Assembly (NCBI GenBank): GCA_026399875.1 | Contig: JAPLQF010000006.1 | Location: 9,549 to 73,548, forward strand | Reading direction: 5' to 3' | DNA from: Burkholderiales bacterium | GTDB taxonomy: Bacteria; Pseudomonadota; Gammaproteobacteria; Burkholderiales; Burkholderiaceae_E | DNA: 64,000 bases | Shown: in pieces, positions 1 through 64,000 of the stretch | How positions within the stretch are numbered: position 1 is the stretch's first letter | How the letters are laid out: each line of letters begins with the position of its first letter | Program-made: the position numbers and the translations under genes | Notes under the pieces: model-generated | What the model saw: only the letters and a program-made list of their open reading frames with translations | Told to the model about the DNA's origin: nothing | The model's database searches: none

Positions 1-1508
1 GTCTGCTCGCGATCGGGCTGGTGCCGGGCGACCGAATCGGCATCTGGGCGCCCAACTGCTCGGAATGGACCCTGATGCAGTTCGCGACCGCCAAGGCCGG
101 CCTCATCCTGGTCAATATCAATCCGGCCTACCGCCGGGCTGAACTCGAGTACGCGCTGAACAAGGTTGAGTGCAAGGCGCTGGTCCTGGCGCCAGCGCTC
201 AAGACCAGCGACTACCTGGCGATCGTGCAGGACCTCGCGCCCGAGCTCGCGTCCGCCGCGGCCCATGACCTGCACGCAGCGGCACTGCCTCACCTGCGCA
301 GCGTGATCCGGCTCGGTGCGGCGTCGACCCCCGGCATGGTGAACTTTGACGAAGTCATGAAAGCAGGCGGTGAGGCGCAGCGCGCGCAGCTTGCCGAGCT
401 CGCAGGCAGCCTGCAGTTCGATGACCCGATCAACATCCAGTTCACCTCGGGCACCACCGGCTTTCCCAAGGGCGCAACCCTCACCCACCGCAACATCCTG
501 AACAACGGCTTTTTCGTCGGCGAGGCGATCAAGCTGACCCATGAAGACCGGCTGTGTGCGCCGGTGCCGCTTTACCACTGCTTCGGCATGGTGATGGCCA
601 ATCTTGGCTGCATGACCCATGGCGCGGCGATGGTCTACCCGTCTGATGCCTTCGATCCGCTGGCGGTGCTCGAGACCGTGCAGGCCGAGCGCTGCACCGC
701 GCTCTATGGCGTGCCGACGATGTTCATCGCCGAGCTCGACCATCCCCGCTTTGCCGAATTCGACCTGTCGTCACTGCGTACCGGCATCATGGCCGGCTCG
801 CCCTGCCCGATCGAGGTGATGAAGCGCGTGCAGTCGCAGATGCATCTGCGCCAGGTGACAATCGCCTACGGCATGACCGAAACCTCGCCGGTCTCCACGC
901 AAAGCTCGGTCGACGATCCGCTGGAGCGACGGGTCTCGACGGTCGGGCGAGTTCAGCCGCATATCGAGGTCAAGATCGTCGATCCGCAGGGTCGCATCGT
1001 GCCGCGCGGCGTCACCGGCGAGTTTTGTACCCGGGGCTATTCGGTGATGCGCGGCTACTGGAACGACCCCGGCAAGACCCACGAGGCGGTGGATGAAGCC
1101 GGCTGGATGCACACCGGCGATCTGGCCACCATGGACGAGGAGGGCTACGTCAATATTGTGGGGCGCCTGAAGGACATGGTCATTCGGGGTGGCGAGAATG
1201 TCTATCCGCGCGAGATCGAGGAGTTCCTCTACCGGCACCCCAAGGTGCAGGATGTCCAGGTCATCGGCGTACCCGACCCGAAGTACGGCGAAGAGTTGTG
1301 TGCATGGATCATGCTTAGGAGTGGACAATCCGCAACGCCTGACGAGATTCGCGAGTTCTGCCGTGGTCAGATCGCGCATTACAAGATCCCGCGTCATGTA
1401 CGCTTCGTCGATGCCTTCCCGATGACAATCACCGGCAAGGTTCAGAAATACCTCATGCGCCAGCAGACCATCGACGACCTCGGATTGACCCACCAGAAGA
1501 CCGCCTGA
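1..1508 (+). CDS. AMP-dependent acyl-CoA synthetase/ligase (5' end cut by window edge)
   Basis: Reading frame is open to base 1. AMP-binding signature [16 protein letters not shown], then [12 protein letters not shown] and the C-terminal [10 protein letters not shown]. Confidence 0.9.
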
Positions 1509-1539
1509 TAATCCTTCAGGATTAGTCTATATTTCCATC

Positions 1540-2226
1540 ATGACATCACAACGCAGCAAGACCAGTGCCACAGCCAAGCCCGGCACTGCAGCCAGGCGCG
1601 GCCGCAAAACCGCAACACTCGCTGCTGTAACAGCGCCGGCACTGGCAAAGGCACAGCCGAGGCCCCTGTCGCCGGTACTCGCCGCTGCGGCCGAACTGCT
1701 CGATGAAAAGGGCTTCGAAGGCCTGAGCACGACCGCAGTCGCGCATCGGGCGCAGGTCAGCACCGCGACCATCTATCGCGACTATCCGGACAAACTCGCG
1801 ATCCTGAGGGCGCTGATCGTGCATGTCACCTTGTCCCGCCACGATTTCCTGGCCGAATCCTTTTCAAGGATCGCCGGCGCGCCCGACTGGCGAACACCGC
1901 TTGCCGAGACCCTGAGGAAAGCCTTTTACCTCAGAATGAACGCACCCGGTGGCGGCTCGACACGACGGGCACTGCAGCTTTCGCCCGAGCTCTGGCTCTG
2001 GGACCAGAAACACACCGAGCAGCTCGCCGAGGACTGCGCGAGGTTCATCCGCAAGCGCAAGCCGTCGATGACGCCGGCGACCGCCAAACGCCTCACGTTG
2101 ACCGGCATCACCGCAGCAGTCGCCTTGCTTGATTTCGCCAGCCTGATGCCTGCTCGCAACGCCAAACTCATCGTCGAAGAATGCATTGCGATGTGCGAAG
2201 CCTACCTGGCACCCCACCTCGACTGA
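1540..2226 (+). CDS. TetR-family transcriptional regulator
   Basis: N-terminal HTH STTAVAHRAQVSTATIYRDYPDK. Size is about 228 aa and it lies beside acyl-CoA metabolism genes. Confidence 0.8.
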   Translation: MTSQRSKTSATAKPGTAARRGRKTATLAAVTAPALAKAQPRPLSPVLAAAAELLDEKGFEGLSTTAVAHRAQVSTATIYRDYPDKLAILRALIVHVTLSRHDFLAESFSRIAGAPDWRTPLAETLRKAFYLRMNAPGGGSTRRALQLSPELWLWDQKHTEQLAEDCARFIRKRKPSMTPATAKRLTLTGITAAVALLDFASLMPARNAKLIVEECIAMCEAYLAPHLD

Positions 2227-2262
2227 GGTCAGCGCCGCCCGCCTGAGGCGAGCAGCTGCTGC

Positions 2263-3420
2263 TCAGAATGAGCGTGGCAGACCGAGCACATGCTCGGCCA
2301 CATACGACAGGATCAGGTTGGTCGAGATCGGCGCGACCTGATAAAGGCGGGTTTCGCGGAACTTTCGCTCGACGTCGTATTCACAGGCAAAGCCGAAGCC
2401 GCCATGGAATTGCAGGCAGGCATTGGCTGCCTCCCATGAGGCCTTGGCCGCGAGGTATTTCGCCATATTCGCCTCGGCACCGCAGGGCTTGCGGGCATCG
2501 AAGAGTTCGCAAGCCTTCCAGCGCATCAGGTTGGCTGCCTCGACCTCGATATAAGCCTCTGCGATCGGAAACTGCACGCCCTGGTTCTGGCCGATCGGAC
2601 GACCAAACACCACGCGATCCTTGGTGTAAGCGGTCACGCGGTCGATGAACCAGTAGCCGTCGCCGATGCATTCGGCTGCGATCAGCGCGCGCTCGGCGTT
2701 CAGCCCGTCGAGGATGTACTTGAAGCCCTGCCCTTCTTCGCCGATCAGGTTTTCGGCCGGAATCTCGAGGTTTTCGAAGAACAGCTCATTGGTCTCGTGA
2801 TTGACCAGATTGGGGATCGGGCGCACGGTCAGGCCATGGCCGATCGCATCGCGCAGGTCGACCACGAAGATCGACATGCCTTCGGATTTGCGGGCGACCT
2901 GATCGAGCGGCGTGGTGCGGGCCAGCAGAATCATCAGGTCGGAATGCTGAACCCGCGAGATCCAGACCTTCTGGCCATTGATGACATAGCGGTCACCCTG
3001 TCGCACCGCGGTGGTCTTGATGCGGGTGGTATCGGTGCCGGTGGTGGGCTCGGTCACGCCCATCGACTGCAGGCGCAACTCGCCGGTGGCGATCTTGGGC
3101 AGCCAGCGCTGCTTTTGCTCGGCCGAGCCGTGGCGCAGCAGCGTACCCATGTTGTACATCTGGCCGTGGCAGGCGCCCGAATTGCCGCCGCAACGGTTGA
3201 TCTCTTCCATGATCACCGAGGCCTCGACCAGCCCCAGGCCCGAGCCGCCGTATTCCTGCGGAATGAGCGCGGCCATCCAGCCGGCACGCGTCAGGGCATC
3301 CACGAAGGCCTCCGGGTAGGCGCGGGCGGCATCAACCTTGCGGAAGTATTCGTCGGGGTATTGGGCGCACAGGGCGCGTACCGCGTCGCGGATATCGAGA
3401 TGGTCGGTGGCAGCAGGCAT
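2263..3420 (-). CDS. acyl-CoA dehydrogenase
   Basis: GVTEPTTGTDTT motif and C-terminal QFHGGFGFACEYDVERKFRETRLYQVAPISTN. Start taken at MPAATDHL (ATG at 3420) rather than the longer ORF. Confidence 0.85.
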   Translation of the reverse strand: MPAATDHLDIRDAVRALCAQYPDEYFRKVDAARAYPEAFVDALTRAGWMAALIPQEYGGSGLGLVEASVIMEEINRCGGNSGACHGQMYNMGTLLRHGSAEQKQRWLPKIATGELRLQSMGVTEPTTGTDTTRIKTTAVRQGDRYVINGQKVWISRVQHSDLMILLARTTPLDQVARKSEGMSIFVVDLRDAIGHGLTVRPIPNLVNHETNELFFENLEIPAENLIGEEGQGFKYILDGLNAERALIAAECIGDGYWFIDRVTAYTKDRVVFGRPIGQNQGVQFPIAEAYIEVEAANLMRWKACELFDARKPCGAEANMAKYLAAKASWEAANACLQFHGGFGFACEYDVERKFRETRLYQVAPISTNLILSYVAEHVLGLPRSF

Positions 3421-3559
3421 GGTCGGATTACTCGGGAAAATGGAATCGAACAGGGGAGCAAATCTGGGGCAAGGTGCCATTGTCGGGTCGAATGGTGCGC
3501 CGATCAAAGTACGACGATGACAGCCCGGCGATTACCGCACGCAGATCACTGCACGCAGA

Positions 3560-4822
3560 TCAAGGAGCTTTCGTCGCCGGGTCGGTCACGGCGACCCGCA
3601 CCGGGCGCGGCGGCGGGCTGCCAAAGTAAAAGAGCAATGAACCGAGTCCGACCAGCACCGCCAGCAGGGTAAAGCCGGTGCGGTAGTCGCCGGTGATGTC
3701 GGCCAGGCCACCCGCAATCATCGGGCCGCCGATCTGGCCGATGGCCACGATCAGCGTCGACAGGCCCATGATCATGCCGATCGAGCGACGCCCGAAATAG
3801 TCGGCCCGGATCGCCTGCATCAGCGGACCGCGCAAACCCCAGGCCGCGCCATGCAGCAGCGCAAATCCGGTCAGCATCACCGGCCCCTGTGCCCAGGCCA
3901 GCAGGATCAGCCCCGCGGCATGCATCAGCATGCAGAAGGCCGCCAGCAAACGCTTGTTGAGCCGATCACCGAAGGCCATGCCGGCCAGCACGCCAACAAC
4001 CTGCGAGGCGGTCATGAGCGTTATGACCAGCGACGCCTGTGCCACGGTATACCCGAGCGACTCTTTGATCAGCGTGATCGCATGCACATTGACGGCGGTG
4101 ACCGCCAGCAGCGCAAAGCCGTGACCGAGCGAGACCAGCCAGAAGGCCCGTGTGCGCAGCGCCTCGCGGGCGGTGAACTCGACCGCCTCATCATCGGAGG
4201 CATTGCCGCCGACGGCCTTGGCCGCGCTCCAGTCGCCGTCGATCTCCTGGCCGAGTGCTTGCGGGCGATCCCTGAACAGCAGCGAAATCGGCCCGCACAG
4301 CAGGATGATCAGCACACCGGACCACATCGCGGTCGAGCGCCATCCGAAGGTCTGCATCGCGGCGGCCACCAGCGGCACGAACAGGCCGCCGACCGCCATC
4401 CCGAGTCCGACAATCGACAGTGCCCTCGCCCGGAAGCGCTCGAACCAGTGAATCACCGCGATATTGATCGGAAAATAGCCGGCCAGGCTGGTGCCCAGCG
4501 CGATCACGATCAGCGCTGCATAAAAACCGCCGAGCGATTCGACCCGGCTGAGAGCGATCATGCCGGCGCCGAAGATCAGCACGCCGGCCCGGATCAGCCG
4601 ATAGGGTCCGAAACGGTCGCACAACCAGCCGAGTGCCGGGCCGATGACCGCGGACTCCATCGACTGCAGCGCTGCACCGCCCGACAGCGCAGTCTTGCTC
4701 CAGCCTTTTTCAGCGGCGAGCACTGCCACATAGGCACCAAAGGCCTGCTGCATCAGGGCGGCCTGAAACAGTTGCAGGGTGGTGCCCGCGGCGACCATGC
4801 GCCAACCGTGAAATACCTTCAT
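3560..4822 (-). CDS. MFS transporter
   Basis: About 12 hydrophobic segments, with GRR/GxxxDRxG-type loops (LCDRFGP, FGDRLNKR). Start taken at MKVFHGWRMV. Confidence 0.75.
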   Translation of the reverse strand: MKVFHGWRMVAAGTTLQLFQAALMQQAFGAYVAVLAAEKGWSKTALSGGAALQSMESAVIGPALGWLCDRFGPYRLIRAGVLIFGAGMIALSRVESLGGFYAALIVIALGTSLAGYFPINIAVIHWFERFRARALSIVGLGMAVGGLFVPLVAAAMQTFGWRSTAMWSGVLIILLCGPISLLFRDRPQALGQEIDGDWSAAKAVGGNASDDEAVEFTAREALRTRAFWLVSLGHGFALLAVTAVNVHAITLIKESLGYTVAQASLVITLMTASQVVGVLAGMAFGDRLNKRLLAAFCMLMHAAGLILLAWAQGPVMLTGFALLHGAAWGLRGPLMQAIRADYFGRRSIGMIMGLSTLIVAIGQIGGPMIAGGLADITGDYRTGFTLLAVLVGLGSLLFYFGSPPPRPVRVAVTDPATKAP

Positions 4823-4933
4823 GAGTAGCCCGATTGTGTCCCACTCGAGGCGATCGCGCCGTCCCGGGCGTTCCGGCAATCGCAAACCGGCAAAACAGGT
4901 GCGTGCGAGAGCGTCAGGCCTCGAGCCGCAAAC

Positions 4934-4961
4934 TTGACAAGCCATGCACCGCGGCTACCCT
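4934..4961 (+). promoter_or_regulatory. candidate sigma70 promoter for the 5017+ operon (TTGACA-N16-TACCCT)
   Basis: Perfect -35 TTGACA at 4934-4939 and a weak -10 TACCCT at 4956-4961, in the divergent intergenic region. Confidence 0.3.
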
Positions 4962-5016
4962 GCCAGAGCGCCTGGCGTGCCGATCGCATCAGACAGCTCA
5001 TCACAGGAGACAGGAC

Positions 5017-5961
5017 ATGTCAGACGAACAGGAACTGCCGGATATGGCGCCGCTCTGGGACGTGCCCGTCCCGTATATCCGCCGCACGCACGACTGGTAC
5101 AACGCGCTGGGCTACGGCAACCCCTATCGCTATGCGCAGTACACCGATGTGCCCTTCCAGGCACTGGCAAAGCCCTTGTCGCGCTCGCGCGTGGCGCTGC
5201 TCACCACTGCCGCGCCCTTTCAGCCCGACAAGGGCCCGCAGGGCGCCGGTGCGCCCTATAACGCGGCGGCCAAGTTCTACAAGGTCTACACCGGCGACAC
5301 CTCGATCGATCACGATCTGCGCGTCTCGCATGTCGGCATCGACCGCGATCACCTCACCGATGATGCGAACACCTGGTTCCCGCTGCCGGCGCTGCGGCGC
5401 GCAGCCGCCAGCGGACGCATCGGCGAGATCGCGCCCCGCTTTGTCGGCGTGCCCACCAACCGCAGCCAGCGCCACACCCTGACCACCGATGCCGCCGAAG
5501 TGCTGGCGATCTGCAAGGCTGATCGGGTCGACGCCGCCGTGCTGGTGGCCAATTGCCCGATCTGCCATCAGACAATCAGCCTGACCGCGAGGCACCTCGA
5601 GGCCAACGGCATTCCGACGGTGGTGATGGGCGCGGCCAAGGACATCGTCGAGATGTGTGGTGTGCCGCGATTTCTGTTCAGCGACTTTCCGCTTGGCAAT
5701 GCCGCGGCGCGCCCGAACGACCCGGCATCACAAGACGCCACGCTCGAGCTTGCACTGCGGGTGCTGGAGTCTGCGGTCGCACCGCGCACCACCGTCCAGA
5801 ATCCGCTGCGATGGAATGGCCAGCCGCAGTGGCGCCTCGACTATCTCGATCTGTCGCGCCTGAGCCCGGAAGAGATCGCGCGCCGTCGCGCGGCCAATGA
5901 TCAGATCAAGTCGATCGCACAGGGTGTGCGCGATGCCACGATCGCCAGAGACACCCATTGA
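5017..5961 (+). CDS. glycine/sarcosine/betaine/proline reductase component-B-like protein (Cys-containing homologue)
   Basis: The overall sequence recalls the GRDB/PrdB family (PF07355), for example TTAAPF..DKG, VSHVGID, VLVANCPICHQT, IPTVVMG. AGGAGA RBS at 5005-5010. The stop overlaps the next start (ATGA). Confidence 0.45.
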   Translation: MSDEQELPDMAPLWDVPVPYIRRTHDWYNALGYGNPYRYAQYTDVPFQALAKPLSRSRVALLTTAAPFQPDKGPQGAGAPYNAAAKFYKVYTGDTSIDHDLRVSHVGIDRDHLTDDANTWFPLPALRRAAASGRIGEIAPRFVGVPTNRSQRHTLTTDAAEVLAICKADRVDAAVLVANCPICHQTISLTARHLEANGIPTVVMGAAKDIVEMCGVPRFLFSDFPLGNAAARPNDPASQDATLELALRVLESAVAPRTTVQNPLRWNGQPQWRLDYLDLSRLSPEEIARRRAANDQIKSIAQGVRDATIARDTH

Positions 5962-7160
5962 TGAACCAGGCCAAAGCCTTTGCAGGCGTTCGCATTCTCG
6001 ACTTCACCCATTATCTGGCCGGGCCCTTTTGCACTTTCCAGCTCGCGGTGCAGGGGGCCGATGTCATCAAGGTGGAAGCGGTTGAAGGCGACGCGATGCG
6101 GCTGTCGGGCGCCAGCTCCGAGTGGACGCAGCGTCAGCTCAGTCCGTCCTGGATGGCGGTCAATGCCAACAAGCGGAGCATGACGCTCGATCTCACCAAG
6201 CCTGCGGCCCGCGAGATCGTCGAGCGACTGGCTGCCGAGGTTGATGTGGTCTGCGAAAACTTTCGCCCCGGCGTGCTCGAGCGGCGCGGCATGGGCTGGT
6301 CGCAGCTCTCGAAGATCAACCCCAGGCTCATCTACTGCGGCATCTCGGGCTTTGGCAGCACCGGCCCCGAGCGCGGCACTGCAAGCTTCGACGGCAAGAT
6401 CCAGGCGATGTCGGGGTTGATGTCGCTCACCGGCGAGCCGGTCAACGGACCGATGCGCGCCGGCTTTGCGGTGGCCGACATCACCACCGGCATTACCGCG
6501 GCGTTTGCGGTCGCCTCGGCGCTCTATCAGCGCACCCATACCGGCGAAGGACAGTTCGTCGATGTCGCGATGCTCGACTCGATGGTGGGTTTTCTGTCGG
6601 GGCAGGTGGCCGAATACACCACCACCGGACATCGCCATGAGCAGCTTGGCAATGGCTCGGTGAGCGGCAAGCCGACCGCCGATCGCTTTCGCTGCGGCAA
6701 GGGCTTCCTGGTTCTGGCGGTGCTGACCGACAAGCAGTTCGGCAACCTGATGCGTGCGCTGGGTCGCGAAGATGCGCTGCGCGATCCGCGTTTTGCAGAC
6801 TGGCCGAGCCGATCGGCCAACAAGGTGGCGCTGCGCGAGCTGATCGAGCACGCGATGCGCGACGGCGATCCGGCATCGTGGGAGCGCCGGCTGATCGACG
6901 CAGATGCGCCCTGCGGGCAGGTCAACTCAATTGCCGATGTCACCGCGCATCCGCAACTGGCTCATCGCGACATGCTCCAGGAGGTGCAAACGCCCTATGG
7001 GCCGGTGCGCCTGGCCGGGTCAGCGTTCAGGATGGCGCACGGCACCGGTGGCCTCGATCGGCCGATTGCCCTGCCCGGTGAGCACACTGACGAGGTGCTG
7101 GCATCGATCGGTTACGACGCTCAGGCCATCGCCGCACTGCGGGCAGACAAGGTGGTCTGA
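5958..7160 (+). CDS. family III CoA-transferase (CaiB/BaiF type)
   Basis: N-terminal GVRILDFTHYLAGPFCTFQLAVQGADVIKVE, and about 400 aa long. Confidence 0.85.
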   Translation: MMNQAKAFAGVRILDFTHYLAGPFCTFQLAVQGADVIKVEAVEGDAMRLSGASSEWTQRQLSPSWMAVNANKRSMTLDLTKPAAREIVERLAAEVDVVCENFRPGVLERRGMGWSQLSKINPRLIYCGISGFGSTGPERGTASFDGKIQAMSGLMSLTGEPVNGPMRAGFAVADITTGITAAFAVASALYQRTHTGEGQFVDVAMLDSMVGFLSGQVAEYTTTGHRHEQLGNGSVSGKPTADRFRCGKGFLVLAVLTDKQFGNLMRALGREDALRDPRFADWPSRSANKVALRELIEHAMRDGDPASWERRLIDADAPCGQVNSIADVTAHPQLAHRDMLQEVQTPYGPVRLAGSAFRMAHGTGGLDRPIALPGEHTDEVLASIGYDAQAIAALRADKVV

Positions 7161-7197
7161 GCCGCCCCTGCCACCCGACTGCGAAAACGCCACTGCC

Positions 7198-8844
7198 ATG
7201 ACAATCATCTACGCCGCCCGCCGCATCATCACCATGGATCCGACCCGCACCGACACCACCCATGTCGCGGTACGTGACGGGCGCGTCCTTGGCACCGGCA
7301 CCCTCGATGAACTCAGGGGCTGGGGTCGCTTCGATCTCGATGAGCGCTTCATCGACAAGGTGCTGGTCCCGGGTTTCGTCGAAGGCCACAGCCACATCGG
7401 CGAGGGCGTCAACTGGCGCTATGTCTATTGCGGCTTTCACGATCGCAGCGATCCGGATGGCCGCGTCTGGCCGGGCGCCCGATCGATCGAGGCGGTGGTC
7501 GAGCGACTGCGCGAGGCCCAGTCGCATCTGGCGAGCCCGACCGAGCCACTGATTGGCTGGGGCTTTGACCCGATCTATTTCGGCGAGCGCCGCTGCAACC
7601 GGCATGACCTCGACGGCGTGAGCACGCAGCGCCCGATCGCGTTGACGCACGCCAGCGGCCACATCACCAATGCGAATACCCTGGCGCTCGAGCTGGCCGG
7701 TTTTCTGCGCATCGGCCATGACCATCCGGGCATCATGCTCGGCGCCGACGGCTTGCCCAATGGCGAGCTCAAGGGCCCCGAGGCGATGACGCCGGTGCTC
7801 GAGAAAGTCGGGCTCAACAAGGCGGCAATGGCCGGTGACCGAGCAGGGCTGCTGGCCTTTGCCAAACTTGCGGTGCGGGCCGGTGTCACCACCGCGACCG
7901 ATCTGGCCACACCGCTGCCCGAGTCAGCCATCGACGAGCTGCTGCAGATCACCGGTGGACACGACTTTCCGCTGCGACTGGTGCCGGCCATGCATGTGCG
8001 AGGCCAGACCGTCGAGCAGGCCATCGAGCGGGCGATCTCACTCAAAGCGCGCTCGACCGACGCCTTGCGCATGGGCCGGGTCAAGGCCCATGCAGACGGT
8101 TCGATCCAGGGATTTTCGGCCCGCATGCGCTGGCCGGGCTATTACAACGGCGCGCCCCAGGGCATGTGGTATGTCGAGCCGGAGTATCTGCAGCAGGTCT
8201 ACCGGCTGGCAATGCGCCACGGCATCCAGATGCATACCCACACCAATGGCGACGCCGCGATCGACCTGGCCATCGACTGCGTCGAACAGGCCCTTCGCGA
8301 ACATCCATCGGCCGATCACCGCTTCACGCTGCAGCACTGCCAGATGGCCGACCGGGCGCAGCTCCAACGCATGAAGACACTCGGCATGTGTGCGAACTTC
8401 TTTGCCAATCACCATTTTTACTGGGGCGATGCGCACTACGACATGACGCTAGGACCCGATCGCGCGCAGCGCATGAATCCGTGTCGCTCGGCGCAGGAAA
8501 TTGGCGTGCCTTACACCATCCATTCCGATGCGCCGGTCACGCCGCTCGGGCCGCTGCATGTGGCGTGGTGCACGGTCAATCGCCTGACCGCATCGGGCAG
8601 GCTACTGGGCGACTATGAGCGGATCGACGTTCACAGCGCCCTGCGGGCGATCACCCTCGGTGCGGCCTATACGCTGCATCTCGAGGGTGAGGTCGGCTCG
8701 ATCGAAACCGGCAAGCGCGCTGATTTTGCGGTGCTCGACCACGACCCGCTTGCCATCGCATCCGAGCGGCTGAAGGACGTGACAGTGTGGGGGACGGTCC
8801 AGGGAGGCCGTGTTTTCGCGGCAAATGCCGCAGCCTCACACTGA
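7198..8844 (+). CDS. metal-dependent amidohydrolase (Amidohydro_3 / YtcJ-like)
   Basis: VPGFVEGHSHIGEG, HTHTNGDAAID and IHSDAPVTP. Start taken at MTIIYAARRI (ATG 7198). Confidence 0.8.
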   Translation: MTIIYAARRIITMDPTRTDTTHVAVRDGRVLGTGTLDELRGWGRFDLDERFIDKVLVPGFVEGHSHIGEGVNWRYVYCGFHDRSDPDGRVWPGARSIEAVVERLREAQSHLASPTEPLIGWGFDPIYFGERRCNRHDLDGVSTQRPIALTHASGHITNANTLALELAGFLRIGHDHPGIMLGADGLPNGELKGPEAMTPVLEKVGLNKAAMAGDRAGLLAFAKLAVRAGVTTATDLATPLPESAIDELLQITGGHDFPLRLVPAMHVRGQTVEQAIERAISLKARSTDALRMGRVKAHADGSIQGFSARMRWPGYYNGAPQGMWYVEPEYLQQVYRLAMRHGIQMHTHTNGDAAIDLAIDCVEQALREHPSADHRFTLQHCQMADRAQLQRMKTLGMCANFFANHHFYWGDAHYDMTLGPDRAQRMNPCRSAQEIGVPYTIHSDAPVTPLGPLHVAWCTVNRLTASGRLLGDYERIDVHSALRAITLGAAYTLHLEGEVGSIETGKRADFAVLDHDPLAIASERLKDVTVWGTVQGGRVFAANAAASH

Positions 8845-8941
8845 ACCTGGGCAAGGCGAAGGCGCCGCTCGACGAGGTTCGATCTGAAAAAGACCTGATC
8901 GTCCCTGACAGCGGGCCTGATGGCGACCCTCAGATCGATCC

Positions 8942-10498
8942 TCAGAGCACCGCCTCGACCAGATAGGGGCCCTTCGAGGCAAGCCCACGCGCGAGTTCGC
9001 GGGCGAGACTGCCCAGGTCGGTGGCACGCCCGGCCTCCACCCCCATCGAACGGGCCAGCCCTACAAAATCGAGACTGGGGTTGTCGAGCATCAGCATGTG
9101 GTTGGCGCGCGGCCCGGGCGTGCCGGCACCAACACCCGCGAACTCGCCCTGCAGGATGCGGTAGGCGCGGTTGGCAAAGACCAGCACCGTGATGTCGAGG
9201 CCCTCGCGTGCCATCGTCCAGAGCGACTGGATGGTGTACATCGCGCTGCCGTCGCCCTCCAGCACCAGCACCTTGCGATCGGGCGCGGCAATGGCGGCAC
9301 CGATCGCGGTCGGCATGCCGAAACCGATGGCGCCGCCGGTGGAGGTCAGGAAGTCGTGCGGCGCGGCGGTGGCGGTCAGGGCCCCGAGCGCCCGTCCGCC
9401 GGTCACCGACTCGTCGACCACGATGGCGTTCTCCGGGATCAGTGCGGCCACCACCTGACCCAGGCCCTCGAGCGTCATCGGACCCTCGGGCAAAGCCAGG
9501 CGCGACAGCGCGGTACGACCTTTGGGTGTCTTGTCGCGGGCACCCAGCGCATCAGCCAGCGCCTCGAGCGTGCCGAGCAGGTCCTGGCCGACATCGGCCA
9601 GCGGCACGATGCGCGCGCCGGCCGGCGCCTGCCGGCCCGGTTTTCCGGGGTAAGCGAAAAAGGACACCGGATCGGTACTGCCGATCAGCACGATGTTCCT
9701 GTAGGGCTTGAGCGCGGCCATGGCGGCCTCGGGTACATAGGGGATGCGTGCAGCATTGACTCTGCCCGCGCCGCGCTGGACCAGCGCCACCGGGAACTCG
9801 ACCATGACCTGGCAGCCGGTGACTTCGGCGATTCGACCGGCCATGGCCAGGCCGGCTTCGCGACAGGCCACACCACCGAGCAGCAGCAGCGTGGCCTCGC
9901 CCGAGCGCAGCAGACCCACGGTCGCATCGATCAGGGCGGCATCGGCCGGCGGGCGAACCAGCCGCGTCGAGCGACCGGTCGAGGGCTGGTCGGCGGGCAC
10001 GGTGTTCCAGGCGCAATCGGCCGGCAGAACCAGCGTGGCAATGCGCCCGGGCGGCGTCGTAGCCGCCTGGACCGCCGCACGCGCTGCCGCCTGCACGCCA
10101 ACCGACGAGCCGATGGTATGGACCCAGTTCGACATCGGGCGGGCCACCCCCTCGATGTCGGAGGTGAGCGGCGCATCGAGCGCGACATGTGCGGTCGCAT
10201 GCTCACCGACCACATTCACGATGCCCGAATGGGCCTTTTTTGCGTTGTGAAGATTGGCCAGTCCGTTGGCCAGGCCCGGGCCGAGATGCAGCAGCGTCGA
10301 GGCCGGTCGCTGGGCGATCCGCCAGTAGCCGTCGGCCGCACCGGTGACCACGCCCTCGAAGAGGCCCAGCACACAGCGCATGCCCTCGATGCGATCGAGG
10401 GCCGCCACAAAGTGCATCTCGGAGGTGCCGGGGTTGGAAAAGCAGACCTCGACCTGCTCGTCGAGCAGCGTGCGCACCAGGCTTTCAGCACCATTCAT
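8942..10498 (-). CDS. thiamine-diphosphate-dependent enzyme (acetolactate synthase large-subunit-like)
   Basis: N-terminal GAESLVRTLLDEQVEVCFSNPGTSEMHF and the ThDP motif LEGDGSAMYTIQSLWT. Confidence 0.8.
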   Translation of the reverse strand: MNGAESLVRTLLDEQVEVCFSNPGTSEMHFVAALDRIEGMRCVLGLFEGVVTGAADGYWRIAQRPASTLLHLGPGLANGLANLHNAKKAHSGIVNVVGEHATAHVALDAPLTSDIEGVARPMSNWVHTIGSSVGVQAAARAAVQAATTPPGRIATLVLPADCAWNTVPADQPSTGRSTRLVRPPADAALIDATVGLLRSGEATLLLLGGVACREAGLAMAGRIAEVTGCQVMVEFPVALVQRGAGRVNAARIPYVPEAAMAALKPYRNIVLIGSTDPVSFFAYPGKPGRQAPAGARIVPLADVGQDLLGTLEALADALGARDKTPKGRTALSRLALPEGPMTLEGLGQVVAALIPENAIVVDESVTGGRALGALTATAAPHDFLTSTGGAIGFGMPTAIGAAIAAPDRKVLVLEGDGSAMYTIQSLWTMAREGLDITVLVFANRAYRILQGEFAGVGAGTPGPRANHMLMLDNPSLDFVGLARSMGVEAGRATDLGSLARELARGLASKGPYLVEAVL

Positions 10499-10546
10499 TG
10501 TTCTGTCTCCTTTGGGGTGATCATTATCGGCCTGTTGGTGCTCAGC

Positions 10547-12628
10547 CTATTTTGCGGCGAGTTTTGTCAGCAGTGCCTTTTGCGAGACGACGATGCGCTG
10601 TCCGCGCGGCCGGCGACGCGTGTAGCCGCCACTCGCATCCATGACCCAGGCCGATGAATTGTCGCGCAGATGCACCGCAATACCTTCGGACAATACACGC
10701 GCCTTCAGACGCCGGTCGCGCACCGGAAAGGCCACCTCGACCCGACGAAAGAAGTTTCGCCCCATCCAGTCGGCAGATGCCAGCCAGACTTCATTGTCGC
10801 CGTCGGCATGAAAATGATAGATGCGGCTGTGCTCGAGAAAACGGCCGATCACCGACCTCACCCGAATATTGTCGGACAGCCCGGGCACCCCCGGGCGCAA
10901 GGCGCAGACGCCACGCACGATCAGGTCGATCTTGACGCCGGCCTGACTCGCTTCGTAGAGCGCTTCGATCAGCTTGGGCTCGAGCAAGGCATTGACCTTG
11001 GCGGCGATATAAGCCCTGCGCCCGGCGCGCGCGGTATCGGCCTCGGCACGGATCGCCTGCATCACATGTTCGGCCAGCGTAAACGGTGCCTGCAGCAATT
11101 GGCTCAGCGGCATGGCATGGCCGGCACCGGTGAGCCGGCGAAACACCTCGTTTACATCGGCGCAGATATCGGAATCGGCAGTAAACATGCCGAAGTCCTC
11201 GTAGATCCGCGCGGTGCGGGGATGGTAATTGCCGGTGCCCAGATGCGCATATCGGCGCAGACCGCCGTCTTCGCGGCGCAGCAGCAGGGTGAGCTTGGCA
11301 TGGGTCTTGTGGCCAACCACCCCATAAACCACATGCGCGCCGACCTCCTCGAGCCTTTGCGCCCAGTTGATGTTCGCCTCTTCATCGAAACGGGCCATCA
11401 GCTCGAGCACGACCGTGACCTCCTTGCCGGCCCGCGCGGCTGCGACCAGCGCCTCCATCAGGACCGAATCGGCGCCAGTGCGATAGATGGTCTGCTTGAT
11501 AGCAACCACCTTCGGATCGGTGGCCGCACTGCGCAGAAAGTCCATCACCGGCATGAAGGATTCATAGGGATGATGCAGCAGCACGTCCTGGCGGCGAATC
11601 GCATCGAAAAGATTGCGACCGACGAGCGGCAATGGCACACCGGGCTCGAAGCTCGGGAACTTCAGGTCGGGGCGATCGACCAGATCGATCACCTGCTGCA
11701 GCCTGACCAGATTGACCGGCCCATCGACGCGATAGCAATCGATGAGGCTGAGGTCGAACTCGCGCAGCAGTCGCTTGAGCATCCGATCATCAATGGCGCG
11801 CGAGACCTCCAGGCGGACTTCGTCGCCGTACTGACGCTGCGACAGCTCGGTATGCAGCGCCTGGCGAAGATCGGTGACCTCTTCCTCGTCGACGAACAGC
11901 TCGCTGTTGCGGGTGACGCGGAACTGGTTGACCGACTCGATGACCATGCCCGGAAAGAGCCGTTCGACAAAGCCGCCAACAATCGAGGTGAGCAGCATGA
12001 CGCCGTGCGGCGCGCCGGCAATCTCTCGCGGCACCCGGATCACCCGCGGCAGTGTGCGCGGCGCCTGCAGGATCGCAATGTCGGCCGGACGCCCGAAGGC
12101 ATCGATGCCCTCGAGTTCGATCACGAAATTCAAGCTCTTGTTGAGGATGCGCGGAAACGGATGCGCCGGATCGAGTGCAATCGGAGTGAGAAGGGGCTCG
12201 ATCTCCTCGACGAAGACCCGCTCGGCCCATTGTCTCTGGGCGTCGTTCCAGTTCGAGCTCAGCAGGATGACGATGCCCTGCTCGGCCAGCGCGGGGATGA
12301 GCGTCTTGTTGAGCAGTTCGTACTGTCGCGCCACCAGTCGACCGGCACGCTCGGACACCAGCCGAAGCGCATCGCCCACCGGCCCGCTGTCGAGCTGGGT
12401 CTCGGGGTCGGCCCGCATCAGCTCCTTGAGCTCGGCCACCCTCACCTCGAAGAGTTCATCGAGATTGTTGCTGACGATGGTGAGATAGCGCAGCCGCTCG
12501 AGCAGCGGAATCGCCAGATCTTCAGCCTGCGCCAGCACGCGTTCATTGAAGGCGAGGATGCCGATCTCGCGATTGAGCAGTCTCGTGGACGGCTTGTTAC
12601 CTGCATCAGGCAAGGCGTCTCTTGTCAT
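10547..12628 (-). CDS. ppk: polyphosphate kinase 1
   Basis: NREIGILAFNERVL at the N-terminus, HKD-like GHKTHAKLTLLLRRE and SADWMGRNFFRRVE. Start taken at MTRDALPD. Confidence 0.92.
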   Translation of the reverse strand: MTRDALPDAGNKPSTRLLNREIGILAFNERVLAQAEDLAIPLLERLRYLTIVSNNLDELFEVRVAELKELMRADPETQLDSGPVGDALRLVSERAGRLVARQYELLNKTLIPALAEQGIVILLSSNWNDAQRQWAERVFVEEIEPLLTPIALDPAHPFPRILNKSLNFVIELEGIDAFGRPADIAILQAPRTLPRVIRVPREIAGAPHGVMLLTSIVGGFVERLFPGMVIESVNQFRVTRNSELFVDEEEVTDLRQALHTELSQRQYGDEVRLEVSRAIDDRMLKRLLREFDLSLIDCYRVDGPVNLVRLQQVIDLVDRPDLKFPSFEPGVPLPLVGRNLFDAIRRQDVLLHHPYESFMPVMDFLRSAATDPKVVAIKQTIYRTGADSVLMEALVAAARAGKEVTVVLELMARFDEEANINWAQRLEEVGAHVVYGVVGHKTHAKLTLLLRREDGGLRRYAHLGTGNYHPRTARIYEDFGMFTADSDICADVNEVFRRLTGAGHAMPLSQLLQAPFTLAEHVMQAIRAEADTARAGRRAYIAAKVNALLEPKLIEALYEASQAGVKIDLIVRGVCALRPGVPGLSDNIRVRSVIGRFLEHSRIYHFHADGDNEVWLASADWMGRNFFRRVEVAFPVRDRRLKARVLSEGIAVHLRDNSSAWVMDASGGYTRRRPRGQRIVVSQKALLTKLAAK

Positions 12629-12738
12629 GTGAACCCGTCGGAAGGTCGTCTGTCTCGATCCTGCCCGATCGTCGTCGGGCGGGGCAGTGGCCAGAGTCTG
12701 AGCTTGCCGACTCCGGACTGTCGTCATTCTGCGGCAGA

Positions 12739-14244
12739 ATGATGTCAATGCCATTCTCCCATCTCCTTGCAGCCGTCGATCTCGGATCGAACAGTTTTCG
12801 ACTTGTCATCGGCAGGATCGAGTCCACGCTGGTGGGCGACCAGATCCGCCCGATCGATCAGATCAAGGAAACCGTGCGACTCGCCGCCGGGCTGAGCAGC
12901 ACCGGCACCTTGTCAGAACCAGCCCAGGAGCGCGCGATCGCGGCACTGCATCGCTTCGGCGAGCGGCTGCGAGCCTTTCGGCCCGACGCGGTTCGGGCGG
13001 TCGCCACCAACACCTTTCGGGTGGCAAGCCATACCCGGGCCTTTCTGGAGCGCTCACAAGAGGCCCTCGGTTTTCCGATCGAGGTGATCGCCGGACGCGA
13101 AGAGGCGCGGCTGATTTACCTGGGCGCAGCCCATGCATTGCCCACCGACAGCCAGCGGCGGCTGATCATCGATATCGGCGGCGGCTCGACCGAATGCATC
13201 ATCGGCACCGACTATCGCAGCGAGCTCCTTGAGTCGGTGCCTCTTGGCTGTGTCGGCCTGGCCAATCAGTACTTTCCCGACGGCAACATCGACCGCCACA
13301 ACTACCAGCGCGCGCGGCTGGCCTGTCGTGACGCGCTGTCGCCGCTGTCCAAGCTCTATCGTGAATTCGGCTGGCGAACCTCGATCGGCACTTCCGGGAC
13401 CGCCAAGACCCTGTGGCAGATCGCGCAGGTCGACTTCGGTGACTCACGCCTGACCGCCGATGCCCTGGCGATGATCGAAACAACGCTGCTGAAAGCCGGC
13501 CATGCCGATCGGCTGCGACTTGACGGCCTCAAGCCCGACCGGCGCCCGGTGATTGCCGGCGGTCTGGCGATGATGAGCGCGGCCTTCGAAGAGTTCGGTA
13601 TCGAATCGATGGACTACTGCGACGGCGCTTTGCGCGAAGGCGTTCTCTACGATCTGCTCGGACGCTCGACCGGTGCCGACACGCGCAGCGTCACGGTCGC
13701 CCAGATGATCCGCCGCTACGCCCTCGACGAGCGCTACGGGCAGGCGGTCGCCTCGCTCGCCACAGCCTTCTATCGCGATGCAGTGCGTGCGTCGGATGAC
13801 GAGATCGCGCGCAGCACGCGAATGCTGGCCTGGGCGGCGCAACTGTGCGAGACCGGCATGTCGATTGCCCATGCCGACTATCACAAGCACGGCGGCTACA
13901 TCCTGAGCCACTGCGACATGCCGGGCTTCTCGGAAGACGAGCAGACCCTGATCGCCAACCTGGTGCTTGGCCAGACCGGTGGCCTGACCAAGCTCAAGTC
14001 CTGTCTGTTCGGGCAAAACGAATGGGTGATGGTGCTGTGCCTGCGACTGGCGGTGATCTTCCATCGGCGACGCGACGGACAGCTTCCCCCATCGGTCAAA
14101 CTGCGGGTCAAGAGCAGCGGCGGGCGAATCGAACTCGACTCGACATGGGCCGACGATCATCCGCTGACCAACCAGTCGCTGCAGTTCGAATCTGCCGAAT
14201 GGAGCAAAGCCGGCCCCTGGGGGCTGAACTACCTGCTGAACTGA
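12739..14244 (+). CDS. ppx: exopolyphosphatase (Ppx/GppA family)
   Basis: AAVDLGSNSFRLVIG, IDIGGGSTE and a C-terminal HD-like region. Divergent from ppk. The exact ATG (12739, 12742 or 12748) is uncertain. Confidence 0.88.
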   Translation: MMSMPFSHLLAAVDLGSNSFRLVIGRIESTLVGDQIRPIDQIKETVRLAAGLSSTGTLSEPAQERAIAALHRFGERLRAFRPDAVRAVATNTFRVASHTRAFLERSQEALGFPIEVIAGREEARLIYLGAAHALPTDSQRRLIIDIGGGSTECIIGTDYRSELLESVPLGCVGLANQYFPDGNIDRHNYQRARLACRDALSPLSKLYREFGWRTSIGTSGTAKTLWQIAQVDFGDSRLTADALAMIETTLLKAGHADRLRLDGLKPDRRPVIAGGLAMMSAAFEEFGIESMDYCDGALREGVLYDLLGRSTGADTRSVTVAQMIRRYALDERYGQAVASLATAFYRDAVRASDDEIARSTRMLAWAAQLCETGMSIAHADYHKHGGYILSHCDMPGFSEDEQTLIANLVLGQTGGLTKLKSCLFGQNEWVMVLCLRLAVIFHRRRDGQLPPSVKLRVKSSGGRIELDSTWADDHPLTNQSLQFESAEWSKAGPWGLNYLLN

Positions 14245-14315
14245 GAAGCGATGAAAAAAGATCAGATGAAACCAGCGCGGTTATCGAACGAGGCGTGACA
14301 GAAACGCCAGGCAGC

Positions 14316-15647
<1,332 letters not shown>

Positions 15648-15714
15648 CGGCAAAGACCGCGACGCGCGCGGCGCCGGACTGCGCACGCCGGCCTTGCCGC
15701 GCGGCGCGCCGGAT

Positions 15715-17028
15715 TCAGGGTTTCGCTTCACCGGCACCCACGATCACCGTGACCAGCCGCTCGGGAAACACCTTGCGCCCGAAGGCCTCGCGGACCTGCG
15801 AGGCGGTGACCTGCTCGATCTGATCGGTCCAGCGCTCGAGATAGTCGAGCGGCAACCGATACCAGCCGATGTTCGCGATGTTGTCGAGGATCTTGCGGTT
15901 CGAGTCGATGCGCAGGGCAAAGCCGCCGACCAGATTCTGCTTGGCCGCCACGAGTTCGGCGTCGGTCGGCCCCTCGCGCACGAAGCGCTCGAGGGTCTGA
16001 CGGACCACCGCCAGCGCCTCATCGGTCTGGGACTTGCGGGTCTGCAGGCCGACCGCAAACGGGCCGGGCTGCATCATCGGTGAAAAATAGGAGTAGACAC
16101 TGTAGGACAGCCCACGTTTTTCGCGCACCTCGGCGGTCAGCCGCGATACGAAACCGCCGCCGCCCAGCACATAGTTGCCGACAAACAGCGGGAAGAAATC
16201 GGGGTCGGAGCGCGCCATGGCGGGCGCGCCGATCACGATATGGCTCTGGGTAGCCGGATGGGGAATGCGTCGCTCGACCGCAGCGGGAGCCTCGACCGGC
16301 GGCATTGGCGCCGGTGTCACTCCCTGCGGCAGATCGCGGGTGAGCTGCTCGGCAATCGCTTCGGCACGGGCGCGATCGATGGCTCCGACAATCGACACGA
16401 CCGCGCGGTTGGCGCCGAAATAGCGGCGATGAAAATCGACCAGATCATCGCGGGTGATGGCCGCGATCGTTTCGGGAAGCGGATCGCGCCCGTAGGGATG
16501 CCTGGGGTAGATCAGCTCGCTGAAGGTGCGCTGGGCAATGGCATCGGGCTTGACTGCCGCTTCGCGCAGCCCCTGGATCACCCGCTCGCGCTCGCGCTGC
16601 AGCGGCGCCTCGGGAAAGGTCGGCTGCGAGACCAGCTTTGCGAGCAGCGCGACTGCAGCATCGAGTTCGCGCGGGCTGGTCAGGGTTCGCAAGGATGCGC
16701 TGGCCCGATCGTCACCGGCACCGGCGCCCTGGCTGGCACCGATATCGGCCAGACGTTCGGCGAGCGCGGCTTCATCAAGGCCGGCCACGCCTCGCGCCAG
16801 CGTGCCGGCGGTCATCGCGGCCAGGCCCGACTTGGCCGGCGGATCGTGGCGGGCACCGGCATCGAAATCGATGCTGATGTCGAGCATCGGAATCGAATCG
16901 GCCCGCACGAAATAGACCCGCGTACCGCGTGAACTGACCCAATGCTCGATCGGCAGCACCGCGCTGGCCAACGGTGCCCAAAGCAGCAGGGTCAGGAGAA
17001 AAAGGGGTCGAATGAATGCGGCTCGCAT
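15715..17028 (-). CDS. M16-family peptidase, non-catalytic-type subunit (no HxxEH)
   Basis: Signal peptide plus M16 fold-like sequence, but no HxxEH zinc motif. Paired with the catalytic M16 gene upstream. Confidence 0.75.
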   Translation of the reverse strand: MRAAFIRPLFLLTLLLWAPLASAVLPIEHWVSSRGTRVYFVRADSIPMLDISIDFDAGARHDPPAKSGLAAMTAGTLARGVAGLDEAALAERLADIGASQGAGAGDDRASASLRTLTSPRELDAAVALLAKLVSQPTFPEAPLQRERERVIQGLREAAVKPDAIAQRTFSELIYPRHPYGRDPLPETIAAITRDDLVDFHRRYFGANRAVVSIVGAIDRARAEAIAEQLTRDLPQGVTPAPMPPVEAPAAVERRIPHPATQSHIVIGAPAMARSDPDFFPLFVGNYVLGGGGFVSRLTAEVREKRGLSYSVYSYFSPMMQPGPFAVGLQTRKSQTDEALAVVRQTLERFVREGPTDAELVAAKQNLVGGFALRIDSNRKILDNIANIGWYRLPLDYLERWTDQIEQVTASQVREAFGRKVFPERLVTVIVGAGEAKP

Positions 17029-17032
17029 GGTG

Positions 17033-18448
17033 TCAGTGCCTCAGACCGGCCGGGGCGGCGGCGGGCTTTGCGGGGTCAATCGGCTGCGGCAGCAGCGTTG
17101 CAATCGTGAGGGCTTGGTCGCCGAAATAGCGCGCTGCCACGGCCTTGACTTCCTCGACCGTGACCGAGCGGACCTTCTCGAGGATTCGGTCGGCGTCGCG
17201 ATAGGACAGGCCGGTGATTTCGAGGCCGGCAATCTCCATGGCCTGCCCGAAGACCGAGTCGCGCTTGTAGACCTGACCGGCGACATACTGCACCTTGACC
17301 CGGTCGAGCTCTGTCTGCGGCACCCCCTCGACGGCGATGCGGGCGATCTCGGCGCGCAGCGCAGCCTCGACCTCGGCAGTGGTGTGACCGACGGCCGGCG
17401 TGCCGTCGAGCACGAAAACCGCCGGGCCGCGTTGAGTCATGTCGTAGCCGGCACCGGCCTGATTGGCCACCCGCGATCCGCGCACGATGTTGCGGGTATA
17501 GCGGGTGCTGGCGCCGCCATCGAGCAGGGTCGAGAGCACCTCGAGCGCATAGGGATCGCGAGAGCCTTCGATCGATTCGAGCCGGGGCACGTGAAATGCC
17601 ATGGCGACATAAGGATTCTCGGCCGGCGCCTTGACCTCGATGCGGCGCAAGCCGCGCTGCGGGGGTTCGGTTTGCGGTTTGCGGGCAGGCACTGCCTTGC
17701 TCGCAATGCCACCATAGTACTTTTCGGCCAGGGCAAAAACCGCCTCGGGCTCGACGTCGCCGGCCACGATGACGGTGGCATTGCCGGGCGCATACCAGGC
17801 GTCATACCAGGCGCGCGCATCGGCAGACGTCATCGATTCGAGGTCGCTCATCCAGCCGACCACCGGATAACGGTAGGGATGGGCGGTGAAGGTGGTGGCA
17901 AGGAGCTGCTCGTAGACCAGCGCCTTGGCACTGTCTTCGGTACGCAGCCGCCGTTCCTCCATGACCACCTTGATCTCTTTGGCAAACTCGTCGTCCGACA
18001 GCTTGAGATTGACCATGCGGTCGGCTTCGAGCGCCATGACGTCGGCCAGGCGCGACTTGTGGACCTGCTGAAAGTAGCCGGTGTAATCGCGCGAGGTGAA
18101 CGCATTTTCGCGCCCTCCCATGGCCGCCACCCGCCGCGAAAACTCGCCGGGCGCCAGCGACTCGGTGCCCTTGAACATCATGTGCTCGAGGACATGGGCG
18201 ACGCCGGTGCGGCCATTGACTTCGTCCATCGATCCGGCGCGATACCAGACCATATGGGCGACCGTGGGCGCGCGCCGGTCGGGCTTGACCAGCACCTTCA
18301 ATCCGTTGGGAAAGCTGCGCTCGACAACCTGCTGAGAGGCTCGAGCAGATGCCGGCTGCGGGGGCGGGGCGGCGTTTTGTGCAGCGACCAGGGGGCAGGC
18401 CGTCGTCAGCAGCCAGGCGACGGCAAGTTGCATGAAAGATCGGGTCAT
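17033..18448 (-). CDS. M16-family zinc peptidase (pitrilysin-like)
   Basis: HVLEHMMFKGT (HxxEH) and the signal peptide MTRSFMQLAVAWLLTTACPLVAA. Start taken at ATG 18448. Confidence 0.85.
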   Translation of the reverse strand: MTRSFMQLAVAWLLTTACPLVAAQNAAPPPQPASARASQQVVERSFPNGLKVLVKPDRRAPTVAHMVWYRAGSMDEVNGRTGVAHVLEHMMFKGTESLAPGEFSRRVAAMGGRENAFTSRDYTGYFQQVHKSRLADVMALEADRMVNLKLSDDEFAKEIKVVMEERRLRTEDSAKALVYEQLLATTFTAHPYRYPVVGWMSDLESMTSADARAWYDAWYAPGNATVIVAGDVEPEAVFALAEKYYGGIASKAVPARKPQTEPPQRGLRRIEVKAPAENPYVAMAFHVPRLESIEGSRDPYALEVLSTLLDGGASTRYTRNIVRGSRVANQAGAGYDMTQRGPAVFVLDGTPAVGHTTAEVEAALRAEIARIAVEGVPQTELDRVKVQYVAGQVYKRDSVFGQAMEIAGLEITGLSYRDADRILEKVRSVTVEEVKAVAARYFGDQALTIATLLPQPIDPAKPAAAPAGLRH

Positions 18449-18522
18449 TGCGGCGGCGTAGAATCGGGGGCTCGAGTGTACCCCGCCGCCCGCTGGCGCC
18501 TTTGCATCGCCACCCCTTCGAC

Positions 18523-19635
18523 ATGTTCGGATTCTTTCGCCGCAACAAGCCTGCGCCGGCCCAGCCGCCGGGGCCATCCTCCGAAACGCCGCCAGAGTCG
18601 TCGACTGCGGCGGCGCTGATCGCGCCGGCTGCAGGCGACACCGATGTCGCGGCAAGCGAAGCGGCTGCGATCGGTTGGCAACCCGCCACCACAGACGCTG
18701 CCGAGGCCGTCCCGCAGGCACCATCCGACCGTCGCCCCTGGCTTGCGCGCCTCAAACAGGGTCTGTCGCGCACCCGCGGCAGCATCGCGGTGATCTTTAC
18801 CGGCGTCAAGATTGACGAGGCACTTTACGAAGACCTCGAGACCGCACTGCTGTCGGGCGACACCGGCGTCGAGACCACCCAGTGGCTGCTCACCGCACTG
18901 CGTGAGAAGGTCCGCAAGGAAAAGCTCACCGACACCGCGCAGGTCAAGGCCGCGCTGCGCGGGCTGCTGGTCGGGCTGCTCGCGCCGCTCGAACGGCCCA
19001 TCGACATCGACCAGGCCAGTCCGCTGGTCATGATGATTGCCGGTGTCAACGGCGCCGGCAAAACCACCTCGATCGGCAAACTCGCCCGCCATCTGCACGG
19101 CGAAGGCAAATCGGTGCTGCTTGCCGCCGGCGACACCTTCCGGGCGGCCGCACGCGAGCAGCTCGCCCAGTGGGGCAGCCGCAATCAGGTCGATGTGATT
19201 GCCCAGGAAGGCGGCGACCCGGGCGCAGTCGCCTTCGATGCGGTCGCAGCCGGGCGGGCTCGCGGCACAGGCGTCGTGATGGTCGATACCGCCGGCCGTC
19301 TGCCCACCCAAACCCACCTGATGGAAGAGCTGAAAAAGATCCGGCGGGTCATCGGCAAAGCCATGGACGGCGCACCCCACGAGGTGCTGCTGGTGCTCGA
19401 CGGCAATACCGGCCAGAACATGCTGGCGCAGGTCAAGGCCTTCGATGACGCGGTGCAGCTCACCGGCCTGATCGTCACCAAGCTCGACGGCACCGCGCGC
19501 GGCGGTGCACTGGTCGCGCTGGCCCATACCCGTCGCGACCGGCCGATTCCGATCTGCTTCATCGGCGTGGGCGAGGGCATCGACGACCTGCAGGCTTTTT
19601 CTGCCGACGAATTCGCGGGCGCACTGATCGACTGA
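18523..19635 (+). CDS. ftsY: signal recognition particle receptor
   Basis: GVNGAGKTTSIGKLA, DTAGRL and TKLDGTARGG, with an Ala/Pro-rich N-terminal domain. Start taken at MFGFFRRNK. Confidence 0.93.
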   Translation: MFGFFRRNKPAPAQPPGPSSETPPESSTAAALIAPAAGDTDVAASEAAAIGWQPATTDAAEAVPQAPSDRRPWLARLKQGLSRTRGSIAVIFTGVKIDEALYEDLETALLSGDTGVETTQWLLTALREKVRKEKLTDTAQVKAALRGLLVGLLAPLERPIDIDQASPLVMMIAGVNGAGKTTSIGKLARHLHGEGKSVLLAAGDTFRAAAREQLAQWGSRNQVDVIAQEGGDPGAVAFDAVAAGRARGTGVVMVDTAGRLPTQTHLMEELKKIRRVIGKAMDGAPHEVLLVLDGNTGQNMLAQVKAFDDAVQLTGLIVTKLDGTARGGALVALAHTRRDRPIPICFIGVGEGIDDLQAFSADEFAGALID

Positions 19636-19707
19636 CTCCGGTACGACGACGCAGGCCACCCGACTCAGTTCTCCCAATTCAGCCACCGACTTCAGCCACC
19701 CACCTCA

Positions 19708-20502
19708 ATGAGCCAATTCGACGACGAAACCCGACTCACCGCCCTTGGCGACGGTGCCTTCGAAGGCCAGGTGTCTCCCGACTGGAGCATCGGCAGCAAT
19801 CCCAACGGCGGCTATCTGCTTGCCCTGGCCGCCAAGTCCATCGCAGCGCTGACGCCCGAGCATCCCGATCCGCTGAGCATCACCGTGCACTACCTGCGCC
19901 CGGGCCTGGGCAGCCAGCCTTTTCGAATTCATGCGCAGGTCTTGCGCAGCGGCCGGCAACTGAGCACCTGCCGGGCGACGCTGATGCAGGACGACAGCGC
20001 CCGCATCGAAGTAATGGCAGCCTTCGGCAATCTGGGTGCCGGCGCGCCGGCAGTGATCGAGCCACCCGCCCCCGCCATTGCGCCGCCCGAGCAGTGCATC
20101 CCGCGCTCGGGCGACCAGCAGGGCATCAAGCTGCCGATCATGGATCGCCTCGATATCCGTCTGCATCCCGATGAAGTGCAAACAAAAGTCGGCGGACGGG
20201 CCCAGATCACCGGCTGGATCCGCTTCAAGGACGCCCGCGCTCCCGACCCAATCGCCGCACTGCTGTTTGCCGACGCGTTCCCGCCCTCGGTCTTCGGTCG
20301 GATCGGTGCCACCGGATGGGTGCCGACGGTCGAGCTGACCGTGCACCTGCGCAGGCGCCCGGCGCCCGGCTGGATCCTCGGGCAATTCCGTACCGGCGAC
20401 CTGGCCGACGGCCGCATGATCGAAGACGGCATGCTCTGGGACGCCAACGGGCGGCTGATCGCGCAGTCCCGGCAGCTGGCGCTGGTGAGACAGCCGGGCT
20501 GA
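19708..20502 (+). CDS. acyl-CoA thioesterase-like (double hot-dog) protein
   Basis: NPNGGYLLALAAKS and LSITVHYLRPG..RSGRQLST, reminiscent of TesB-like/4HBT_3 proteins. Confidence 0.55.
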   Translation: MSQFDDETRLTALGDGAFEGQVSPDWSIGSNPNGGYLLALAAKSIAALTPEHPDPLSITVHYLRPGLGSQPFRIHAQVLRSGRQLSTCRATLMQDDSARIEVMAAFGNLGAGAPAVIEPPAPAIAPPEQCIPRSGDQQGIKLPIMDRLDIRLHPDEVQTKVGGRAQITGWIRFKDARAPDPIAALLFADAFPPSVFGRIGATGWVPTVELTVHLRRRPAPGWILGQFRTGDLADGRMIEDGMLWDANGRLIAQSRQLALVRQPG

Positions 20503-20563
20503 TTTCCCTGCGCCCCACCCTGTCCTGCCCCGGACCGACAACAACAATGACGAGGAGACCACG

Positions 20564-21676
20564 ATGACGACCCAAGCCCTTTTTGCCCCCCTCAAAGTCG
20601 GGCCCTATACCCTGAGCCATCGGGTGGTGATGGCGCCGCTCACGCGGATGCGCGCCACCACGCCCGGCAATGTGGCCAATGCACTCAATGCCGAGTACTA
20701 CCGCCAGCGCGCCTCGGAGGGCGGGCTGATCATCGCCGAAGCCTCGCAGGTGCTGGCCTCGGGCCAGGGCGCACCAGCCACCCCGGGCATCCACACTGCC
20801 GCGCAGGTCGAGGGCTGGAAAGGCGTGACCGCCGCGGTGCATTCGCGCGGCGGCAAGATCTTCCTGCAGCTGTGGCACGTCGGGCGGATTTCGCATTCGT
20901 CGCATCAGCCGGGCGGCGCACTGCCGATCGCACCCTCGGCCATCGCCGCCAACGGCAAAGCGATGAGCGCGAGCTTCGAGCGCGTGCCGCTCGAGACGCC
21001 CAGGGCACTCGAGACCCATGAAATCCCCGGCATCATCGAAGGCTATGCCCAGGCGGCCCGCAATGCGATGCAGGCCGGGTTCGACGGCGTCGAGATTCAC
21101 TCGGCCAACGGCTATCTGCTCGAACAGTTCATGCAGTCGCGCAGTAACCAGCGCACCGACGCCTATGGCGGTTCGATCGAAAACCGGGTGCGGCTGTCGC
21201 TCGAGGTCACCCGTGCGGTCGCCGCAGTCTGGGGGCCCGAGCGTGTCGGCATCCGGCTGTCGCCCTATGGCGTCGCCAACGACAGCGGCGAGGACGATCC
21301 GATGCCGCTCTACTCGCACATCATCGGCGAGCTCGACAAACTCGGACTGGCCTATCTTCACCTGATCGAGCCGCGCTCAAGCGGCGCCGGCTCGGGCGAA
21401 GTCGATCATCAGAACGTGCCCTCGGCCTGCGCCCTGTTCCGGCCGGCCTGGCACGGTGTGCTCATGACCGCAGGCAATTTCAAGGCCGACACCGCCGCCG
21501 AGACGGTCGCCAGGGGCGATGCCGACGCGATTGCATTCGGGCGCTACTTCATTTCCAACCCCGACCTGCCCGAGCGAATCCGGCAGCAGGCGGCCTTCAC
21601 GCCCTACAACCGGCCGACGTTTTATGGCGGCGGCGAGCAGGGCTATACCGATTACGCACCGCTGGGCAAGGATTGA
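20564..21676 (+). CDS. NADH:flavin oxidoreductase, Old Yellow Enzyme family (NemA-like)
   Basis: LFAPLKVGPYTLSHRVVMAPLTRMRA, HSANGYLLEQF and GRYFISNPDLPERI. Confidence 0.88.
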   Translation: MTTQALFAPLKVGPYTLSHRVVMAPLTRMRATTPGNVANALNAEYYRQRASEGGLIIAEASQVLASGQGAPATPGIHTAAQVEGWKGVTAAVHSRGGKIFLQLWHVGRISHSSHQPGGALPIAPSAIAANGKAMSASFERVPLETPRALETHEIPGIIEGYAQAARNAMQAGFDGVEIHSANGYLLEQFMQSRSNQRTDAYGGSIENRVRLSLEVTRAVAAVWGPERVGIRLSPYGVANDSGEDDPMPLYSHIIGELDKLGLAYLHLIEPRSSGAGSGEVDHQNVPSACALFRPAWHGVLMTAGNFKADTAAETVARGDADAIAFGRYFISNPDLPERIRQQAAFTPYNRPTFYGGGEQGYTDYAPLGKD

Positions 21677-21799
21677 CTGACGATGGCGCGTAAACTGGGT
21701 TTTTGTATGACCCAGTCCTGCACCGCACTGCTGCACCACACTTGTTGCACCACACTGAGCGGTTCGTCTGACTGAGCGATCTTTCGATCCGGAGACACC

Positions 21800-23005
21800 A
21801 TGGCACCGACCCGCGCACATGCACATCTGCTCAATCTCGCGCATCTGCTTGACCATTTCTTCCTGCTGATCTTTCCGACTGCAATGCTCGCCATCTCGCA
21901 GGAATGGCAACTGAGCTTTTCGCAGCTGCTGCCCCTGTCGCTGCCGGCGATGGCGATCTTCGGCCTGGGTGCGCTGCCGGCCGGCTGGCTCGCCGACCGC
22001 TGGAGCCGTCGCGGCATGATGGCGGTGTTCTTCTTTGGAATTGGTGCGGCATCGGTGTTGGCCGGCCTGTCGCAAAACGCCTGGCAGCTCGGCACCACGC
22101 TCGCGCTGATCGGTCTTTTCGCCTCGATCTATCACCCGGTGGGCATCGCCATGCTCTCCATCGGCAGCCCGCGCCTGGGCTGGACCCTGGGTGTCAACGG
22201 CGTCTGGGGCAACCTCGGTCTGGGCATGGCCGCCCTGGTCACCGGCCTGGTTGTGCAGCACTTCGGATGGCGTGCGGCCTTCATTGCACCCGGCATCGTC
22301 ATGATGGCGCTGGGGTTTGCCTATCTCGCGGTCAGCCAGGGGGCAAGCAATGCCACCGCTGCCAAGAAGAGCGCAAGTGTGGTGGTGCCGCCCGATGTGA
22401 TGAAGCGGCTGGTCGTGGTGTTTCTGCTGGCAGTGGTCTGCAACGGCCTGCTCTTTCATGCCACCACGGTGTCAATGCCCAAGCTCTTCGATGAGCGGCT
22501 GCGCGGCGTGCTCTCGGGTGAGGCAGGGCTGGGCGCGATCGGCGCAATCATTGCGGTGGTCTATCTGATCGCCGCCATGGCACAGCTTCTGGTCGGTGCC
22601 CTGATAGACCGGGTGCCACTGCGCACCGCCTTGCTCGGTGTGGTCGCACTTCAAGCGCCGTTGTTTCTGCTGGCAATCTCGGGCAGCGGCTGGGGTCTGG
22701 TGGCCGCCTGCATCGCGATCATGTTCTTCGTCTTCGGACAAATCCCGATCAACGATGCGATGGTGGCGCGCTATACCAGCGATCGCTGGCGTGCCCGTGC
22801 CTACGGACTGCGCTATGTGGCGAGTTTTCTGGGCAGCGCTGGCGCGGTCACGCTGGTCTCGAGCCTGCATGCGCAAGGCGGCTTCTCGAAGGTGTTCGTC
22901 GCCCTGGCCATCGTGGCACTGGGCGCTCTGGTCTCGGCCATCCTGTTGCCGCGAATTGGCGAACCCGCTGCTGCAGCCCGCCCGGCGACCGGCGTCGCCT
23001 CGTAA
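21800..23005 (+). CDS. MFS transporter
   Basis: Twelve hydrophobic segments with WLADRWSRRG and TSDRWRARAYG loop motifs. Confidence 0.75.
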   Translation: MAPTRAHAHLLNLAHLLDHFFLLIFPTAMLAISQEWQLSFSQLLPLSLPAMAIFGLGALPAGWLADRWSRRGMMAVFFFGIGAASVLAGLSQNAWQLGTTLALIGLFASIYHPVGIAMLSIGSPRLGWTLGVNGVWGNLGLGMAALVTGLVVQHFGWRAAFIAPGIVMMALGFAYLAVSQGASNATAAKKSASVVVPPDVMKRLVVVFLLAVVCNGLLFHATTVSMPKLFDERLRGVLSGEAGLGAIGAIIAVVYLIAAMAQLLVGALIDRVPLRTALLGVVALQAPLFLLAISGSGWGLVAACIAIMFFVFGQIPINDAMVARYTSDRWRARAYGLRYVASFLGSAGAVTLVSSLHAQGGFSKVFVALAIVALGALVSAILLPRIGEPAAAARPATGVAS

Positions 23006-23013
23006 AGCCGCCC

Positions 23014-24312
23014 TCAGATTCCCAGGCTGTTGACCCAGTCGGTCGCCTGCATCTGGGCAAGATTCAATGCCTTGGGCGGGATATCAAGTTGCTTGCACAG
23101 CGCAGCGACACCCGCGAGCGACGGATCTTCACACGCCTCGGCCAGTTGCAGATAGGGCCCGAAATCACCGCCTCGCGTCAGCAGGCCTTCTGTTACGGCC
23201 GCCGGCAGCTCCAGATCCGCCAGTGCTTCATTCATCGGCAGCATCAGCATCGCCGGCAGCAGCGAGAAAGTGCCGGCGATAAAAAGGTTGTCGCGTTGCC
23301 CGATATCGAAACGATTTTCGCCAAGCAGCTCGATGAGCCGCCCGCGGGTGATCGCGGTGCGGGCGAGCACCTGCGCAGTCGGATCCTTGCTGTCGGAAGT
23401 TGCCAGCAGCAGCGTGAGCCAGCGGGCGAGCTTGTTGTAGCCCAGCAGGCTGATCGCATGCTTGAGCGAATCGATGCGGGTCGACAGGCCCATTCCGGCC
23501 GAATTCATGTATCGGATAAGCTTGACCGACAGCGCGACATCGCGCTTGAGGGCATTGTCGACATCCATGACATCGGCATTTCGCAGCAGCAGGCGGATCG
23601 CCTGAAACACCGCCGCGCGTGACGGCTCGAGCCGTTTTGCCGACAGCGTTTCAGGCCGCGCGAAATAAAAGCCCTGCAGGCAATCGAAGCCAAGCGCCAG
23701 GCAGGCGGTGGCCTGCTCGCGGGTCTCGAGCTTTTCAGCCACCAGCACTCGGCGACCGGACACACTCTTGAGCAGCTTGGCCACCACTGGCAGCTTGTCC
23801 ATCGTGACACGCAGCAGGTCGACCTTGGCATGAGTGGCGAGCGCAAACACCGGTTGCCGCAAAATCGCAGGCGAATTGACGGTCACCGACACACCGTAGC
23901 CCAGTCGACGCAGCTCGGTGATCCGCGACAGACAGGCTTCGTCAAACTCGGTTTCGGCGCTGAATTCCAGCACCGTGCGTTTCGGATCGAGCAGCAGGAT
24001 CGGTGAGCTGTCCCCGATCGTACCGGGTGCCACATTCACGAATCCGTATTTGCCGCCAAGCACCTGCTCCGGACCGATGTCCTGAAGCAGCGACGCAATC
24101 ACCATCAGACTGGCATTGTCGCCGTCGTCGAACTGCGCATCGGTCGACTGGGCGTTGGCCCGGTAAAGCAGCTCGTAGCCGATCAGCTGCTGATTGCGAT
24201 CGAGAATCGGCTGGCGACCGAGAAAGGCCTCAGGCTCGATGATTGGCGCCGGAATGGTCGGGTCGGCGAGGTCTGCTGGTTGCGAAGACGACTGCGCGGT
24301 ATCAGGGCTCAT
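23014..24312 (-). CDS. EAL-HDOD domain protein (EAL apparently degenerate)
   Basis: FLGRQPILDRNQQLIGYELLYR, KVDLLRV, AEKLETREQ and LQGFYFARPE, then an HDOD-like region (LIRYMNSAGMG..LKHAISLLGY). Reads LRRLGYGVSVT where DDFG is expected. The start ATG overlaps the upstream stop. Confidence 0.8.
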   Translation of the reverse strand: MSPDTAQSSSQPADLADPTIPAPIIEPEAFLGRQPILDRNQQLIGYELLYRANAQSTDAQFDDGDNASLMVIASLLQDIGPEQVLGGKYGFVNVAPGTIGDSSPILLLDPKRTVLEFSAETEFDEACLSRITELRRLGYGVSVTVNSPAILRQPVFALATHAKVDLLRVTMDKLPVVAKLLKSVSGRRVLVAEKLETREQATACLALGFDCLQGFYFARPETLSAKRLEPSRAAVFQAIRLLLRNADVMDVDNALKRDVALSVKLIRYMNSAGMGLSTRIDSLKHAISLLGYNKLARWLTLLLATSDSKDPTAQVLARTAITRGRLIELLGENRFDIGQRDNLFIAGTFSLLPAMLMLPMNEALADLELPAAVTEGLLTRGGDFGPYLQLAEACEDPSLAGVAALCKQLDIPPKALNLAQMQATDWVNSLGI

Positions 24313-25538
24313 ACCAGCGCAGCCTCCTGGAGCGCTGCGCTGGCCGTGGTCCGGGCCCGCACCAGCGCGCGGCTCGATATCAGGAGCTCGGCACACAGCA
24401 TCTCGATTCGGTCGGAGTCGTCGGCTTCGAGTGCTTCGACCAGCTCGAGCAGACGGCCGAACCGGCCCTCACGGGTGGTGAGTGCATCGACGACCGCATC
24501 GGGCAGGGCCACGGTGCGAATCGACTCGGCCATGGTCTGCATCAGCATCGACGGCAGGACCGAAAAAGCGCCCACGAGAAACAGGTTGTCGCAATCCGTG
24601 CCGTTGAAGTAGTCGGCGCCGACCATCTCGAGCATGCGCCCACGCATCACCGCCACGTCAATCAGTCGCTCGGCAGCGGGTGACGGCTCTTCGACCGTGG
24701 CCTGAAGCAATTGAATCCAGCGGGCGAGCCGGCGGTTGCCCACCAGTTCGAGCGCATGACGCAGCGACTCGACTTCGATCAGCAGACCGAAATTGGACGC
24801 GGCGGTGTAGCGCAACAGCCGCCAGCACAGCGCGATGTCATGCTTGAACGTCGCCTCGATGGCCTCAAGGCTGGCGTTGGCGGCGAGCTGCTCGAGAACC
24901 CGGGCCAGCACGGCATGGCGAACGCCGAGTTTGACGCTGCCCATGACCTCGGGTCGTCCGACATGCCAGCCTTGCAGACCATGGAATCCGAGTTCGATAC
25001 AGCGCCGGGCCTGGGCCGGTGTCTCGACTTTCTCGGCAATCAGGGTGTGTGCACCGTAGCGCAGATTCACCACGAAAACATCGAGCAGACTGTCATCGAC
25101 ACGACTCAGATCAACCTTCAGATGCGTGGCAATCTCCAGCCACGGAGCCAGCGAATCCATCGGCGGGACCGCGGTGACCGAGATGCCGAAGCCGTCCTGG
25201 CGCAGGGCACGCAGGCGCTGAATCGTCGAGTCATCCAGAATGACCGAGGGCGAGAGTTCGAGGACGGTGAGCCGCGGCGTCAGCAGGCTCAGGGCGCCGG
25301 TCTGATGCAAGGCGCCAGACCCGATATTGACGAAGGCGGTACGTCCTGCAAGCACCTGTGCATGACCCAGATCGTGCAAAAGGGTCGACAAGACGCTCAG
25401 GCTGGCGCTGTCTTCGTCCTGAAAGCAGGCTTGATCCTCAGCACCGGAGGTTCGGTACAACAGTTCGTAGCCCATGAGTCGACCATCACGGTCGATGATC
25501 GGCTGACGGCCCAGAAAAGCTTGCGGTTGTTCAGACAT
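24309..25538 (-). CDS. EAL-HDOD domain protein (paralog, EAL apparently degenerate)
   Basis: FLGRQPIIDRDGRLMGYELLYR, KVDLSRV, AEKVETPAQ and LQGWHVGRPE, then HDOD (LLRYTAASNFG..LRHALELVGN). Reads LRQDGFGISVT where DDFG is expected. Confidence 0.8.
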   Translation of the reverse strand: MSEQPQAFLGRQPIIDRDGRLMGYELLYRTSGAEDQACFQDEDSASLSVLSTLLHDLGHAQVLAGRTAFVNIGSGALHQTGALSLLTPRLTVLELSPSVILDDSTIQRLRALRQDGFGISVTAVPPMDSLAPWLEIATHLKVDLSRVDDSLLDVFVVNLRYGAHTLIAEKVETPAQARRCIELGFHGLQGWHVGRPEVMGSVKLGVRHAVLARVLEQLAANASLEAIEATFKHDIALCWRLLRYTAASNFGLLIEVESLRHALELVGNRRLARWIQLLQATVEEPSPAAERLIDVAVMRGRMLEMVGADYFNGTDCDNLFLVGAFSVLPSMLMQTMAESIRTVALPDAVVDALTTREGRFGRLLELVEALEADDSDRIEMLCAELLISSRALVRARTTASAALQEAALV

Positions 25539-25723
25539 GGTCGCGACTCTTGAGAATCAGTCGGACCATTATCGCGACCGGTCGCCGCGATACCGTGACC
25601 TGATTCGGCGGCGCGGACCGGCGGCGCGTCGAGTCCGCCGGACGGCGTTTTTCCCGCTCAAGTCAGGTACATTCGCGCCGTAATGCGTTCACGAAGTGCC
25701 ACACTTGAGCCCGGTGATCCGCA

Positions 25724-26575
25724 TCAGAAGATGCTTTCGCGAATGAAGATCAGGTCATCGGGGCGGATCGGGTCGTCAAGCCTGGGCTCGATGGCATCCA
25801 GTTTTCCATCGGACTTGCGGCGACTCACGCGCACCCCCTTGTCGGTTCCGCGAAGGGTCAGGCCGCCGCCCTTGGCGATTGCCTGAGCGACGGTCATGCC
25901 GCGATCGACGCCATACATCCCCGGGCGCTGGACCTGGCCATAGATGTAGTACTGAGGCGCGCGACTGACATAGATCACATCGCCTGCATGCATCTGCGGG
26001 TCTTTCGAGCGGTTGCCGGACGCAAACATGTCGACCATGTCGATCTCGATCCGAGTCTCGTTTCCATTGCGGGTGGTGACCAGCACCACTTCGTCGGCAC
26101 CGGCCGCGGTCACGCCTCCGGCCAGCGAGAGCACTTCGGACAAACGCATGCCGGTGGTTTCGAGCGGATATCGCCCTGGCCGGGTCACATTGCCCAGTAC
26201 CGAGACCTGCTGGCTGCGAAAGGTCGTGATGTTGACCGTCACCTGAGGGTTCTGCAGAAATTTGCCCTCGCGCAGTCGCTGCGCGATCAGCTTTTCAATA
26301 TCGGTGCTCGACATTCCACCGATACGAACCGGCCCGAGCAGCGGGTAAGAGATCACGCCGGCCTCGGACACCCGGGCGTCAACCGTCAGCTCGGGGCTCT
26401 GGAAAACCTGTATCCGAATCGCGTCGCCAGCCCCCAGAACATAATCGTCACGAGGCGCTTGCGCCTCAGCCTGCTGGGCACGGGCAGGCGGCGGGCCGAG
26501 CGTGGCCAGACAGCCCACGGCAAACAGCAGTGTGGTGAAGCCTCGAAGCAGACTGAGCTTTGCAGAGCGTGCCAT
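25724..26575 (-). CDS. periplasmic polysaccharide export protein (Wza-like Poly_export + SLBB, short form)
   Basis: Signal peptide, then YVLGAGDAIRIQVF..ELTVDARVSEAGVISYPLLGPVRIGG and SLBB-like repeats. Start taken at MARSAKLS. Confidence 0.8.
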   Translation of the reverse strand: MARSAKLSLLRGFTTLLFAVGCLATLGPPPARAQQAEAQAPRDDYVLGAGDAIRIQVFQSPELTVDARVSEAGVISYPLLGPVRIGGMSSTDIEKLIAQRLREGKFLQNPQVTVNITTFRSQQVSVLGNVTRPGRYPLETTGMRLSEVLSLAGGVTAAGADEVVLVTTRNGNETRIEIDMVDMFASGNRSKDPQMHAGDVIYVSRAPQYYIYGQVQRPGMYGVDRGMTVAQAIAKGGGLTLRGTDKGVRVSRRKSDGKLDAIEPRLDDPIRPDDLIFIRESIF

Positions 26576-26600
26576 CTTGATCCTCCTGATTCCTGATTGG

Positions 26601-27824
26601 TCAGAACGATGCCCGCACGCCGATGCCGAACCAGTTGTCGGTGTAGGCGTACTGGTCGTAATTCGAGGTGCGGTCGATGCGCGCGGCATCAGCAAACAGG
26701 AAGATCCGTCTTGCGACTTCGTAGCTCAGACGCAGCCCGACCTCATTGATGTTGTCCTTGCGCACCGGCGTGCCATCGAGGACGAAGCCCGGATCGCCCT
26801 TGTAGCTGCGAGTGGCGACCGCGAGCACCGCATCGACACTGGTGCGGGCGCCGACCTGCCAGGTCGGCCGAAGCGCGATGCCCATCGCGTCGATATAGTT
26901 GGCCGTCGGCAGCGTCGCACTGTCGATCGTGCGAAAAACCGCCGCGCGCATCGTGACCGCCCCCGACAGGGGCCACACGAAGTCCAGGCCGCCTGTGACG
27001 CCCGAGAAATCACGCTGCGACACGTTTTCATAGCTTCGGCGGGTGTAGCCGATACTGCCGCTGATGCGACTGACATCGGTCGGTCGATAGGTGACGCGCA
27101 TCAGCGCCGCGTCCTGACGATAGGCGTTGTCGACCGATGCCGGCAGCAGATTGCCATTCGAATCGTAAACCTGCTGATTCGGATAGCTGCCATTCTCGTG
27201 GCGCCAGACAAAGTCGATTTCGGTCGCGCTGCCGGCTGCGGCTCGTCGTACGCCGAACTCGGCGCCGACCCGGTTGAAGTCCGACGCTGCCTGTGACGCC
27301 AGCGAGTTGGTGCCGACCGCATTGTCCACCGCACCGATCAGGGCCCAGTTCTGCGTCATGCGAAAACCGAACAGCGCGCGCCCGAACTGGACATTCTGAA
27401 GGTTGTTCTGACCGCCGGTGATGGCATCGAACGGCGTCTGGAACTGGGCGAAGCGCGCGGTCAGTTCGCCGAACAGCGGCCGCCCGACCTCCCATGCCCA
27501 GGCACCGCCAGCGGTGTAGCCGAGATAGTCGTAGCTGCTGAAGTTGACGTACTTGACCGGCTCCAGGGTGGCATACGCGGTGATGCGCTGCAGACTGATA
27601 TCGCGCTCGAAGCGCAGACCGAGCAGCGCTCGCACAACCGTGTCGCCGGCACCATCGGCCACCCGAAAGATGTTGCTGTGATGCTCGACCGCAGCGGCCG
27701 CATTGATGCTGAAAATGTCTTCGACCGGGATCGGGGCCGAGACCGGCTGCGCCAGACCATTGACGGCCGGAGCAAGCATTGAAAGGGCTGCGCTGAGTCG
27801 CCGGATGGATGCAATCGTCATCAT
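26601..27824 (-). CDS. outer-membrane beta-barrel protein (PEP-CTERM-locus-associated type)
   Basis: Signal peptide MMTIASIRRLSAALSMLAPAVNGLA, alternating beta-strand pattern and a terminal ...GIGVRASF (C-terminal Phe). Adjacent to the exporter. Confidence 0.65.
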   Translation of the reverse strand: MMTIASIRRLSAALSMLAPAVNGLAQPVSAPIPVEDIFSINAAAAVEHHSNIFRVADGAGDTVVRALLGLRFERDISLQRITAYATLEPVKYVNFSSYDYLGYTAGGAWAWEVGRPLFGELTARFAQFQTPFDAITGGQNNLQNVQFGRALFGFRMTQNWALIGAVDNAVGTNSLASQAASDFNRVGAEFGVRRAAAGSATEIDFVWRHENGSYPNQQVYDSNGNLLPASVDNAYRQDAALMRVTYRPTDVSRISGSIGYTRRSYENVSQRDFSGVTGGLDFVWPLSGAVTMRAAVFRTIDSATLPTANYIDAMGIALRPTWQVGARTSVDAVLAVATRSYKGDPGFVLDGTPVRKDNINEVGLRLSYEVARRIFLFADAARIDRTSNYDQYAYTDNWFGIGVRASF

Positions 27825-28363
27825 GGTCCTGTGGCGAAGGCCCCGACGAACGCTGAACTGCTGGTGGCGATCGCCGAAGCGGCTGGTAGGCAGACCCAAG
27901 CTAGCAGCTTCGGGTGGACAGACCAATCGGCCGAATCGGTTGCTCCGGGGAAATGTAAGCGCTTATTCACATCGAAAATTGAAGGCAGCACGCCGCACGG
28001 TAGCGACCGGGCCGCCCCACCGGGATCCGCTCGGGTGCTGGCTGTCCCGCCGGGACGCCTGCCGCTCGGCCGGATGGCGCACAGCGCGACGCGATCAAGC
28101 AGAGCGGTATGGGTGCTGCCCGTCCGACGCGGTCAGGCTCTGTTGTGCCCCGCTCAAGTCAGCCCGGGCTCCCACGGCACGGAGGGCTCGAATCGACAGT
28201 CCGCAAGCGATGTTCAGCATTGCGGGACGATGCCCGATCGGCGCAAGCTGATGGCAAGGGCCATCGATGCGGCTGGCAAGCCGACCGGATGATGCGTCGA
28301 CAACTCAGAAACTTTCATCTGACCCCGATTTATTCAATAAATGGAGTCGATTGGGAGGATCAA

Positions 28364-28393
28364 TTGGCACTCGTCGACGGTGAGTGCTAATAT
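28364..28393 (+). promoter_or_regulatory. candidate sigma70 promoter of rpoH (TTGGCA-N18-TGcTAATAT)
   Basis: -35 TTGGCA at 28364-28369 and an extended -10 TGCTAATAT at 28385-28393, about 40 nt upstream of the rpoH ATG. Confidence 0.45.
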
Positions 28394-28431
28394 TTTTCGA
28401 TCGGGGCTTTGCCCCAGGAAAGGAAGTCCGA

Positions 28432-29328
<897 letters not shown>

Positions 29329-29368
29329 AGCAGCCTGAGGACTCCTCGGGCGTGAATGACCGGCAGCG

Positions 29369-30397
29369 TTACCGGCGGTAGTAAGCCCGGTACCAGTCGA
29401 CGAAGCGCCGCACACCCTCGCGCACATCGGTGCGCGGCGCAAACCCCACCAGCGATGCCAGTTCGGATGTGTCGGCGAAAGTCGCCGGCACATCGCCTGG
29501 TTGCATGGGCAACAAGCGCTTGATGGCCTGAACGCCGGTGGCCGCCTCCATCGCACCGATGAAGTCGAGCAGCGCCACCGGCTCGGCATTGCCGATGTTG
29601 AAGACACGGTAGGGCCCCCGGCTGCTGGCCGGATCGGGATTGCCGGGATCGAAGTCCGGGTTGCCGCCCGGCGGATGATCAAGCACCCTCACCACCCCTT
29701 CGACGATGTCGTCGATATAGGTGAAGTCGCGTCGCATGTCGCCATGGTTGAAGACATCGATCGGGCGACCGGCGAGCATCGCATCGGCAAACAGAAAGGC
29801 CGCCATGTCGGGTCTGCCCCAGGGGCCGTAGACCGTAAAAAAGCGCAAACCGGTGGTCGGCAGCCGGAAAAGATGGCTGTAGGTATGCGCCATCAGTTCA
29901 TTGGCTTTCTTGGTCGCGGCATACAGACTCACCGGGTGGTCGACCGGATCGTGCTCGGAAAACGGCATCCGGGTGTTGCCGCCATACACGCTCGATGACG
30001 ATGCGTAGACCAGATGCTTCACCCCCGAGTGGCGACAGCCTTCCAGAATATTGACGAAGCCGACCAGATTGGAATCGGCATAGGCATGCGGGTTGGTGAT
30101 CGAGTAGCGCACCCCCGCCTGCGCGGCCAGATGCACCACGCGATCAAACCGGTGCTCATCGAAGAGCGCGGCCATGGCAGGTCTGTCGGCCAGATCGATT
30201 TTGCGAAAGGCAAAGCCCGCCTGCCCCTCAAGTCGAGCCAGTCGCGCCAGCTTGAGCGCCGGATCGTAATAATCGTTGAGATTGTCGATGCCGATCACCC
30301 GCGCACCCGAGGCCAGCAGACTGTCCGCGACATGCATGCCGATGAAGCCTGCAGCACCGGTCACCAGGATCGTCATCGGAGCCGACGCAGCAGTCAT
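29369..30397 (-). CDS. NAD-dependent sugar epimerase, UDP-glucuronate 4-epimerase-like
   Basis: [23 protein letters not shown] and YAATKKANE. Directly downstream of ugd. Confidence 0.75.
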
Positions 30398-30413
30398 GGC
30401 CCTGCTGCTCCGC

Positions 30414-31736
30414 TCAGGGACGACCGATGGAGATGTACTCGAGTCCGCTCGCGCGAGGCAGGGCCGGCGGATACATATTGCGACCGTCGATGATCACCGG
30501 TGATTTGATCGCCGCCTTGATCGCATCGAAATCAGGACTGCGGAACTCCTTCCATTCGGTGACGATCAACAGCGCATCGGCACCCTCGAGCGCCTGCATC
30601 GGATCGGTGCCATAGCTCAGCCCGGCACGGTCACCAATGGCCCGCTGGGCCTCATGAATGGCTACCGGATCGTAGGCGCAGACCGTGGCGCCACGTGCGA
30701 GCAGATCGTCGATCACGACCCGGCTCGGCGCCTCGCGCATGTCGTCGGTGTTGGGCTTGAACGCCAGGCCCCAGAGCGCGAAATGCTTGCCGCTCAGATC
30801 AGCGCCGAAACGGGCGACGACCTTCTCGACCAGCACATGCTTCTGGGCGTCATTGGCGGCCTCGACCGCATTGAGCACATGCATCGGCCGACCATGATCG
30901 GAGGCCGTCCGGATCAGCGCCTTGACGTCCTTGGGAAAGCACGAGCCGCCATAGCCCGCGCCCGAATAGAGAAAGTGATAGCCGATGCGCGGGTCGGATC
31001 CGATGCCCTGGCGCACCAGTTCGATATCGGCGCCGACCTGCTCGGCGAGCAGGGCCAGCTCGTTCATGAAGGAAATGCGGGTGGCCAGCATCGCGTTGGC
31101 GGCATATTTGGTCAGCTCGGCCGAGCGCACATCCATCACGACCAGCCGCTCGTGATTGCGCTGGAACGGCGCGTAGAGCGCCCTCATCAGGAAGATCGCC
31201 TGCTCGTCATCGGCGCCCACCACGATACGGTCGGGTCGCATGAAATCCTCGACTGCGGCGCCCTCCTTCAGAAACTCGGGATTCGAGACCACCGCATAGG
31301 GCACCTCGACGCCGCGCAGACGCAGCTCATCGGCAATCGCCTCACGGACCTTGTCAGCGGTACCGACCGGCACGGTTGATTTGTCGACCACGACCTTGTA
31401 GTCGGTCATGTGGCGTCCGACGTTGCGCGCGGCGGCCAGCACATATTGCAGATCGGCCGAGCCGTCTTCATCGGGCGGCGTGCCAACCGCGATGAACTGG
31501 ATCGTGCCGTGGTCGGCCGCCCGCTTGACGTCAAGCGTGAACTTCATTCGACCGGCCCCGACATTTCGCCGGACCATCTCTTGCAGTCCAGGCTCCCAGA
31601 TCGGGATTTCGCCCTGTTCGAGCATGCCGATCTTGCGCGGATCGACATCCAGACAGAGCACGTCGTTACCCATTTCGGCCAGGCAGGCGCCTGAAACCAG
31701 ACCGACATAGCCGGTCCCGATGACGGTGATTTTCAT
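30414..31736 (-). CDS. ugd: UDP-glucose 6-dehydrogenase
   Basis: [26 protein letters not shown] and the catalytic GGSCFPKDV. Confidence 0.92.
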
Positions 31737-31903
31737 CCCGAGATTCTACCGTCTTGAGATGAAAGAACCGCGAAACCCTGACTGGGCCGGCTTGCCGCAG
31801 CGGATGCAAGGCACCTCGTGCGGCACGAAAGGCAGAGATGCCCTGCCGGATTCAGACAGTGACCAGGGTGGACGGGCGGGGGCCAAGCGCGTGGCGGCGC
31901 CGC

Positions 31904-32242
31904 TCAGGAAGGTCGGCGCGCCACGATCCAGGCAACGATCGCGAATCCGGCAAGCAGACCCGAACCCGAGGTCATCGCACCGGACGGTGCAGGAAACTCC
32001 GCACCGGGCGAACCCGCCGGGCGGGCCGGCAGCGGCGTCGCCACCGTCACTGCTTCGGCTGCGGCCGCGCTGACGACCGCCAGGACCGGATGCGGCATGA
32101 CCGACTGGGCGTCAGCCGCGGCCGTCATGAGAATCGTCGTGGTTCGCGGTGCAGACCCGGCATCGGCCAGGTCGCTCGCAGCGCCATGCGCCAACGGGCT
32201 CATCAGGGCAAACAGTACGGGCAGAGCAGGCAATCGCAGCAT
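31904..32242 (-). CDS. small secreted protein with PEP-CTERM-like C-terminal sorting signal (PAP variant)
   Basis: Signal peptide MLRLPALPVLFALMSPLAHG. The C-terminus FPAPSGAMTSGSGLLAGFAIVAWIVARRPS reads as a Pro motif, a TM helix and a basic cluster. Only the last 112 codons of the 322-aa ORF look coding. Confidence 0.4.
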   Translation of the reverse strand: MLRLPALPVLFALMSPLAHGAASDLADAGSAPRTTTILMTAAADAQSVMPHPVLAVVSAAAAEAVTVATPLPARPAGSPGAEFPAPSGAMTSGSGLLAGFAIVAWIVARRPS

Positions 32243-32428
32243 GACCGGTCCCCGGAAGTTCGATCGACACCCGCGTCGATCATGGTCAGGCAGACGCAAA
32301 CCGCGTGCCCGACCAGGCTGACCGGCCGATGTCGACCACTGCCCGCAGGTCGATGCAAAGCCTGCCGGGCACGCTCGTCGCATACCGGAAAAGCGTTGCA
32401 CTGACGACCCTGCGGAGGCTCGATTCTG

Positions 32429-33898
32429 ATGTCGGACGAACCGGTTCACCAGAGTGCGCTGCCATCGCCGCTTGGCGAGATCCCGGCCGATCAGGGCGGG
32501 CGCTCGCAGGCGAGCGGCCGCCTTAGCACGCCGATGGGCAACGCCAGCCACAACCTGATGTGGATGCTGCGATCGCTGGTTGATCCGACCATCACGCTGC
32601 TCACCCTGCTGACGGTGGCGCTCGTCGTGCAGGGTGGCGTGCGCAACCGGGACATCCTCCTGGCGGTGATCGCCTTTTCGCTCAGTTATCCGGGAAGCAT
32701 CGGCTTCGCGCACCGGCCACGCCGCCTGCTTCGCCAGATCTTCGGCAGTTGGGGCGCGCTGTGCGGGCTGATGCTGCTCTTCGGGCTGGCCACCGATCTT
32801 CTGCGCGCCTTTGACCCGAACATCCTGGCCGCCTGGGTCATCGGCACACCGGTCTTGCAGGCGATCGCCCATCAGACGATCCCGTCACTGCTCACCCGTG
32901 TGCGGGCGATCAGCGAGCACGATCGGGCAGTGATCATCGGCGCCAACGAGCTCGGCCGAACCCTGGCTCGCGCGCTGCTGGCCGATCCGCTGGAAGACAC
33001 CCGGGTCACCGCCTTCTTTGACGATCGAACGCCTGCGCGTCTGGGCGAAACGCTCGAGCTTCCGGTACGGCGCGGACTGGAGAATGTCGCCGACTTCGTG
33101 CGCGAGCAGCATATCGACCGGATCTACATTGCGCTGCCGATGGCCTCCCAGCCGCGGATCCTGAATCTGCTCGACCAGTTGCGGGACACCACCGCATCGA
33201 TCTATTTCCTTCCGGACATCTTCCTGTACGACCTCATCCAGGCCCGCGTCGACACCGTCGGCGGACTGCCGGTGGTCGCGGTCTGCGAGACGCCTTTTCA
33301 CGGCACGACCGGCGTCATCAAGCGGCTGTCGGATCTGTGCATTGCGCTGCCGGCGATCGTGATCACTGGCCCGGTCATGCTGGCGATCGCGCTGGCCATC
33401 AAGCTGACCATGCCCGGCCCGGTGCTGTTTCGCCAGCGCCGCTACGGCCTGGACGGTGAGCAGATCGTGGTCTGGAAGTTCCGCTCGATGCGGGTGAGCG
33501 AAGATGGCGAGGTCGTCAGACAGGCCACCCGCCATGATGATCGGATCACGCCCCTGGGCGCATTCCTGCGGCGCAGCTCGCTTGACGAACTCCCCCAGTT
33601 CTTCAATGTCCTGCAGGGGCGCATGAGCGTGGTCGGGCCCCGACCGCATGCGGTGGCCCACAACGAGATGTACCGCAAGCTGATCAAGGGTTACATGATC
33701 CGCCACAAGGTCAAACCCGGCATCACCGGCTGGGCGCAGGTCAATGGTGCACGCGGCGAGACCGACACCATCGAGAAGATGCAGCGGCGCATCGCCTACG
33801 ACATCGAGTATCTGCGGTCATGGTCGCTGCGCCTCGATGCCGCCATCGTCTGGCGAACGATCACTCAGGCGGTCAGGGGCGATCAGAACGCCTACTGA
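32429..33898 (+). CDS. undecaprenyl-phosphate hexose-1-phosphate transferase (WcaJ/EpsB-type priming transferase)
   Basis: N-terminal TM segments plus the bacterial sugar transferase domain PGPVLFRQRRYG..WKFRSM..DELPQFFNVLQGRMSVVGPRPH. GGAGG lies 10 nt upstream of the ATG. Confidence 0.88.
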   Translation: MSDEPVHQSALPSPLGEIPADQGGRSQASGRLSTPMGNASHNLMWMLRSLVDPTITLLTLLTVALVVQGGVRNRDILLAVIAFSLSYPGSIGFAHRPRRLLRQIFGSWGALCGLMLLFGLATDLLRAFDPNILAAWVIGTPVLQAIAHQTIPSLLTRVRAISEHDRAVIIGANELGRTLARALLADPLEDTRVTAFFDDRTPARLGETLELPVRRGLENVADFVREQHIDRIYIALPMASQPRILNLLDQLRDTTASIYFLPDIFLYDLIQARVDTVGGLPVVAVCETPFHGTTGVIKRLSDLCIALPAIVITGPVMLAIALAIKLTMPGPVLFRQRRYGLDGEQIVVWKFRSMRVSEDGEVVRQATRHDDRITPLGAFLRRSSLDELPQFFNVLQGRMSVVGPRPHAVAHNEMYRKLIKGYMIRHKVKPGITGWAQVNGARGETDTIEKMQRRIAYDIEYLRSWSLRLDAAIVWRTITQAVRGDQNAY

Positions 33899-33901
33899 CG
33901 G

Positions 33902-34540
33902 TCAGCGGCCGGCGAGCAGCAGGCGCAGATCGGCGGTGATCTCGGGCACGGTCTGCGAAGAGCGGATATAGAGCCGCAGGCGCCCCTGATCGTCGAGCGC
34001 ATAGGAGGCTGCGGTGTGATCGAGGGAGTAGGCGCCAGGTGTCTTGCCCGGCACCTTCTGGAAGAAAACCTTGAACTCGCGGGCGGCTCGGGTCGTGGCC
34101 TCGGCATCACCGCGAAGCGCGATGAAGGTCGGATTGAAGGCAGTGACATAGGCACCGAGCATGGCAGCGCTGTCACGCTCGGGGTCGAGGGTCACAAGGA
34201 CCACCTGCACCCGGGCCGCGTCAGGGCCAAGCTCCTTCATGACCGCAGCCATGGCCGCGAGCGTCGTGGGGCAGACATCAGGACACTGGGTGAAGCCGAA
34301 AAACAGCACCACCACCTTGCCCTTGAAATCGGCCAGGGTGCGGGCCTGGCCATTCTGGTCGGTGAGCGAAAGCGATTTGCCGTAATCGGCGCCGGTGACA
34401 TCGGTCGAGAAGAAAGACGTCTTGTTGCTCGACCGGTCGCAGCCGGCAAGTCCGCCGACCAGACCAAGGAGCCCGAGTGTCAGCGCGAGAATGAATGCAG
34501 GCGCGGGCCTGGGCGACGCGCGGCCGGCCAGGGGCTTCAA
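33902..34540 (-). CDS. SCO1/SenC copper chaperone
   Basis: [15 protein letters not shown] and a lipoprotein-like LAGC. The start is uncertain. A TTG at 34540 overlaps the ctaB stop, and the longest ORF runs to 34639. Confidence 0.82.
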
Positions 34541-35427
34541 ACCCAGTGATCCAGCAAAAGGGCGGCAAACAGCGCCATCAGGTAGTAGATGGAGTAGCCG
34601 AAAGTGCGACGCGCCAGCGCATCGGAATAGCTGCGCCACAGTCGCCAGGCATAGCCGATGAAGATGCCACCAAGCACCGTGGCGCTGATCAGATAGAGCC
34701 AGCCGCTCATCCGGATCATGAAGGGCAGGAAGGTCGTGGCCACCAGCAGGACGGTATAGAGCAGGATCTGCAGGCGGGTAAACGGCAGCCCGTGCGTGAC
34801 CGGCAGCATCGGCAGACCGGCGCGCCGGTAATCCTCGACCCGGTAGAGCGCCAGCGCCCAGAAGTGCGGTGGCGTCCAGACGAAAATGATCAGAAAGAGC
34901 ACCAGCGCCTGCGGACCGACGTCATTGGCCACCGCTGCCCAGCCGAGCACAGGCGGCATCGCGCCGGAAGCACCGCCGATCACAATGTTCTGGGGCGTGG
35001 CCGGCTTGAGCACGATGGTGTAAATCAGGGCATAGCCGACGAAAGTTGCCAGCGTGAGCCACATGGTGAGCGGATTGACGAAGGCCAGCAGCAGCCAGGC
35101 GCCTGCGCCACCCAGCAAGGCGGCAAAGGCGAGCGCCCCCGAGACCGAGACTTCGCCCCGCGCCGCCGGGCGGGCCCGCGTGCGGGCCATGCGGGCATCG
35201 ATGCCGCGCTCGATCATGCAGTTGAAGGTAAACCCCGCGCCCGCCAGCAGCGAGATGCCGGCGATGCCGAACACCAGGATCCGCCAGGGCACGAGCTCAT
35301 CAGTGGCCAGCACCATGCCGATGACCGCGCAAAAAGCGGTCAGCATGACGATTCGCGGCTTGGTCAGCTCGATGTACTGACGCAGCGTATGGGCGAACGT
35401 TGGCGGAGAATGTTCGAGCAGGTCCAT
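34537..35427 (-). CDS. ctaB: protoheme IX farnesyltransferase (heme O synthase)
   Basis: UbiA-family [18 protein letters not shown] and polytopic. Positioned next to ctaA. Confidence 0.9.
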
Positions 35428-35446
35428 CGGGGGGAGGATTGGGCGA

Positions 35447-36457
35447 TCAGGCTCTGGCCGGAGCAGACCAAGCCGGTAAGGCTACCATGAGTAGCAGGCC
35501 CAGCAGTGCGGCCGCGCCGCCGGTATGCAGCACGGCGGCAGCCATCGGCCAGTCGAGAAAGATATTGGTCAGGCCGGTCACGACCTGCAGGGCCAGCACC
35601 GCCAGGATCAGATTGCCGATCGGCCGGCTCAGCTCCGAGCGGCGCAGCCGCAGCGCCAGCGCCCCCACCACGATGAAAACCACCCCGGCAAAGAGCCGGT
35701 GGACAAAGTGGATGGCGGTCAGCGCCTGAAACGGCAGGGCCTGGTCGTCGCCCTGATAACCCAGGCGGCGCCAGAGTTCGAAGCCGGCGCGAAAGTTCAT
35801 ATCGGGCCACAGGCTGCCCTGGCACAGCGGGAAATCGCGACACGCCAGGGTGGCGTAGTTGGTGCTGACCCATCCGCCGAGCGCGATCTGGCAAAGCAGC
35901 ACCGCCAGCGCGATCGTGACCAGCGGCCGAAATCCGGATGCCCCCGACATCGCCGTCAGGGCAGACGTGGCCGGTCTCACCCGCACCCACTGGGCGAGCA
36001 GCAGCCCGAACAGGATCATCCCGCCCAGCAGGTGCAGGGTGACCACCAGCGGCATGAGCTTGAGCGTGACGGTGAAGGCGCCGAATGCCCCCTGCAGGAT
36101 GATCCAGAAAAGCGTGAACCAGGCCAGCCGCGCGCTCGGGCCGGGAAGACGGCTGGCCATGATCGCCAGCAGGATCACCAGCACGCCCAGGCCGGCGGCG
36201 ATATAGCGATGCAGCATCTCGACCCAGGCCTTGAAGGCTGTCACCGGGCCATCGGGGCGCAGCGCGGTCTCGGCCCGAATCGAGTCGATTGCGCCGATCG
36301 GGGTGACCTTGCCGTAGCATCCCGGCCAGTCGGGGCAGCCCAGGCCGGCGTCGGTCACCCGCACGAAGGCGCCGAACATGATCAGGTCGAAGGTCAGAAA
36401 GACCGCAAAGAACAGCAGTCTTCTGAACAGCGTCATCGATATCAGCCGTGACCGCAT
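35447..36457 (-). CDS. ctaA: heme A synthase (COX15/CtaA)
   Basis: Eight-TM protein with conserved His-containing helices (HRYIAAG, HLLGG, HFVHRL, HTGGAA). Adjacent to ctaB. Confidence 0.85.
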
Positions 36458-36463
36458 GTGGCC

Positions 36464-37135
36464 TCAGCCGACCCGCGAGGCCTTGAGCAGTCGGCCAAGG
36501 TCCTTGCGGATGCGGGCCGGCTCACCGGTGGCCGGGAACCGCATCATCAGGTTGCCGCGCGGATCGATCAGATACAGATAGTCTTCCAGGCGCCGACCGG
36601 TCTCGACCGGGAACACCGGGGCCAGCTCGGCCGGATCGGCGCGCAGCACCACCGTACCGGCATAGTCGCTCGCCAGCGTGTCTGCCGGCACCGCCGCATC
36701 GCCGATCAGCCAGACCCGCTCGACGCGTTCGCGATCCTTGCCGGTCATGGTGCGCTGCTGGCGCATGGCATAGAGCTTGTCGACACAGGCCGGCTCGCAG
36801 CGGCCGCTGTCGAACTGCAGCAGCACCCAGCGCCCGCGAAGCGACTCGAACTTGAACGCGGCACCATCGGCGCCCGACAGGCGCAGATTGGGGATCGGCC
36901 GCTGCGGCTCGATCAGGTCGCCGAAGTTGGTGCGCCCAAGGGGGGGCATCACGTAATAGGCCAGATAGGAGGCAATCACCGGTGCGGCGCACACCAGGAG
37001 GATTGCCAGAAGCTTCAGTCGCTGGCGACGGCGCTGCGCCGGGGTTTGCGGCAGCGGCGCAGCGCCGGCGGGCGGTGGCACCGCGGGTGACGGGGAGGCG
37101 GGAGAAGGGGAGGCGGACATCGGAGTCTCGGTCAT
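36464..37135 (-). CDS. membrane-anchored SCO/thioredoxin-fold protein of cox-assembly clusters
   Basis: Single TM (LLAILLVCAAPVIASYLAYYV), then RGRWVLLQFDSGRCEPACVDKL (CxxxC). Conserved position upstream of ctaA. Confidence 0.6.
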   Translation of the reverse strand: MTETPMSASPSPASPSPAVPPPAGAAPLPQTPAQRRRQRLKLLAILLVCAAPVIASYLAYYVMPPLGRTNFGDLIEPQRPIPNLRLSGADGAAFKFESLRGRWVLLQFDSGRCEPACVDKLYAMRQQRTMTGKDRERVERVWLIGDAAVPADTLASDYAGTVVLRADPAELAPVFPVETGRRLEDYLYLIDPRGNLMMRFPATGEPARIRKDLGRLLKASRVG

Positions 37136-37364
37136 CGGCCGGATTCTACGACGCGGCGCCCGCCGACAGATCGGATCTGCCATGTTTGAGCAGGGTCAAT
37201 AGCAAGGCTTGCGCCTTCGGCACCCTGAGGCTTCACGCCCGCAACGACACAGGACGCCGAACCATGGGGACAGCTTTCCTTCACCGAGCGGCCCGTGCGG
37301 ATCGAACAGACGGCTGGTCGCAGTCGTCGCTGCACCCGCCCGGACGCAGAGCGTTTCTGGCGAT

Positions 37365-37414
37365 CCCACTGCTCATCCCACTGCTCACCCCACTGCTCAT
37401 CCCGATGCTCATCC
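37365..37414. repeat. 12-bp tandem repeat x4 (CCCACTGCTCAT)
   Basis: Units at 37365, 37377, 37389 and 37401, with 1-2 mismatches. Intergenic. Confidence 0.9.
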
Positions 37415-37502
37415 GGCCTGTGCCGGCTGCGGGTGTGGCGGCATCGGCCGGACTGCGTCCGGTCGAGCGCGGGGGCTGGATCCTCGACGCATCGGATCGC
37501 TG

Positions 37503-38951
37503 ATGCTGGCCGAACAAATCTCCCGCGGCGCGCTCGCTTCACGCATCTTCGATGTCTGCCTGATCGGCGCCGGTCCGGCCGGCATCACGCTTGCCACCGA
37601 ACTCGGCGCACGCGGTCATTCGGTGCTGCTGCTCGAAGCCGGCGGGGCCAGTTATGAGGAAAGCTCTCAGGCGATGTATTCAGGCGAGGTGGTCGGTGCG
37701 CTGAAATTCGCGCTCGATACCAGCCGGCTGCGCTACCTGGGCGGCGCATCAAATCACTGGGGCGGCTTTTGCCAGGCGCTCGATGCGGTCGACTTCGAAT
37801 CGAAAGTCGCGGGCATCGATACCGAATGGCCGATCCGCCGGCGCCATCTCGATCCCTACCTCGAACGGGCCGAAGCCATCGTGGAGATCCCGGCCCTGCC
37901 CCCCGACCGGCCTTATGGCGAGCAACTGCGGCTGACCACCATGCGCTTTTCGCCGCCGGTCAATTTCGCGACGAAGTATCGCGCCACCCTCGAGAAGTTG
38001 CCGAACGTGGCGACCATCCTGCAGGCCTGCGTGGTGAACCTGAATGAGCAAGGTGGGGCGATCGTCTCGGTCGAGGTGACCGATCCGGACAACGGCCGTC
38101 ACACCGCAAGGGCAAGGCGCTTCGTGCTCTGCTCGGGTGGCATCGAGAACAGCCGCATGCTGCTGTGGGCCAATCATCTGAATGACGGGCGCGTCGTCAG
38201 GGATGCGCGCGCACTCGGTCGCTACTGGCTCGAGCATCCGCACTTCACGATCGGCGAGGCCTTTCTCGATGAACGCGCGCCCTTCGTCTACGACAAATGG
38301 TCGATCGCCTGGTCGAGCCCGACCGCGCAGGCGATGCGCGACAAACGCGCACTCAACGCCGGTCTGCGCCTGACCCGGCGCAATCGCGAGGCCTCGCGTC
38401 AGATGATCGCCGACCTGTCGTGTGTGGCACCCGAGCTCGGTCAGTGGGCAATGGCCAAGCTCAAGCGTCGGCTGTTTTGCGGCGCGATGCTGCGCGCTTC
38501 CTGGGAGCAGGCACCACGGGCCTGGAATCGCGTGGTGCTGTCGACCGATCGCGACCGTCACGGCACGCCGCGCGCCGAGCTGCACTGGCGGCTCGACGAC
38601 TTCGATCGTCACACCGTGGCATCGGCGGCCACGCTGCTGGCCGAAGAGATCCTGCGTCGCGGCGATGGCCGCGTGCGCCTGGACCCCTGGGTGCTCGGGC
38701 GCGGCAGCTTCCCGACCGATGACGAGATCAAGGGCAATCACCATATGGGCGGCACCCGCATGAGCTCATCGCCGGCCACCGGCGTGGTCAACGCCGACTG
38801 CAAGGTGCATGGCCTGTCGAATCTGTTTGTGGCCGGCTCGTCGGTCTTTCCGAGCAGCGGCGCCGCGAATCCGACGCTCACCATCGTGCAGCTCGCGCTG
38901 CGTCTGGCCGATCACCTGGGCGAGCGCGCCAGCGCGGCGTCGGTGCTCTGA
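37503..38951 (+). CDS. GMC-family FAD-dependent oxidoreductase
   Basis: FDVCLIGAGPAGITLATELGARGHSVLLLEAGG and C-terminal HHMGGTRMS..VHGLSNLFVAGSSVFPSSGAANPTLTIVQLALRL. Start taken at MLAEQISR. Confidence 0.85.
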   Translation: MLAEQISRGALASRIFDVCLIGAGPAGITLATELGARGHSVLLLEAGGASYEESSQAMYSGEVVGALKFALDTSRLRYLGGASNHWGGFCQALDAVDFESKVAGIDTEWPIRRRHLDPYLERAEAIVEIPALPPDRPYGEQLRLTTMRFSPPVNFATKYRATLEKLPNVATILQACVVNLNEQGGAIVSVEVTDPDNGRHTARARRFVLCSGGIENSRMLLWANHLNDGRVVRDARALGRYWLEHPHFTIGEAFLDERAPFVYDKWSIAWSSPTAQAMRDKRALNAGLRLTRRNREASRQMIADLSCVAPELGQWAMAKLKRRLFCGAMLRASWEQAPRAWNRVVLSTDRDRHGTPRAELHWRLDDFDRHTVASAATLLAEEILRRGDGRVRLDPWVLGRGSFPTDDEIKGNHHMGGTRMSSSPATGVVNADCKVHGLSNLFVAGSSVFPSSGAANPTLTIVQLALRLADHLGERASAASVL

Positions 38952-38952
38952 G

Positions 38953-40608
38953 ATGGCGGCGACGCATCCCCCTCATCCATCGCCGGCCAGTCCGGCGCCG
39001 ATCGATCGCGATCATCTCGACCACCATCACCTCGACCACCATCACCTCGAGCGCGATCAGCCAGGCGGATCGGGTCGGGTCGGGTCAGGACGATGGCGAC
39101 GACGGATCGCGATCGTCCTGGCCGTCATGCTGGCCGCCAGCCTGACGATCGCAGCATCCGCATGGCTGTGGGCGGTGAGCACCGGGCGCATCGGCGTCGA
39201 AGGCTGGCGCGAGCGGGCCTCGCCGGTCGAGCCCACCACAGTCCCGCTGATGGCGCTTCAAGCCCGGTTTGCGAGGGCAGACGGGCGAGTGGATGCCAGC
39301 GACTACGAGTTGCTGACCCGCTACTTCTTCGAAGGCTGGGCGGCCTACCGGACGCCCAAGGCCGAGCGCGCCCACTACCCCGGCCTGCCCAGCGGGTCGG
39401 GACGGCGCAGCGACGGCCTGGAGGGCTATGCGCGGATGTTCCCGCTGGCAGCCGCCTGGCTGGCCAGCGGCCGCGCGCCGCAGATCGAGACCGCCACCGG
39501 TCCGCTCGATCTGGCCGAGGTCTTCACACGCGGGCTTGTCACCGGGACCGATCCGGCCAGTCCCGACTACTGGGGCCCGATCACCGATTTCAGTCAGACG
39601 CTGGTCGAATCCGCCGATATCGCCCTGGGCCTGTGGCTCGCCCGCAAGGAGGTCTGGGCAAAGCTGAGCCCGGCCGAGCAGCAGCAGGTGGTGAGCTGGC
39701 TGATGCAGGCGCTCGGCAGTCAGCCTTACGACGGCAACTGGCAACTTTTTCCGATGCTGGTCCATCGGGCGCTGAATGCGCTTGGCGCCGACGCCTCGCG
39801 CTTCGATGCCCGGATGCAGACCAACTGGGAAATCTTTCGCAGCCTTTATCGCGGCCAGGGCTGGTTCAGCGATCCGCCGCATGGACTGGACGACTACAAC
39901 GCCTGGTCGGTCCACTACGCGCTCTTCTGGCTGCAGCGCATCGACCCCGGCTTCGAGCCGGCCTTCATCAGCCAGGCCCAGGGCGAGTTCGCGCGCTTTT
40001 ACGTCAAGCTTTTCGGGCCGCAAGGGCATCCGCAGAGGGGGCGAAGCAGTTGCTACAGGATGGCGACACCCGCCCCGCTGCTGGCCTCGCTGGCCACCGC
40101 TCCCGGCGCGATCACGCGCGGTCAGGCGATGCGCGCACTCGATCTGACCTGGTCGTGGTTCATCGGGCATGGCGCACTGGCCGCCGGCAGCGTCACCGCC
40201 GGCCTGTGCGGCGCCGATCCCGCCCTGCAGGCCAATTATTCGGGCCCGGCGAGTTGTCTGTGGTCGCTGCGACCGCTGGTGATGGTCTATATGCTTGACC
40301 GCGAACTCGGTCTGCTCGAGTCACCGCGTGAACCGCTGGCAGTCGAACGCGGTGATTTCGTGATCAGACATGAGACCACCGGCTGGACGATCAGCGGCAG
40401 AGCTGCCACCGGTGCGATCGACCTGTCGATCGAAGCCAATCCGCCGGGCGATGGGCCAGAAGACGGGCCGGTGCTCAAACCCTATGGGCTGAGCACGCAA
40501 CTGGCCGAGGCGCTGGTGCAGGCGCCCCGTCGGCCTGACAACACCGATGCGCTTTACCGGCGGCGGCACTACACCACCGACAAGCCGGTCGGGCGCTGCA
40601 CGCTGTAG
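38953..40608 (+). CDS. membrane-anchored hypothetical protein (possibly DUF2264-like)
   Basis: The ATG is 1 nt after the GMC stop. His-rich tail, one TM (IAIVLAVMLAASLTIAASAWLWAV), then a roughly 480-aa domain with YWGPITDFSQ and DGNWQLFPML. The family assignment is from memory only. Confidence 0.5.
   Translation: MAATHPPHPSPASPAPIDRDHLDHHHLDHHHLERDQPGGSGRVGSGRWRRRIAIVLAVMLAASLTIAASAWLWAVSTGRIGVEGWRERASPVEPTTVPLMALQARFARADGRVDASDYELLTRYFFEGWAAYRTPKAERAHYPGLPSGSGRRSDGLEGYARMFPLAAAWLASGRAPQIETATGPLDLAEVFTRGLVTGTDPASPDYWGPITDFSQTLVESADIALGLWLARKEVWAKLSPAEQQQVVSWLMQALGSQPYDGNWQLFPMLVHRALNALGADASRFDARMQTNWEIFRSLYRGQGWFSDPPHGLDDYNAWSVHYALFWLQRIDPGFEPAFISQAQGEFARFYVKLFGPQGHPQRGRSSCYRMATPAPLLASLATAPGAITRGQAMRALDLTWSWFIGHGALAAGSVTAGLCGADPALQANYSGPASCLWSLRPLVMVYMLDRELGLLESPREPLAVERGDFVIRHETTGWTISGRAATGAIDLSIEANPPGDGPEDGPVLKPYGLSTQLAEALVQAPRRPDNTDALYRRRHYTTDKPVGRCTL
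39016..39050. repeat. perfect 15-bp tandem duplication (CTCGACCACCATCAC x2 plus partial), encodes HLDHHHLDHHHLE
   Basis: Direct reading of 39016-39050. Confidence 0.9.
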
Positions 40609-40651
40609 AGCGGTCGAGCCACGCTGGCAGGAAAAGTTTTCGCGTGGCTAA

Positions 40652-40683
40652 CAGCCAAGCTTGCAAGCTTGGCTGATTTTTTT
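40652..40683 (+). terminator. intrinsic terminator
   Basis: 24-nt perfect palindrome CAGCCAAGCTTGCAAGCTTGGCTG followed by A and T7, 44 nt after the stop at 40608. Confidence 0.8.
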
Positions 40684-40906
40684 CGCTTTGTGCGCGTTTT
40701 GACCGACCGCCCGTCCCCGGCACGGCCCCGCTGGTCGCCCCGACCCTTTTTCGCCTGACCCCCTCGGCTAGGTTTCGTGACGAAAGTCACAGACCTTGGG
40801 CTTTCTCAGGCCCGCACGCATCAAAGCCCCACACGGCAGCGATACCGGCGGAAAGCAGTCAGCGACGAGAACACCCTCGCCGCGCAAGAAACGATGGAAG
40901 CACGAC

Positions 40907-42058
40907 ATGCGACATTCCACCCTATCCAGCAGTTCTCACACAGGCAAGAAGCCTGCCCGCTCTTTGCCCAACCGCTTTCGCACGACCGTGACAGCAATCT
41001 CGATCGCCTCGGTGCTTGCAGCCTGCGGCGGCGCCAACCCGGCGCTCGATGCTCAGGTCGGCAGCGCAATATCGAACGCGGTGACATCGGCCGTCGGAAC
41101 GATCGCCACCGCAGTCGACACCGCAAATACCGCGAGCAAACCGGCTGGCATCACGTCGACGACGACAGTGGCCACCGGCACGACCTCGACGTCTGCCGGG
41201 ACACCCACCGCAACGCCGGAGGTGACGGCCAAGCCTGCCCCCGCCCCGACGCCTGCCCCCGCCCCGACGCCCGCCCCCGCGCCTGCCCCCGCGCCTTCCC
41301 CCACACCTGCCCCGGCGCCCGCACCGACGCCGGCACCAGCCCCGGTGGTGGTCAACGGCACGGTCAATTCGATCGACACCATCATCAACGACATGGCCTT
41401 GCCGCATGAGGGAACGCCAATTGCCTTCCCGGGCTGGGGAACCCTCAGTGGCCCCGGCCTGGACCTTGGCAACAACCCGCCTTCGGATTGGGGCTTCGGT
41501 CTTCCCTGGGGCGTGATCTTTATTCCCCGGGAAGGCAATCCGGCGGTCAATACCCGCGTCGAGATCCGCAACATGCGCTTTTACGTGCTCAGCAGGACCA
41601 CCAATCGGTGGACGCTGGCCGGCACCTCGCCCGGGGTTGACGGCTCGGACTACAACGAGGATTTCCGACAGGGCAACGATGTCCGCCCGGCCAATGTCCG
41701 CAATGAAGCCGGTGGCGGTGTCTCGGCCAAACCGACTTGGCCTTATTCCTATCACTTCTGGTGCTGCGGTCGCATGCCGATCGATCGCCCCAACCTCGGT
41801 GGCATTTTCGTGAGCTACCAGGTCAGGCTGATCGTCGATAACCCGAGTGTGCGCGACGACCGCGCAAGCGCGCGCTTTCTGGCCTACGGGGCACTCGACT
41901 ACTGGCGTGACCAGACTTCGCAATGGGCCCCCGGCCAGCCGCACAACGGGGAAGCTGGCCATGGCCGCATGAAGTACGTCACCAACAACTGGCAGGCGAT
42001 CAACATGACCACGGTACCGGCGGCCACACTTCGCGCCAATCCGCCGCCGATCGAATAA
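40907..42058 (+). CDS. lipoprotein of unknown function, paralog A (Pro/Ala/Thr linker plus conserved WCCG domain)
   Basis: Lipobox VLAAC, a (PAPAPT)n linker, then a roughly 235-aa domain homologous to the next gene (NSIDTIINDM, NTRVEIRNMRF, WTLAGTS, YHFWCCG, NPPPIE end). Confidence 0.7.
   Translation: MRHSTLSSSSHTGKKPARSLPNRFRTTVTAISIASVLAACGGANPALDAQVGSAISNAVTSAVGTIATAVDTANTASKPAGITSTTTVATGTTSTSAGTPTATPEVTAKPAPAPTPAPAPTPAPAPAPAPSPTPAPAPAPTPAPAPVVVNGTVNSIDTIINDMALPHEGTPIAFPGWGTLSGPGLDLGNNPPSDWGFGLPWGVIFIPREGNPAVNTRVEIRNMRFYVLSRTTNRWTLAGTSPGVDGSDYNEDFRQGNDVRPANVRNEAGGGVSAKPTWPYSYHFWCCGRMPIDRPNLGGIFVSYQVRLIVDNPSVRDDRASARFLAYGALDYWRDQTSQWAPGQPHNGEAGHGRMKYVTNNWQAINMTTVPAATLRANPPPIE
41231..41344. 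repeat. low-complexity GC-rich repeat encoding the (PAPAPT)n linker
   Basis: Reiterated GCCCCCGCCCCGACGCCT-like units inside the CDS. Confidence 0.85.
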
Positions 42059-42090
42059 GTCTTTCGACTGCGGCAGTCATGACTCTTTCA

Positions 42091-42117
42091 GGCCCGCCGC
42101 GTGCGGGCCTTTTTCTT
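42091..42117 (+). terminator. intrinsic terminator
   Basis: GGCCCGC-CGCGT-GCGGGCC hairpin followed by TTTTTCTT, 33 nt after the stop at 42058. Confidence 0.7.
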
Positions 42118-42144
42118 GCCGTACTCCGGTTCAAGGAGATCGGC

Positions 42145-43086
42145 ATGACACCTCTGTACAAGCTCATCAGACCTGCCCTGGGCATCGCCGGCGCAAGCCT
42201 GCTGCTGATGGCCGCCTGCCAGGCAAACCCTGACGACACCAGGCCGTCGTCGAAGACCAACTCAGACAAGGGCAATACCGGCTCGTCGCCGATCAATTCG
42301 ATCGAGACAGTGATCACCGACATGAGTCGGGTCAACGACATGGCGCTCGCCGGTGTGCCGAGCGGCCCGGGCTGGGCCACCGGACCCGGCCATGTGGTGA
42401 TGGGCAACGATCCGCGCGGCAGCCGCACCCCCGACTGGTGGACACCGGCCAACCGCCGCTACAAGAGCAAGGACTACTGGACGACGGTTCTGCCCTGGTT
42501 CGTGGTGTTCGATGGTGTGGGGCACGACGCCTCGAACACGCGGGTGCAGATTCGCAACCTCAGGGTGTTCGTCAAGCGCCGCTCCGATGGTCAGTGGACG
42601 CTGGTGGGCTCGAGCGTGCAGGTCAGCGGCGAGCTGTACCCGAAGCATCTGCAGGGCGACACCACCCGCAAGCCGGACGAACGCAGCGAGTCCGACGGCT
42701 CGACATCGGTCAAGGCGCCCGGCGGCAATCTCGCCTATCACGGCTGGTGCTGCGGCAAGCTCACGATCGATGCACCCGATGTCGCCGCGGTCTTCGTGAC
42801 CCTGCAAGCCAGGCTGATCCCCGATCGCAGCGAGCGACCCGATGACCGCCAGCAAGCCAGACTGCTGATCCAGATCGGTGCCGACTACTATCCCGACCGC
42901 AACACGCCGGTGTCGGCCTTCGCACCGGCGAGCTACAACCCGGGCGTGGGCGTCTCGCGCGCCAAACGGGTGACCGACACCTGGAGCGCCTTCAACTTCG
43001 CGACCATTGATGTCGGCGTGCAGGACCCGGGCGGCGCGGCAATCAGCGTCGCCGAGTTCAGATCTGCGCCCCCGCCGCTGGAGTAG
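42145..43086 (+). CDS. lipoprotein of unknown function, paralog B (WCCG domain)
   Basis: AAGGAGA RBS, lipobox LMAAC, NSIETVITDM, NTRVQIRNLRV, WTLVGSS, YHGWCCG and an APPPLE end. Confidence 0.7.
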   Translation: MTPLYKLIRPALGIAGASLLLMAACQANPDDTRPSSKTNSDKGNTGSSPINSIETVITDMSRVNDMALAGVPSGPGWATGPGHVVMGNDPRGSRTPDWWTPANRRYKSKDYWTTVLPWFVVFDGVGHDASNTRVQIRNLRVFVKRRSDGQWTLVGSSVQVSGELYPKHLQGDTTRKPDERSESDGSTSVKAPGGNLAYHGWCCGKLTIDAPDVAAVFVTLQARLIPDRSERPDDRQQARLLIQIGADYYPDRNTPVSAFAPASYNPGVGVSRAKRVTDTWSAFNFATIDVGVQDPGGAAISVAEFRSAPPPLE

Positions 43087-44209
43087 GCCGCCCGCTCTGG
43101 GCGCCATGCTCGGCAAAGACGCGCACATGGGCATCGGCCACCGCGTCCCAGCCAAAGAGCGCCTGCGCCCGCCGCTGCCCGCGCACGCCGAGTTCGGCCA
43201 GCGTCTCTGGATGCTCGAGCGACCACTCCAGACACTCCAGCAGATTGTCGATGTCGCCCTTGTTGAAGGTCACCGCAGTGTCGCCAACCACGAAGAGATT
43301 CTCGCGGATGTCGCTGCAGATGACCGGCGTGCCCAGCCCCATGTTTTCGAGGATCACCGGTGACAGGCCTTCAATGTCTGACGGCTGGATGTAGGCGCGG
43401 GCATGCTTCATCAGGGCATGCGCCCGGCCGCCGTAGACGAAGCCCGGAAACACGATGCGCGGATCGGTGGTGGCACGGCACTGACGCTCGAAATCCGAGG
43501 GATTGGGCGAGCCGCCGACCAGGACCAGCTTGCGGCTGGTCTTGAGTCGCTCAAACGCCGGGATCAGATACTGCAGCCCCTTGTCGGGAATGAAACGCCC
43601 GACGAACAGGAAATAGCCGCCGGGCTGCAGACCGAGCTCATCCAGAATCGAGTCGTCGAGATCCGACTCGTCGACCTCGCTGCCAAAGGGGATGTAATCG
43701 TAGTGACGACCGAAGCGATGCTCGAAATCGGCCTTGCAAAACACATTGTCGAAGATCACCGCATTGGGTGCGACCGCGGTGAGGTATTGCGCTGCGCGAA
43801 GATACCAGCGGGCGTACCAGGGCCACTTGGCGCGCTGCCAGTCGACGCCATCCTGAGACAGAAAAACTTTTTTTCCAAACAGACGAAGCACAAGCGCATA
43901 GGGGCTGTTGCCGCCGTTCTGGATGTGCACCACATCGGCGGTGTCGTGGGCAATGATGTCGATCGTGCAGCGAAGTCCATGCAGCAGGGTATCGAAGCCC
44001 TTGCGGCGGGTGAGCGTGCCGATGTTGCGCAGTGTCACACCGCGCCAGTCTTCGGCAAGCGCTGCCTCACCGGGATACAGGCGGTTGTAGGCCACCACCG
44101 AGTGACCGCGCTGCACGAGTCTCGGAAACAGCTCGCCCGCAAACTTGTCGGCCCCGGCACAGCCCGGGCGCGAGGGCATCGAACGAAAGCCAAAGGCAGC
44201 GATTCGCAT
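43058..44209 (-). CDS. GT-B glycosyltransferase (GT4; DUF1972-like N-terminus, possible rhamnosyltransferase)
   Basis: MRIAAFGFRSMPSRPGCAGADKFAGELFPRL at the N-terminus. The C-terminal Glycos_transf_1 region includes YIQPSDIEGLSPVILENMGLGTPVI. Confidence 0.7.
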   Translation of the reverse strand: MRIAAFGFRSMPSRPGCAGADKFAGELFPRLVQRGHSVVAYNRLYPGEAALAEDWRGVTLRNIGTLTRRKGFDTLLHGLRCTIDIIAHDTADVVHIQNGGNSPYALVLRLFGKKVFLSQDGVDWQRAKWPWYARWYLRAAQYLTAVAPNAVIFDNVFCKADFEHRFGRHYDYIPFGSEVDESDLDDSILDELGLQPGGYFLFVGRFIPDKGLQYLIPAFERLKTSRKLVLVGGSPNPSDFERQCRATTDPRIVFPGFVYGGRAHALMKHARAYIQPSDIEGLSPVILENMGLGTPVICSDIRENLFVVGDTAVTFNKGDIDNLLECLEWSLEHPETLAELGVRGQRRAQALFGWDAVADAHVRVFAEHGAQSGRPTPAAGAQI

Positions 44210-44222
44210 GAGACGCCCCCGC

Positions 44223-45119
44223 TCAGAGGTAATGCGAATAGGCGGATCCGACATAGTCGCGCAGCGCCACGCGCCAGTCGCGCATGCGATTCATGTTGCG
44301 CAGGGTGAGCTTGCGATTGAGCAGGCGTTCGGAGTCCGGGCGCGGGGCGAAAAACTCGGCCTTGAAAAAATCGGAATCGACCTCGTTGATGCGCACCCGG
44401 TCTTTCATGCCGATTGTCTCGACCAGTTCATGGGCGACCTCGAGCCGGCTGGTCACGCCTTCGCAGACCATGTTGTAGAGCCCCCAGTATTCGGCCTCGA
44501 CCAGCGCCTTGACGTTGGCGGCGAAGTCCATGGTGTAGGTGGGCGTGCCGAGCTTGTCGCGCACCACGTTGAGCTCGGTCTTGCCCGACTTGATCTGCTT
44601 CATGATCTTCTGGACGAACTTCTTGTCCTTGCGCGGCCCGCCGCCCATCATCCAGCCGGCGCGACAGACCAGATGCCGACGCGCGTTCTGGGTCACATAC
44701 AGCTCGCCGGCATATTTCGAGCGCGCATAGTGCCCGAGCGGATTGGGCAGATCCCAGTCATCGAAGCTGTCTTTCGAGCCGTCGACGATGCCGGCGGTGC
44801 TGATGTAGAGCAGCGGAATATCAAGCCGGTTGGCAATCCAGACCGCGTTCTCGACCGAGGTGGTGTTGGTGAGATAAGTGTCTTCGACATGCTGCTCGCA
44901 ATACTCGAGATCGGTATGCGCGCCGAGATGAAACAGGTAGTCGGGTCGAAACGCTTCGACATCCTTGCGATAGCCGTCGAGGTCGCGAAAATCGAGCAGA
45001 TCGAGCCAGGGCTCGTTCACATCCTTGTCGGTGCATCGCAACTCGTAGTCGCGGCCGAAGACCTGGTGAAAGGCTTGTCCGAGCATGCCGCCGCTTCCGG
45101 CCAGATAGATCTTTCTCAA
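44223..45119 (-). CDS. SDR-family NAD(P)-dependent sugar reductase/epimerase (RmlD-substrate-binding-like)
   Basis: KIYLAGSGGMLGQ Rossmann motif and YARSKYAGE (YxxxK). TTG start with GGAGG 6 nt upstream. An alternative TTG lies at 45149. Confidence 0.7.
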   Translation of the reverse strand: MRKIYLAGSGGMLGQAFHQVFGRDYELRCTDKDVNEPWLDLLDFRDLDGYRKDVEAFRPDYLFHLGAHTDLEYCEQHVEDTYLTNTTSVENAVWIANRLDIPLLYISTAGIVDGSKDSFDDWDLPNPLGHYARSKYAGELYVTQNARRHLVCRAGWMMGGGPRKDKKFVQKIMKQIKSGKTELNVVRDKLGTPTYTMDFAANVKALVEAEYWGLYNMVCEGVTSRLEVAHELVETIGMKDRVRINEVDSDFFKAEFFAPRPDSERLLNRKLTLRNMNRMRDWRVALRDYVGSAYSHYL

Positions 45120-45202
45120 GGCAGACCTCCGTGTTTTTTTGCTGTTCAAGTGGGCGCGGCCGCTCAGGCGAACCGCTCAGGCAAACCGCTCAGGCCAGTG
45201 TG

Positions 45203-46534
45203 TCACTGGGGTTGCACACGCCCAAGATCAGGAAACCCCGAAGCCTCGCAGGAGCTTGAGCCGGCGCTCATGCCGCGAACGCCGATCGCGTCGTACAAGG
45301 CCATCATCGCGGCGAGATAGCCACGCCGATGAAAGTCACGCTCGACCCGCGCACGTGCTGCGCGGCCCATCACGCGCACCGATGCATCGGGCAGCGCATT
45401 GACCATCAGCAGCATGCTGACCAGCGCATCGACGTCGCCCGGCTCGACCAGCCAGCCGGTGCGGCCTTCTTCGATCAGCTCGGGAATGCCGCCGATGCGG
45501 CTGCCGATCACCGGCTTGCCGGCGGCAAACGACTCGAGCACGCTCAATGGGGCGTTTTCGTACCACTGCGAGGGGACCACCACCGCGCGCGCGCCGCGCA
45601 CCAGCTTCGCGAGCTGATCGCCTTCGCAGTGACCCAACAGCCTGACATTGCCCACGCCATCGCGCAGCATCGACTGCAGCCCCTGCATCAGCGGCCCGTC
45701 GCCTGCCACCGCAAGCTTCACACCGGCCAGCACGCAGGCACGCATCAGGGTCTCGATGCCCTTCTCAGGCGCCAGCCGGCCAAGGTAGAGAAAATAGTCG
45801 CCGGCGCGATCATCGGTCTGGATCGCATCGGTATCGATCCAGTTGGGAATATGCGCGAAGCGCTCGGCAGGCCATCCCCATTCGACGAACTTTTCCAGAA
45901 AGAAACGACTCGGCACGATGATGCGTTCGAGGTTGTCGCCATAGCTGTCAAGCAGCCGGTGGACCACCGCCTCAAGCGCCACCACCGTGCTGGCGGCCAG
46001 CGAATCCTTGATGCAGCGATGCGCAAGCAGTTGCGCATACTGCCCGCCCTTGCAGCGCTCGCACACGCCGGTCTCGTTGTACATCTTGTTGTTGGGGCAG
46101 GCGATCTTCAGATCGTGCGCAGTCATCACCGCCGGTACGCCGGCCTTGCGCAGGACCGGCAGGATCGAGGGTGACAGGTGGTGATAGATGTTGTGCAGAT
46201 GCGCGACATCCGGGTGCCAGGCAGCCAGCAGCGAGCGCAGCTTGCGCTGCGCCTCGAAGGAATAAACCACCTTGATCGCCTTGCTCACTTTCTGAGCAAG
46301 CGGATACGCATGACCGAACTCGATCTCATCAACGAAGTAGGAGCTCCATTCGCTGGGCAGATTGCGAGGATGGTGCATCGAAAAAAAGGCGTTTTCCCAG
46401 CCCTGCTGCGCCATCAGTTCGGCATGTTGAAAATAGACCTTATCGGCACCGCCACGGTGATAGTGATAACTGTTGATGCTGAGCAGCCTCGGGCGCGAAC
46501 CGGCGCGATTCGGAATCTGGGTGCTGACATTCAT
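45203..46534 (-). CDS. GT-B glycosyltransferase (GT4)
   Basis: LLSINSYHYHRGGADKVYF at the N-terminus, then VVPSQWYENAPLSVLESFAAGKPVIGSRIGGIPE. Confidence 0.78.
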   Translation of the reverse strand: MNVSTQIPNRAGSRPRLLSINSYHYHRGGADKVYFQHAELMAQQGWENAFFSMHHPRNLPSEWSSYFVDEIEFGHAYPLAQKVSKAIKVVYSFEAQRKLRSLLAAWHPDVAHLHNIYHHLSPSILPVLRKAGVPAVMTAHDLKIACPNNKMYNETGVCERCKGGQYAQLLAHRCIKDSLAASTVVALEAVVHRLLDSYGDNLERIIVPSRFFLEKFVEWGWPAERFAHIPNWIDTDAIQTDDRAGDYFLYLGRLAPEKGIETLMRACVLAGVKLAVAGDGPLMQGLQSMLRDGVGNVRLLGHCEGDQLAKLVRGARAVVVPSQWYENAPLSVLESFAAGKPVIGSRIGGIPELIEEGRTGWLVEPGDVDALVSMLLMVNALPDASVRVMGRAARARVERDFHRRGYLAAMMALYDAIGVRGMSAGSSSCEASGFPDLGRVQPQ

Positions 46535-46548
46535 GGCGGGTCCCCGGT

Positions 46549-48117
46549 TCAGGTGCTGGCTTTGGCGCGCAGCACGCTGTAAAGCCAAAGGCGGTCATCA
46601 GCATCGACCACCCGCAAGGCAAGCACCGACAGTGCAAAGCTCAGCAACGTCGCCAGCAACGCCGAGCCGGTCGCGAGGAGTTGCGGCGCGACCGGTCTCA
46701 TTGCCAGCGCCACCGAAGCGCCGACCGCACCCGCGATCAGGCAGGACAGGGCCAGCGCGCGCCAGCGCGGCAGATTGAACTGCATCCGATCGCCCTGCGC
46801 GCGCATGCCGGCCACGGCCAGCCCGGTAAAGAGCAGGTCGACCCCAAGCACCGCCACGACCGCCGCATGGGGCGACCCGCTCATCGCGAGCGCCAGTGCG
46901 CTCAAGACAGGCGCGAGCAGGCAGACCATCGCGGCGCGCAAGAAGGCCGCCGAGTGGCCGCGGGTATAGGCGGCGAGTTCGACCACCCGCCGCACGGTGT
47001 GGGTAGCGAGCAGCGGCAGCAGCAGTGCCGCAAGCAGCAGCGGTGCCTGGACTCGGCCTCCCGACAGCAGGCCAACCCCGATATCACCCACCGCAACCGC
47101 GACCGCGAGTGCGGCACCGATCACCAGCAGATTGGCATCGATCATGAGATTGCAGTCGCGCATCAGCGGCGCGAAGGCTCGTCCGCCGGCTTCGTGACGA
47201 CCGATGGCAGCCGGCCTGAGCACACCCCAGAACATGTCGAGCGGCAGATAGCGCCGCACCACCTCGACCAGGCGGACAACAAATCCGAAGGCCGCGGTCG
47301 CCTCGGCACCGAGGTATCGGGCGACCAGAGCAGTCATGACATCGGTGCCGATCAGCAGCATCAGCACGATGCTGCCGTAGGCATGCGAGGCGAAGCCCGC
47401 CGATCGCCAGCCAAGCCATGCACCGATCTTTGCATCCATGCCGGTATGCGGTCGCGCGCGATGCAGATGGACCGCCAGGGCGACCAGTACCGTCAACAGG
47501 GACGCGAGCGAGGCGAGGAGTTCGGCATGGGCGACATCGGCGGCCTCGATCGGCTCGCCGGCCAGCGCCATGCCGCCGGTCATGACGAACACCAGCGCGA
47601 CCCGCAGCACCAGTGAAATCTGGGCGGTCTGCTGCAGCAGCAGCGCCGCCATCAGCCCGTCGCGCATGACGCGCGTCGGCCCCTCGATCGCCAGTACGAC
47701 CGCATACAGGCGCAGCACCTCGGGCGGCGCCACGCCGCCCAGCAAGGCCGAGATCGGTGCAGCCAGCAGGTAGATCACTGTCGCCAGCGCGCCGTAAGTC
47801 AAGAATGGCAACGGGGCCAGAAGCAGAATCGCGCGGCGCAGCTGCGCTGCATTGCCATGGACCCGGATACTGGCAATCGTGGTCTGCAGCACCCACTCGA
47901 TGCCGAGCGGGCCCAGCACGACGCCGATTTCCAGCATGGCGGTGGCCGCCACATAGCTCGCATACTCGGTGTGAGGCATGACCGCCGCCAGCATCAGGAT
48001 CAGCAGCAGTGACAAGGGCGCGCTGATCGCCTTGCCCACCGCAAAGGCCATCAGACTCGCCCTGATCCGGGACGGCCCGTAGGCGGCGTCGGCCTTCTGC
48101 TCGGGTGCGGCGCTCAT
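46549..48117 (-). CDS. Wzx-like polysaccharide flippase (MOP superfamily)
   Basis: About 14 hydrophobic segments and 522 aa. The start ATG overlaps the stop of the upstream GT. Confidence 0.65.
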   Translation of the reverse strand: MSAAPEQKADAAYGPSRIRASLMAFAVGKAISAPLSLLLILMLAAVMPHTEYASYVAATAMLEIGVVLGPLGIEWVLQTTIASIRVHGNAAQLRRAILLLAPLPFLTYGALATVIYLLAAPISALLGGVAPPEVLRLYAVVLAIEGPTRVMRDGLMAALLLQQTAQISLVLRVALVFVMTGGMALAGEPIEAADVAHAELLASLASLLTVLVALAVHLHRARPHTGMDAKIGAWLGWRSAGFASHAYGSIVLMLLIGTDVMTALVARYLGAEATAAFGFVVRLVEVVRRYLPLDMFWGVLRPAAIGRHEAGGRAFAPLMRDCNLMIDANLLVIGAALAVAVAVGDIGVGLLSGGRVQAPLLLAALLLPLLATHTVRRVVELAAYTRGHSAAFLRAAMVCLLAPVLSALALAMSGSPHAAVVAVLGVDLLFTGLAVAGMRAQGDRMQFNLPRWRALALSCLIAGAVGASVALAMRPVAPQLLATGSALLATLLSFALSVLALRVVDADDRLWLYSVLRAKAST

Positions 48118-49376
48118 GTCGGCGCGCCGATACCGGCCTGGCGTGACAGGACAGACAACGGCACGAGCGCCCGCAGTCGCGCCTCGACACCACGCGCCAG
48201 CACCTCATAGTCACGATGGGTCTTCACCCAGAGACGGCCGGCCTCGGCCTGCGCCTGCGCAGCCACCGGGTCGGACACCGTCGCGATGATCGCGTCGGCA
48301 AAGGCCCTGGCATCGAGCGCGACCACCCGCCCGCCACCGCTTTGCTCGACCACCCAGGCCTGATCCGGCTGATCGTTGCAGATCACCGGCAGGCCGCAGG
48401 CCAGATACTCGACCGCCTTGGTCGGCGAGCCGACCTCGGTGAGCGGGCTGCGCGGCACCGGCGACAGCCCGACCTGGGCGCGTTGCGCCAGCGCCAGCGC
48501 CTGATCAAAGGGCAGACGCCCGGTGAAGTGCACCCAGCGCGCCGCACCGGTCTCGACCGCATGGCGTTGCAGCCAGCCGCGGTCGCTCGGCTCGTCGGCC
48601 TCGCCGATCACCATCAGTCGAAACTCGGGCATGACCCGACCGACCAGCGCGGCGGCATCCACCATCACTTCCGGGCGCCGATAGCGATCGAGGGTGCCCA
48701 GATAGACCGCCACCGGATGGCCCTCAAGGGGCAGGGGCAACGACGACGCCGCAGGCGGAAGGGCGGCGGCATCGACGCCCATCGGCACCGCGCTCACCCG
48801 ATCGTGCCTGAGCGGCCCGCGACGCAGGGCCGCGGCCATGGCATCGGACTGCACAAAGACCCAATCGGCATGCGGCACGAGAAGGTGCTCGAGGCACAGT
48901 CGACCGATACTGCCGCGCAGCCACAGCCAGACACGCCTCGCCAGACCCACCGACCCGTCGCGACGGCCTGCCAGCCAGAGGTATTGCTCGGGCAAGGGAT
49001 AGGACATCCAGTAGCAAAAAGGGATGCGCGCGAGGCGTGCGGCCGCAAAGCCGACGATGCCCAGCACCGGCTTGTCGCGCACGATCAGCGCGTCATAGCC
49101 CCGGTTGCACAGCCGAAACAGCGACAACTGCTGCTGCAGATCGCCAAGGAGTCGGCGCAGGCGCGTGCGCGCCGGCCGCAGGAAGGCCTGGCCACCCGGC
49201 CAGTCGGGTGGCGTGAGGCAATCGTTCGGCGTCTCGGCGAGGGCGAGCAGATCGACCTGCACGCCGAGCGCCGGCAGCGCTTGTCCGAACAGCACGCGAA
49301 CATCAGGCCGAGCGCAGGGATGCGTCTCGGCAGTCGCCAGCAGAATGCGCAGGCTCGGGGCCATGGTCGAGCTCAT
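48114..49376 (-). CDS. GT-B glycosyltransferase
   Basis: LRILLATAETHP at the N-terminus and C-terminal GLSPVPRSPLTEVGSPTKAVEYLACGLPVICND. The start MSSTMAPS overlaps the Wzy stop (ATGA). Confidence 0.72.
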   Translation of the reverse strand: MSSTMAPSLRILLATAETHPCARPDVRVLFGQALPALGVQVDLLALAETPNDCLTPPDWPGGQAFLRPARTRLRRLLGDLQQQLSLFRLCNRGYDALIVRDKPVLGIVGFAAARLARIPFCYWMSYPLPEQYLWLAGRRDGSVGLARRVWLWLRGSIGRLCLEHLLVPHADWVFVQSDAMAAALRRGPLRHDRVSAVPMGVDAAALPPAASSLPLPLEGHPVAVYLGTLDRYRRPEVMVDAAALVGRVMPEFRLMVIGEADEPSDRGWLQRHAVETGAARWVHFTGRLPFDQALALAQRAQVGLSPVPRSPLTEVGSPTKAVEYLACGLPVICNDQPDQAWVVEQSGGGRVVALDARAFADAIIATVSDPVAAQAQAEAGRLWVKTHRDYEVLARGVEARLRALVPLSVLSRQAGIGAPT

Positions 49377-50881
49377 GCGGCGGCCTTGCCTTGGCCGGCG
49401 CGCCATCGCCAGGCAATCAGACCAAGGGTGAAGGCCACCAGCACCTGCAGGCTGGGCGCGATCAGCATGACATCGAGCGCCAGCACCGCCGGCACGGTCA
49501 TCACGATCACCGCGCGAAGAGTGCGGCACATCGCCCGATCCAGGCCCGGCGCAGCCTTGGCCGCCAGTTGCCCCGCCGCCCTGAACGCGGCACCCAGCAT
49601 CAGCAGGTAGAGGGCTAAGCCGAAAAGACCGACATCCCAGAGCAGACCGGCAAAGGCGGTCAGACCGATCGAATAGCCCGGATACTTGCGATCGACATGA
49701 CCGAACTGCTCGGTGCCGCGCGAGCCGTGCGAGGCGCCCAGACCATGCCCGAAGACGGTAGCGATCGGGTCGTCCAGGCCATGGCGGCTCCACCAGAAGG
49801 GCACGACATTGCTGCGGTTCAGGCTCGCACCACCAAAGTAGCCGCGGTTGCCGACGTTGTAGTCGAGGTTCTCCCTGACCCGCTGCTCGAAGGTCATCTC
49901 GGTGCGGCCTTCGGTCGCCTGGTACTGAATATAGAAAACCATCAGACCGGCGATCAGCACCGAGGCCACTACCGCGCCGGATGCAAAGGCAAACGGCCGA
50001 CGCCGGGCCAGATCGGCATAGACCACCGCCAGCGCGACCGGCAGAAACACCGCCACCATCTTGGTTTCGCCCAAGGCCAGCGGTGCCGCGACGACCGCCA
50101 GCAGCGGCCAGAAATAGCGCGCCGCAATGATCGATTCCCGCCTTGCGGCCAGCAGGCCGGCAATCGCCGCGACCAGCAGGAACACCATGACATTGTTGTT
50201 GGCACCGCCGAAGATCGACCCCTCGAAGGTGCCGGTGACAATATCAACCGGCACGACCTGGTTGGGCATGTTCAGGCGCAGCGGCATCAGCACGATGCGC
50301 TGATAGAGCGCAAACGGCAGCTGGATCGCCGCCAGCCCGAGCATGAACAGCAGCCAGGTGCGAATCTGCTTTGGCGCGAAGGGCACTGTCGCCAGTGCAA
50401 ACATCAGACCCCAATACTGGAAATAGCGTTTGAAGGCCGCCATGACCTGGTCGCCCGGTGCATCGCTCAGCAGACTCATGCCGGTCGCATAGACCATGAA
50501 GAGCACGGCGATCGCCACGAATCCCGGACTCGACTGCCCCGGGGCATCGCGCCGCGTGCCTTGGTACAGCACCGAGGCCGCCAGCAGCAGAAAGCCGAGG
50601 ATCGAAAACAACCAGGGCAATCGCGCCAGCGCCGGAAAATGCATCACCAGCGGCCCGCACAGCACGAGGGTGCCAACCAGCACCAGCCAGACGGTCTGCT
50701 GGACGGCGGTCAGCAGCAGCACGCCGAAAATCGCGCCGACCGCAAGGCCGATCATCATCGGATTGCCCGAGGCCACCACCACACCGCCGATCACAGCCGC
50801 GGTGGCAAAGCCCGCACCGACCGCCAGCGGCATCAGCCGGTGAGCCGACAGGGCAGGATGTGATCGCAGCCAGTTGAGCAC
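49373..50881 (-). CDS. O-antigen ligase/polymerase-like membrane protein (Wzy)
   Basis: Polytopic with 10 or more TM segments and a large loop, typical of Wzy_C proteins. GTG start, which is uncertain. Confidence 0.65.
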   Translation of the reverse strand: MLNWLRSHPALSAHRLMPLAVGAGFATAAVIGGVVVASGNPMMIGLAVGAIFGVLLLTAVQQTVWLVLVGTLVLCGPLVMHFPALARLPWLFSILGFLLLAASVLYQGTRRDAPGQSSPGFVAIAVLFMVYATGMSLLSDAPGDQVMAAFKRYFQYWGLMFALATVPFAPKQIRTWLLFMLGLAAIQLPFALYQRIVLMPLRLNMPNQVVPVDIVTGTFEGSIFGGANNNVMVFLLVAAIAGLLAARRESIIAARYFWPLLAVVAAPLALGETKMVAVFLPVALAVVYADLARRRPFAFASGAVVASVLIAGLMVFYIQYQATEGRTEMTFEQRVRENLDYNVGNRGYFGGASLNRSNVVPFWWSRHGLDDPIATVFGHGLGASHGSRGTEQFGHVDRKYPGYSIGLTAFAGLLWDVGLFGLALYLLMLGAAFRAAGQLAAKAAPGLDRAMCRTLRAVIVMTVPAVLALDVMLIAPSLQVLVAFTLGLIAWRWRAGQGKAAA

Positions 50882-50919
50882 GTCGTCGCCTGCTCGTGAT
50901 CAGAGGGTGTGACCCGGGG

Positions 50920-51804
50920 TCACAGCTCGTTCAGGGTGGTACCCAGGATGCGAATGCCCGAGTGGGTCATGATCGATGCGAGCTGCCCGATCTCCGAACT
51001 GCGGGTGCGTCCCTTGCGTCCCACCACGATCGCTGCGCCCGCACGCTGGGCGATCACATGCGCATCCGACGACTGCTGCGCCGAAGGAGTATCGATGAGG
51101 ATCACGTCGTAGGCGCTCGAGAGCTCATCAAGCAGCCGCGCGAATTCAGGACGACCAAGCAGCTCCTGCGGATTGGGCGGCTGAGGCCCGGCAGGCAGCA
51201 CCGACAGGCTGCCGATGCGCTCGATCGGCACGATCTCCTCGAGCCCTGCCCGATGGCTCAGGATGCCCGACAGGCCCATGCGGTTGGGCAGTCCGAAATT
51301 GAGGTGCTGGGTCGGCTGACGCAGATCGGCATCAATGATCAGTGTCCTTTCGCCCAGCTGCGCGAAGACCACCCCGAGATTGGCTGCGATGAAACTCTTG
51401 CCGTCGCCGCGATCGACGCTGATCAGCGCCAGCGATGTCTGCCCGGGCGTGCCGTCGAACCAGCGCATCATCAGCTGACTGCGAAGCGCCCGCAGTGCCT
51501 CGGCGAAGGGCGAGGTCGGATTGGACGCGGTCACGAGTTTCGAGGGCAGCTTGCTGTCGACCGACTCGATCGCGGTGTAGCCGAACTGCAGGGCAAGCGC
51601 GTCGTCGATATCCTTGCGGGCGACCAGCCCCAGACGCAGCGCAATCTCGCCGAAGCGATGGGCGGAGCTGCCCTGCTCGCTCAGGATGCCGGCCACCTGA
51701 GCCGCGGTGAGCCGACCCCTTGAAAACAGGATCTGCCCGATGCGCATGTCGGCCGCAAGCTTTCCGGCCTCTACAGCGACCGTGCTGGCGGGCATCGGAT
51801 TCAT
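50920..51804 (-). CDS. BY-kinase-like P-loop ATPase with N-terminal MshEN-like tandem motif, no C-terminal Tyr cluster
   Basis: Walker A SVDRGDGKSFIAANLG, A' LIIDADLRQP and B DVILIDTPS. The N-terminal RIGQILFSRGRLTAAQVAGILSEQ-GSSAH-RFGEIALRLGLVARKDIDDALALQ maps to 51586-51744. The start is uncertain (ATG at 51804 or 51795, TTG at 51870). Confidence 0.8.
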   Translation of the reverse strand: MNPMPASTVAVEAGKLAADMRIGQILFSRGRLTAAQVAGILSEQGSSAHRFGEIALRLGLVARKDIDDALALQFGYTAIESVDSKLPSKLVTASNPTSPFAEALRALRSQLMMRWFDGTPGQTSLALISVDRGDGKSFIAANLGVVFAQLGERTLIIDADLRQPTQHLNFGLPNRMGLSGILSHRAGLEEIVPIERIGSLSVLPAGPQPPNPQELLGRPEFARLLDELSSAYDVILIDTPSAQQSSDAHVIAQRAGAAIVVGRKGRTRSSEIGQLASIMTHSGIRILGTTLNEL

Positions 51805-51859
51805 TCTGTGCACCACACCGGTGTTGTTCACTGCGCGCCCCTCATGAGTAACGGATTGA

Positions 51860-53287
51860 TCAGTTGCCAAGGCGCAGCGTCGGCGGCAGACCGGCGCCGG
51901 GCCCGGAGGTGCCGATCAGTCGCTGCGCACGGCGGGTGGCGGCTTGCGGGACGACCGCGAGCACTGGCACGCCGCAGGCTGCAGTGAGATCGTCGGCAGT
52001 GCGAAGCGGCCGGTTCATCGACTCGAGCGTGAGCGCGGCCAGCACTGCCACGAATAGACCGAGCAGCCCGCCGATCAGCGCGTTGAGCATCGGCTGCGGA
52101 CGCGACGGCATGGTCGGCACCGAGGCTGGCGTCAGGATGCTGACATTGGACTGACGCGCCTGGCTCTCGAGGCTGGTCTCGGTAAAGCGCTGGGCCACCA
52201 GATCGAGCGCGCGCTGCGAGCCCTGCACCTCACGCTCGAGCACCTGCAGACGGTCGCGCGCCGACTTGATGCCGGCGACCTTGGCGCGCTGCGCTTCGAG
52301 CAGTCCGCGCAGCTCGGCCTCGCGGCGCAGATTGACATCGTTGCCGGCGGCGATGCTGCCGCCTACCCGCGCCATCTCGGTCTGCAGCCGCGCACGCAGC
52401 TGATCAAGCTCGGCCTGGGCCGCCTGATACTCGGGATGCGCCGGACCGAGCCGGGCAGCGAGTTGCTTCAGGCGCGCCTCGGCACGACCGAGATCACCGC
52501 TGAGCGTCTGCAGCAGCGGATTGGCCACCACCTCGGGCATCGAACCCGCACCGCGCTGCGCGGTCTGAGCGCGCGACCGGCTCTCGGCCAGCGCGGCCTG
52601 CACCATCACAAGTTGTGTCGACAGCTCATTCAGACGCGCATTCTCGACATCGAGACGCTCATCGTTGGCAAGGATGCCGCTGGCACGCTGCGCGGTCGAT
52701 ACCTTTTTCTGCGCTTCCTCGAGACGCTCGCGATAGTCCTTGCTCTGCGACTCGAACCAGAGTCTGAAATTGCGGGCCGGTTCTGTCTTGAGTTCGAGAC
52801 CGGTCTCGACATAAGCCCGGGCAAAGCCGTTGACGATCGCCGCAGTCAACGCCGGGTCGGTGCCCTCATAGGCGATCGTGAGCGTCGTGCCCTCACGCGA
52901 CGGATCGACCGCGAGCTTCTTGTCGAAATGCCGCTTGATGCGGCTTCGTAAAAGGCCGCCCTCGTCGCCGCCTTCGTCGTTGGCCACCGCGAGCATCACC
53001 GGATTGGCCTCCAGGCCGAGCGCGTCGATCACCCGGTTGACCACGCGCTCGCTGCGAATGATCTCGGCCTGGGTGACCAGATAGCCCTGGATGGTCTGGG
53101 GCATCATCACCGCGCCGCCCAGCACCGGGTCGGTTCCCTTGATCTCGAAGACCAGCGTGGTCGATGCCTGATATTTCTTGGTCAGCACCAGACTGACCGC
53201 AGTCGTGACCGCCAGCGTCATCAGAAAGATGATCGCGATGATCCCGAAACGGGCCTTGAGAATCCGCATGAACTGCTGCACGACCAT
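51860..53287 (-). CDS. chain-length determinant (Wzz/PCP) protein
   Basis: N-terminal TM (IIAIIFLMTLAVTTAVSLVL), a long coiled-coil periplasmic region and a C-terminal TM (LIGGLLGLFVAVLAALTL). Confidence 0.82.
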   Translation of the reverse strand: MVVQQFMRILKARFGIIAIIFLMTLAVTTAVSLVLTKKYQASTTLVFEIKGTDPVLGGAVMMPQTIQGYLVTQAEIIRSERVVNRVIDALGLEANPVMLAVANDEGGDEGGLLRSRIKRHFDKKLAVDPSREGTTLTIAYEGTDPALTAAIVNGFARAYVETGLELKTEPARNFRLWFESQSKDYRERLEEAQKKVSTAQRASGILANDERLDVENARLNELSTQLVMVQAALAESRSRAQTAQRGAGSMPEVVANPLLQTLSGDLGRAEARLKQLAARLGPAHPEYQAAQAELDQLRARLQTEMARVGGSIAAGNDVNLRREAELRGLLEAQRAKVAGIKSARDRLQVLEREVQGSQRALDLVAQRFTETSLESQARQSNVSILTPASVPTMPSRPQPMLNALIGGLLGLFVAVLAALTLESMNRPLRTADDLTAACGVPVLAVVPQAATRRAQRLIGTSGPGAGLPPTLRLGN

Positions 53288-53427
53288 GGCGCTGACCTCC
53301 GGTGCCAGCCCCCTCGATGCGCATCAGATCGATGCCGGAACGTCGAGCGAAGCAGGTACTGTCAATCATGCGCTGCTGCGACTGGCGCAGGCTTGGGTGA
53401 GGCATGGGCATTCGACCCGACGCCGGG

Positions 53428-54330
53428 TCAGACCGCGACTCGCCTCTCGGTGAGGTCATCGAGCAGCAACTCGATGCCTTGCTCCCAGGGCGGCAGCGTC
53501 ACGCCAAAACGCGCCACCAGCGCAGCCGTCGACATCCGCGAATTCAACGGTCGGCGGGCTCGGGTCGGATACTGCTCGGCTGGGATGCCGTCGATCACAC
53601 CAGCCTTGATCGGCCAGCCACGCTTGCGCGCGCCCTCGATGACTGCACAGGCCAGACCATGCCAGGAGGTGCTGCCGCTTGCGGTCAGGTGATAGACACC
53701 CGATTCGAAGCGACCCTGCGCCGATTCATCGGCTGCGCGTGCGACCGCGTGGGTGGTGACATCGGCAATCAGACGGGCACCGGTTGGCGCTCCGAACTGA
53801 TCGGCCACCACCTTGAGCGCATCGCGCTCGCAGGCCAGCCTCAGCATCGTGCGCGGAAAGTTGCCACCGCGCGCGGCATAGACCCAGCTGGTGCGAAACA
53901 CCAGCCAGCGCCCGCCGACGGTGGCGATCGCCTGCTCGCCCATCAGCTTGCTGCGCCCGTAGACGCTCACTGGTGCAGTCGGATCGCTCTCGACATAGGG
54001 CTGCTGGGATATGCCGTCGAACACATAGTCGGTGGAGTAGTGCACCAGCAGCGCATCCAGCGCAAGGGCTTCCTGGGCCAGCACACCCGGCGCCTCGCCG
54101 TTGATGCGCATGGCGGCGGCCTGGTCGTCTTCCGCCTTGTCGACCGCGGTATAAGCCGCCGCATTGAGGATCACATCGGGGCGCAGGCGTCTGACCAGAC
54201 GACGCAGACCCTCAGGATCGGCGAGATCGGCGTGGCTGCGATCAAGCGCAATCACCTCGCCCAGCGGCTGAGCGGCACGCGCCAGCTCCCAGCCGACCTG
54301 GCCATTGGCGCCGGTGATCAGGATCTTCAC
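53428..54330 (-). CDS. rmlD: dTDP-4-dehydrorhamnose reductase
   Basis: MKILITGANGQVGWEL and YGRSKLMGE. GTG start overlapping the rmlC stop. Confidence 0.9.
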   Translation of the reverse strand: MKILITGANGQVGWELARAAQPLGEVIALDRSHADLADPEGLRRLVRRLRPDVILNAAAYTAVDKAEDDQAAAMRINGEAPGVLAQEALALDALLVHYSTDYVFDGISQQPYVESDPTAPVSVYGRSKLMGEQAIATVGGRWLVFRTSWVYAARGGNFPRTMLRLACERDALKVVADQFGAPTGARLIADVTTHAVARAADESAQGRFESGVYHLTASGSTSWHGLACAVIEGARKRGWPIKAGVIDGIPAEQYPTRARRPLNSRMSTAALVARFGVTLPPWEQGIELLLDDLTERRVAV

Positions 54331-54875
54331 TCGAAGACCTCGGCATCGGCGAACGCGACGCCCGCGCGATCCTTGGCAGACAGCTGCGGCGCGATGTCGC
54401 CAAGAGGCCAGTCGATGCCGATCGCCGGGTCGTTCCAGGCAATGCAGCGCTCGTACTCAGGCGCGTAAAAGTCGGTGGTCTTGTAGAGAAAATCGGCACT
54501 CTCGGAGAGCACCACGAAACCGTGGGCAAAGCCGGCGGGCACCCAGAACTGACGCTTGTTCTCGCCGCTCAATTCAACGCCATACCACTGACCGAAGGTG
54601 GGCGAGGCACGCCGGACATCGAGCGCGACATCGAAGACCCTGCCCTGCACCACCCGCACCAGCTTGCCCTGCGGCTGGCGCAGCTGATAGTGCAGCCCGC
54701 GCAGCACGCCGCGCCCGCTGCGCGAATGGTTGTCCTGCACGAAGGAGGGCGACACGCCGCTCAGTTCGCGAAAGGTCCGCTCGTTGTAGCTCTCCATGAA
54801 AAATCCGCGTTCGTCGCCGAACACACGGGGCTCGAGAACCAGCAGGCCATCGATGGGTGTCCTGATCGGGGTCAT
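54327..54875 (-). CDS. rmlC: dTDP-4-dehydrorhamnose 3,5-epimerase
   Basis: LVLEPRVFGDERGFFMESYN, GVLRGLHYQ and AHGFVVLS. Start taken at MTPIRTPI. Confidence 0.92.
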   Translation of the reverse strand: MTPIRTPIDGLLVLEPRVFGDERGFFMESYNERTFRELSGVSPSFVQDNHSRSGRGVLRGLHYQLRQPQGKLVRVVQGRVFDVALDVRRASPTFGQWYGVELSGENKRQFWVPAGFAHGFVVLSESADFLYKTTDFYAPEYERCIAWNDPAIGIDWPLGDIAPQLSAKDRAGVAFADAEVFE

Positions 54876-54888
54876 TGCGCCGCGCCGC

Positions 54889-55773
54889 TCAGAAGATGCG
54901 TTCGGTGGGCAGGCGCGCCAGATACTGACCGTAGCTGCTCTTGCCGAGTTCGGTGGCCAGGCGGCCAAGCTGCTGATCGTCGATCCAGCCCTTGCGCCAG
55001 GCAACCTCCTCGGGGCTGCCGACCCGCAGACCCTGGCGCCGCTCGATGGTCTGGATGAACAGCCCAGCCTCGATCAGCGACTCGTGCGTGCCGGTATCGA
55101 GCCAGGCATGGCCGCGGCCCAGCAACTGCACATCGAGCGCACCGCGCTCGAGGTAGACGCGATTGAGGTCGGTGATCTCGAGTTCGCCGCGCAACGACGG
55201 TTTGAGATCGCGCGCGATGCCAACCACCTGCGGGTCGTAGAAATAGAGCCCGGTGACCGCATAGCGGCTCTTGGGCGCTTTCGGCTTTTCTTCGAGGCTG
55301 ATCGCATGACCCTGGGCATCGAACTCGACCACGCCATAACGCTCGGGGTCGTTGACCGGATAGGCAAACACCGTCGCCCCCTGGGTGCGGGCGGCTGCTT
55401 TCTCGAGCTCGCGCCCGAGGTCCTGGCCATAGAAGAGGTTGTCGCCCAGCACCAGCGCCGAGTGCGAGTCACCGACGAAGGTATCGCCGATCAGGAAGGC
55501 CTGCGCCAGACCACCCGGCTCGGGCTGGACCGCAAACGAGAAACTCATGCCCCACTTCCTGCCGTCGCCCAGCAACTGCTCGAAGCGCGGCGTGTCCTGC
55601 GGGGTGGAGATGATCAGGATGTCGCGGATGCCGGCCAGCATCAGCGTGGACAGCGGGTAATAGATCATCGGCTTGTCATAGACCGGCATCAGCTGCTTGG
55701 AGACGGCCAGCGTGCAGGGATGAAGCCGGGTGCCGGCGCCGCCGGCGAGGATGATGCCTTTGCGTGAAGTCAT
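54889..55773 (-). CDS. rmlA: glucose-1-phosphate thymidylyltransferase
   Basis: [17 protein letters not shown] and [15 protein letters not shown]. Confidence 0.94.
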
Positions 55774-56900
55774 GATGCAGGGGTGTCCCGGTCGGCGTAG
55801 TGGCTCTGTACCCAGTCCTGGTAGCGTCCTGACAGGACGCCTTCGACCCAGCCGGCATGATCGAGGTACCAGCGCACTGTGCGCCGGATACCGGTCTCGA
55901 AGGTCTCGGCCGGTTGCCAGCCGATCTCGTCGGCAATCTTGCGGGCATCGATGGCATAACGCCGGTCATGGCCGGGCCGATCGGTCACGAAGGTGATCAG
56001 GCGCTCGCGCGGGCCAACCGAATCGGGCTGCATCTCGTCGAGCAGCGCACATACCGTGCGCACAATCTCGATGTTCGACTTCTCGTTCCAGCCGCCGATG
56101 TTGTAGGTCTCGCCCAGCCGACCGCGCTCGAGCACCATGCGGATCGCCTCGCAATGGTCGGTGACATAGAGCCAGTCGCGCACATTCATGCCATCGCCAT
56201 AGACCGGCAGCGGCTCGCCGCGCAGGGCGCGGGTGATCACCAGCGGGATCAGCTTTTCGGGAAACTGGAAGGGGCCGTAGTTGTTGGAACAGTTGGTGGT
56301 GAGCACAGGCAGGCCGTAGGTATGGTGCCAGGCGCGTACCAGGTGATCGGAGGCCGCCTTGGAGGCACTGTAGGGGCTGTTCGGCTGGTAGGGATGGGTC
56401 TCGGTGAACGCCGGGTCGTCGGCAGCCAGCGAGCCATAGACCTCGTCGGTCGAGACATGCAGGAAGCGGAAGGCGGCATGGGCCTCGGGCGCATCGCCGC
56501 GCAGGCTCGCCCAGTAATGGCGGGCGGCCTCCAGCAGCACAAAGGTGCCGTGGATATTGGTGCGCAGGAAGGCCTCCGGACCGTGGATCGACCGGTCGAC
56601 ATGGCTTTCAGCAGCAAAGTGCACGATCGCGCGCGGCCGATGTTTGGCCAGCAGGCTGTCGACCAGAGCACGGTCGGTGATGTCGCCGCGCACGAAATGA
56701 TGACGGGCATCGCCCTCGAGCGATGCCAGGTTCTCGAGGTTGCCGGCATAGGTCAGTGCATCGAGGCTGACAACCGGCTCGCCGGTGGCACGCAGCCACT
56801 CGAGTACGAAATTCGAACCGATGAAACCTGCAGCGCCGGTAACGAGAATCACGGTGGGGAGCCTTGCGGAAAACGGGTGGCCGATCAGAACACTCACCAC
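55770..56900 (-). CDS. rmlB: dTDP-glucose 4,6-dehydratase
   Basis: [22 protein letters not shown] and [11 protein letters not shown]. The GTG start at 56900 is uncertain. Confidence 0.92.
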
Positions 56901-57160
56901 ACACAGGGTCCAGGAGCCTGGTCGCAGTATACCGAGGCCTTAGGCAGCGATTTAGCGCGGCAGCATGACTCTCGCGTAGGAGGCCCCGCCCTTGCCAAGG
57001 GGCAGGGATGGCCGCCTGCGCACTCATCGCACCGCGCCCCGATCAGGGAATGCCGCGGTCTGCGGTCGGAGAAAGACCCGCGCCCGCAATGCCCCCGCGG
57101 CACCGGCAACGCGGCTGCCATGATCGGTCACACCCGCTCACCTGGCAGGGCAAGGCCCCC

Positions 57161-58402
57161 ATGACACCCCCACAGACTGCCGAACTCGCTTCAACCTCGA
57201 CCGACTGGCCGGCAACCGACATGATGGTGGATTCCGCAACGACCGCCAGCGCGAGTATCAGCGCTGTCGATCGCGCTGTTGATATCGCGGGCGATGCCGA
57301 CCGCGCTGTCCTCGCCCGCGAGCTGTCGATCGTGGTGCCGACCTTCAACGAATCGGCCAATGTCGCCGAACTGACCCGGCGATTGGGCGAGGCGCTGCGC
57401 GGCATTGCCTGGGAGCTGGTCTATGTCGACGACGACTCGCCCGACCATACCGCCGAGGCGGTCCGCCAGCTCGCTCAGAACGATGCCCGGGTGCGGGTGA
57501 TCCAGCGCATCGGTCGACGCGGCCTGTCGTCGGCCTGTGTCGAGGGTGTGCTGGCGACCAGCGCGCCGTTTGTCGCGGTCATGGACGCCGACCTGCAGCA
57601 TGACGAGCGCCTGCTGCCCGCGATGTTGCAGACCCTGCGCCGGGGTGGCCTGGACATCGCCATCGGCAGCCGCTATGTCGATGGCGGCCAGATCGGCGAG
57701 TGGGATGAGCAGCGCGCCACGATCAGCCGGCTGGCCACCCGCGTCAGCCATGCGGTCGTGCCGGCCGCGCTCAAGGATCCGATGAGCGGGTTTTTCATGA
57801 TCCGGCGAGAGGCCTTCATGGATCGTGTGCACAGCCTGTCGGCGCTCGGCTTCAAGATCCTGGTCGATCTCTTTGCCTCGGGCACGCAGCCGCTGCGCTT
57901 CATCGAGCTGCCCTATGCGTTTCGGGCGCGCCACGCCGGCCAGAGCAAGCTCGACAGCCATGTCGCCTGGGACTACGGGATGCTGCTGATCGACAAGCTG
58001 ATCGGCCGCTGGATACCGGCGCGCTTCGTATCCTTCGGGCTGATCGGCAGCGCCGGCGTGATCGTCCACATGGCGGTGCTGGCGGCGCTCTTCAAACCCG
58101 GCCTGGTCAGCTTCCAGCTTGGTCAGGCACTTGCGGCTGCGGTGGCGATGGTCTTCAACTTCTTCGTCAACAACCTGCTGACCTATCGTGACCAGCGACT
58201 GCGCGGCGCACGCCTGCTGCGCGGCCTGGCCAGCTTCATGTTGGTGTGCAGCGTGGGCGCGGTCGCCAACGTGGGGGTGGCGCAGTTCCTGTTCAGTCAT
58301 GAACAGGGATGGGTGCCGGCCGCACTCATCGGCATCGTGGTCGCCGCAGTCTGGAACTTCGCAACGTCGTCGTTCTACACCTGGGGCCGGCGCAGCGGAT
58401 GA
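57161..58402 (+). CDS. GT2 polyprenyl-phosphate glycosyltransferase fused to a GtrA-like membrane domain
   Basis: SIVVPTFNESANV, VDDDSPD and MDADLQHD (DPM1/ArnC/GtrB-like), then 4 TM segments with FNFFVNNLLTYRD and WNFATSSFYTW (GtrA family). Confidence 0.82.
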   Translation: MTPPQTAELASTSTDWPATDMMVDSATTASASISAVDRAVDIAGDADRAVLARELSIVVPTFNESANVAELTRRLGEALRGIAWELVYVDDDSPDHTAEAVRQLAQNDARVRVIQRIGRRGLSSACVEGVLATSAPFVAVMDADLQHDERLLPAMLQTLRRGGLDIAIGSRYVDGGQIGEWDEQRATISRLATRVSHAVVPAALKDPMSGFFMIRREAFMDRVHSLSALGFKILVDLFASGTQPLRFIELPYAFRARHAGQSKLDSHVAWDYGMLLIDKLIGRWIPARFVSFGLIGSAGVIVHMAVLAALFKPGLVSFQLGQALAAAVAMVFNFFVNNLLTYRDQRLRGARLLRGLASFMLVCSVGAVANVGVAQFLFSHEQGWVPAALIGIVVAAVWNFATSSFYTWGRRSG

Positions 58403-60207
58403 GTCGCAAGCTGAGCCCGGCAGACTGGCTCGCGACCGCCGCGGTCACCGCTGCGGCGAGCCTGCTGGCAGTGCTCGCGTTATGGCCGATCGGGCCGGGC
58501 AACGATCAGGCGCTTTTTCTCTACTACGCCCGGGCGATGCGCGAGGGTGCCACGCTCTATGCCGATCTCTGGGACAACAAGCCGCCCGGCATCTTCGCCT
58601 TCTATGTCGGTGCAGCCACTCTCTTCGGCGAGGGCTGGGGCGCGGTGCGGCTGGCCTTTGCGCTGTGGCTGGGAGTGGGTGCGGGCGCGATTGCCGCGTT
58701 GTGCCGGATCGTCGCACCCGGACAGATCGCCTGGATGATCGCCCCTGCACTGACGGTGGGCCTTGCGCTGCTTCGCCTGGATGCCGAGCGCCCGGCCCAG
58801 GTCGAGTCGCTTCTGCCGACACTGCTTGCCGTGCTGATGCTGCTGATGGCGCTCGAACCGGCCTCGACCGCCACCCGATCGGCGCGCTGGATCGGCGCCG
58901 GCCTGATCGTCGGGCTGGTGGCCGCTTTCAAGCCGGTGCTGGCACCGGTCGCGCTGGCAATGTGCCTGACCGGGCTGGCCTGGCGGATGGGCCGTCGCGA
59001 ACTGTCGATGCGGGCCGCGGTGATGGCAGCCGGGCTGGGCATCATCGGCACCCTGCTGGTATGGCTGCCGATCGTGATCTGGGTCGAGCGACATCAGATT
59101 GGTCCGGAGTTCGTCTGGACGATGCTTCGCTATCCGCAACTGGCGCTTGCCGAGGTGCCGATGCAAAAGCCGGCGATGCTGGTCGCGGCCTTGCGCTGGC
59201 TGGTCGTCACCTGCGGGCTGCTGCTGCCGGCAGCGGCGCTCTACGCCTGGCAGGCCGCCGCAGGCGAGGACGGGAGCGAACGTGGCAGCGAACGTGGCAG
59301 CAACCTTGACACCAAGCCAGCGAGCGAGCGCCGGCCAAGGCTCGCCACGCTGGTCACCGTGATGTGCACCGCCTGGCTGGTCAGCGGCCTTGCGATGATC
59401 CTGATGCAGCGCTTCTCCTGGTGGGACACCCACATGGATCTGGTGGTATGGCCGATCGGTCTGATGGCGGCGCTGGGCATGAGCCTGATCAGGAACAGAG
59501 GCAAAGTCGTCAGCCCTGACCGGACCCGCCCGGCGGTCTGGCTGCGCGCCGGGCAGCTGGCGAGTCTCCTGGCGATTGGCGCGATGGCGGTGCACGGTGC
59601 GCGCTTCCTGCAGGCGGCGAGCGGTTCACCCGACTGGCCACGGCCTGCCATCGAACGCGAGGCACTCGAGACTGCGCACACGGTGATGGCAGCGAGCATC
59701 ACGCCCTGCGGGACGATCTATGCCATCGGCGATCAGGCCGGCGTCGAGCGCGAAACCGGGCTGCGCCAGGCCATCGCCACGCATGGACTGTGGTTCGGCG
59801 CCTTCCTGCCCTCGCAGGTGAGGCGACTGCCGGCCGAGCTTGAATCAGCACGCCCCGACCTGGTGTATCTCGATGGCGCAGAGCGGCGCGACTTCGCCGC
59901 TGGCTATCCGGCGCAGGCGCTTGAGATCGAGCGCTGGCTTGCGCGCGACTACACGCCCGGTGCGGTCGATGCGCTGCAGGGCCAGTGGTGGCAGCGGCGC
60001 CGTTCACCGCAGGACGCCACCGACTGCCCGATGGCGCAACGATTCGCCATTCCGGGTGGCGATCCGGCAACCGCGGCAGCAAGCCCCTCGCCGCAGAAAC
60101 CGGACGCAGTGACCTCGCTGTCGACTGATACCGCGAGTCCGATCACAAGGTCGCGGCCCCCTGCCGCCGCCCCCGCAGGGTCAGCCACAGCCACAAACCT
60201 GCGGTAA
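58399..60207 (+). CDS. GT-C fold membrane glycosyltransferase (ArnT/PMT, GT39/83-like) with large C-terminal domain
   Basis: ATGA overlap with the GT2 gene. N-terminal loop NDQALFLYYARAMREGATLYADLWDNKPPG, about 11 TM segments and a roughly 230-aa soluble C-terminus. The last 65 nt or so overlap the convergent SURF1 gene. Confidence 0.7.
   Translation: MSRKLSPADWLATAAVTAAASLLAVLALWPIGPGNDQALFLYYARAMREGATLYADLWDNKPPGIFAFYVGAATLFGEGWGAVRLAFALWLGVGAGAIAALCRIVAPGQIAWMIAPALTVGLALLRLDAERPAQVESLLPTLLAVLMLLMALEPASTATRSARWIGAGLIVGLVAAFKPVLAPVALAMCLTGLAWRMGRRELSMRAAVMAAGLGIIGTLLVWLPIVIWVERHQIGPEFVWTMLRYPQLALAEVPMQKPAMLVAALRWLVVTCGLLLPAAALYAWQAAAGEDGSERGSERGSNLDTKPASERRPRLATLVTVMCTAWLVSGLAMILMQRFSWWDTHMDLVVWPIGLMAALGMSLIRNRGKVVSPDRTRPAVWLRAGQLASLLAIGAMAVHGARFLQAASGSPDWPRPAIEREALETAHTVMAASITPCGTIYAIGDQAGVERETGLRQAIATHGLWFGAFLPSQVRRLPAELESARPDLVYLDGAERRDFAAGYPAQALEIERWLARDYTPGAVDALQGQWWQRRRSPQDATDCPMAQRFAIPGGDPATAAASPSPQKPDAVTSLSTDTASPITRSRPPAAAPAGSATATNLR
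59272..59304. repeat. 12-bp tandem repeat (GGCAGCGAACGT x2 plus partial), encodes GSERGSERGS
   Basis: Direct reading, in frame within the GT-C gene. Confidence 0.85.
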
Positions 60208-60958
60208 CCGCGGCCATCGCATACCACTGCACCGCATAGCCGCGGTGGCGATCGACACCGGACGCAGGCTGCACCCAGTCACGGGCCAGCCCGTCGTCGA
60301 GCTCGACAGTCTGGCGCACCAGCACCGGTTGCATCGGCAGGCCCGACCAGCGGGCATAGTCGGGCATCGACAGATGCTGCCAGATACGCGCCGAGGCCTC
60401 TTTGCCTGCACCCTTGCCTGCAGACAGTCCGGCGGCCGACGGATCGGCGGCGCCGCCTTCGGGTGCGCTTGCGCCGAGCACGATCGGCTGCGGCAGATCG
60501 ACGACCGCCAGCCCCTCGATGCGCTGCAAGCCGGTGGGTGTTCGCAGCGGCGGCAGGCGGGTTCGCTCGGCAATGTCGCGGGCGATCCAGCCGCGCAGCA
60601 CCAGCACATAGCGGACGGTGTCGCCGGCGGACGGATCGGCCTCGATGCGCATCGGCGTGAGCACATGAAAGCCCGCGACGCCCTGGCGGGTGCGGTTGTC
60701 GAGAAAGACTGTGTGCGGCTCATCGAAGCGACCTTCGACCGAGACCCGCTGGCCATCGGTCGCGGCGGCATCAAGCAGCGCGGTGCCGATCGGCAGGGGC
60801 GCACGGGCCAGCGCCTGGTCACGCTGCAACTGGAGCTGCGCCTTGTCGTCGGCGCGCCGCAACTGCCAGTTGCCAAGCGACACCGTCAGCGCCACGACCG
60901 CCACCGCGGCCAGCGTGGGGATCACCGATGCGCGCATAAGCGCCTGCGGCATGTGCAT
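60143..60958 (-). CDS. SURF1 cytochrome oxidase assembly protein
   Basis: LGNWQLRRADDKAQL and C-terminal HRGYAVQWYAMAAV plus a TM segment. The start is uncertain (ATG at 60958, 60952 or 60937). Confidence 0.88.
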   Translation of the reverse strand: MHMPQALMRASVIPTLAAVAVVALTVSLGNWQLRRADDKAQLQLQRDQALARAPLPIGTALLDAAATDGQRVSVEGRFDEPHTVFLDNRTRQGVAGFHVLTPMRIEADPSAGDTVRYVLVLRGWIARDIAERTRLPPLRTPTGLQRIEGLAVVDLPQPIVLGASAPEGGAADPSAAGLSAGKGAGKEASARIWQHLSMPDYARWSGLPMQPVLVRQTVELDDGLARDWVQPASGVDRHRGYAVQWYAMAAVTAGLWLWLTLRGRRQGAATL

Positions 60959-60994
60959 CCGGGCACTTCGGGTGCCCGTGCGATACTGGAATTC

Positions 60995-61207
60995 ATGAAG
61001 ATCATCATCGTTATTGCCTTTGTGGCCATCATCGCCAGCCTGATGTCGGCGCTTTTTTTCATGATGCGCGACAAAGGCCAATCGCGAAACACCGTTCGCG
61101 CGCTCACCGTCAGGGTGGCATTGTCGGCCTGCCTGTTCATTTTCCTGCTGGTGGCCAACTATTTCGGCTGGATCCAGAGTCAGGGCGTGCCGATAGACGG
61201 CCCCTGA
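60995..61207 (+). CDS. twin transmembrane helix small protein (DUF2909)
   Basis: 70 aa with two TM helices (IIIVIAFVAIIASLMSALFF and VALSACLFIFLLVANYF). Divergent from SURF1, as in other cox clusters. Confidence 0.7.
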   Translation: MKIIIVIAFVAIIASLMSALFFMMRDKGQSRNTVRALTVRVALSACLFIFLLVANYFGWIQSQGVPIDGP

Positions 61208-61244
61208 TCCAAACGCCCGACGCGGGGGCGGCGCTGCGCGCGCT

Positions 61245-62351
61245 TCAGCGCGTCAGCAGCAACCCGATCGCCTCGATCACCCGATCGGCTTCATCGGGCT
61301 TCAGATGCGGCCCGATCGGCAGGCTGAACACCTCGCGGTGCAGCTGCTCGCTGATCGGCAGCGACAGACTCGCCATCGATGCAAACGCGCCCTGCCGATG
61401 TGGCGGGGTCGGATAATGAATCAGCGTACTGATACCGGCATCGGCAAGGCGTTCGCGCAAGGCATCACGCTCGGGATGCCTTGCGACGAACAGATGCCAG
61501 ACCGGCTCGGCCCAGGGCGGGACCTGCGGCAATGCCAGCCCCGAATCGGCCAGCCCATCGCGATAACGGGCCGCAATCATCGATCGGCGTGCATTCCACT
61601 CATCGAGATGCGCGAGCTTGACTGACAGCACCGCAGCCTGAATCGGATCGAGCCGGGAATTCATACCGGCCATTTCATGCACATAACGCGTGCTCGAGCC
61701 GTAATTGCGCAATTTGCGCAGTCGATCGGCAAGTTGTGCATCGTCGGTGGTGATGGCACCGCCATCACCGATCGCCCCAAGATTCTTGCCGGGATAAAAA
61801 CTCCATGCCACCGCATCGCCATGGGCGCCGATGCGACCGCCCCGATAGCGCGCACCATGGGCCTGCGCGGCATCCTCGATCACCCGCAGACCATGGCGAC
61901 GAGCGATCGCCAGGATCGGATCGAGGTCGGCCGGCTGGCCATAGAGATGAACCGGCATGATCGCGCGAGTGTGCGACGTGATCGCCGCCTCGATGCGCGT
62001 TGCATCGAGGTTGCAGGTCGAGGCATCAGGCTCGACAGGCACCACCACCGCACCCACCTGAGCCACCGCGAGCCAGGTCGCAATGAAGGTGTTCGACGGC
62101 ACGATCACCTCGTCGCCCGCGCCGATCTCGAGGGCCATCAGCGCAAGGCGCAGTGCATCCAGACCATTGCCCACGCCGACGGCCTGCCTCGCTTCACAAA
62201 ACGCGGCCCAGTCGGTCTCGAAGCGCTCGACCTCCTCGCCGCCGATGTAGCAGCCCGACTGCAGCACCCGCGCGATTGCGGCATCGATCTCAGGGCGCAA
62301 CTCGGTACAGGCTGCCAGCACATCCAGGAAGGCGATCGGCGAGTTCATCAT
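61245..62351 (-). CDS. DegT/DnrJ/EryC1-family PLP sugar aminotransferase (FdtB/QdtB-like)
   Basis: IAFLDV..LRPEIDAAIARVLQSGCYIGGEEVERFE, FYPGKNLGAIGDGGAI and HYPTPPHRQ. Start taken at MMNSPIAF. Confidence 0.85.
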   Translation of the reverse strand: MMNSPIAFLDVLAACTELRPEIDAAIARVLQSGCYIGGEEVERFETDWAAFCEARQAVGVGNGLDALRLALMALEIGAGDEVIVPSNTFIATWLAVAQVGAVVVPVEPDASTCNLDATRIEAAITSHTRAIMPVHLYGQPADLDPILAIARRHGLRVIEDAAQAHGARYRGGRIGAHGDAVAWSFYPGKNLGAIGDGGAITTDDAQLADRLRKLRNYGSSTRYVHEMAGMNSRLDPIQAAVLSVKLAHLDEWNARRSMIAARYRDGLADSGLALPQVPPWAEPVWHLFVARHPERDALRERLADAGISTLIHYPTPPHRQGAFASMASLSLPISEQLHREVFSLPIGPHLKPDEADRVIEAIGLLLTR

Positions 62352-62359
62352 TGAGCCCT

Positions 62360-62480
62360 TCAGTGAACCTGTCAGTGAACCTTTCAGTGAACCTTTGATT
62401 GCGCCTTTCAGTACGAGGTCAGTGCGCCTGTGTGCGCCTGTCAGTGCGAGGTCGAGGTCAGTGCGCCTGTGTGCGTGCAA
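62360..62480. repeat. degenerate tandem array with about 12-nt period (TCAGTGAACCTN x3, then TCAGTGCGCCTG / TGTGCGCCTG / TCAGTGCGAGG variants)
   Basis: Direct reading. Fills the whole 132-nt gap between the FdtA-like stop and the aminotransferase start. Confidence 0.9.
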
Positions 62481-62483
62481 GCA

Positions 62484-62906
62484 TCACTGCATCCGTGCCT
62501 GCGCCCGTGCGTAGGCACAGAACTGGTCGTAGTCGCGCAGGTAATCCTGCTCGTCGTAGAGCTCGGAAGCGAGCACCACACACACCGCGCCACCCGAAAA
62601 ACCATTGAGTTCGCGCCACATGCCCGGCGCGATATACAGGCCGCGATCGGGCCGATCGAGACGGATCAGGCGGCGCGCAAAACCATCGTCGATGGAGATA
62701 TCGAAGCTGCCCGAGATCGCGACCACCAGCTGCTGCAGCCGCTTGTGGCCATGAGCCGCCCGCACCTGGCCGGCGGGTATGTCGTAGAGGTAATAAACAC
62801 GCCGGATCTCGAAGGGAATCTGGTGCGTCGACTCGACCACGCTCAGACTGCCGCGCTCGTCGGCATAACGGGGGATTTCAAGCAGTCGGCAGTCCTGAAT
62901 CGACAT
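62484..62906 (-). CDS. WxcM/FdtA-like cupin (dTDP-4-dehydro-6-deoxyglucose 3,4-ketoisomerase-like)
   Basis: YADERGSLSVVE..IPFEIRRVYYLYDIP..VRAAHGHKRLQQLVVAISGSFDI. Start taken at MSIQDCRL. Confidence 0.75.
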   Translation of the reverse strand: MSIQDCRLLEIPRYADERGSLSVVESTHQIPFEIRRVYYLYDIPAGQVRAAHGHKRLQQLVVAISGSFDISIDDGFARRLIRLDRPDRGLYIAPGMWRELNGFSGGAVCVVLASELYDEQDYLRDYDQFCAYARAQARMQ

Positions 62907-63903
62907 GGCTTCCTCCGACCAGAGAGGGCTCGGCGCTTGCCAGTGCCAGTGCACGGCATCGAACCGGGTCAGCGGGATCGTCAGAGAACTTGCGAGCAAA
63001 AAACCGGCCCGTATGGCGCAGCGCATCGACGTCCTGCGACTCGATCCGCCGGGGATGCCCGTTCATGTCAAAGGGGCTGATGGTGTGATTCGAGGCGCCG
63101 ACCCGAAACGGCGAGTTCGCCAGCAGTGTCGGGAACAGCGTCTCATCGACCACATGCAGGCGGCTGAAATAGCTGCGTACCGCGGGATCGCGTCCGAGCT
63201 TGACCAGGTATTCACAGACCGGTCGTCTCGCGCCGAACCAGATGCTGCCGATCATCGGGCGCAGCGCCGAGCCGAAGGGATGCTCGGCGATCTGCCCGTC
63301 GACCACCATGCGAGTAAAGGCCAGTGCCGTGCGCGGCGCGATCGATTCGAACACCGACTGATGGGCGAGGCCCCGACGCAGGATCGACAACGACATCATC
63401 TGCACCAGATCAGCCTGATCGCCGAAGTACCAGCCGCGAGCCCGACGCATCATCCGGAAACGAAGCGTGCCGTCGCGGATATAGGTGCGATAGCCGAAAG
63501 TCATCAGCACGTCGTCATCGGCGTCGACCGGCATCACATCGGCCTGGATCTCGCAACTTGTACCGGCAATATGCGCGGCGAAATCGGCGATCGGGCGGAT
63601 CGGCAGGCAGGTCGGACTGAGCAGCTGGAAGTAGTCGAAATCGTGATGGTCGAGCGCGTACTCGAGCGTATGAAAAATCGCATCGGCAAATCCCCAGGTA
63701 CCCCAGCCGGTCTGCTTCGGATCGGGAACGAGCTGAACATGATCGCGCACGATCGAGAAGTCACGCCGCTTGGTGAAGTCGTGATGGATCACCACCGGAC
63801 AGGGGGCCAGTGCATCGACCAGCTGGCTGACCGTGGTGTCGGGCTGCTGCGAGGACATCAGTCCAAAGACGATACGGGGCGGCTGAGGACGGTGCAGTGG
63901 CAC
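62878..63903 (-). CDS. glycosyltransferase, GT14 (core-2/I-branching)-like
   Basis: VPDPKQTGWGTWGFADAIFHTLEYALDHHDFDYFQLLSPTCLPIR resembles the Branch domain pattern. GTG start. The 3' end overlaps the FdtA-like start by 29 nt. Confidence 0.5.
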   Translation of the reverse strand: MPLHRPQPPRIVFGLMSSQQPDTTVSQLVDALAPCPVVIHHDFTKRRDFSIVRDHVQLVPDPKQTGWGTWGFADAIFHTLEYALDHHDFDYFQLLSPTCLPIRPIADFAAHIAGTSCEIQADVMPVDADDDVLMTFGYRTYIRDGTLRFRMMRRARGWYFGDQADLVQMMSLSILRRGLAHQSVFESIAPRTALAFTRMVVDGQIAEHPFGSALRPMIGSIWFGARRPVCEYLVKLGRDPAVRSYFSRLHVVDETLFPTLLANSPFRVGASNHTISPFDMNGHPRRIESQDVDALRHTGRFFARKFSDDPADPVRCRALALASAEPSLVGGSHVDSGLPTA

Positions 63904-64000
63904 GACCCCCTGTACTCGTGGCGGGGTTGCCGGTGCAGGATGCCCCGGGTGAGTGGTCAGGCCCGCTGGCGCGATTTCGTGGACCGGCCTGCCGCGTGCG

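Follow-up and report, generated by a model that had tools for sequence, protein, structure and literature searches.

Polymerisation and export of polysaccharides by the Wzx/Wzy pathway are thought to be timed by tyrosine phosphorylation and dephosphorylation of BY-kinases, whose ring-oligomerisation motif is ExxRxxR. Recent work on EcpK of M. xanthus and HfsB of C. crescentus has raised the question of what sets the timing where no kinase can be phosphorylated. Both are stand-alone proteins of the BY-kinase fold that partner a kinase-less PCP-2 and lack a Tyr-rich tail, and these BY pseudokinases have been proposed to act without Tyr phosphorylation, as phosphorylation-independent PCP-2 partners (PMC12004946).

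Direct control of exopolysaccharide (EPS) production by c-di-GMP through an MshEN-type module has a precedent in E. coli NfrB, a c-di-GMP-activated glycosyltransferase with a C-terminal MshEN domain and an MshEN-gated EPS synthase (PMC8669469). The isolated N subdomain of V. cholerae MshE (VcMshEN_N 1-65) binds c-di-GMP with a KD of 0.35 µM, so this half alone suffices, and Gly substitution abolishes binding in MshE (Wang et al. 2016). The supplement to that paper lists Methylobacillus EpsG as an MshEN_N subdomain joined to a non-T2SSE ATPase and predicts that it binds c-di-GMP; the ITC binding table of the paper has no entry for an EpsG. Literature searches that covered few subscription papers, on EpsG and TIGR03029, on BY-kinases with c-di-GMP and on MshEN with Wzc, found no experimental link between EpsG and c-di-GMP and nothing further than the prediction in this supplement. 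The first-pass annotation of the DNA described here could not say whether such an architecture had been catalogued. It is not new, having been listed in 2016, and it is also covered by the family model TIGR03029.

An eps locus of the Methylobacillus type

The window, the whole 64,000-nucleotide stretch of DNA that was analysed, comes from an uncultured freshwater Burkholderiales bacterium and carries epsG within an exopolysaccharide locus of the Methylobacillus EpsE/EpsF/EpsG/EpsL type. The genes concerned are as follows.

25724..26695, minus strand: epsE, outer-membrane polysaccharide export protein (TIGR03028, 323.4 bits against a cutoff of 262.65; Poly_export and SLBB)
26601..27926, minus strand: epsL-like outer-membrane beta-barrel protein (TIGR03014, 264.4 bits, just below the cutoff of 275; BBP2_2)
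49373..50881, minus strand: polytopic membrane protein of ~500 aa directly downstream of epsG, candidate Wzy-like polymerase
50920..51831, minus strand: epsG, 303-aa MshEN_N plus BY-kinase-fold P-loop ATPase (start GTG 51831, stop 50920-50922)
51860..53287, minus strand: epsF, PCP-2b-type chain-length determinant (Wzz/GNVR), the membrane partner (TIGR03017, 459.9 bits against a cutoff of 422.75)

In the cytoplasm EpsG pairs with a split (PCP-2b-like) co-polymerase, EpsF, whose gene is directly adjacent and ends 28 nt before epsG starts. As in S. aureus CapA/CapB, the membrane partner is a separate protein, and the juxtamembrane C-terminal segment of EpsF (RTADDLTAACGVPVLAVVP) appears similar to the activator tail of CapA (KTEEDVESQLGLPILGSIQ). 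The membrane protein on the other side of epsG had no match in Pfam, NCBIfam or PDB sequence searches and may be a Wzy-like polymerase, a guess from its position and topology. The triad of EpsF, EpsG and membrane protein is conserved in other loci: in loci L044 and L046 epsG directly follows a Wzz/GNVR gene, and L044, L045 and L046 each have a ~500-aa gene without a Pfam match where the membrane protein stands here.

Database models place EpsG in its family with little to spare. The 303-aa protein scores 313.8 bits against TIGR03029 (EpsG), exactly the curated cutoff and so a borderline pass, and the 316-aa open reading frame scores 313.6. Model positions 2-273/274 align with residues 28-301, with the tandem motif discussed below inside the model, and all 102 aligned relatives match it too. 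Homologues of 303-305 aa align over 100% of the query. The family comprises 860 clusters (50% identity, E<=1e-30), and the family-wide counts given here were taken from 151 diverse representatives of 50%-identity clusters. The protein is a typical EpsG, from a known family that regulates polysaccharide chain length, and is nothing new in kind.

A close described counterpart is EpsG of the Methylobacillus methanolan cluster (TIGR03029; Mfla_2024/ABE50291), which has the same architecture, is ~300 aa long, directly follows epsF and has, as here, EpsE and EpsL-type genes in its genome region. The protein described here is about 40% identical to the methylophilales members L040 and L041. In contrast to the Methylobacillus locus, the neighbourhood of epsG showed no exosortase gene (EpsH/XrtB), and the Eps genes are divided into two blocks ~25 kb apart, epsE and the epsL-like gene in one and epsF and epsG in the other.

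The N-terminal module

Residues 30-82 of EpsG form a four-helix MshEN_N subdomain, which is joined by a linker of ~25 residues to the BY-kinase-fold domain. In V. cholerae MshE this 53-residue tandem motif binds a single c-di-GMP. Its sequence elements are listed below.

51673..51744, minus strand: MshEN_N motif copy 1, RIGQILFSRGRLTAAQVAGILSEQ, residues 30-53 of the 303-aa protein, aligned to MshE R9-Q32
51658..51672, minus strand: spacer GSSAH, 5 residues, between copies 1 and 2
51586..51657, minus strand: MshEN_N motif copy 2, RFGEIALRLGLVARKDIDDALALQ, residues 59-82, aligned to MshE R38-Q61

Two 24-residue stretches with a 5-residue spacer, as reported in the first-pass annotation, can be read directly from the sequence, and 51586-51744 corresponds exactly to residues 43-95 in the numbering of the 316-aa reading frame. 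The core positions R1, G3, G10, hydrophobic 12/17/21 and Q24 are present in both copies. The full 24-residue formula given in that annotation is matched literally by neither: copy 1 has F at 7 and R at 11, where the formula requires a hydrophobic residue and MshE has I19, and copy 2 has F at 2 and A at 6. The relaxed regular expression of Wang et al., applied literally, also misses copy 1 (R at 11) and detects the tandem arrangement in just 7 of 120 close homologues, and column counts from alignments were therefore used instead. By this measure the spacer is exactly 5 residues long in 140/151 representatives. Copy 1 retains G3 in 145 of them and Q24 in 134, its R1 is found in just 34, and position 11 is K or R in 110; copy 2 retains F2 in 146, G3 in 144, L21 in 138, Q24 in 143 and R1 in 91. 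Copy 1 here is nearer to the MshE consensus (R1, V17, L21, Q24) than that of Mfla_2024 (T1, A17, M21, H24).

Profile searches and structural models support true homology between this segment and the MshEN_N subdomain that binds c-di-GMP. The motif-specific model NF053729 (c-di-GMP_motif) aligns over its whole length (positions 1-53 of 53) with residues 30-82, scoring 36.9 bits (E 2.4e-9), just short of its cutoff of 38, and matches 99 of 102 family members at E<=1e-3. Weak cross-matches of the NCBIfam NfrB model also fall over the motif. A single-sequence search of the PDB with the N-terminus returned GSPII/MshEN domains only, and the EpsG family profile matched V. cholerae MshE (5HTL) in register with E 3.8e-10 and PilF with E 6e-25. 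The AF2 model of EpsG has a mean pLDDT of 91.8 (91-96 in the core of the N-domain), and the top 13 PDB matches to the N-domain are all GSPII/MshEN domains. It superimposes on c-di-GMP-bound MshE (5HTL_B) with an rmsd of 0.8 Å over 55 columns (probability 1.00) and on c-di-GMP-bound PilF GSPII-B (8PDK) with an rmsd of 0.9 Å over 58 columns; given the small size of the domain, Foldseek assigns only weak E-values (0.08-0.5).

A match to PF05157 (full T2SSE_N) had been suggested as a check and did not appear, at E<=1, for EpsG here or for any of the 102 relatives (102/102). Only the 53-residue N subdomain is present, and since the motif-specific model, the profile search of the PDB and the structure comparison agree, we take this miss as a limit of the Pfam model and not as a refutation. 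With the N subdomain alone, EpsG is not classed as carrying a full MshEN domain. V. cholerae MshE (5HTL) and T. thermophilus PilF GSPII-B (8PDK) share with EpsG the tandem 24-residue motifs, the 5-residue spacer, the four-helix fold and the key Gly, Gln, Arg and hydrophobic positions. EpsG differs from them in lacking the MshEN_C/T2SSE_N1 half, in having Arg at the position of MshE I19 and in bearing the module on a MinD/BY-kinase-type P-loop domain, whereas MshE and PilF bear theirs on the hexameric ATPase of T2SS/T4P systems. Compared with NfrB, in which a full MshEN domain is fused to a synthase-type glycosyltransferase, EpsG places the N subdomain on a Wzx/Wzy co-polymerase ATPase.

By homology with MshE we infer that the module binds c-di-GMP. 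The residues of MshE that proved critical (Wang et al. 2016) are present in EpsG: G32/G61 (MshE G11/G40), I31/F60 (L10/L39), V46/I75 (L25/L54), L50/L79 (L29/L58), Q53/Q82 and R30/R59. Conservation of these positions, and of the 5-residue spacer, extends over the 151 representatives.

The module could instead be a degenerate relative of GSPII/MshEN_N that has lost c-di-GMP binding and serves protein-protein interaction or dimerisation, for example by docking onto EpsF or another Eps protein, which we consider unlikely. Such a role has precedents in XpsE-N, which binds XpsL, and in Xanthomonas PilB-N, which binds PilZ, and the PilB-N/PilZ complexes 7LKM and 7LKO are among the structural neighbours of the EpsG N-domain; the best matches, however, are ligand-bound forms at <1 Å rmsd. 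The Arg at position 11 of motif 1, basic in most of the family, is the same change as I19R, one of the substitutions listed for the non-binding XpsE (Wang et al. 2016), but XpsE differs from MshE at eight positions and EpsG here at essentially one. The motif-1 Arg (MshE R9), present here, varies across the family, PF05157 gives no match and NF053729 is slightly under its cutoff; yet both Gly, both Gln and the hydrophobic triads are near-invariant among EpsG proteins, and nearly all of them keep the 5-residue spacer.

The kinase-fold domain and a proposed control of polymerisation

The remainder of EpsG is a BY-kinase-type domain with the following motifs.

51481..51501, minus strand: ExxRxxR, EALRALR, residues 111-117, start of the kinase-fold domain
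51394..51420, minus strand: Walker A, SVDRGDGKS, residues 138-146
51319..51342, minus strand: Walker A', LIIDADLR, residues 164-171
51082..51105, minus strand: Walker B, VILIDTPS, residues 243-250

The BY-kinase core proposed in the first-pass annotation is thus in place, with Walker A (GDGKS), A' (DADLR) and B (IDTPS) present and a fold that matches CapAB and Wzc. Sequence searches with the C-terminal domain found CapAB (E 1.6e-37) and also Wzc, and Foldseek superimposed it on 4JMP with TM 0.84 and an rmsd of 2.3 Å. Relative to S. aureus CapA/CapB (PCP-2b) and E. coli Wzc (PCP-2a), the domain has 33-37% identity and a TM that reaches 0.85 when normalised to the target, and Walker A, A', B and ExxRxxR are common to both; EpsG differs in having the additional, predicted c-di-GMP-type sensor at its N-terminus and no phosphatase gene nearby. 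Absence of Walker motifs, by which pseudokinases are recognised, does not describe EpsG here or its 121 closest homologues. EcpK and HfsB lack both the Walker motifs and an MshEN_N module, whereas EpsG here keeps all Walker motifs. It resembles these two in being a stand-alone partner of a kinase-less PCP-2 protein and in having no Tyr-rich tail.

Conservation within the family is uneven. ExxRxxR is retained almost throughout (E111 in 140/151 representatives, R114 in 148/151, R117 in 149/151), as are D247 of Walker B (145/151) and, in Walker A', D167 (147/151) and R171 (143/151), with D169 in 115/151 and N in its place in 33. The Walker A Lys (K145) is kept in the EpsG clade found here (121/121 close homologues), whereas most of the wider family has Arg (R in 94/151, K in 23/151, another residue in 34/151). 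This Lys-retaining clade may therefore act as a kinase on other substrates.

The usual Y-cluster is absent, as first noted: the last 62 residues contain no Tyr and the protein ends ...GTTLNEL, at the point where the Tyr-rich tail of canonical BY-kinases begins. The whole protein has only two Tyr, Y85 and Y241 (303-aa numbering). Among the representatives, 138/151 end within 5 residues of the query end and 147/151 have no more than one Tyr in the last 30 residues. Lacking this cluster, EpsG is not classed as a canonical autokinase despite the database family name. One representative (P0165) combines the MshEN_N motif with a Tyr-rich tail, so the two are not strictly exclusive, and both controls can coexist without one having to replace the other.

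The best explanation, which we hold with moderate confidence, is that EpsG, as a predicted c-di-GMP sensor on a kinase fold without a Tyr tail, gates EPS polymerisation and export. The N-terminal module would bind c-di-GMP with sub-micromolar to micromolar affinity, and the bound ligand would alter oligomerisation of the ATPase domain through the ExxRxxR ring interface or, alternatively, its docking on EpsF at the cytoplasmic C-terminal tail. A high level of c-di-GMP would then permit polymerisation of repeat units and their export. As EpsG has no Tyr tail, ligand and nucleotide binding would drive the cycle of assembly and disassembly that autophosphorylation drives in Wzc and CapB. Gating of polymerisation by c-di-GMP in place of Tyr-phosphorylation cycling, as the first-pass annotation suggested, is plausible, and agrees with the loss of the Tyr tail throughout the family and with the idea of phosphorylation-independent PCP-2 partners (PMC12004946). 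Points against it are that no GGDEF (diguanylate cyclase) motif occurs in any ORF of the window, that this clade keeps the Walker A Lys and that P0165 has both the motif and a Tyr-rich tail.

It is improbable that EpsG is instead a conventional active Tyr kinase in which c-di-GMP only tunes activity and a phosphorylation cycle still operates, with EpsF, a WcaJ-type priming transferase or UDP-glucose dehydrogenase as targets in trans, or Y85/Y241 as internal ones. UDP-glucose dehydrogenase and WcaJ-type transferases are known classes of BY-kinase substrate and both are encoded in the window, but EpsG has no Tyr-rich tail, the C-terminal tail of EpsF is free of Tyr, and a scan of ORFs in the window showed no cognate phosphatase gene (LMW-PTP, PHP or Wzb), although one could lie elsewhere in the genome. 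The nearest solved relatives, CapB and Wzc, are active kinases, the Walker A Lys, A' and B are intact here and invariant in the 121 closest homologues, and P0165 shows that the sensor motif and a Tyr-rich tail can occur together. Across the 151 representatives, however, the Lys is mostly replaced while MshEN_N and ExxRxxR are kept, which makes phosphotransfer catalysis unlikely as the shared function of the family.

Returning to gating by c-di-GMP, we suggest only tentatively that the EpsG family as a whole is a class of c-di-GMP-gated, phosphorylation-independent PCP-2 partners, in which binding to MshEN_N drives the EpsF/EpsG ring cycle. The family pattern fits this possibility: it combines a conserved sensor and ExxRxxR with absence of the Tyr tail and, in most members, replacement of the Walker A Lys. 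If this were so, Wzx/Wzy polymerisation and export would be coupled directly to a second messenger, and the pattern would be the trace of a change in evolution from covalent control to control by a ligand, in which the Lys-retaining clade and the Tyr-tailed P0165 would be intermediates. As a large family with a predicted high-affinity c-di-GMP sensor on a tail-less kinase fold, EpsG may be the most direct link known between c-di-GMP and a Wzx/Wzy co-polymerase. The family-level statistics sharpen the gating hypothesis, and the epsG described here is a clean candidate for a test because all key motif residues and the Walker motifs are intact.

Translation start of epsG

The open reading frame at 50920..51870 on the minus strand was confirmed and encodes 316 aa from the first-listed TTG at 51870. 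The GTG at 51831, giving 303 aa, is the likely start and is preferred over this TTG; a GAGGGG Shine-Dalgarno sequence lies 6 nt 5' of it, the N-terminus (M/V)xxTGVVHKMN is kept among homologues, and residues 1-29 are conserved as well. A true start downstream of the motif would have undermined the first-pass annotation, but the N-terminus is conserved and motif 1 lies downstream of all four candidate starts (TTG 51870, GTG 51831, ATG 51804 and ATG 51747). The TTG is an unlikely start and an in-frame ATG (M42 of the 316-aa ORF) directly precedes motif 1, but the notion that the motif is a chance match, or is untranslated 5' of the true start, is refuted by protein-level conservation of the region in 150 diverse cluster representatives, by the position of every candidate start, and by the core pattern itself, which occurs in the six-frame translation of the whole window only as these two copies and in composition-preserving shuffles gave a mean of 0.015 single matches and 0 tandem matches.

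The epsF/epsG block and its tandem motif

The first-pass annotation placed two copies of a 24-residue c-di-GMP-binding motif in ORF 50920..51870(-). This ORF is present, its residues 43-95 coincide exactly with window positions 51586-51744, and its translation reads RIGQILFSRGRLTAAQVAGILSEQ-GSSAH-RFGEIALRLGLVARKDIDDALALQ across the motif region. The core residues named for the motif (R1, G3, G10, hydrophobic 12/17/21 and Q24) are all found in both copies (m1 and m2); the literal 24-residue formula does not hold, as copy 1 has F at 7 and R at 11 and copy 2 has F at 2 and A at 6. Six-frame translation of the 64-kb window shows the core pattern at m1 and m2 and nowhere else, and shuffled sequences gave a mean of 0.015 single matches and no tandem, so the tandem motif is real and a chance match is ruled out.

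Translation is likely to begin at GTG 51831, for a product of 303 aa (the query below). GAGGGG lies 6 nt upstream of this codon, and homologues of 303-305 aa span 100% of the query and have the N-terminus (M/V)xxTGVVHKMN in common. A true start 3' of the motif had been named as a possible refutation; every plausible start lies upstream of it. The gene is a regular, borderline-scoring member of the EpsG family (TIGR03029; 313.8 bits, exactly at the cutoff). Positions 2-273 of the family model align with residues 28-301, and therefore the model itself starts with the tandem motif. The neighbouring genes are:

upstream of epsF: rmlBACD
51860..53287, minus strand: epsF (TIGR03017 EpsF, well above cutoff), directly upstream of epsG, its stop 28 nt before the GTG
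49373-50881, minus strand: polytopic membrane protein of ~500 aa, downstream of epsG
also downstream of epsG: GT4 glycosyltransferases, a second multi-TM protein and an RmlD-like reductase

Searches of Pfam, NCBIfam and PDB sequences found nothing that matched the ~500-aa membrane protein. The order Wzz/GNVR gene, epsG, ~500-aa gene without Pfam match is kept in other loci, and a protein of this size without Pfam match always follows epsG, also in the loci L044 (10944-12443), L045 (3045-4544) and L046 (10925-12448). It may be a Wzy-type polymerase from a family that is as yet unclassified and restricted to such loci. The nearest genomic relatives (96-97% identical in protein sequence) are MAGs from fresh water that carry the label uncultured Burkholderiales; Lautropia, Limnobacter, Methylophilus and others stand further off.

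The N-terminal MshEN_N module

PF05157, proposed as a check on the motif, matched neither the query nor any of 102 relatives. This model covers both the N and C halves of MshEN, and it fails because the query has no more of the domain than its MshEN_N subdomain. Over its full length (1-53/53), NF053729 ('cyclic di-GMP-binding domain, MshE-related') aligns with residues 30-82 (E 2.4e-9, 36.9 bits, slightly under the cutoff of 38), and it matches 99/102 relatives. Searched against PDB as a single sequence, the N-terminus found GSPII/MshEN domains as its significant matches (PilF 1.1e-8, PilB 2e-3; MshE followed at 0.08), and a profile of 45 family N-termini matched PilF at 6e-25 and, in register (7-74 to 7-74), Vibrio cholerae MshE (5HTL) at E 3.8e-10. 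The full-length AF2 model has four helices (31-37, 43-55, 60-66 and 72-82) with pLDDT of about 96-98. The top 13 PDB neighbours of the isolated N-domain model are all GSPII/MshEN domains, and the proposed comparison with V. cholerae MshE gave an rmsd of 0.8 Å over 55 columns to the c-di-GMP-bound form; to c-di-GMP-bound PilF GSPII-B it was 0.9 Å.

In this register MshE R9/R38 correspond to R30/R59, L10/L39 to I31/F60, G11/G40 to G32/G61, L25/L54 to V46/I75, L29/L58 to L50/L79 and Q32/Q61 to Q53/Q82. Wang et al. found the two Gly of the MshE motif indispensable and each hydrophobic residue worth at least 10-fold in affinity; isolated MshEN_N (1-65) bound c-di-GMP with a KD of 0.35 µM. The one notable deviation from MshE is R40 in place of I19, and I19R is one of eight substitutions listed for the non-binding XpsE (Wang et al.). 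Less probably, the MshEN_N part of EpsG is a non-binding interaction module.

Wang et al. 2016 aligned residues 19-97 of Mfla_2024 (EpsG), and the architecture of MshEN_N plus ATPase, left undecided as to novelty in the first pass, is already catalogued. In their table Mfla_2024 stands in the first of two columns, beside the proven binders MshE and NfrB, which we read as the column of predicted c-di-GMP binders. EpsG is absent from the proteins that they measured by ITC, and our literature search found no later paper testing c-di-GMP binding by EpsG.

The BY-kinase fold and the EpsG family

Residues from about 100 to 303 form a BY-kinase fold by sequence and structure matches, as had been proposed. 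The query matches CapA/CapB chimeras (E 1.6e-37) and also BceF, Etk, Wzc and VpsO, and Foldseek gave TM 0.84 and rmsd 2.3 Å to 4JMP and rmsd 1.6-3.8 Å across chains, mostly 1.6-2.0 Å, to 3LA6 (Wzc). The predicted Walker motifs were recovered (A, GDGKS; A', DADLR; B, IDTPS), and ExxRxxR is present as EALRALR. The reported lack of a Tyr cluster also holds, as the query has two Tyr (Y85 and Y241) and its chain stops at ...GTTLNEL, where the Tyr-rich tail of Wzc and CapB begins.

An exhaustive HMMER search gave 860 clusters (50% identity, E<=1e-30). With few exceptions the best 150 align over a stretch that starts at about residue 20-30 and runs to about 302, and so include the motif region; the counts here refer to representatives of these 150 plus the query (n=151). 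In 140/151 the two copies stand exactly 5 residues apart. In m1, G3 is kept in 145, Q24 in 134 and R1 in only 34, and position 11 is K or R in 110; in m2 the figures are 146 for F2, 144 for G3, 138 for L21, 143 for Q24 and 91 for R1. The C-terminus lies within 5 residues of the query's end in 138/151, and 147 have at most one Tyr among the last 30 residues. The Walker A Lys is kept in 121/121 close homologues of the query; across the 151 this position is R in 94, K in 23, C in 11, S in 6 and A in 6. In P-loop NTPases a K→R change usually retains nucleotide binding and impairs hydrolysis. As the Lys is lost while the conserved MshEN_N motif and the near-invariant ExxRxxR stay, the database name 'tyrosine kinase' is doubtful for most members.

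In one representative alone among the 151, P0165 (327 aa, 42% identity with the query), the MshEN_N tandem and the Walker A Lys occur together with a C-terminal tail rich in Tyr (RALEAGQAYDSQYAHYSYSARE); this protein may be ancestral or an intermediate. In P0158, P0172, P0226 and P0233 (749-847 aa) a single chain runs Wzz, GNVR, MshEN_N, kinase-fold domain, with Wzz and/or GNVR detected in each. They belong to PCP-2a and resemble Wzc, with the c-di-GMP-type module inserted between membrane part and ATPase, which places the sensor between the two.

The first-pass observation is confirmed: the identities of the domains, the intact motifs, their conservation in the family and the pairing with EpsF in the genome are established. 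Its interpretation is partly supported. The hypothesis of gating by c-di-GMP instead of Tyr phosphorylation is reasonable, and the family statistics sharpen it. In such a scheme c-di-GMP would bind residues 30-82 of EpsG and alter either ExxRxxR-mediated ring formation or docking onto the C-terminal tail of EpsF (RTADDLTAACGVPVLAVVP), which resembles the CapA activator segment in the CapA/CapB chimera alignment; high c-di-GMP would then license polymerisation and export. A ligand-driven rather than phosphorylation-driven cycle fits the absence of a Tyr tail, the K→R change seen in much of the family and the lack of any phosphatase gene found in the window. With lower probability, EpsG is a trans-acting kinase tuned by c-di-GMP. 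That a PCP-2 partner can do without Tyr phosphorylation is a concept established through the pseudokinases EcpK and HfsB, which, unlike EpsG, have neither Walker motifs nor a sensor domain (PMC12004946).

The second EPS block and other genes

The Eps genes of the window are a Methylobacillus-type set split into two blocks. The second block and other genes of interest are:

25724-27926, minus strand; 28384-29328, plus strand; 29369-33898: second EPS block, about 25 kb from epsF/epsG, with EpsE (TIGR03028, above cutoff), an EpsL-like outer-membrane barrel (just below cutoff), UDP-glucose dehydrogenase, an epimerase and a WcaJ-type priming transferase
34537-36463: CtaA and CtaB-like cytochrome oxidase assembly genes, which with others separate this block from epsF/epsG
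23014-24396 and 24309-25538, both minus strand: tandem paralogues, 41% identical over about 400 aa, directly adjoining epsE/epsL
37209-38951 and 38809-40608, both plus strand: DUF2264/GMC oxidoreductase pair
40796-42058 and 41923-43086, both plus strand: adjacent paralogues, 36% identical over 270 aa

rpoH is inserted among the genes of the second block. Both paralogues at 23014-25538 have a short, weakly scoring EAL-like domain, with ELL for EAL and DGFG for DDFG, and behind it an HDOD domain. A link to the same EPS system is possible, as phosphodiesterases of c-di-GMP or as degenerate receptors. These paralogues are the only c-di-GMP-related genes seen within the window, where no ORF has a GGDEF motif.

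The paralogues at 40796-43086, between the DUF2264/GMC oxidoreductase pair and the glycosyltransferase block, had no meaningful Pfam match. Both have lipoprotein-like N-termini, the first with a long (P/A/T)-rich linker (PAPAPTPAPAP...), and they may act on polysaccharides, as modifying or degrading enzymes of an unknown family. Stop-to-stop translations of the pair at 37209-40608 contain short, putatively translated peptide repeats, HPTAHPTAHPTAHPDAHP in 37209-38951 and DHLDHHHLDHHHLE in 38809-40608, N-terminal in each and ahead of the GMC-oxidoreductase and DUF2264 domains.
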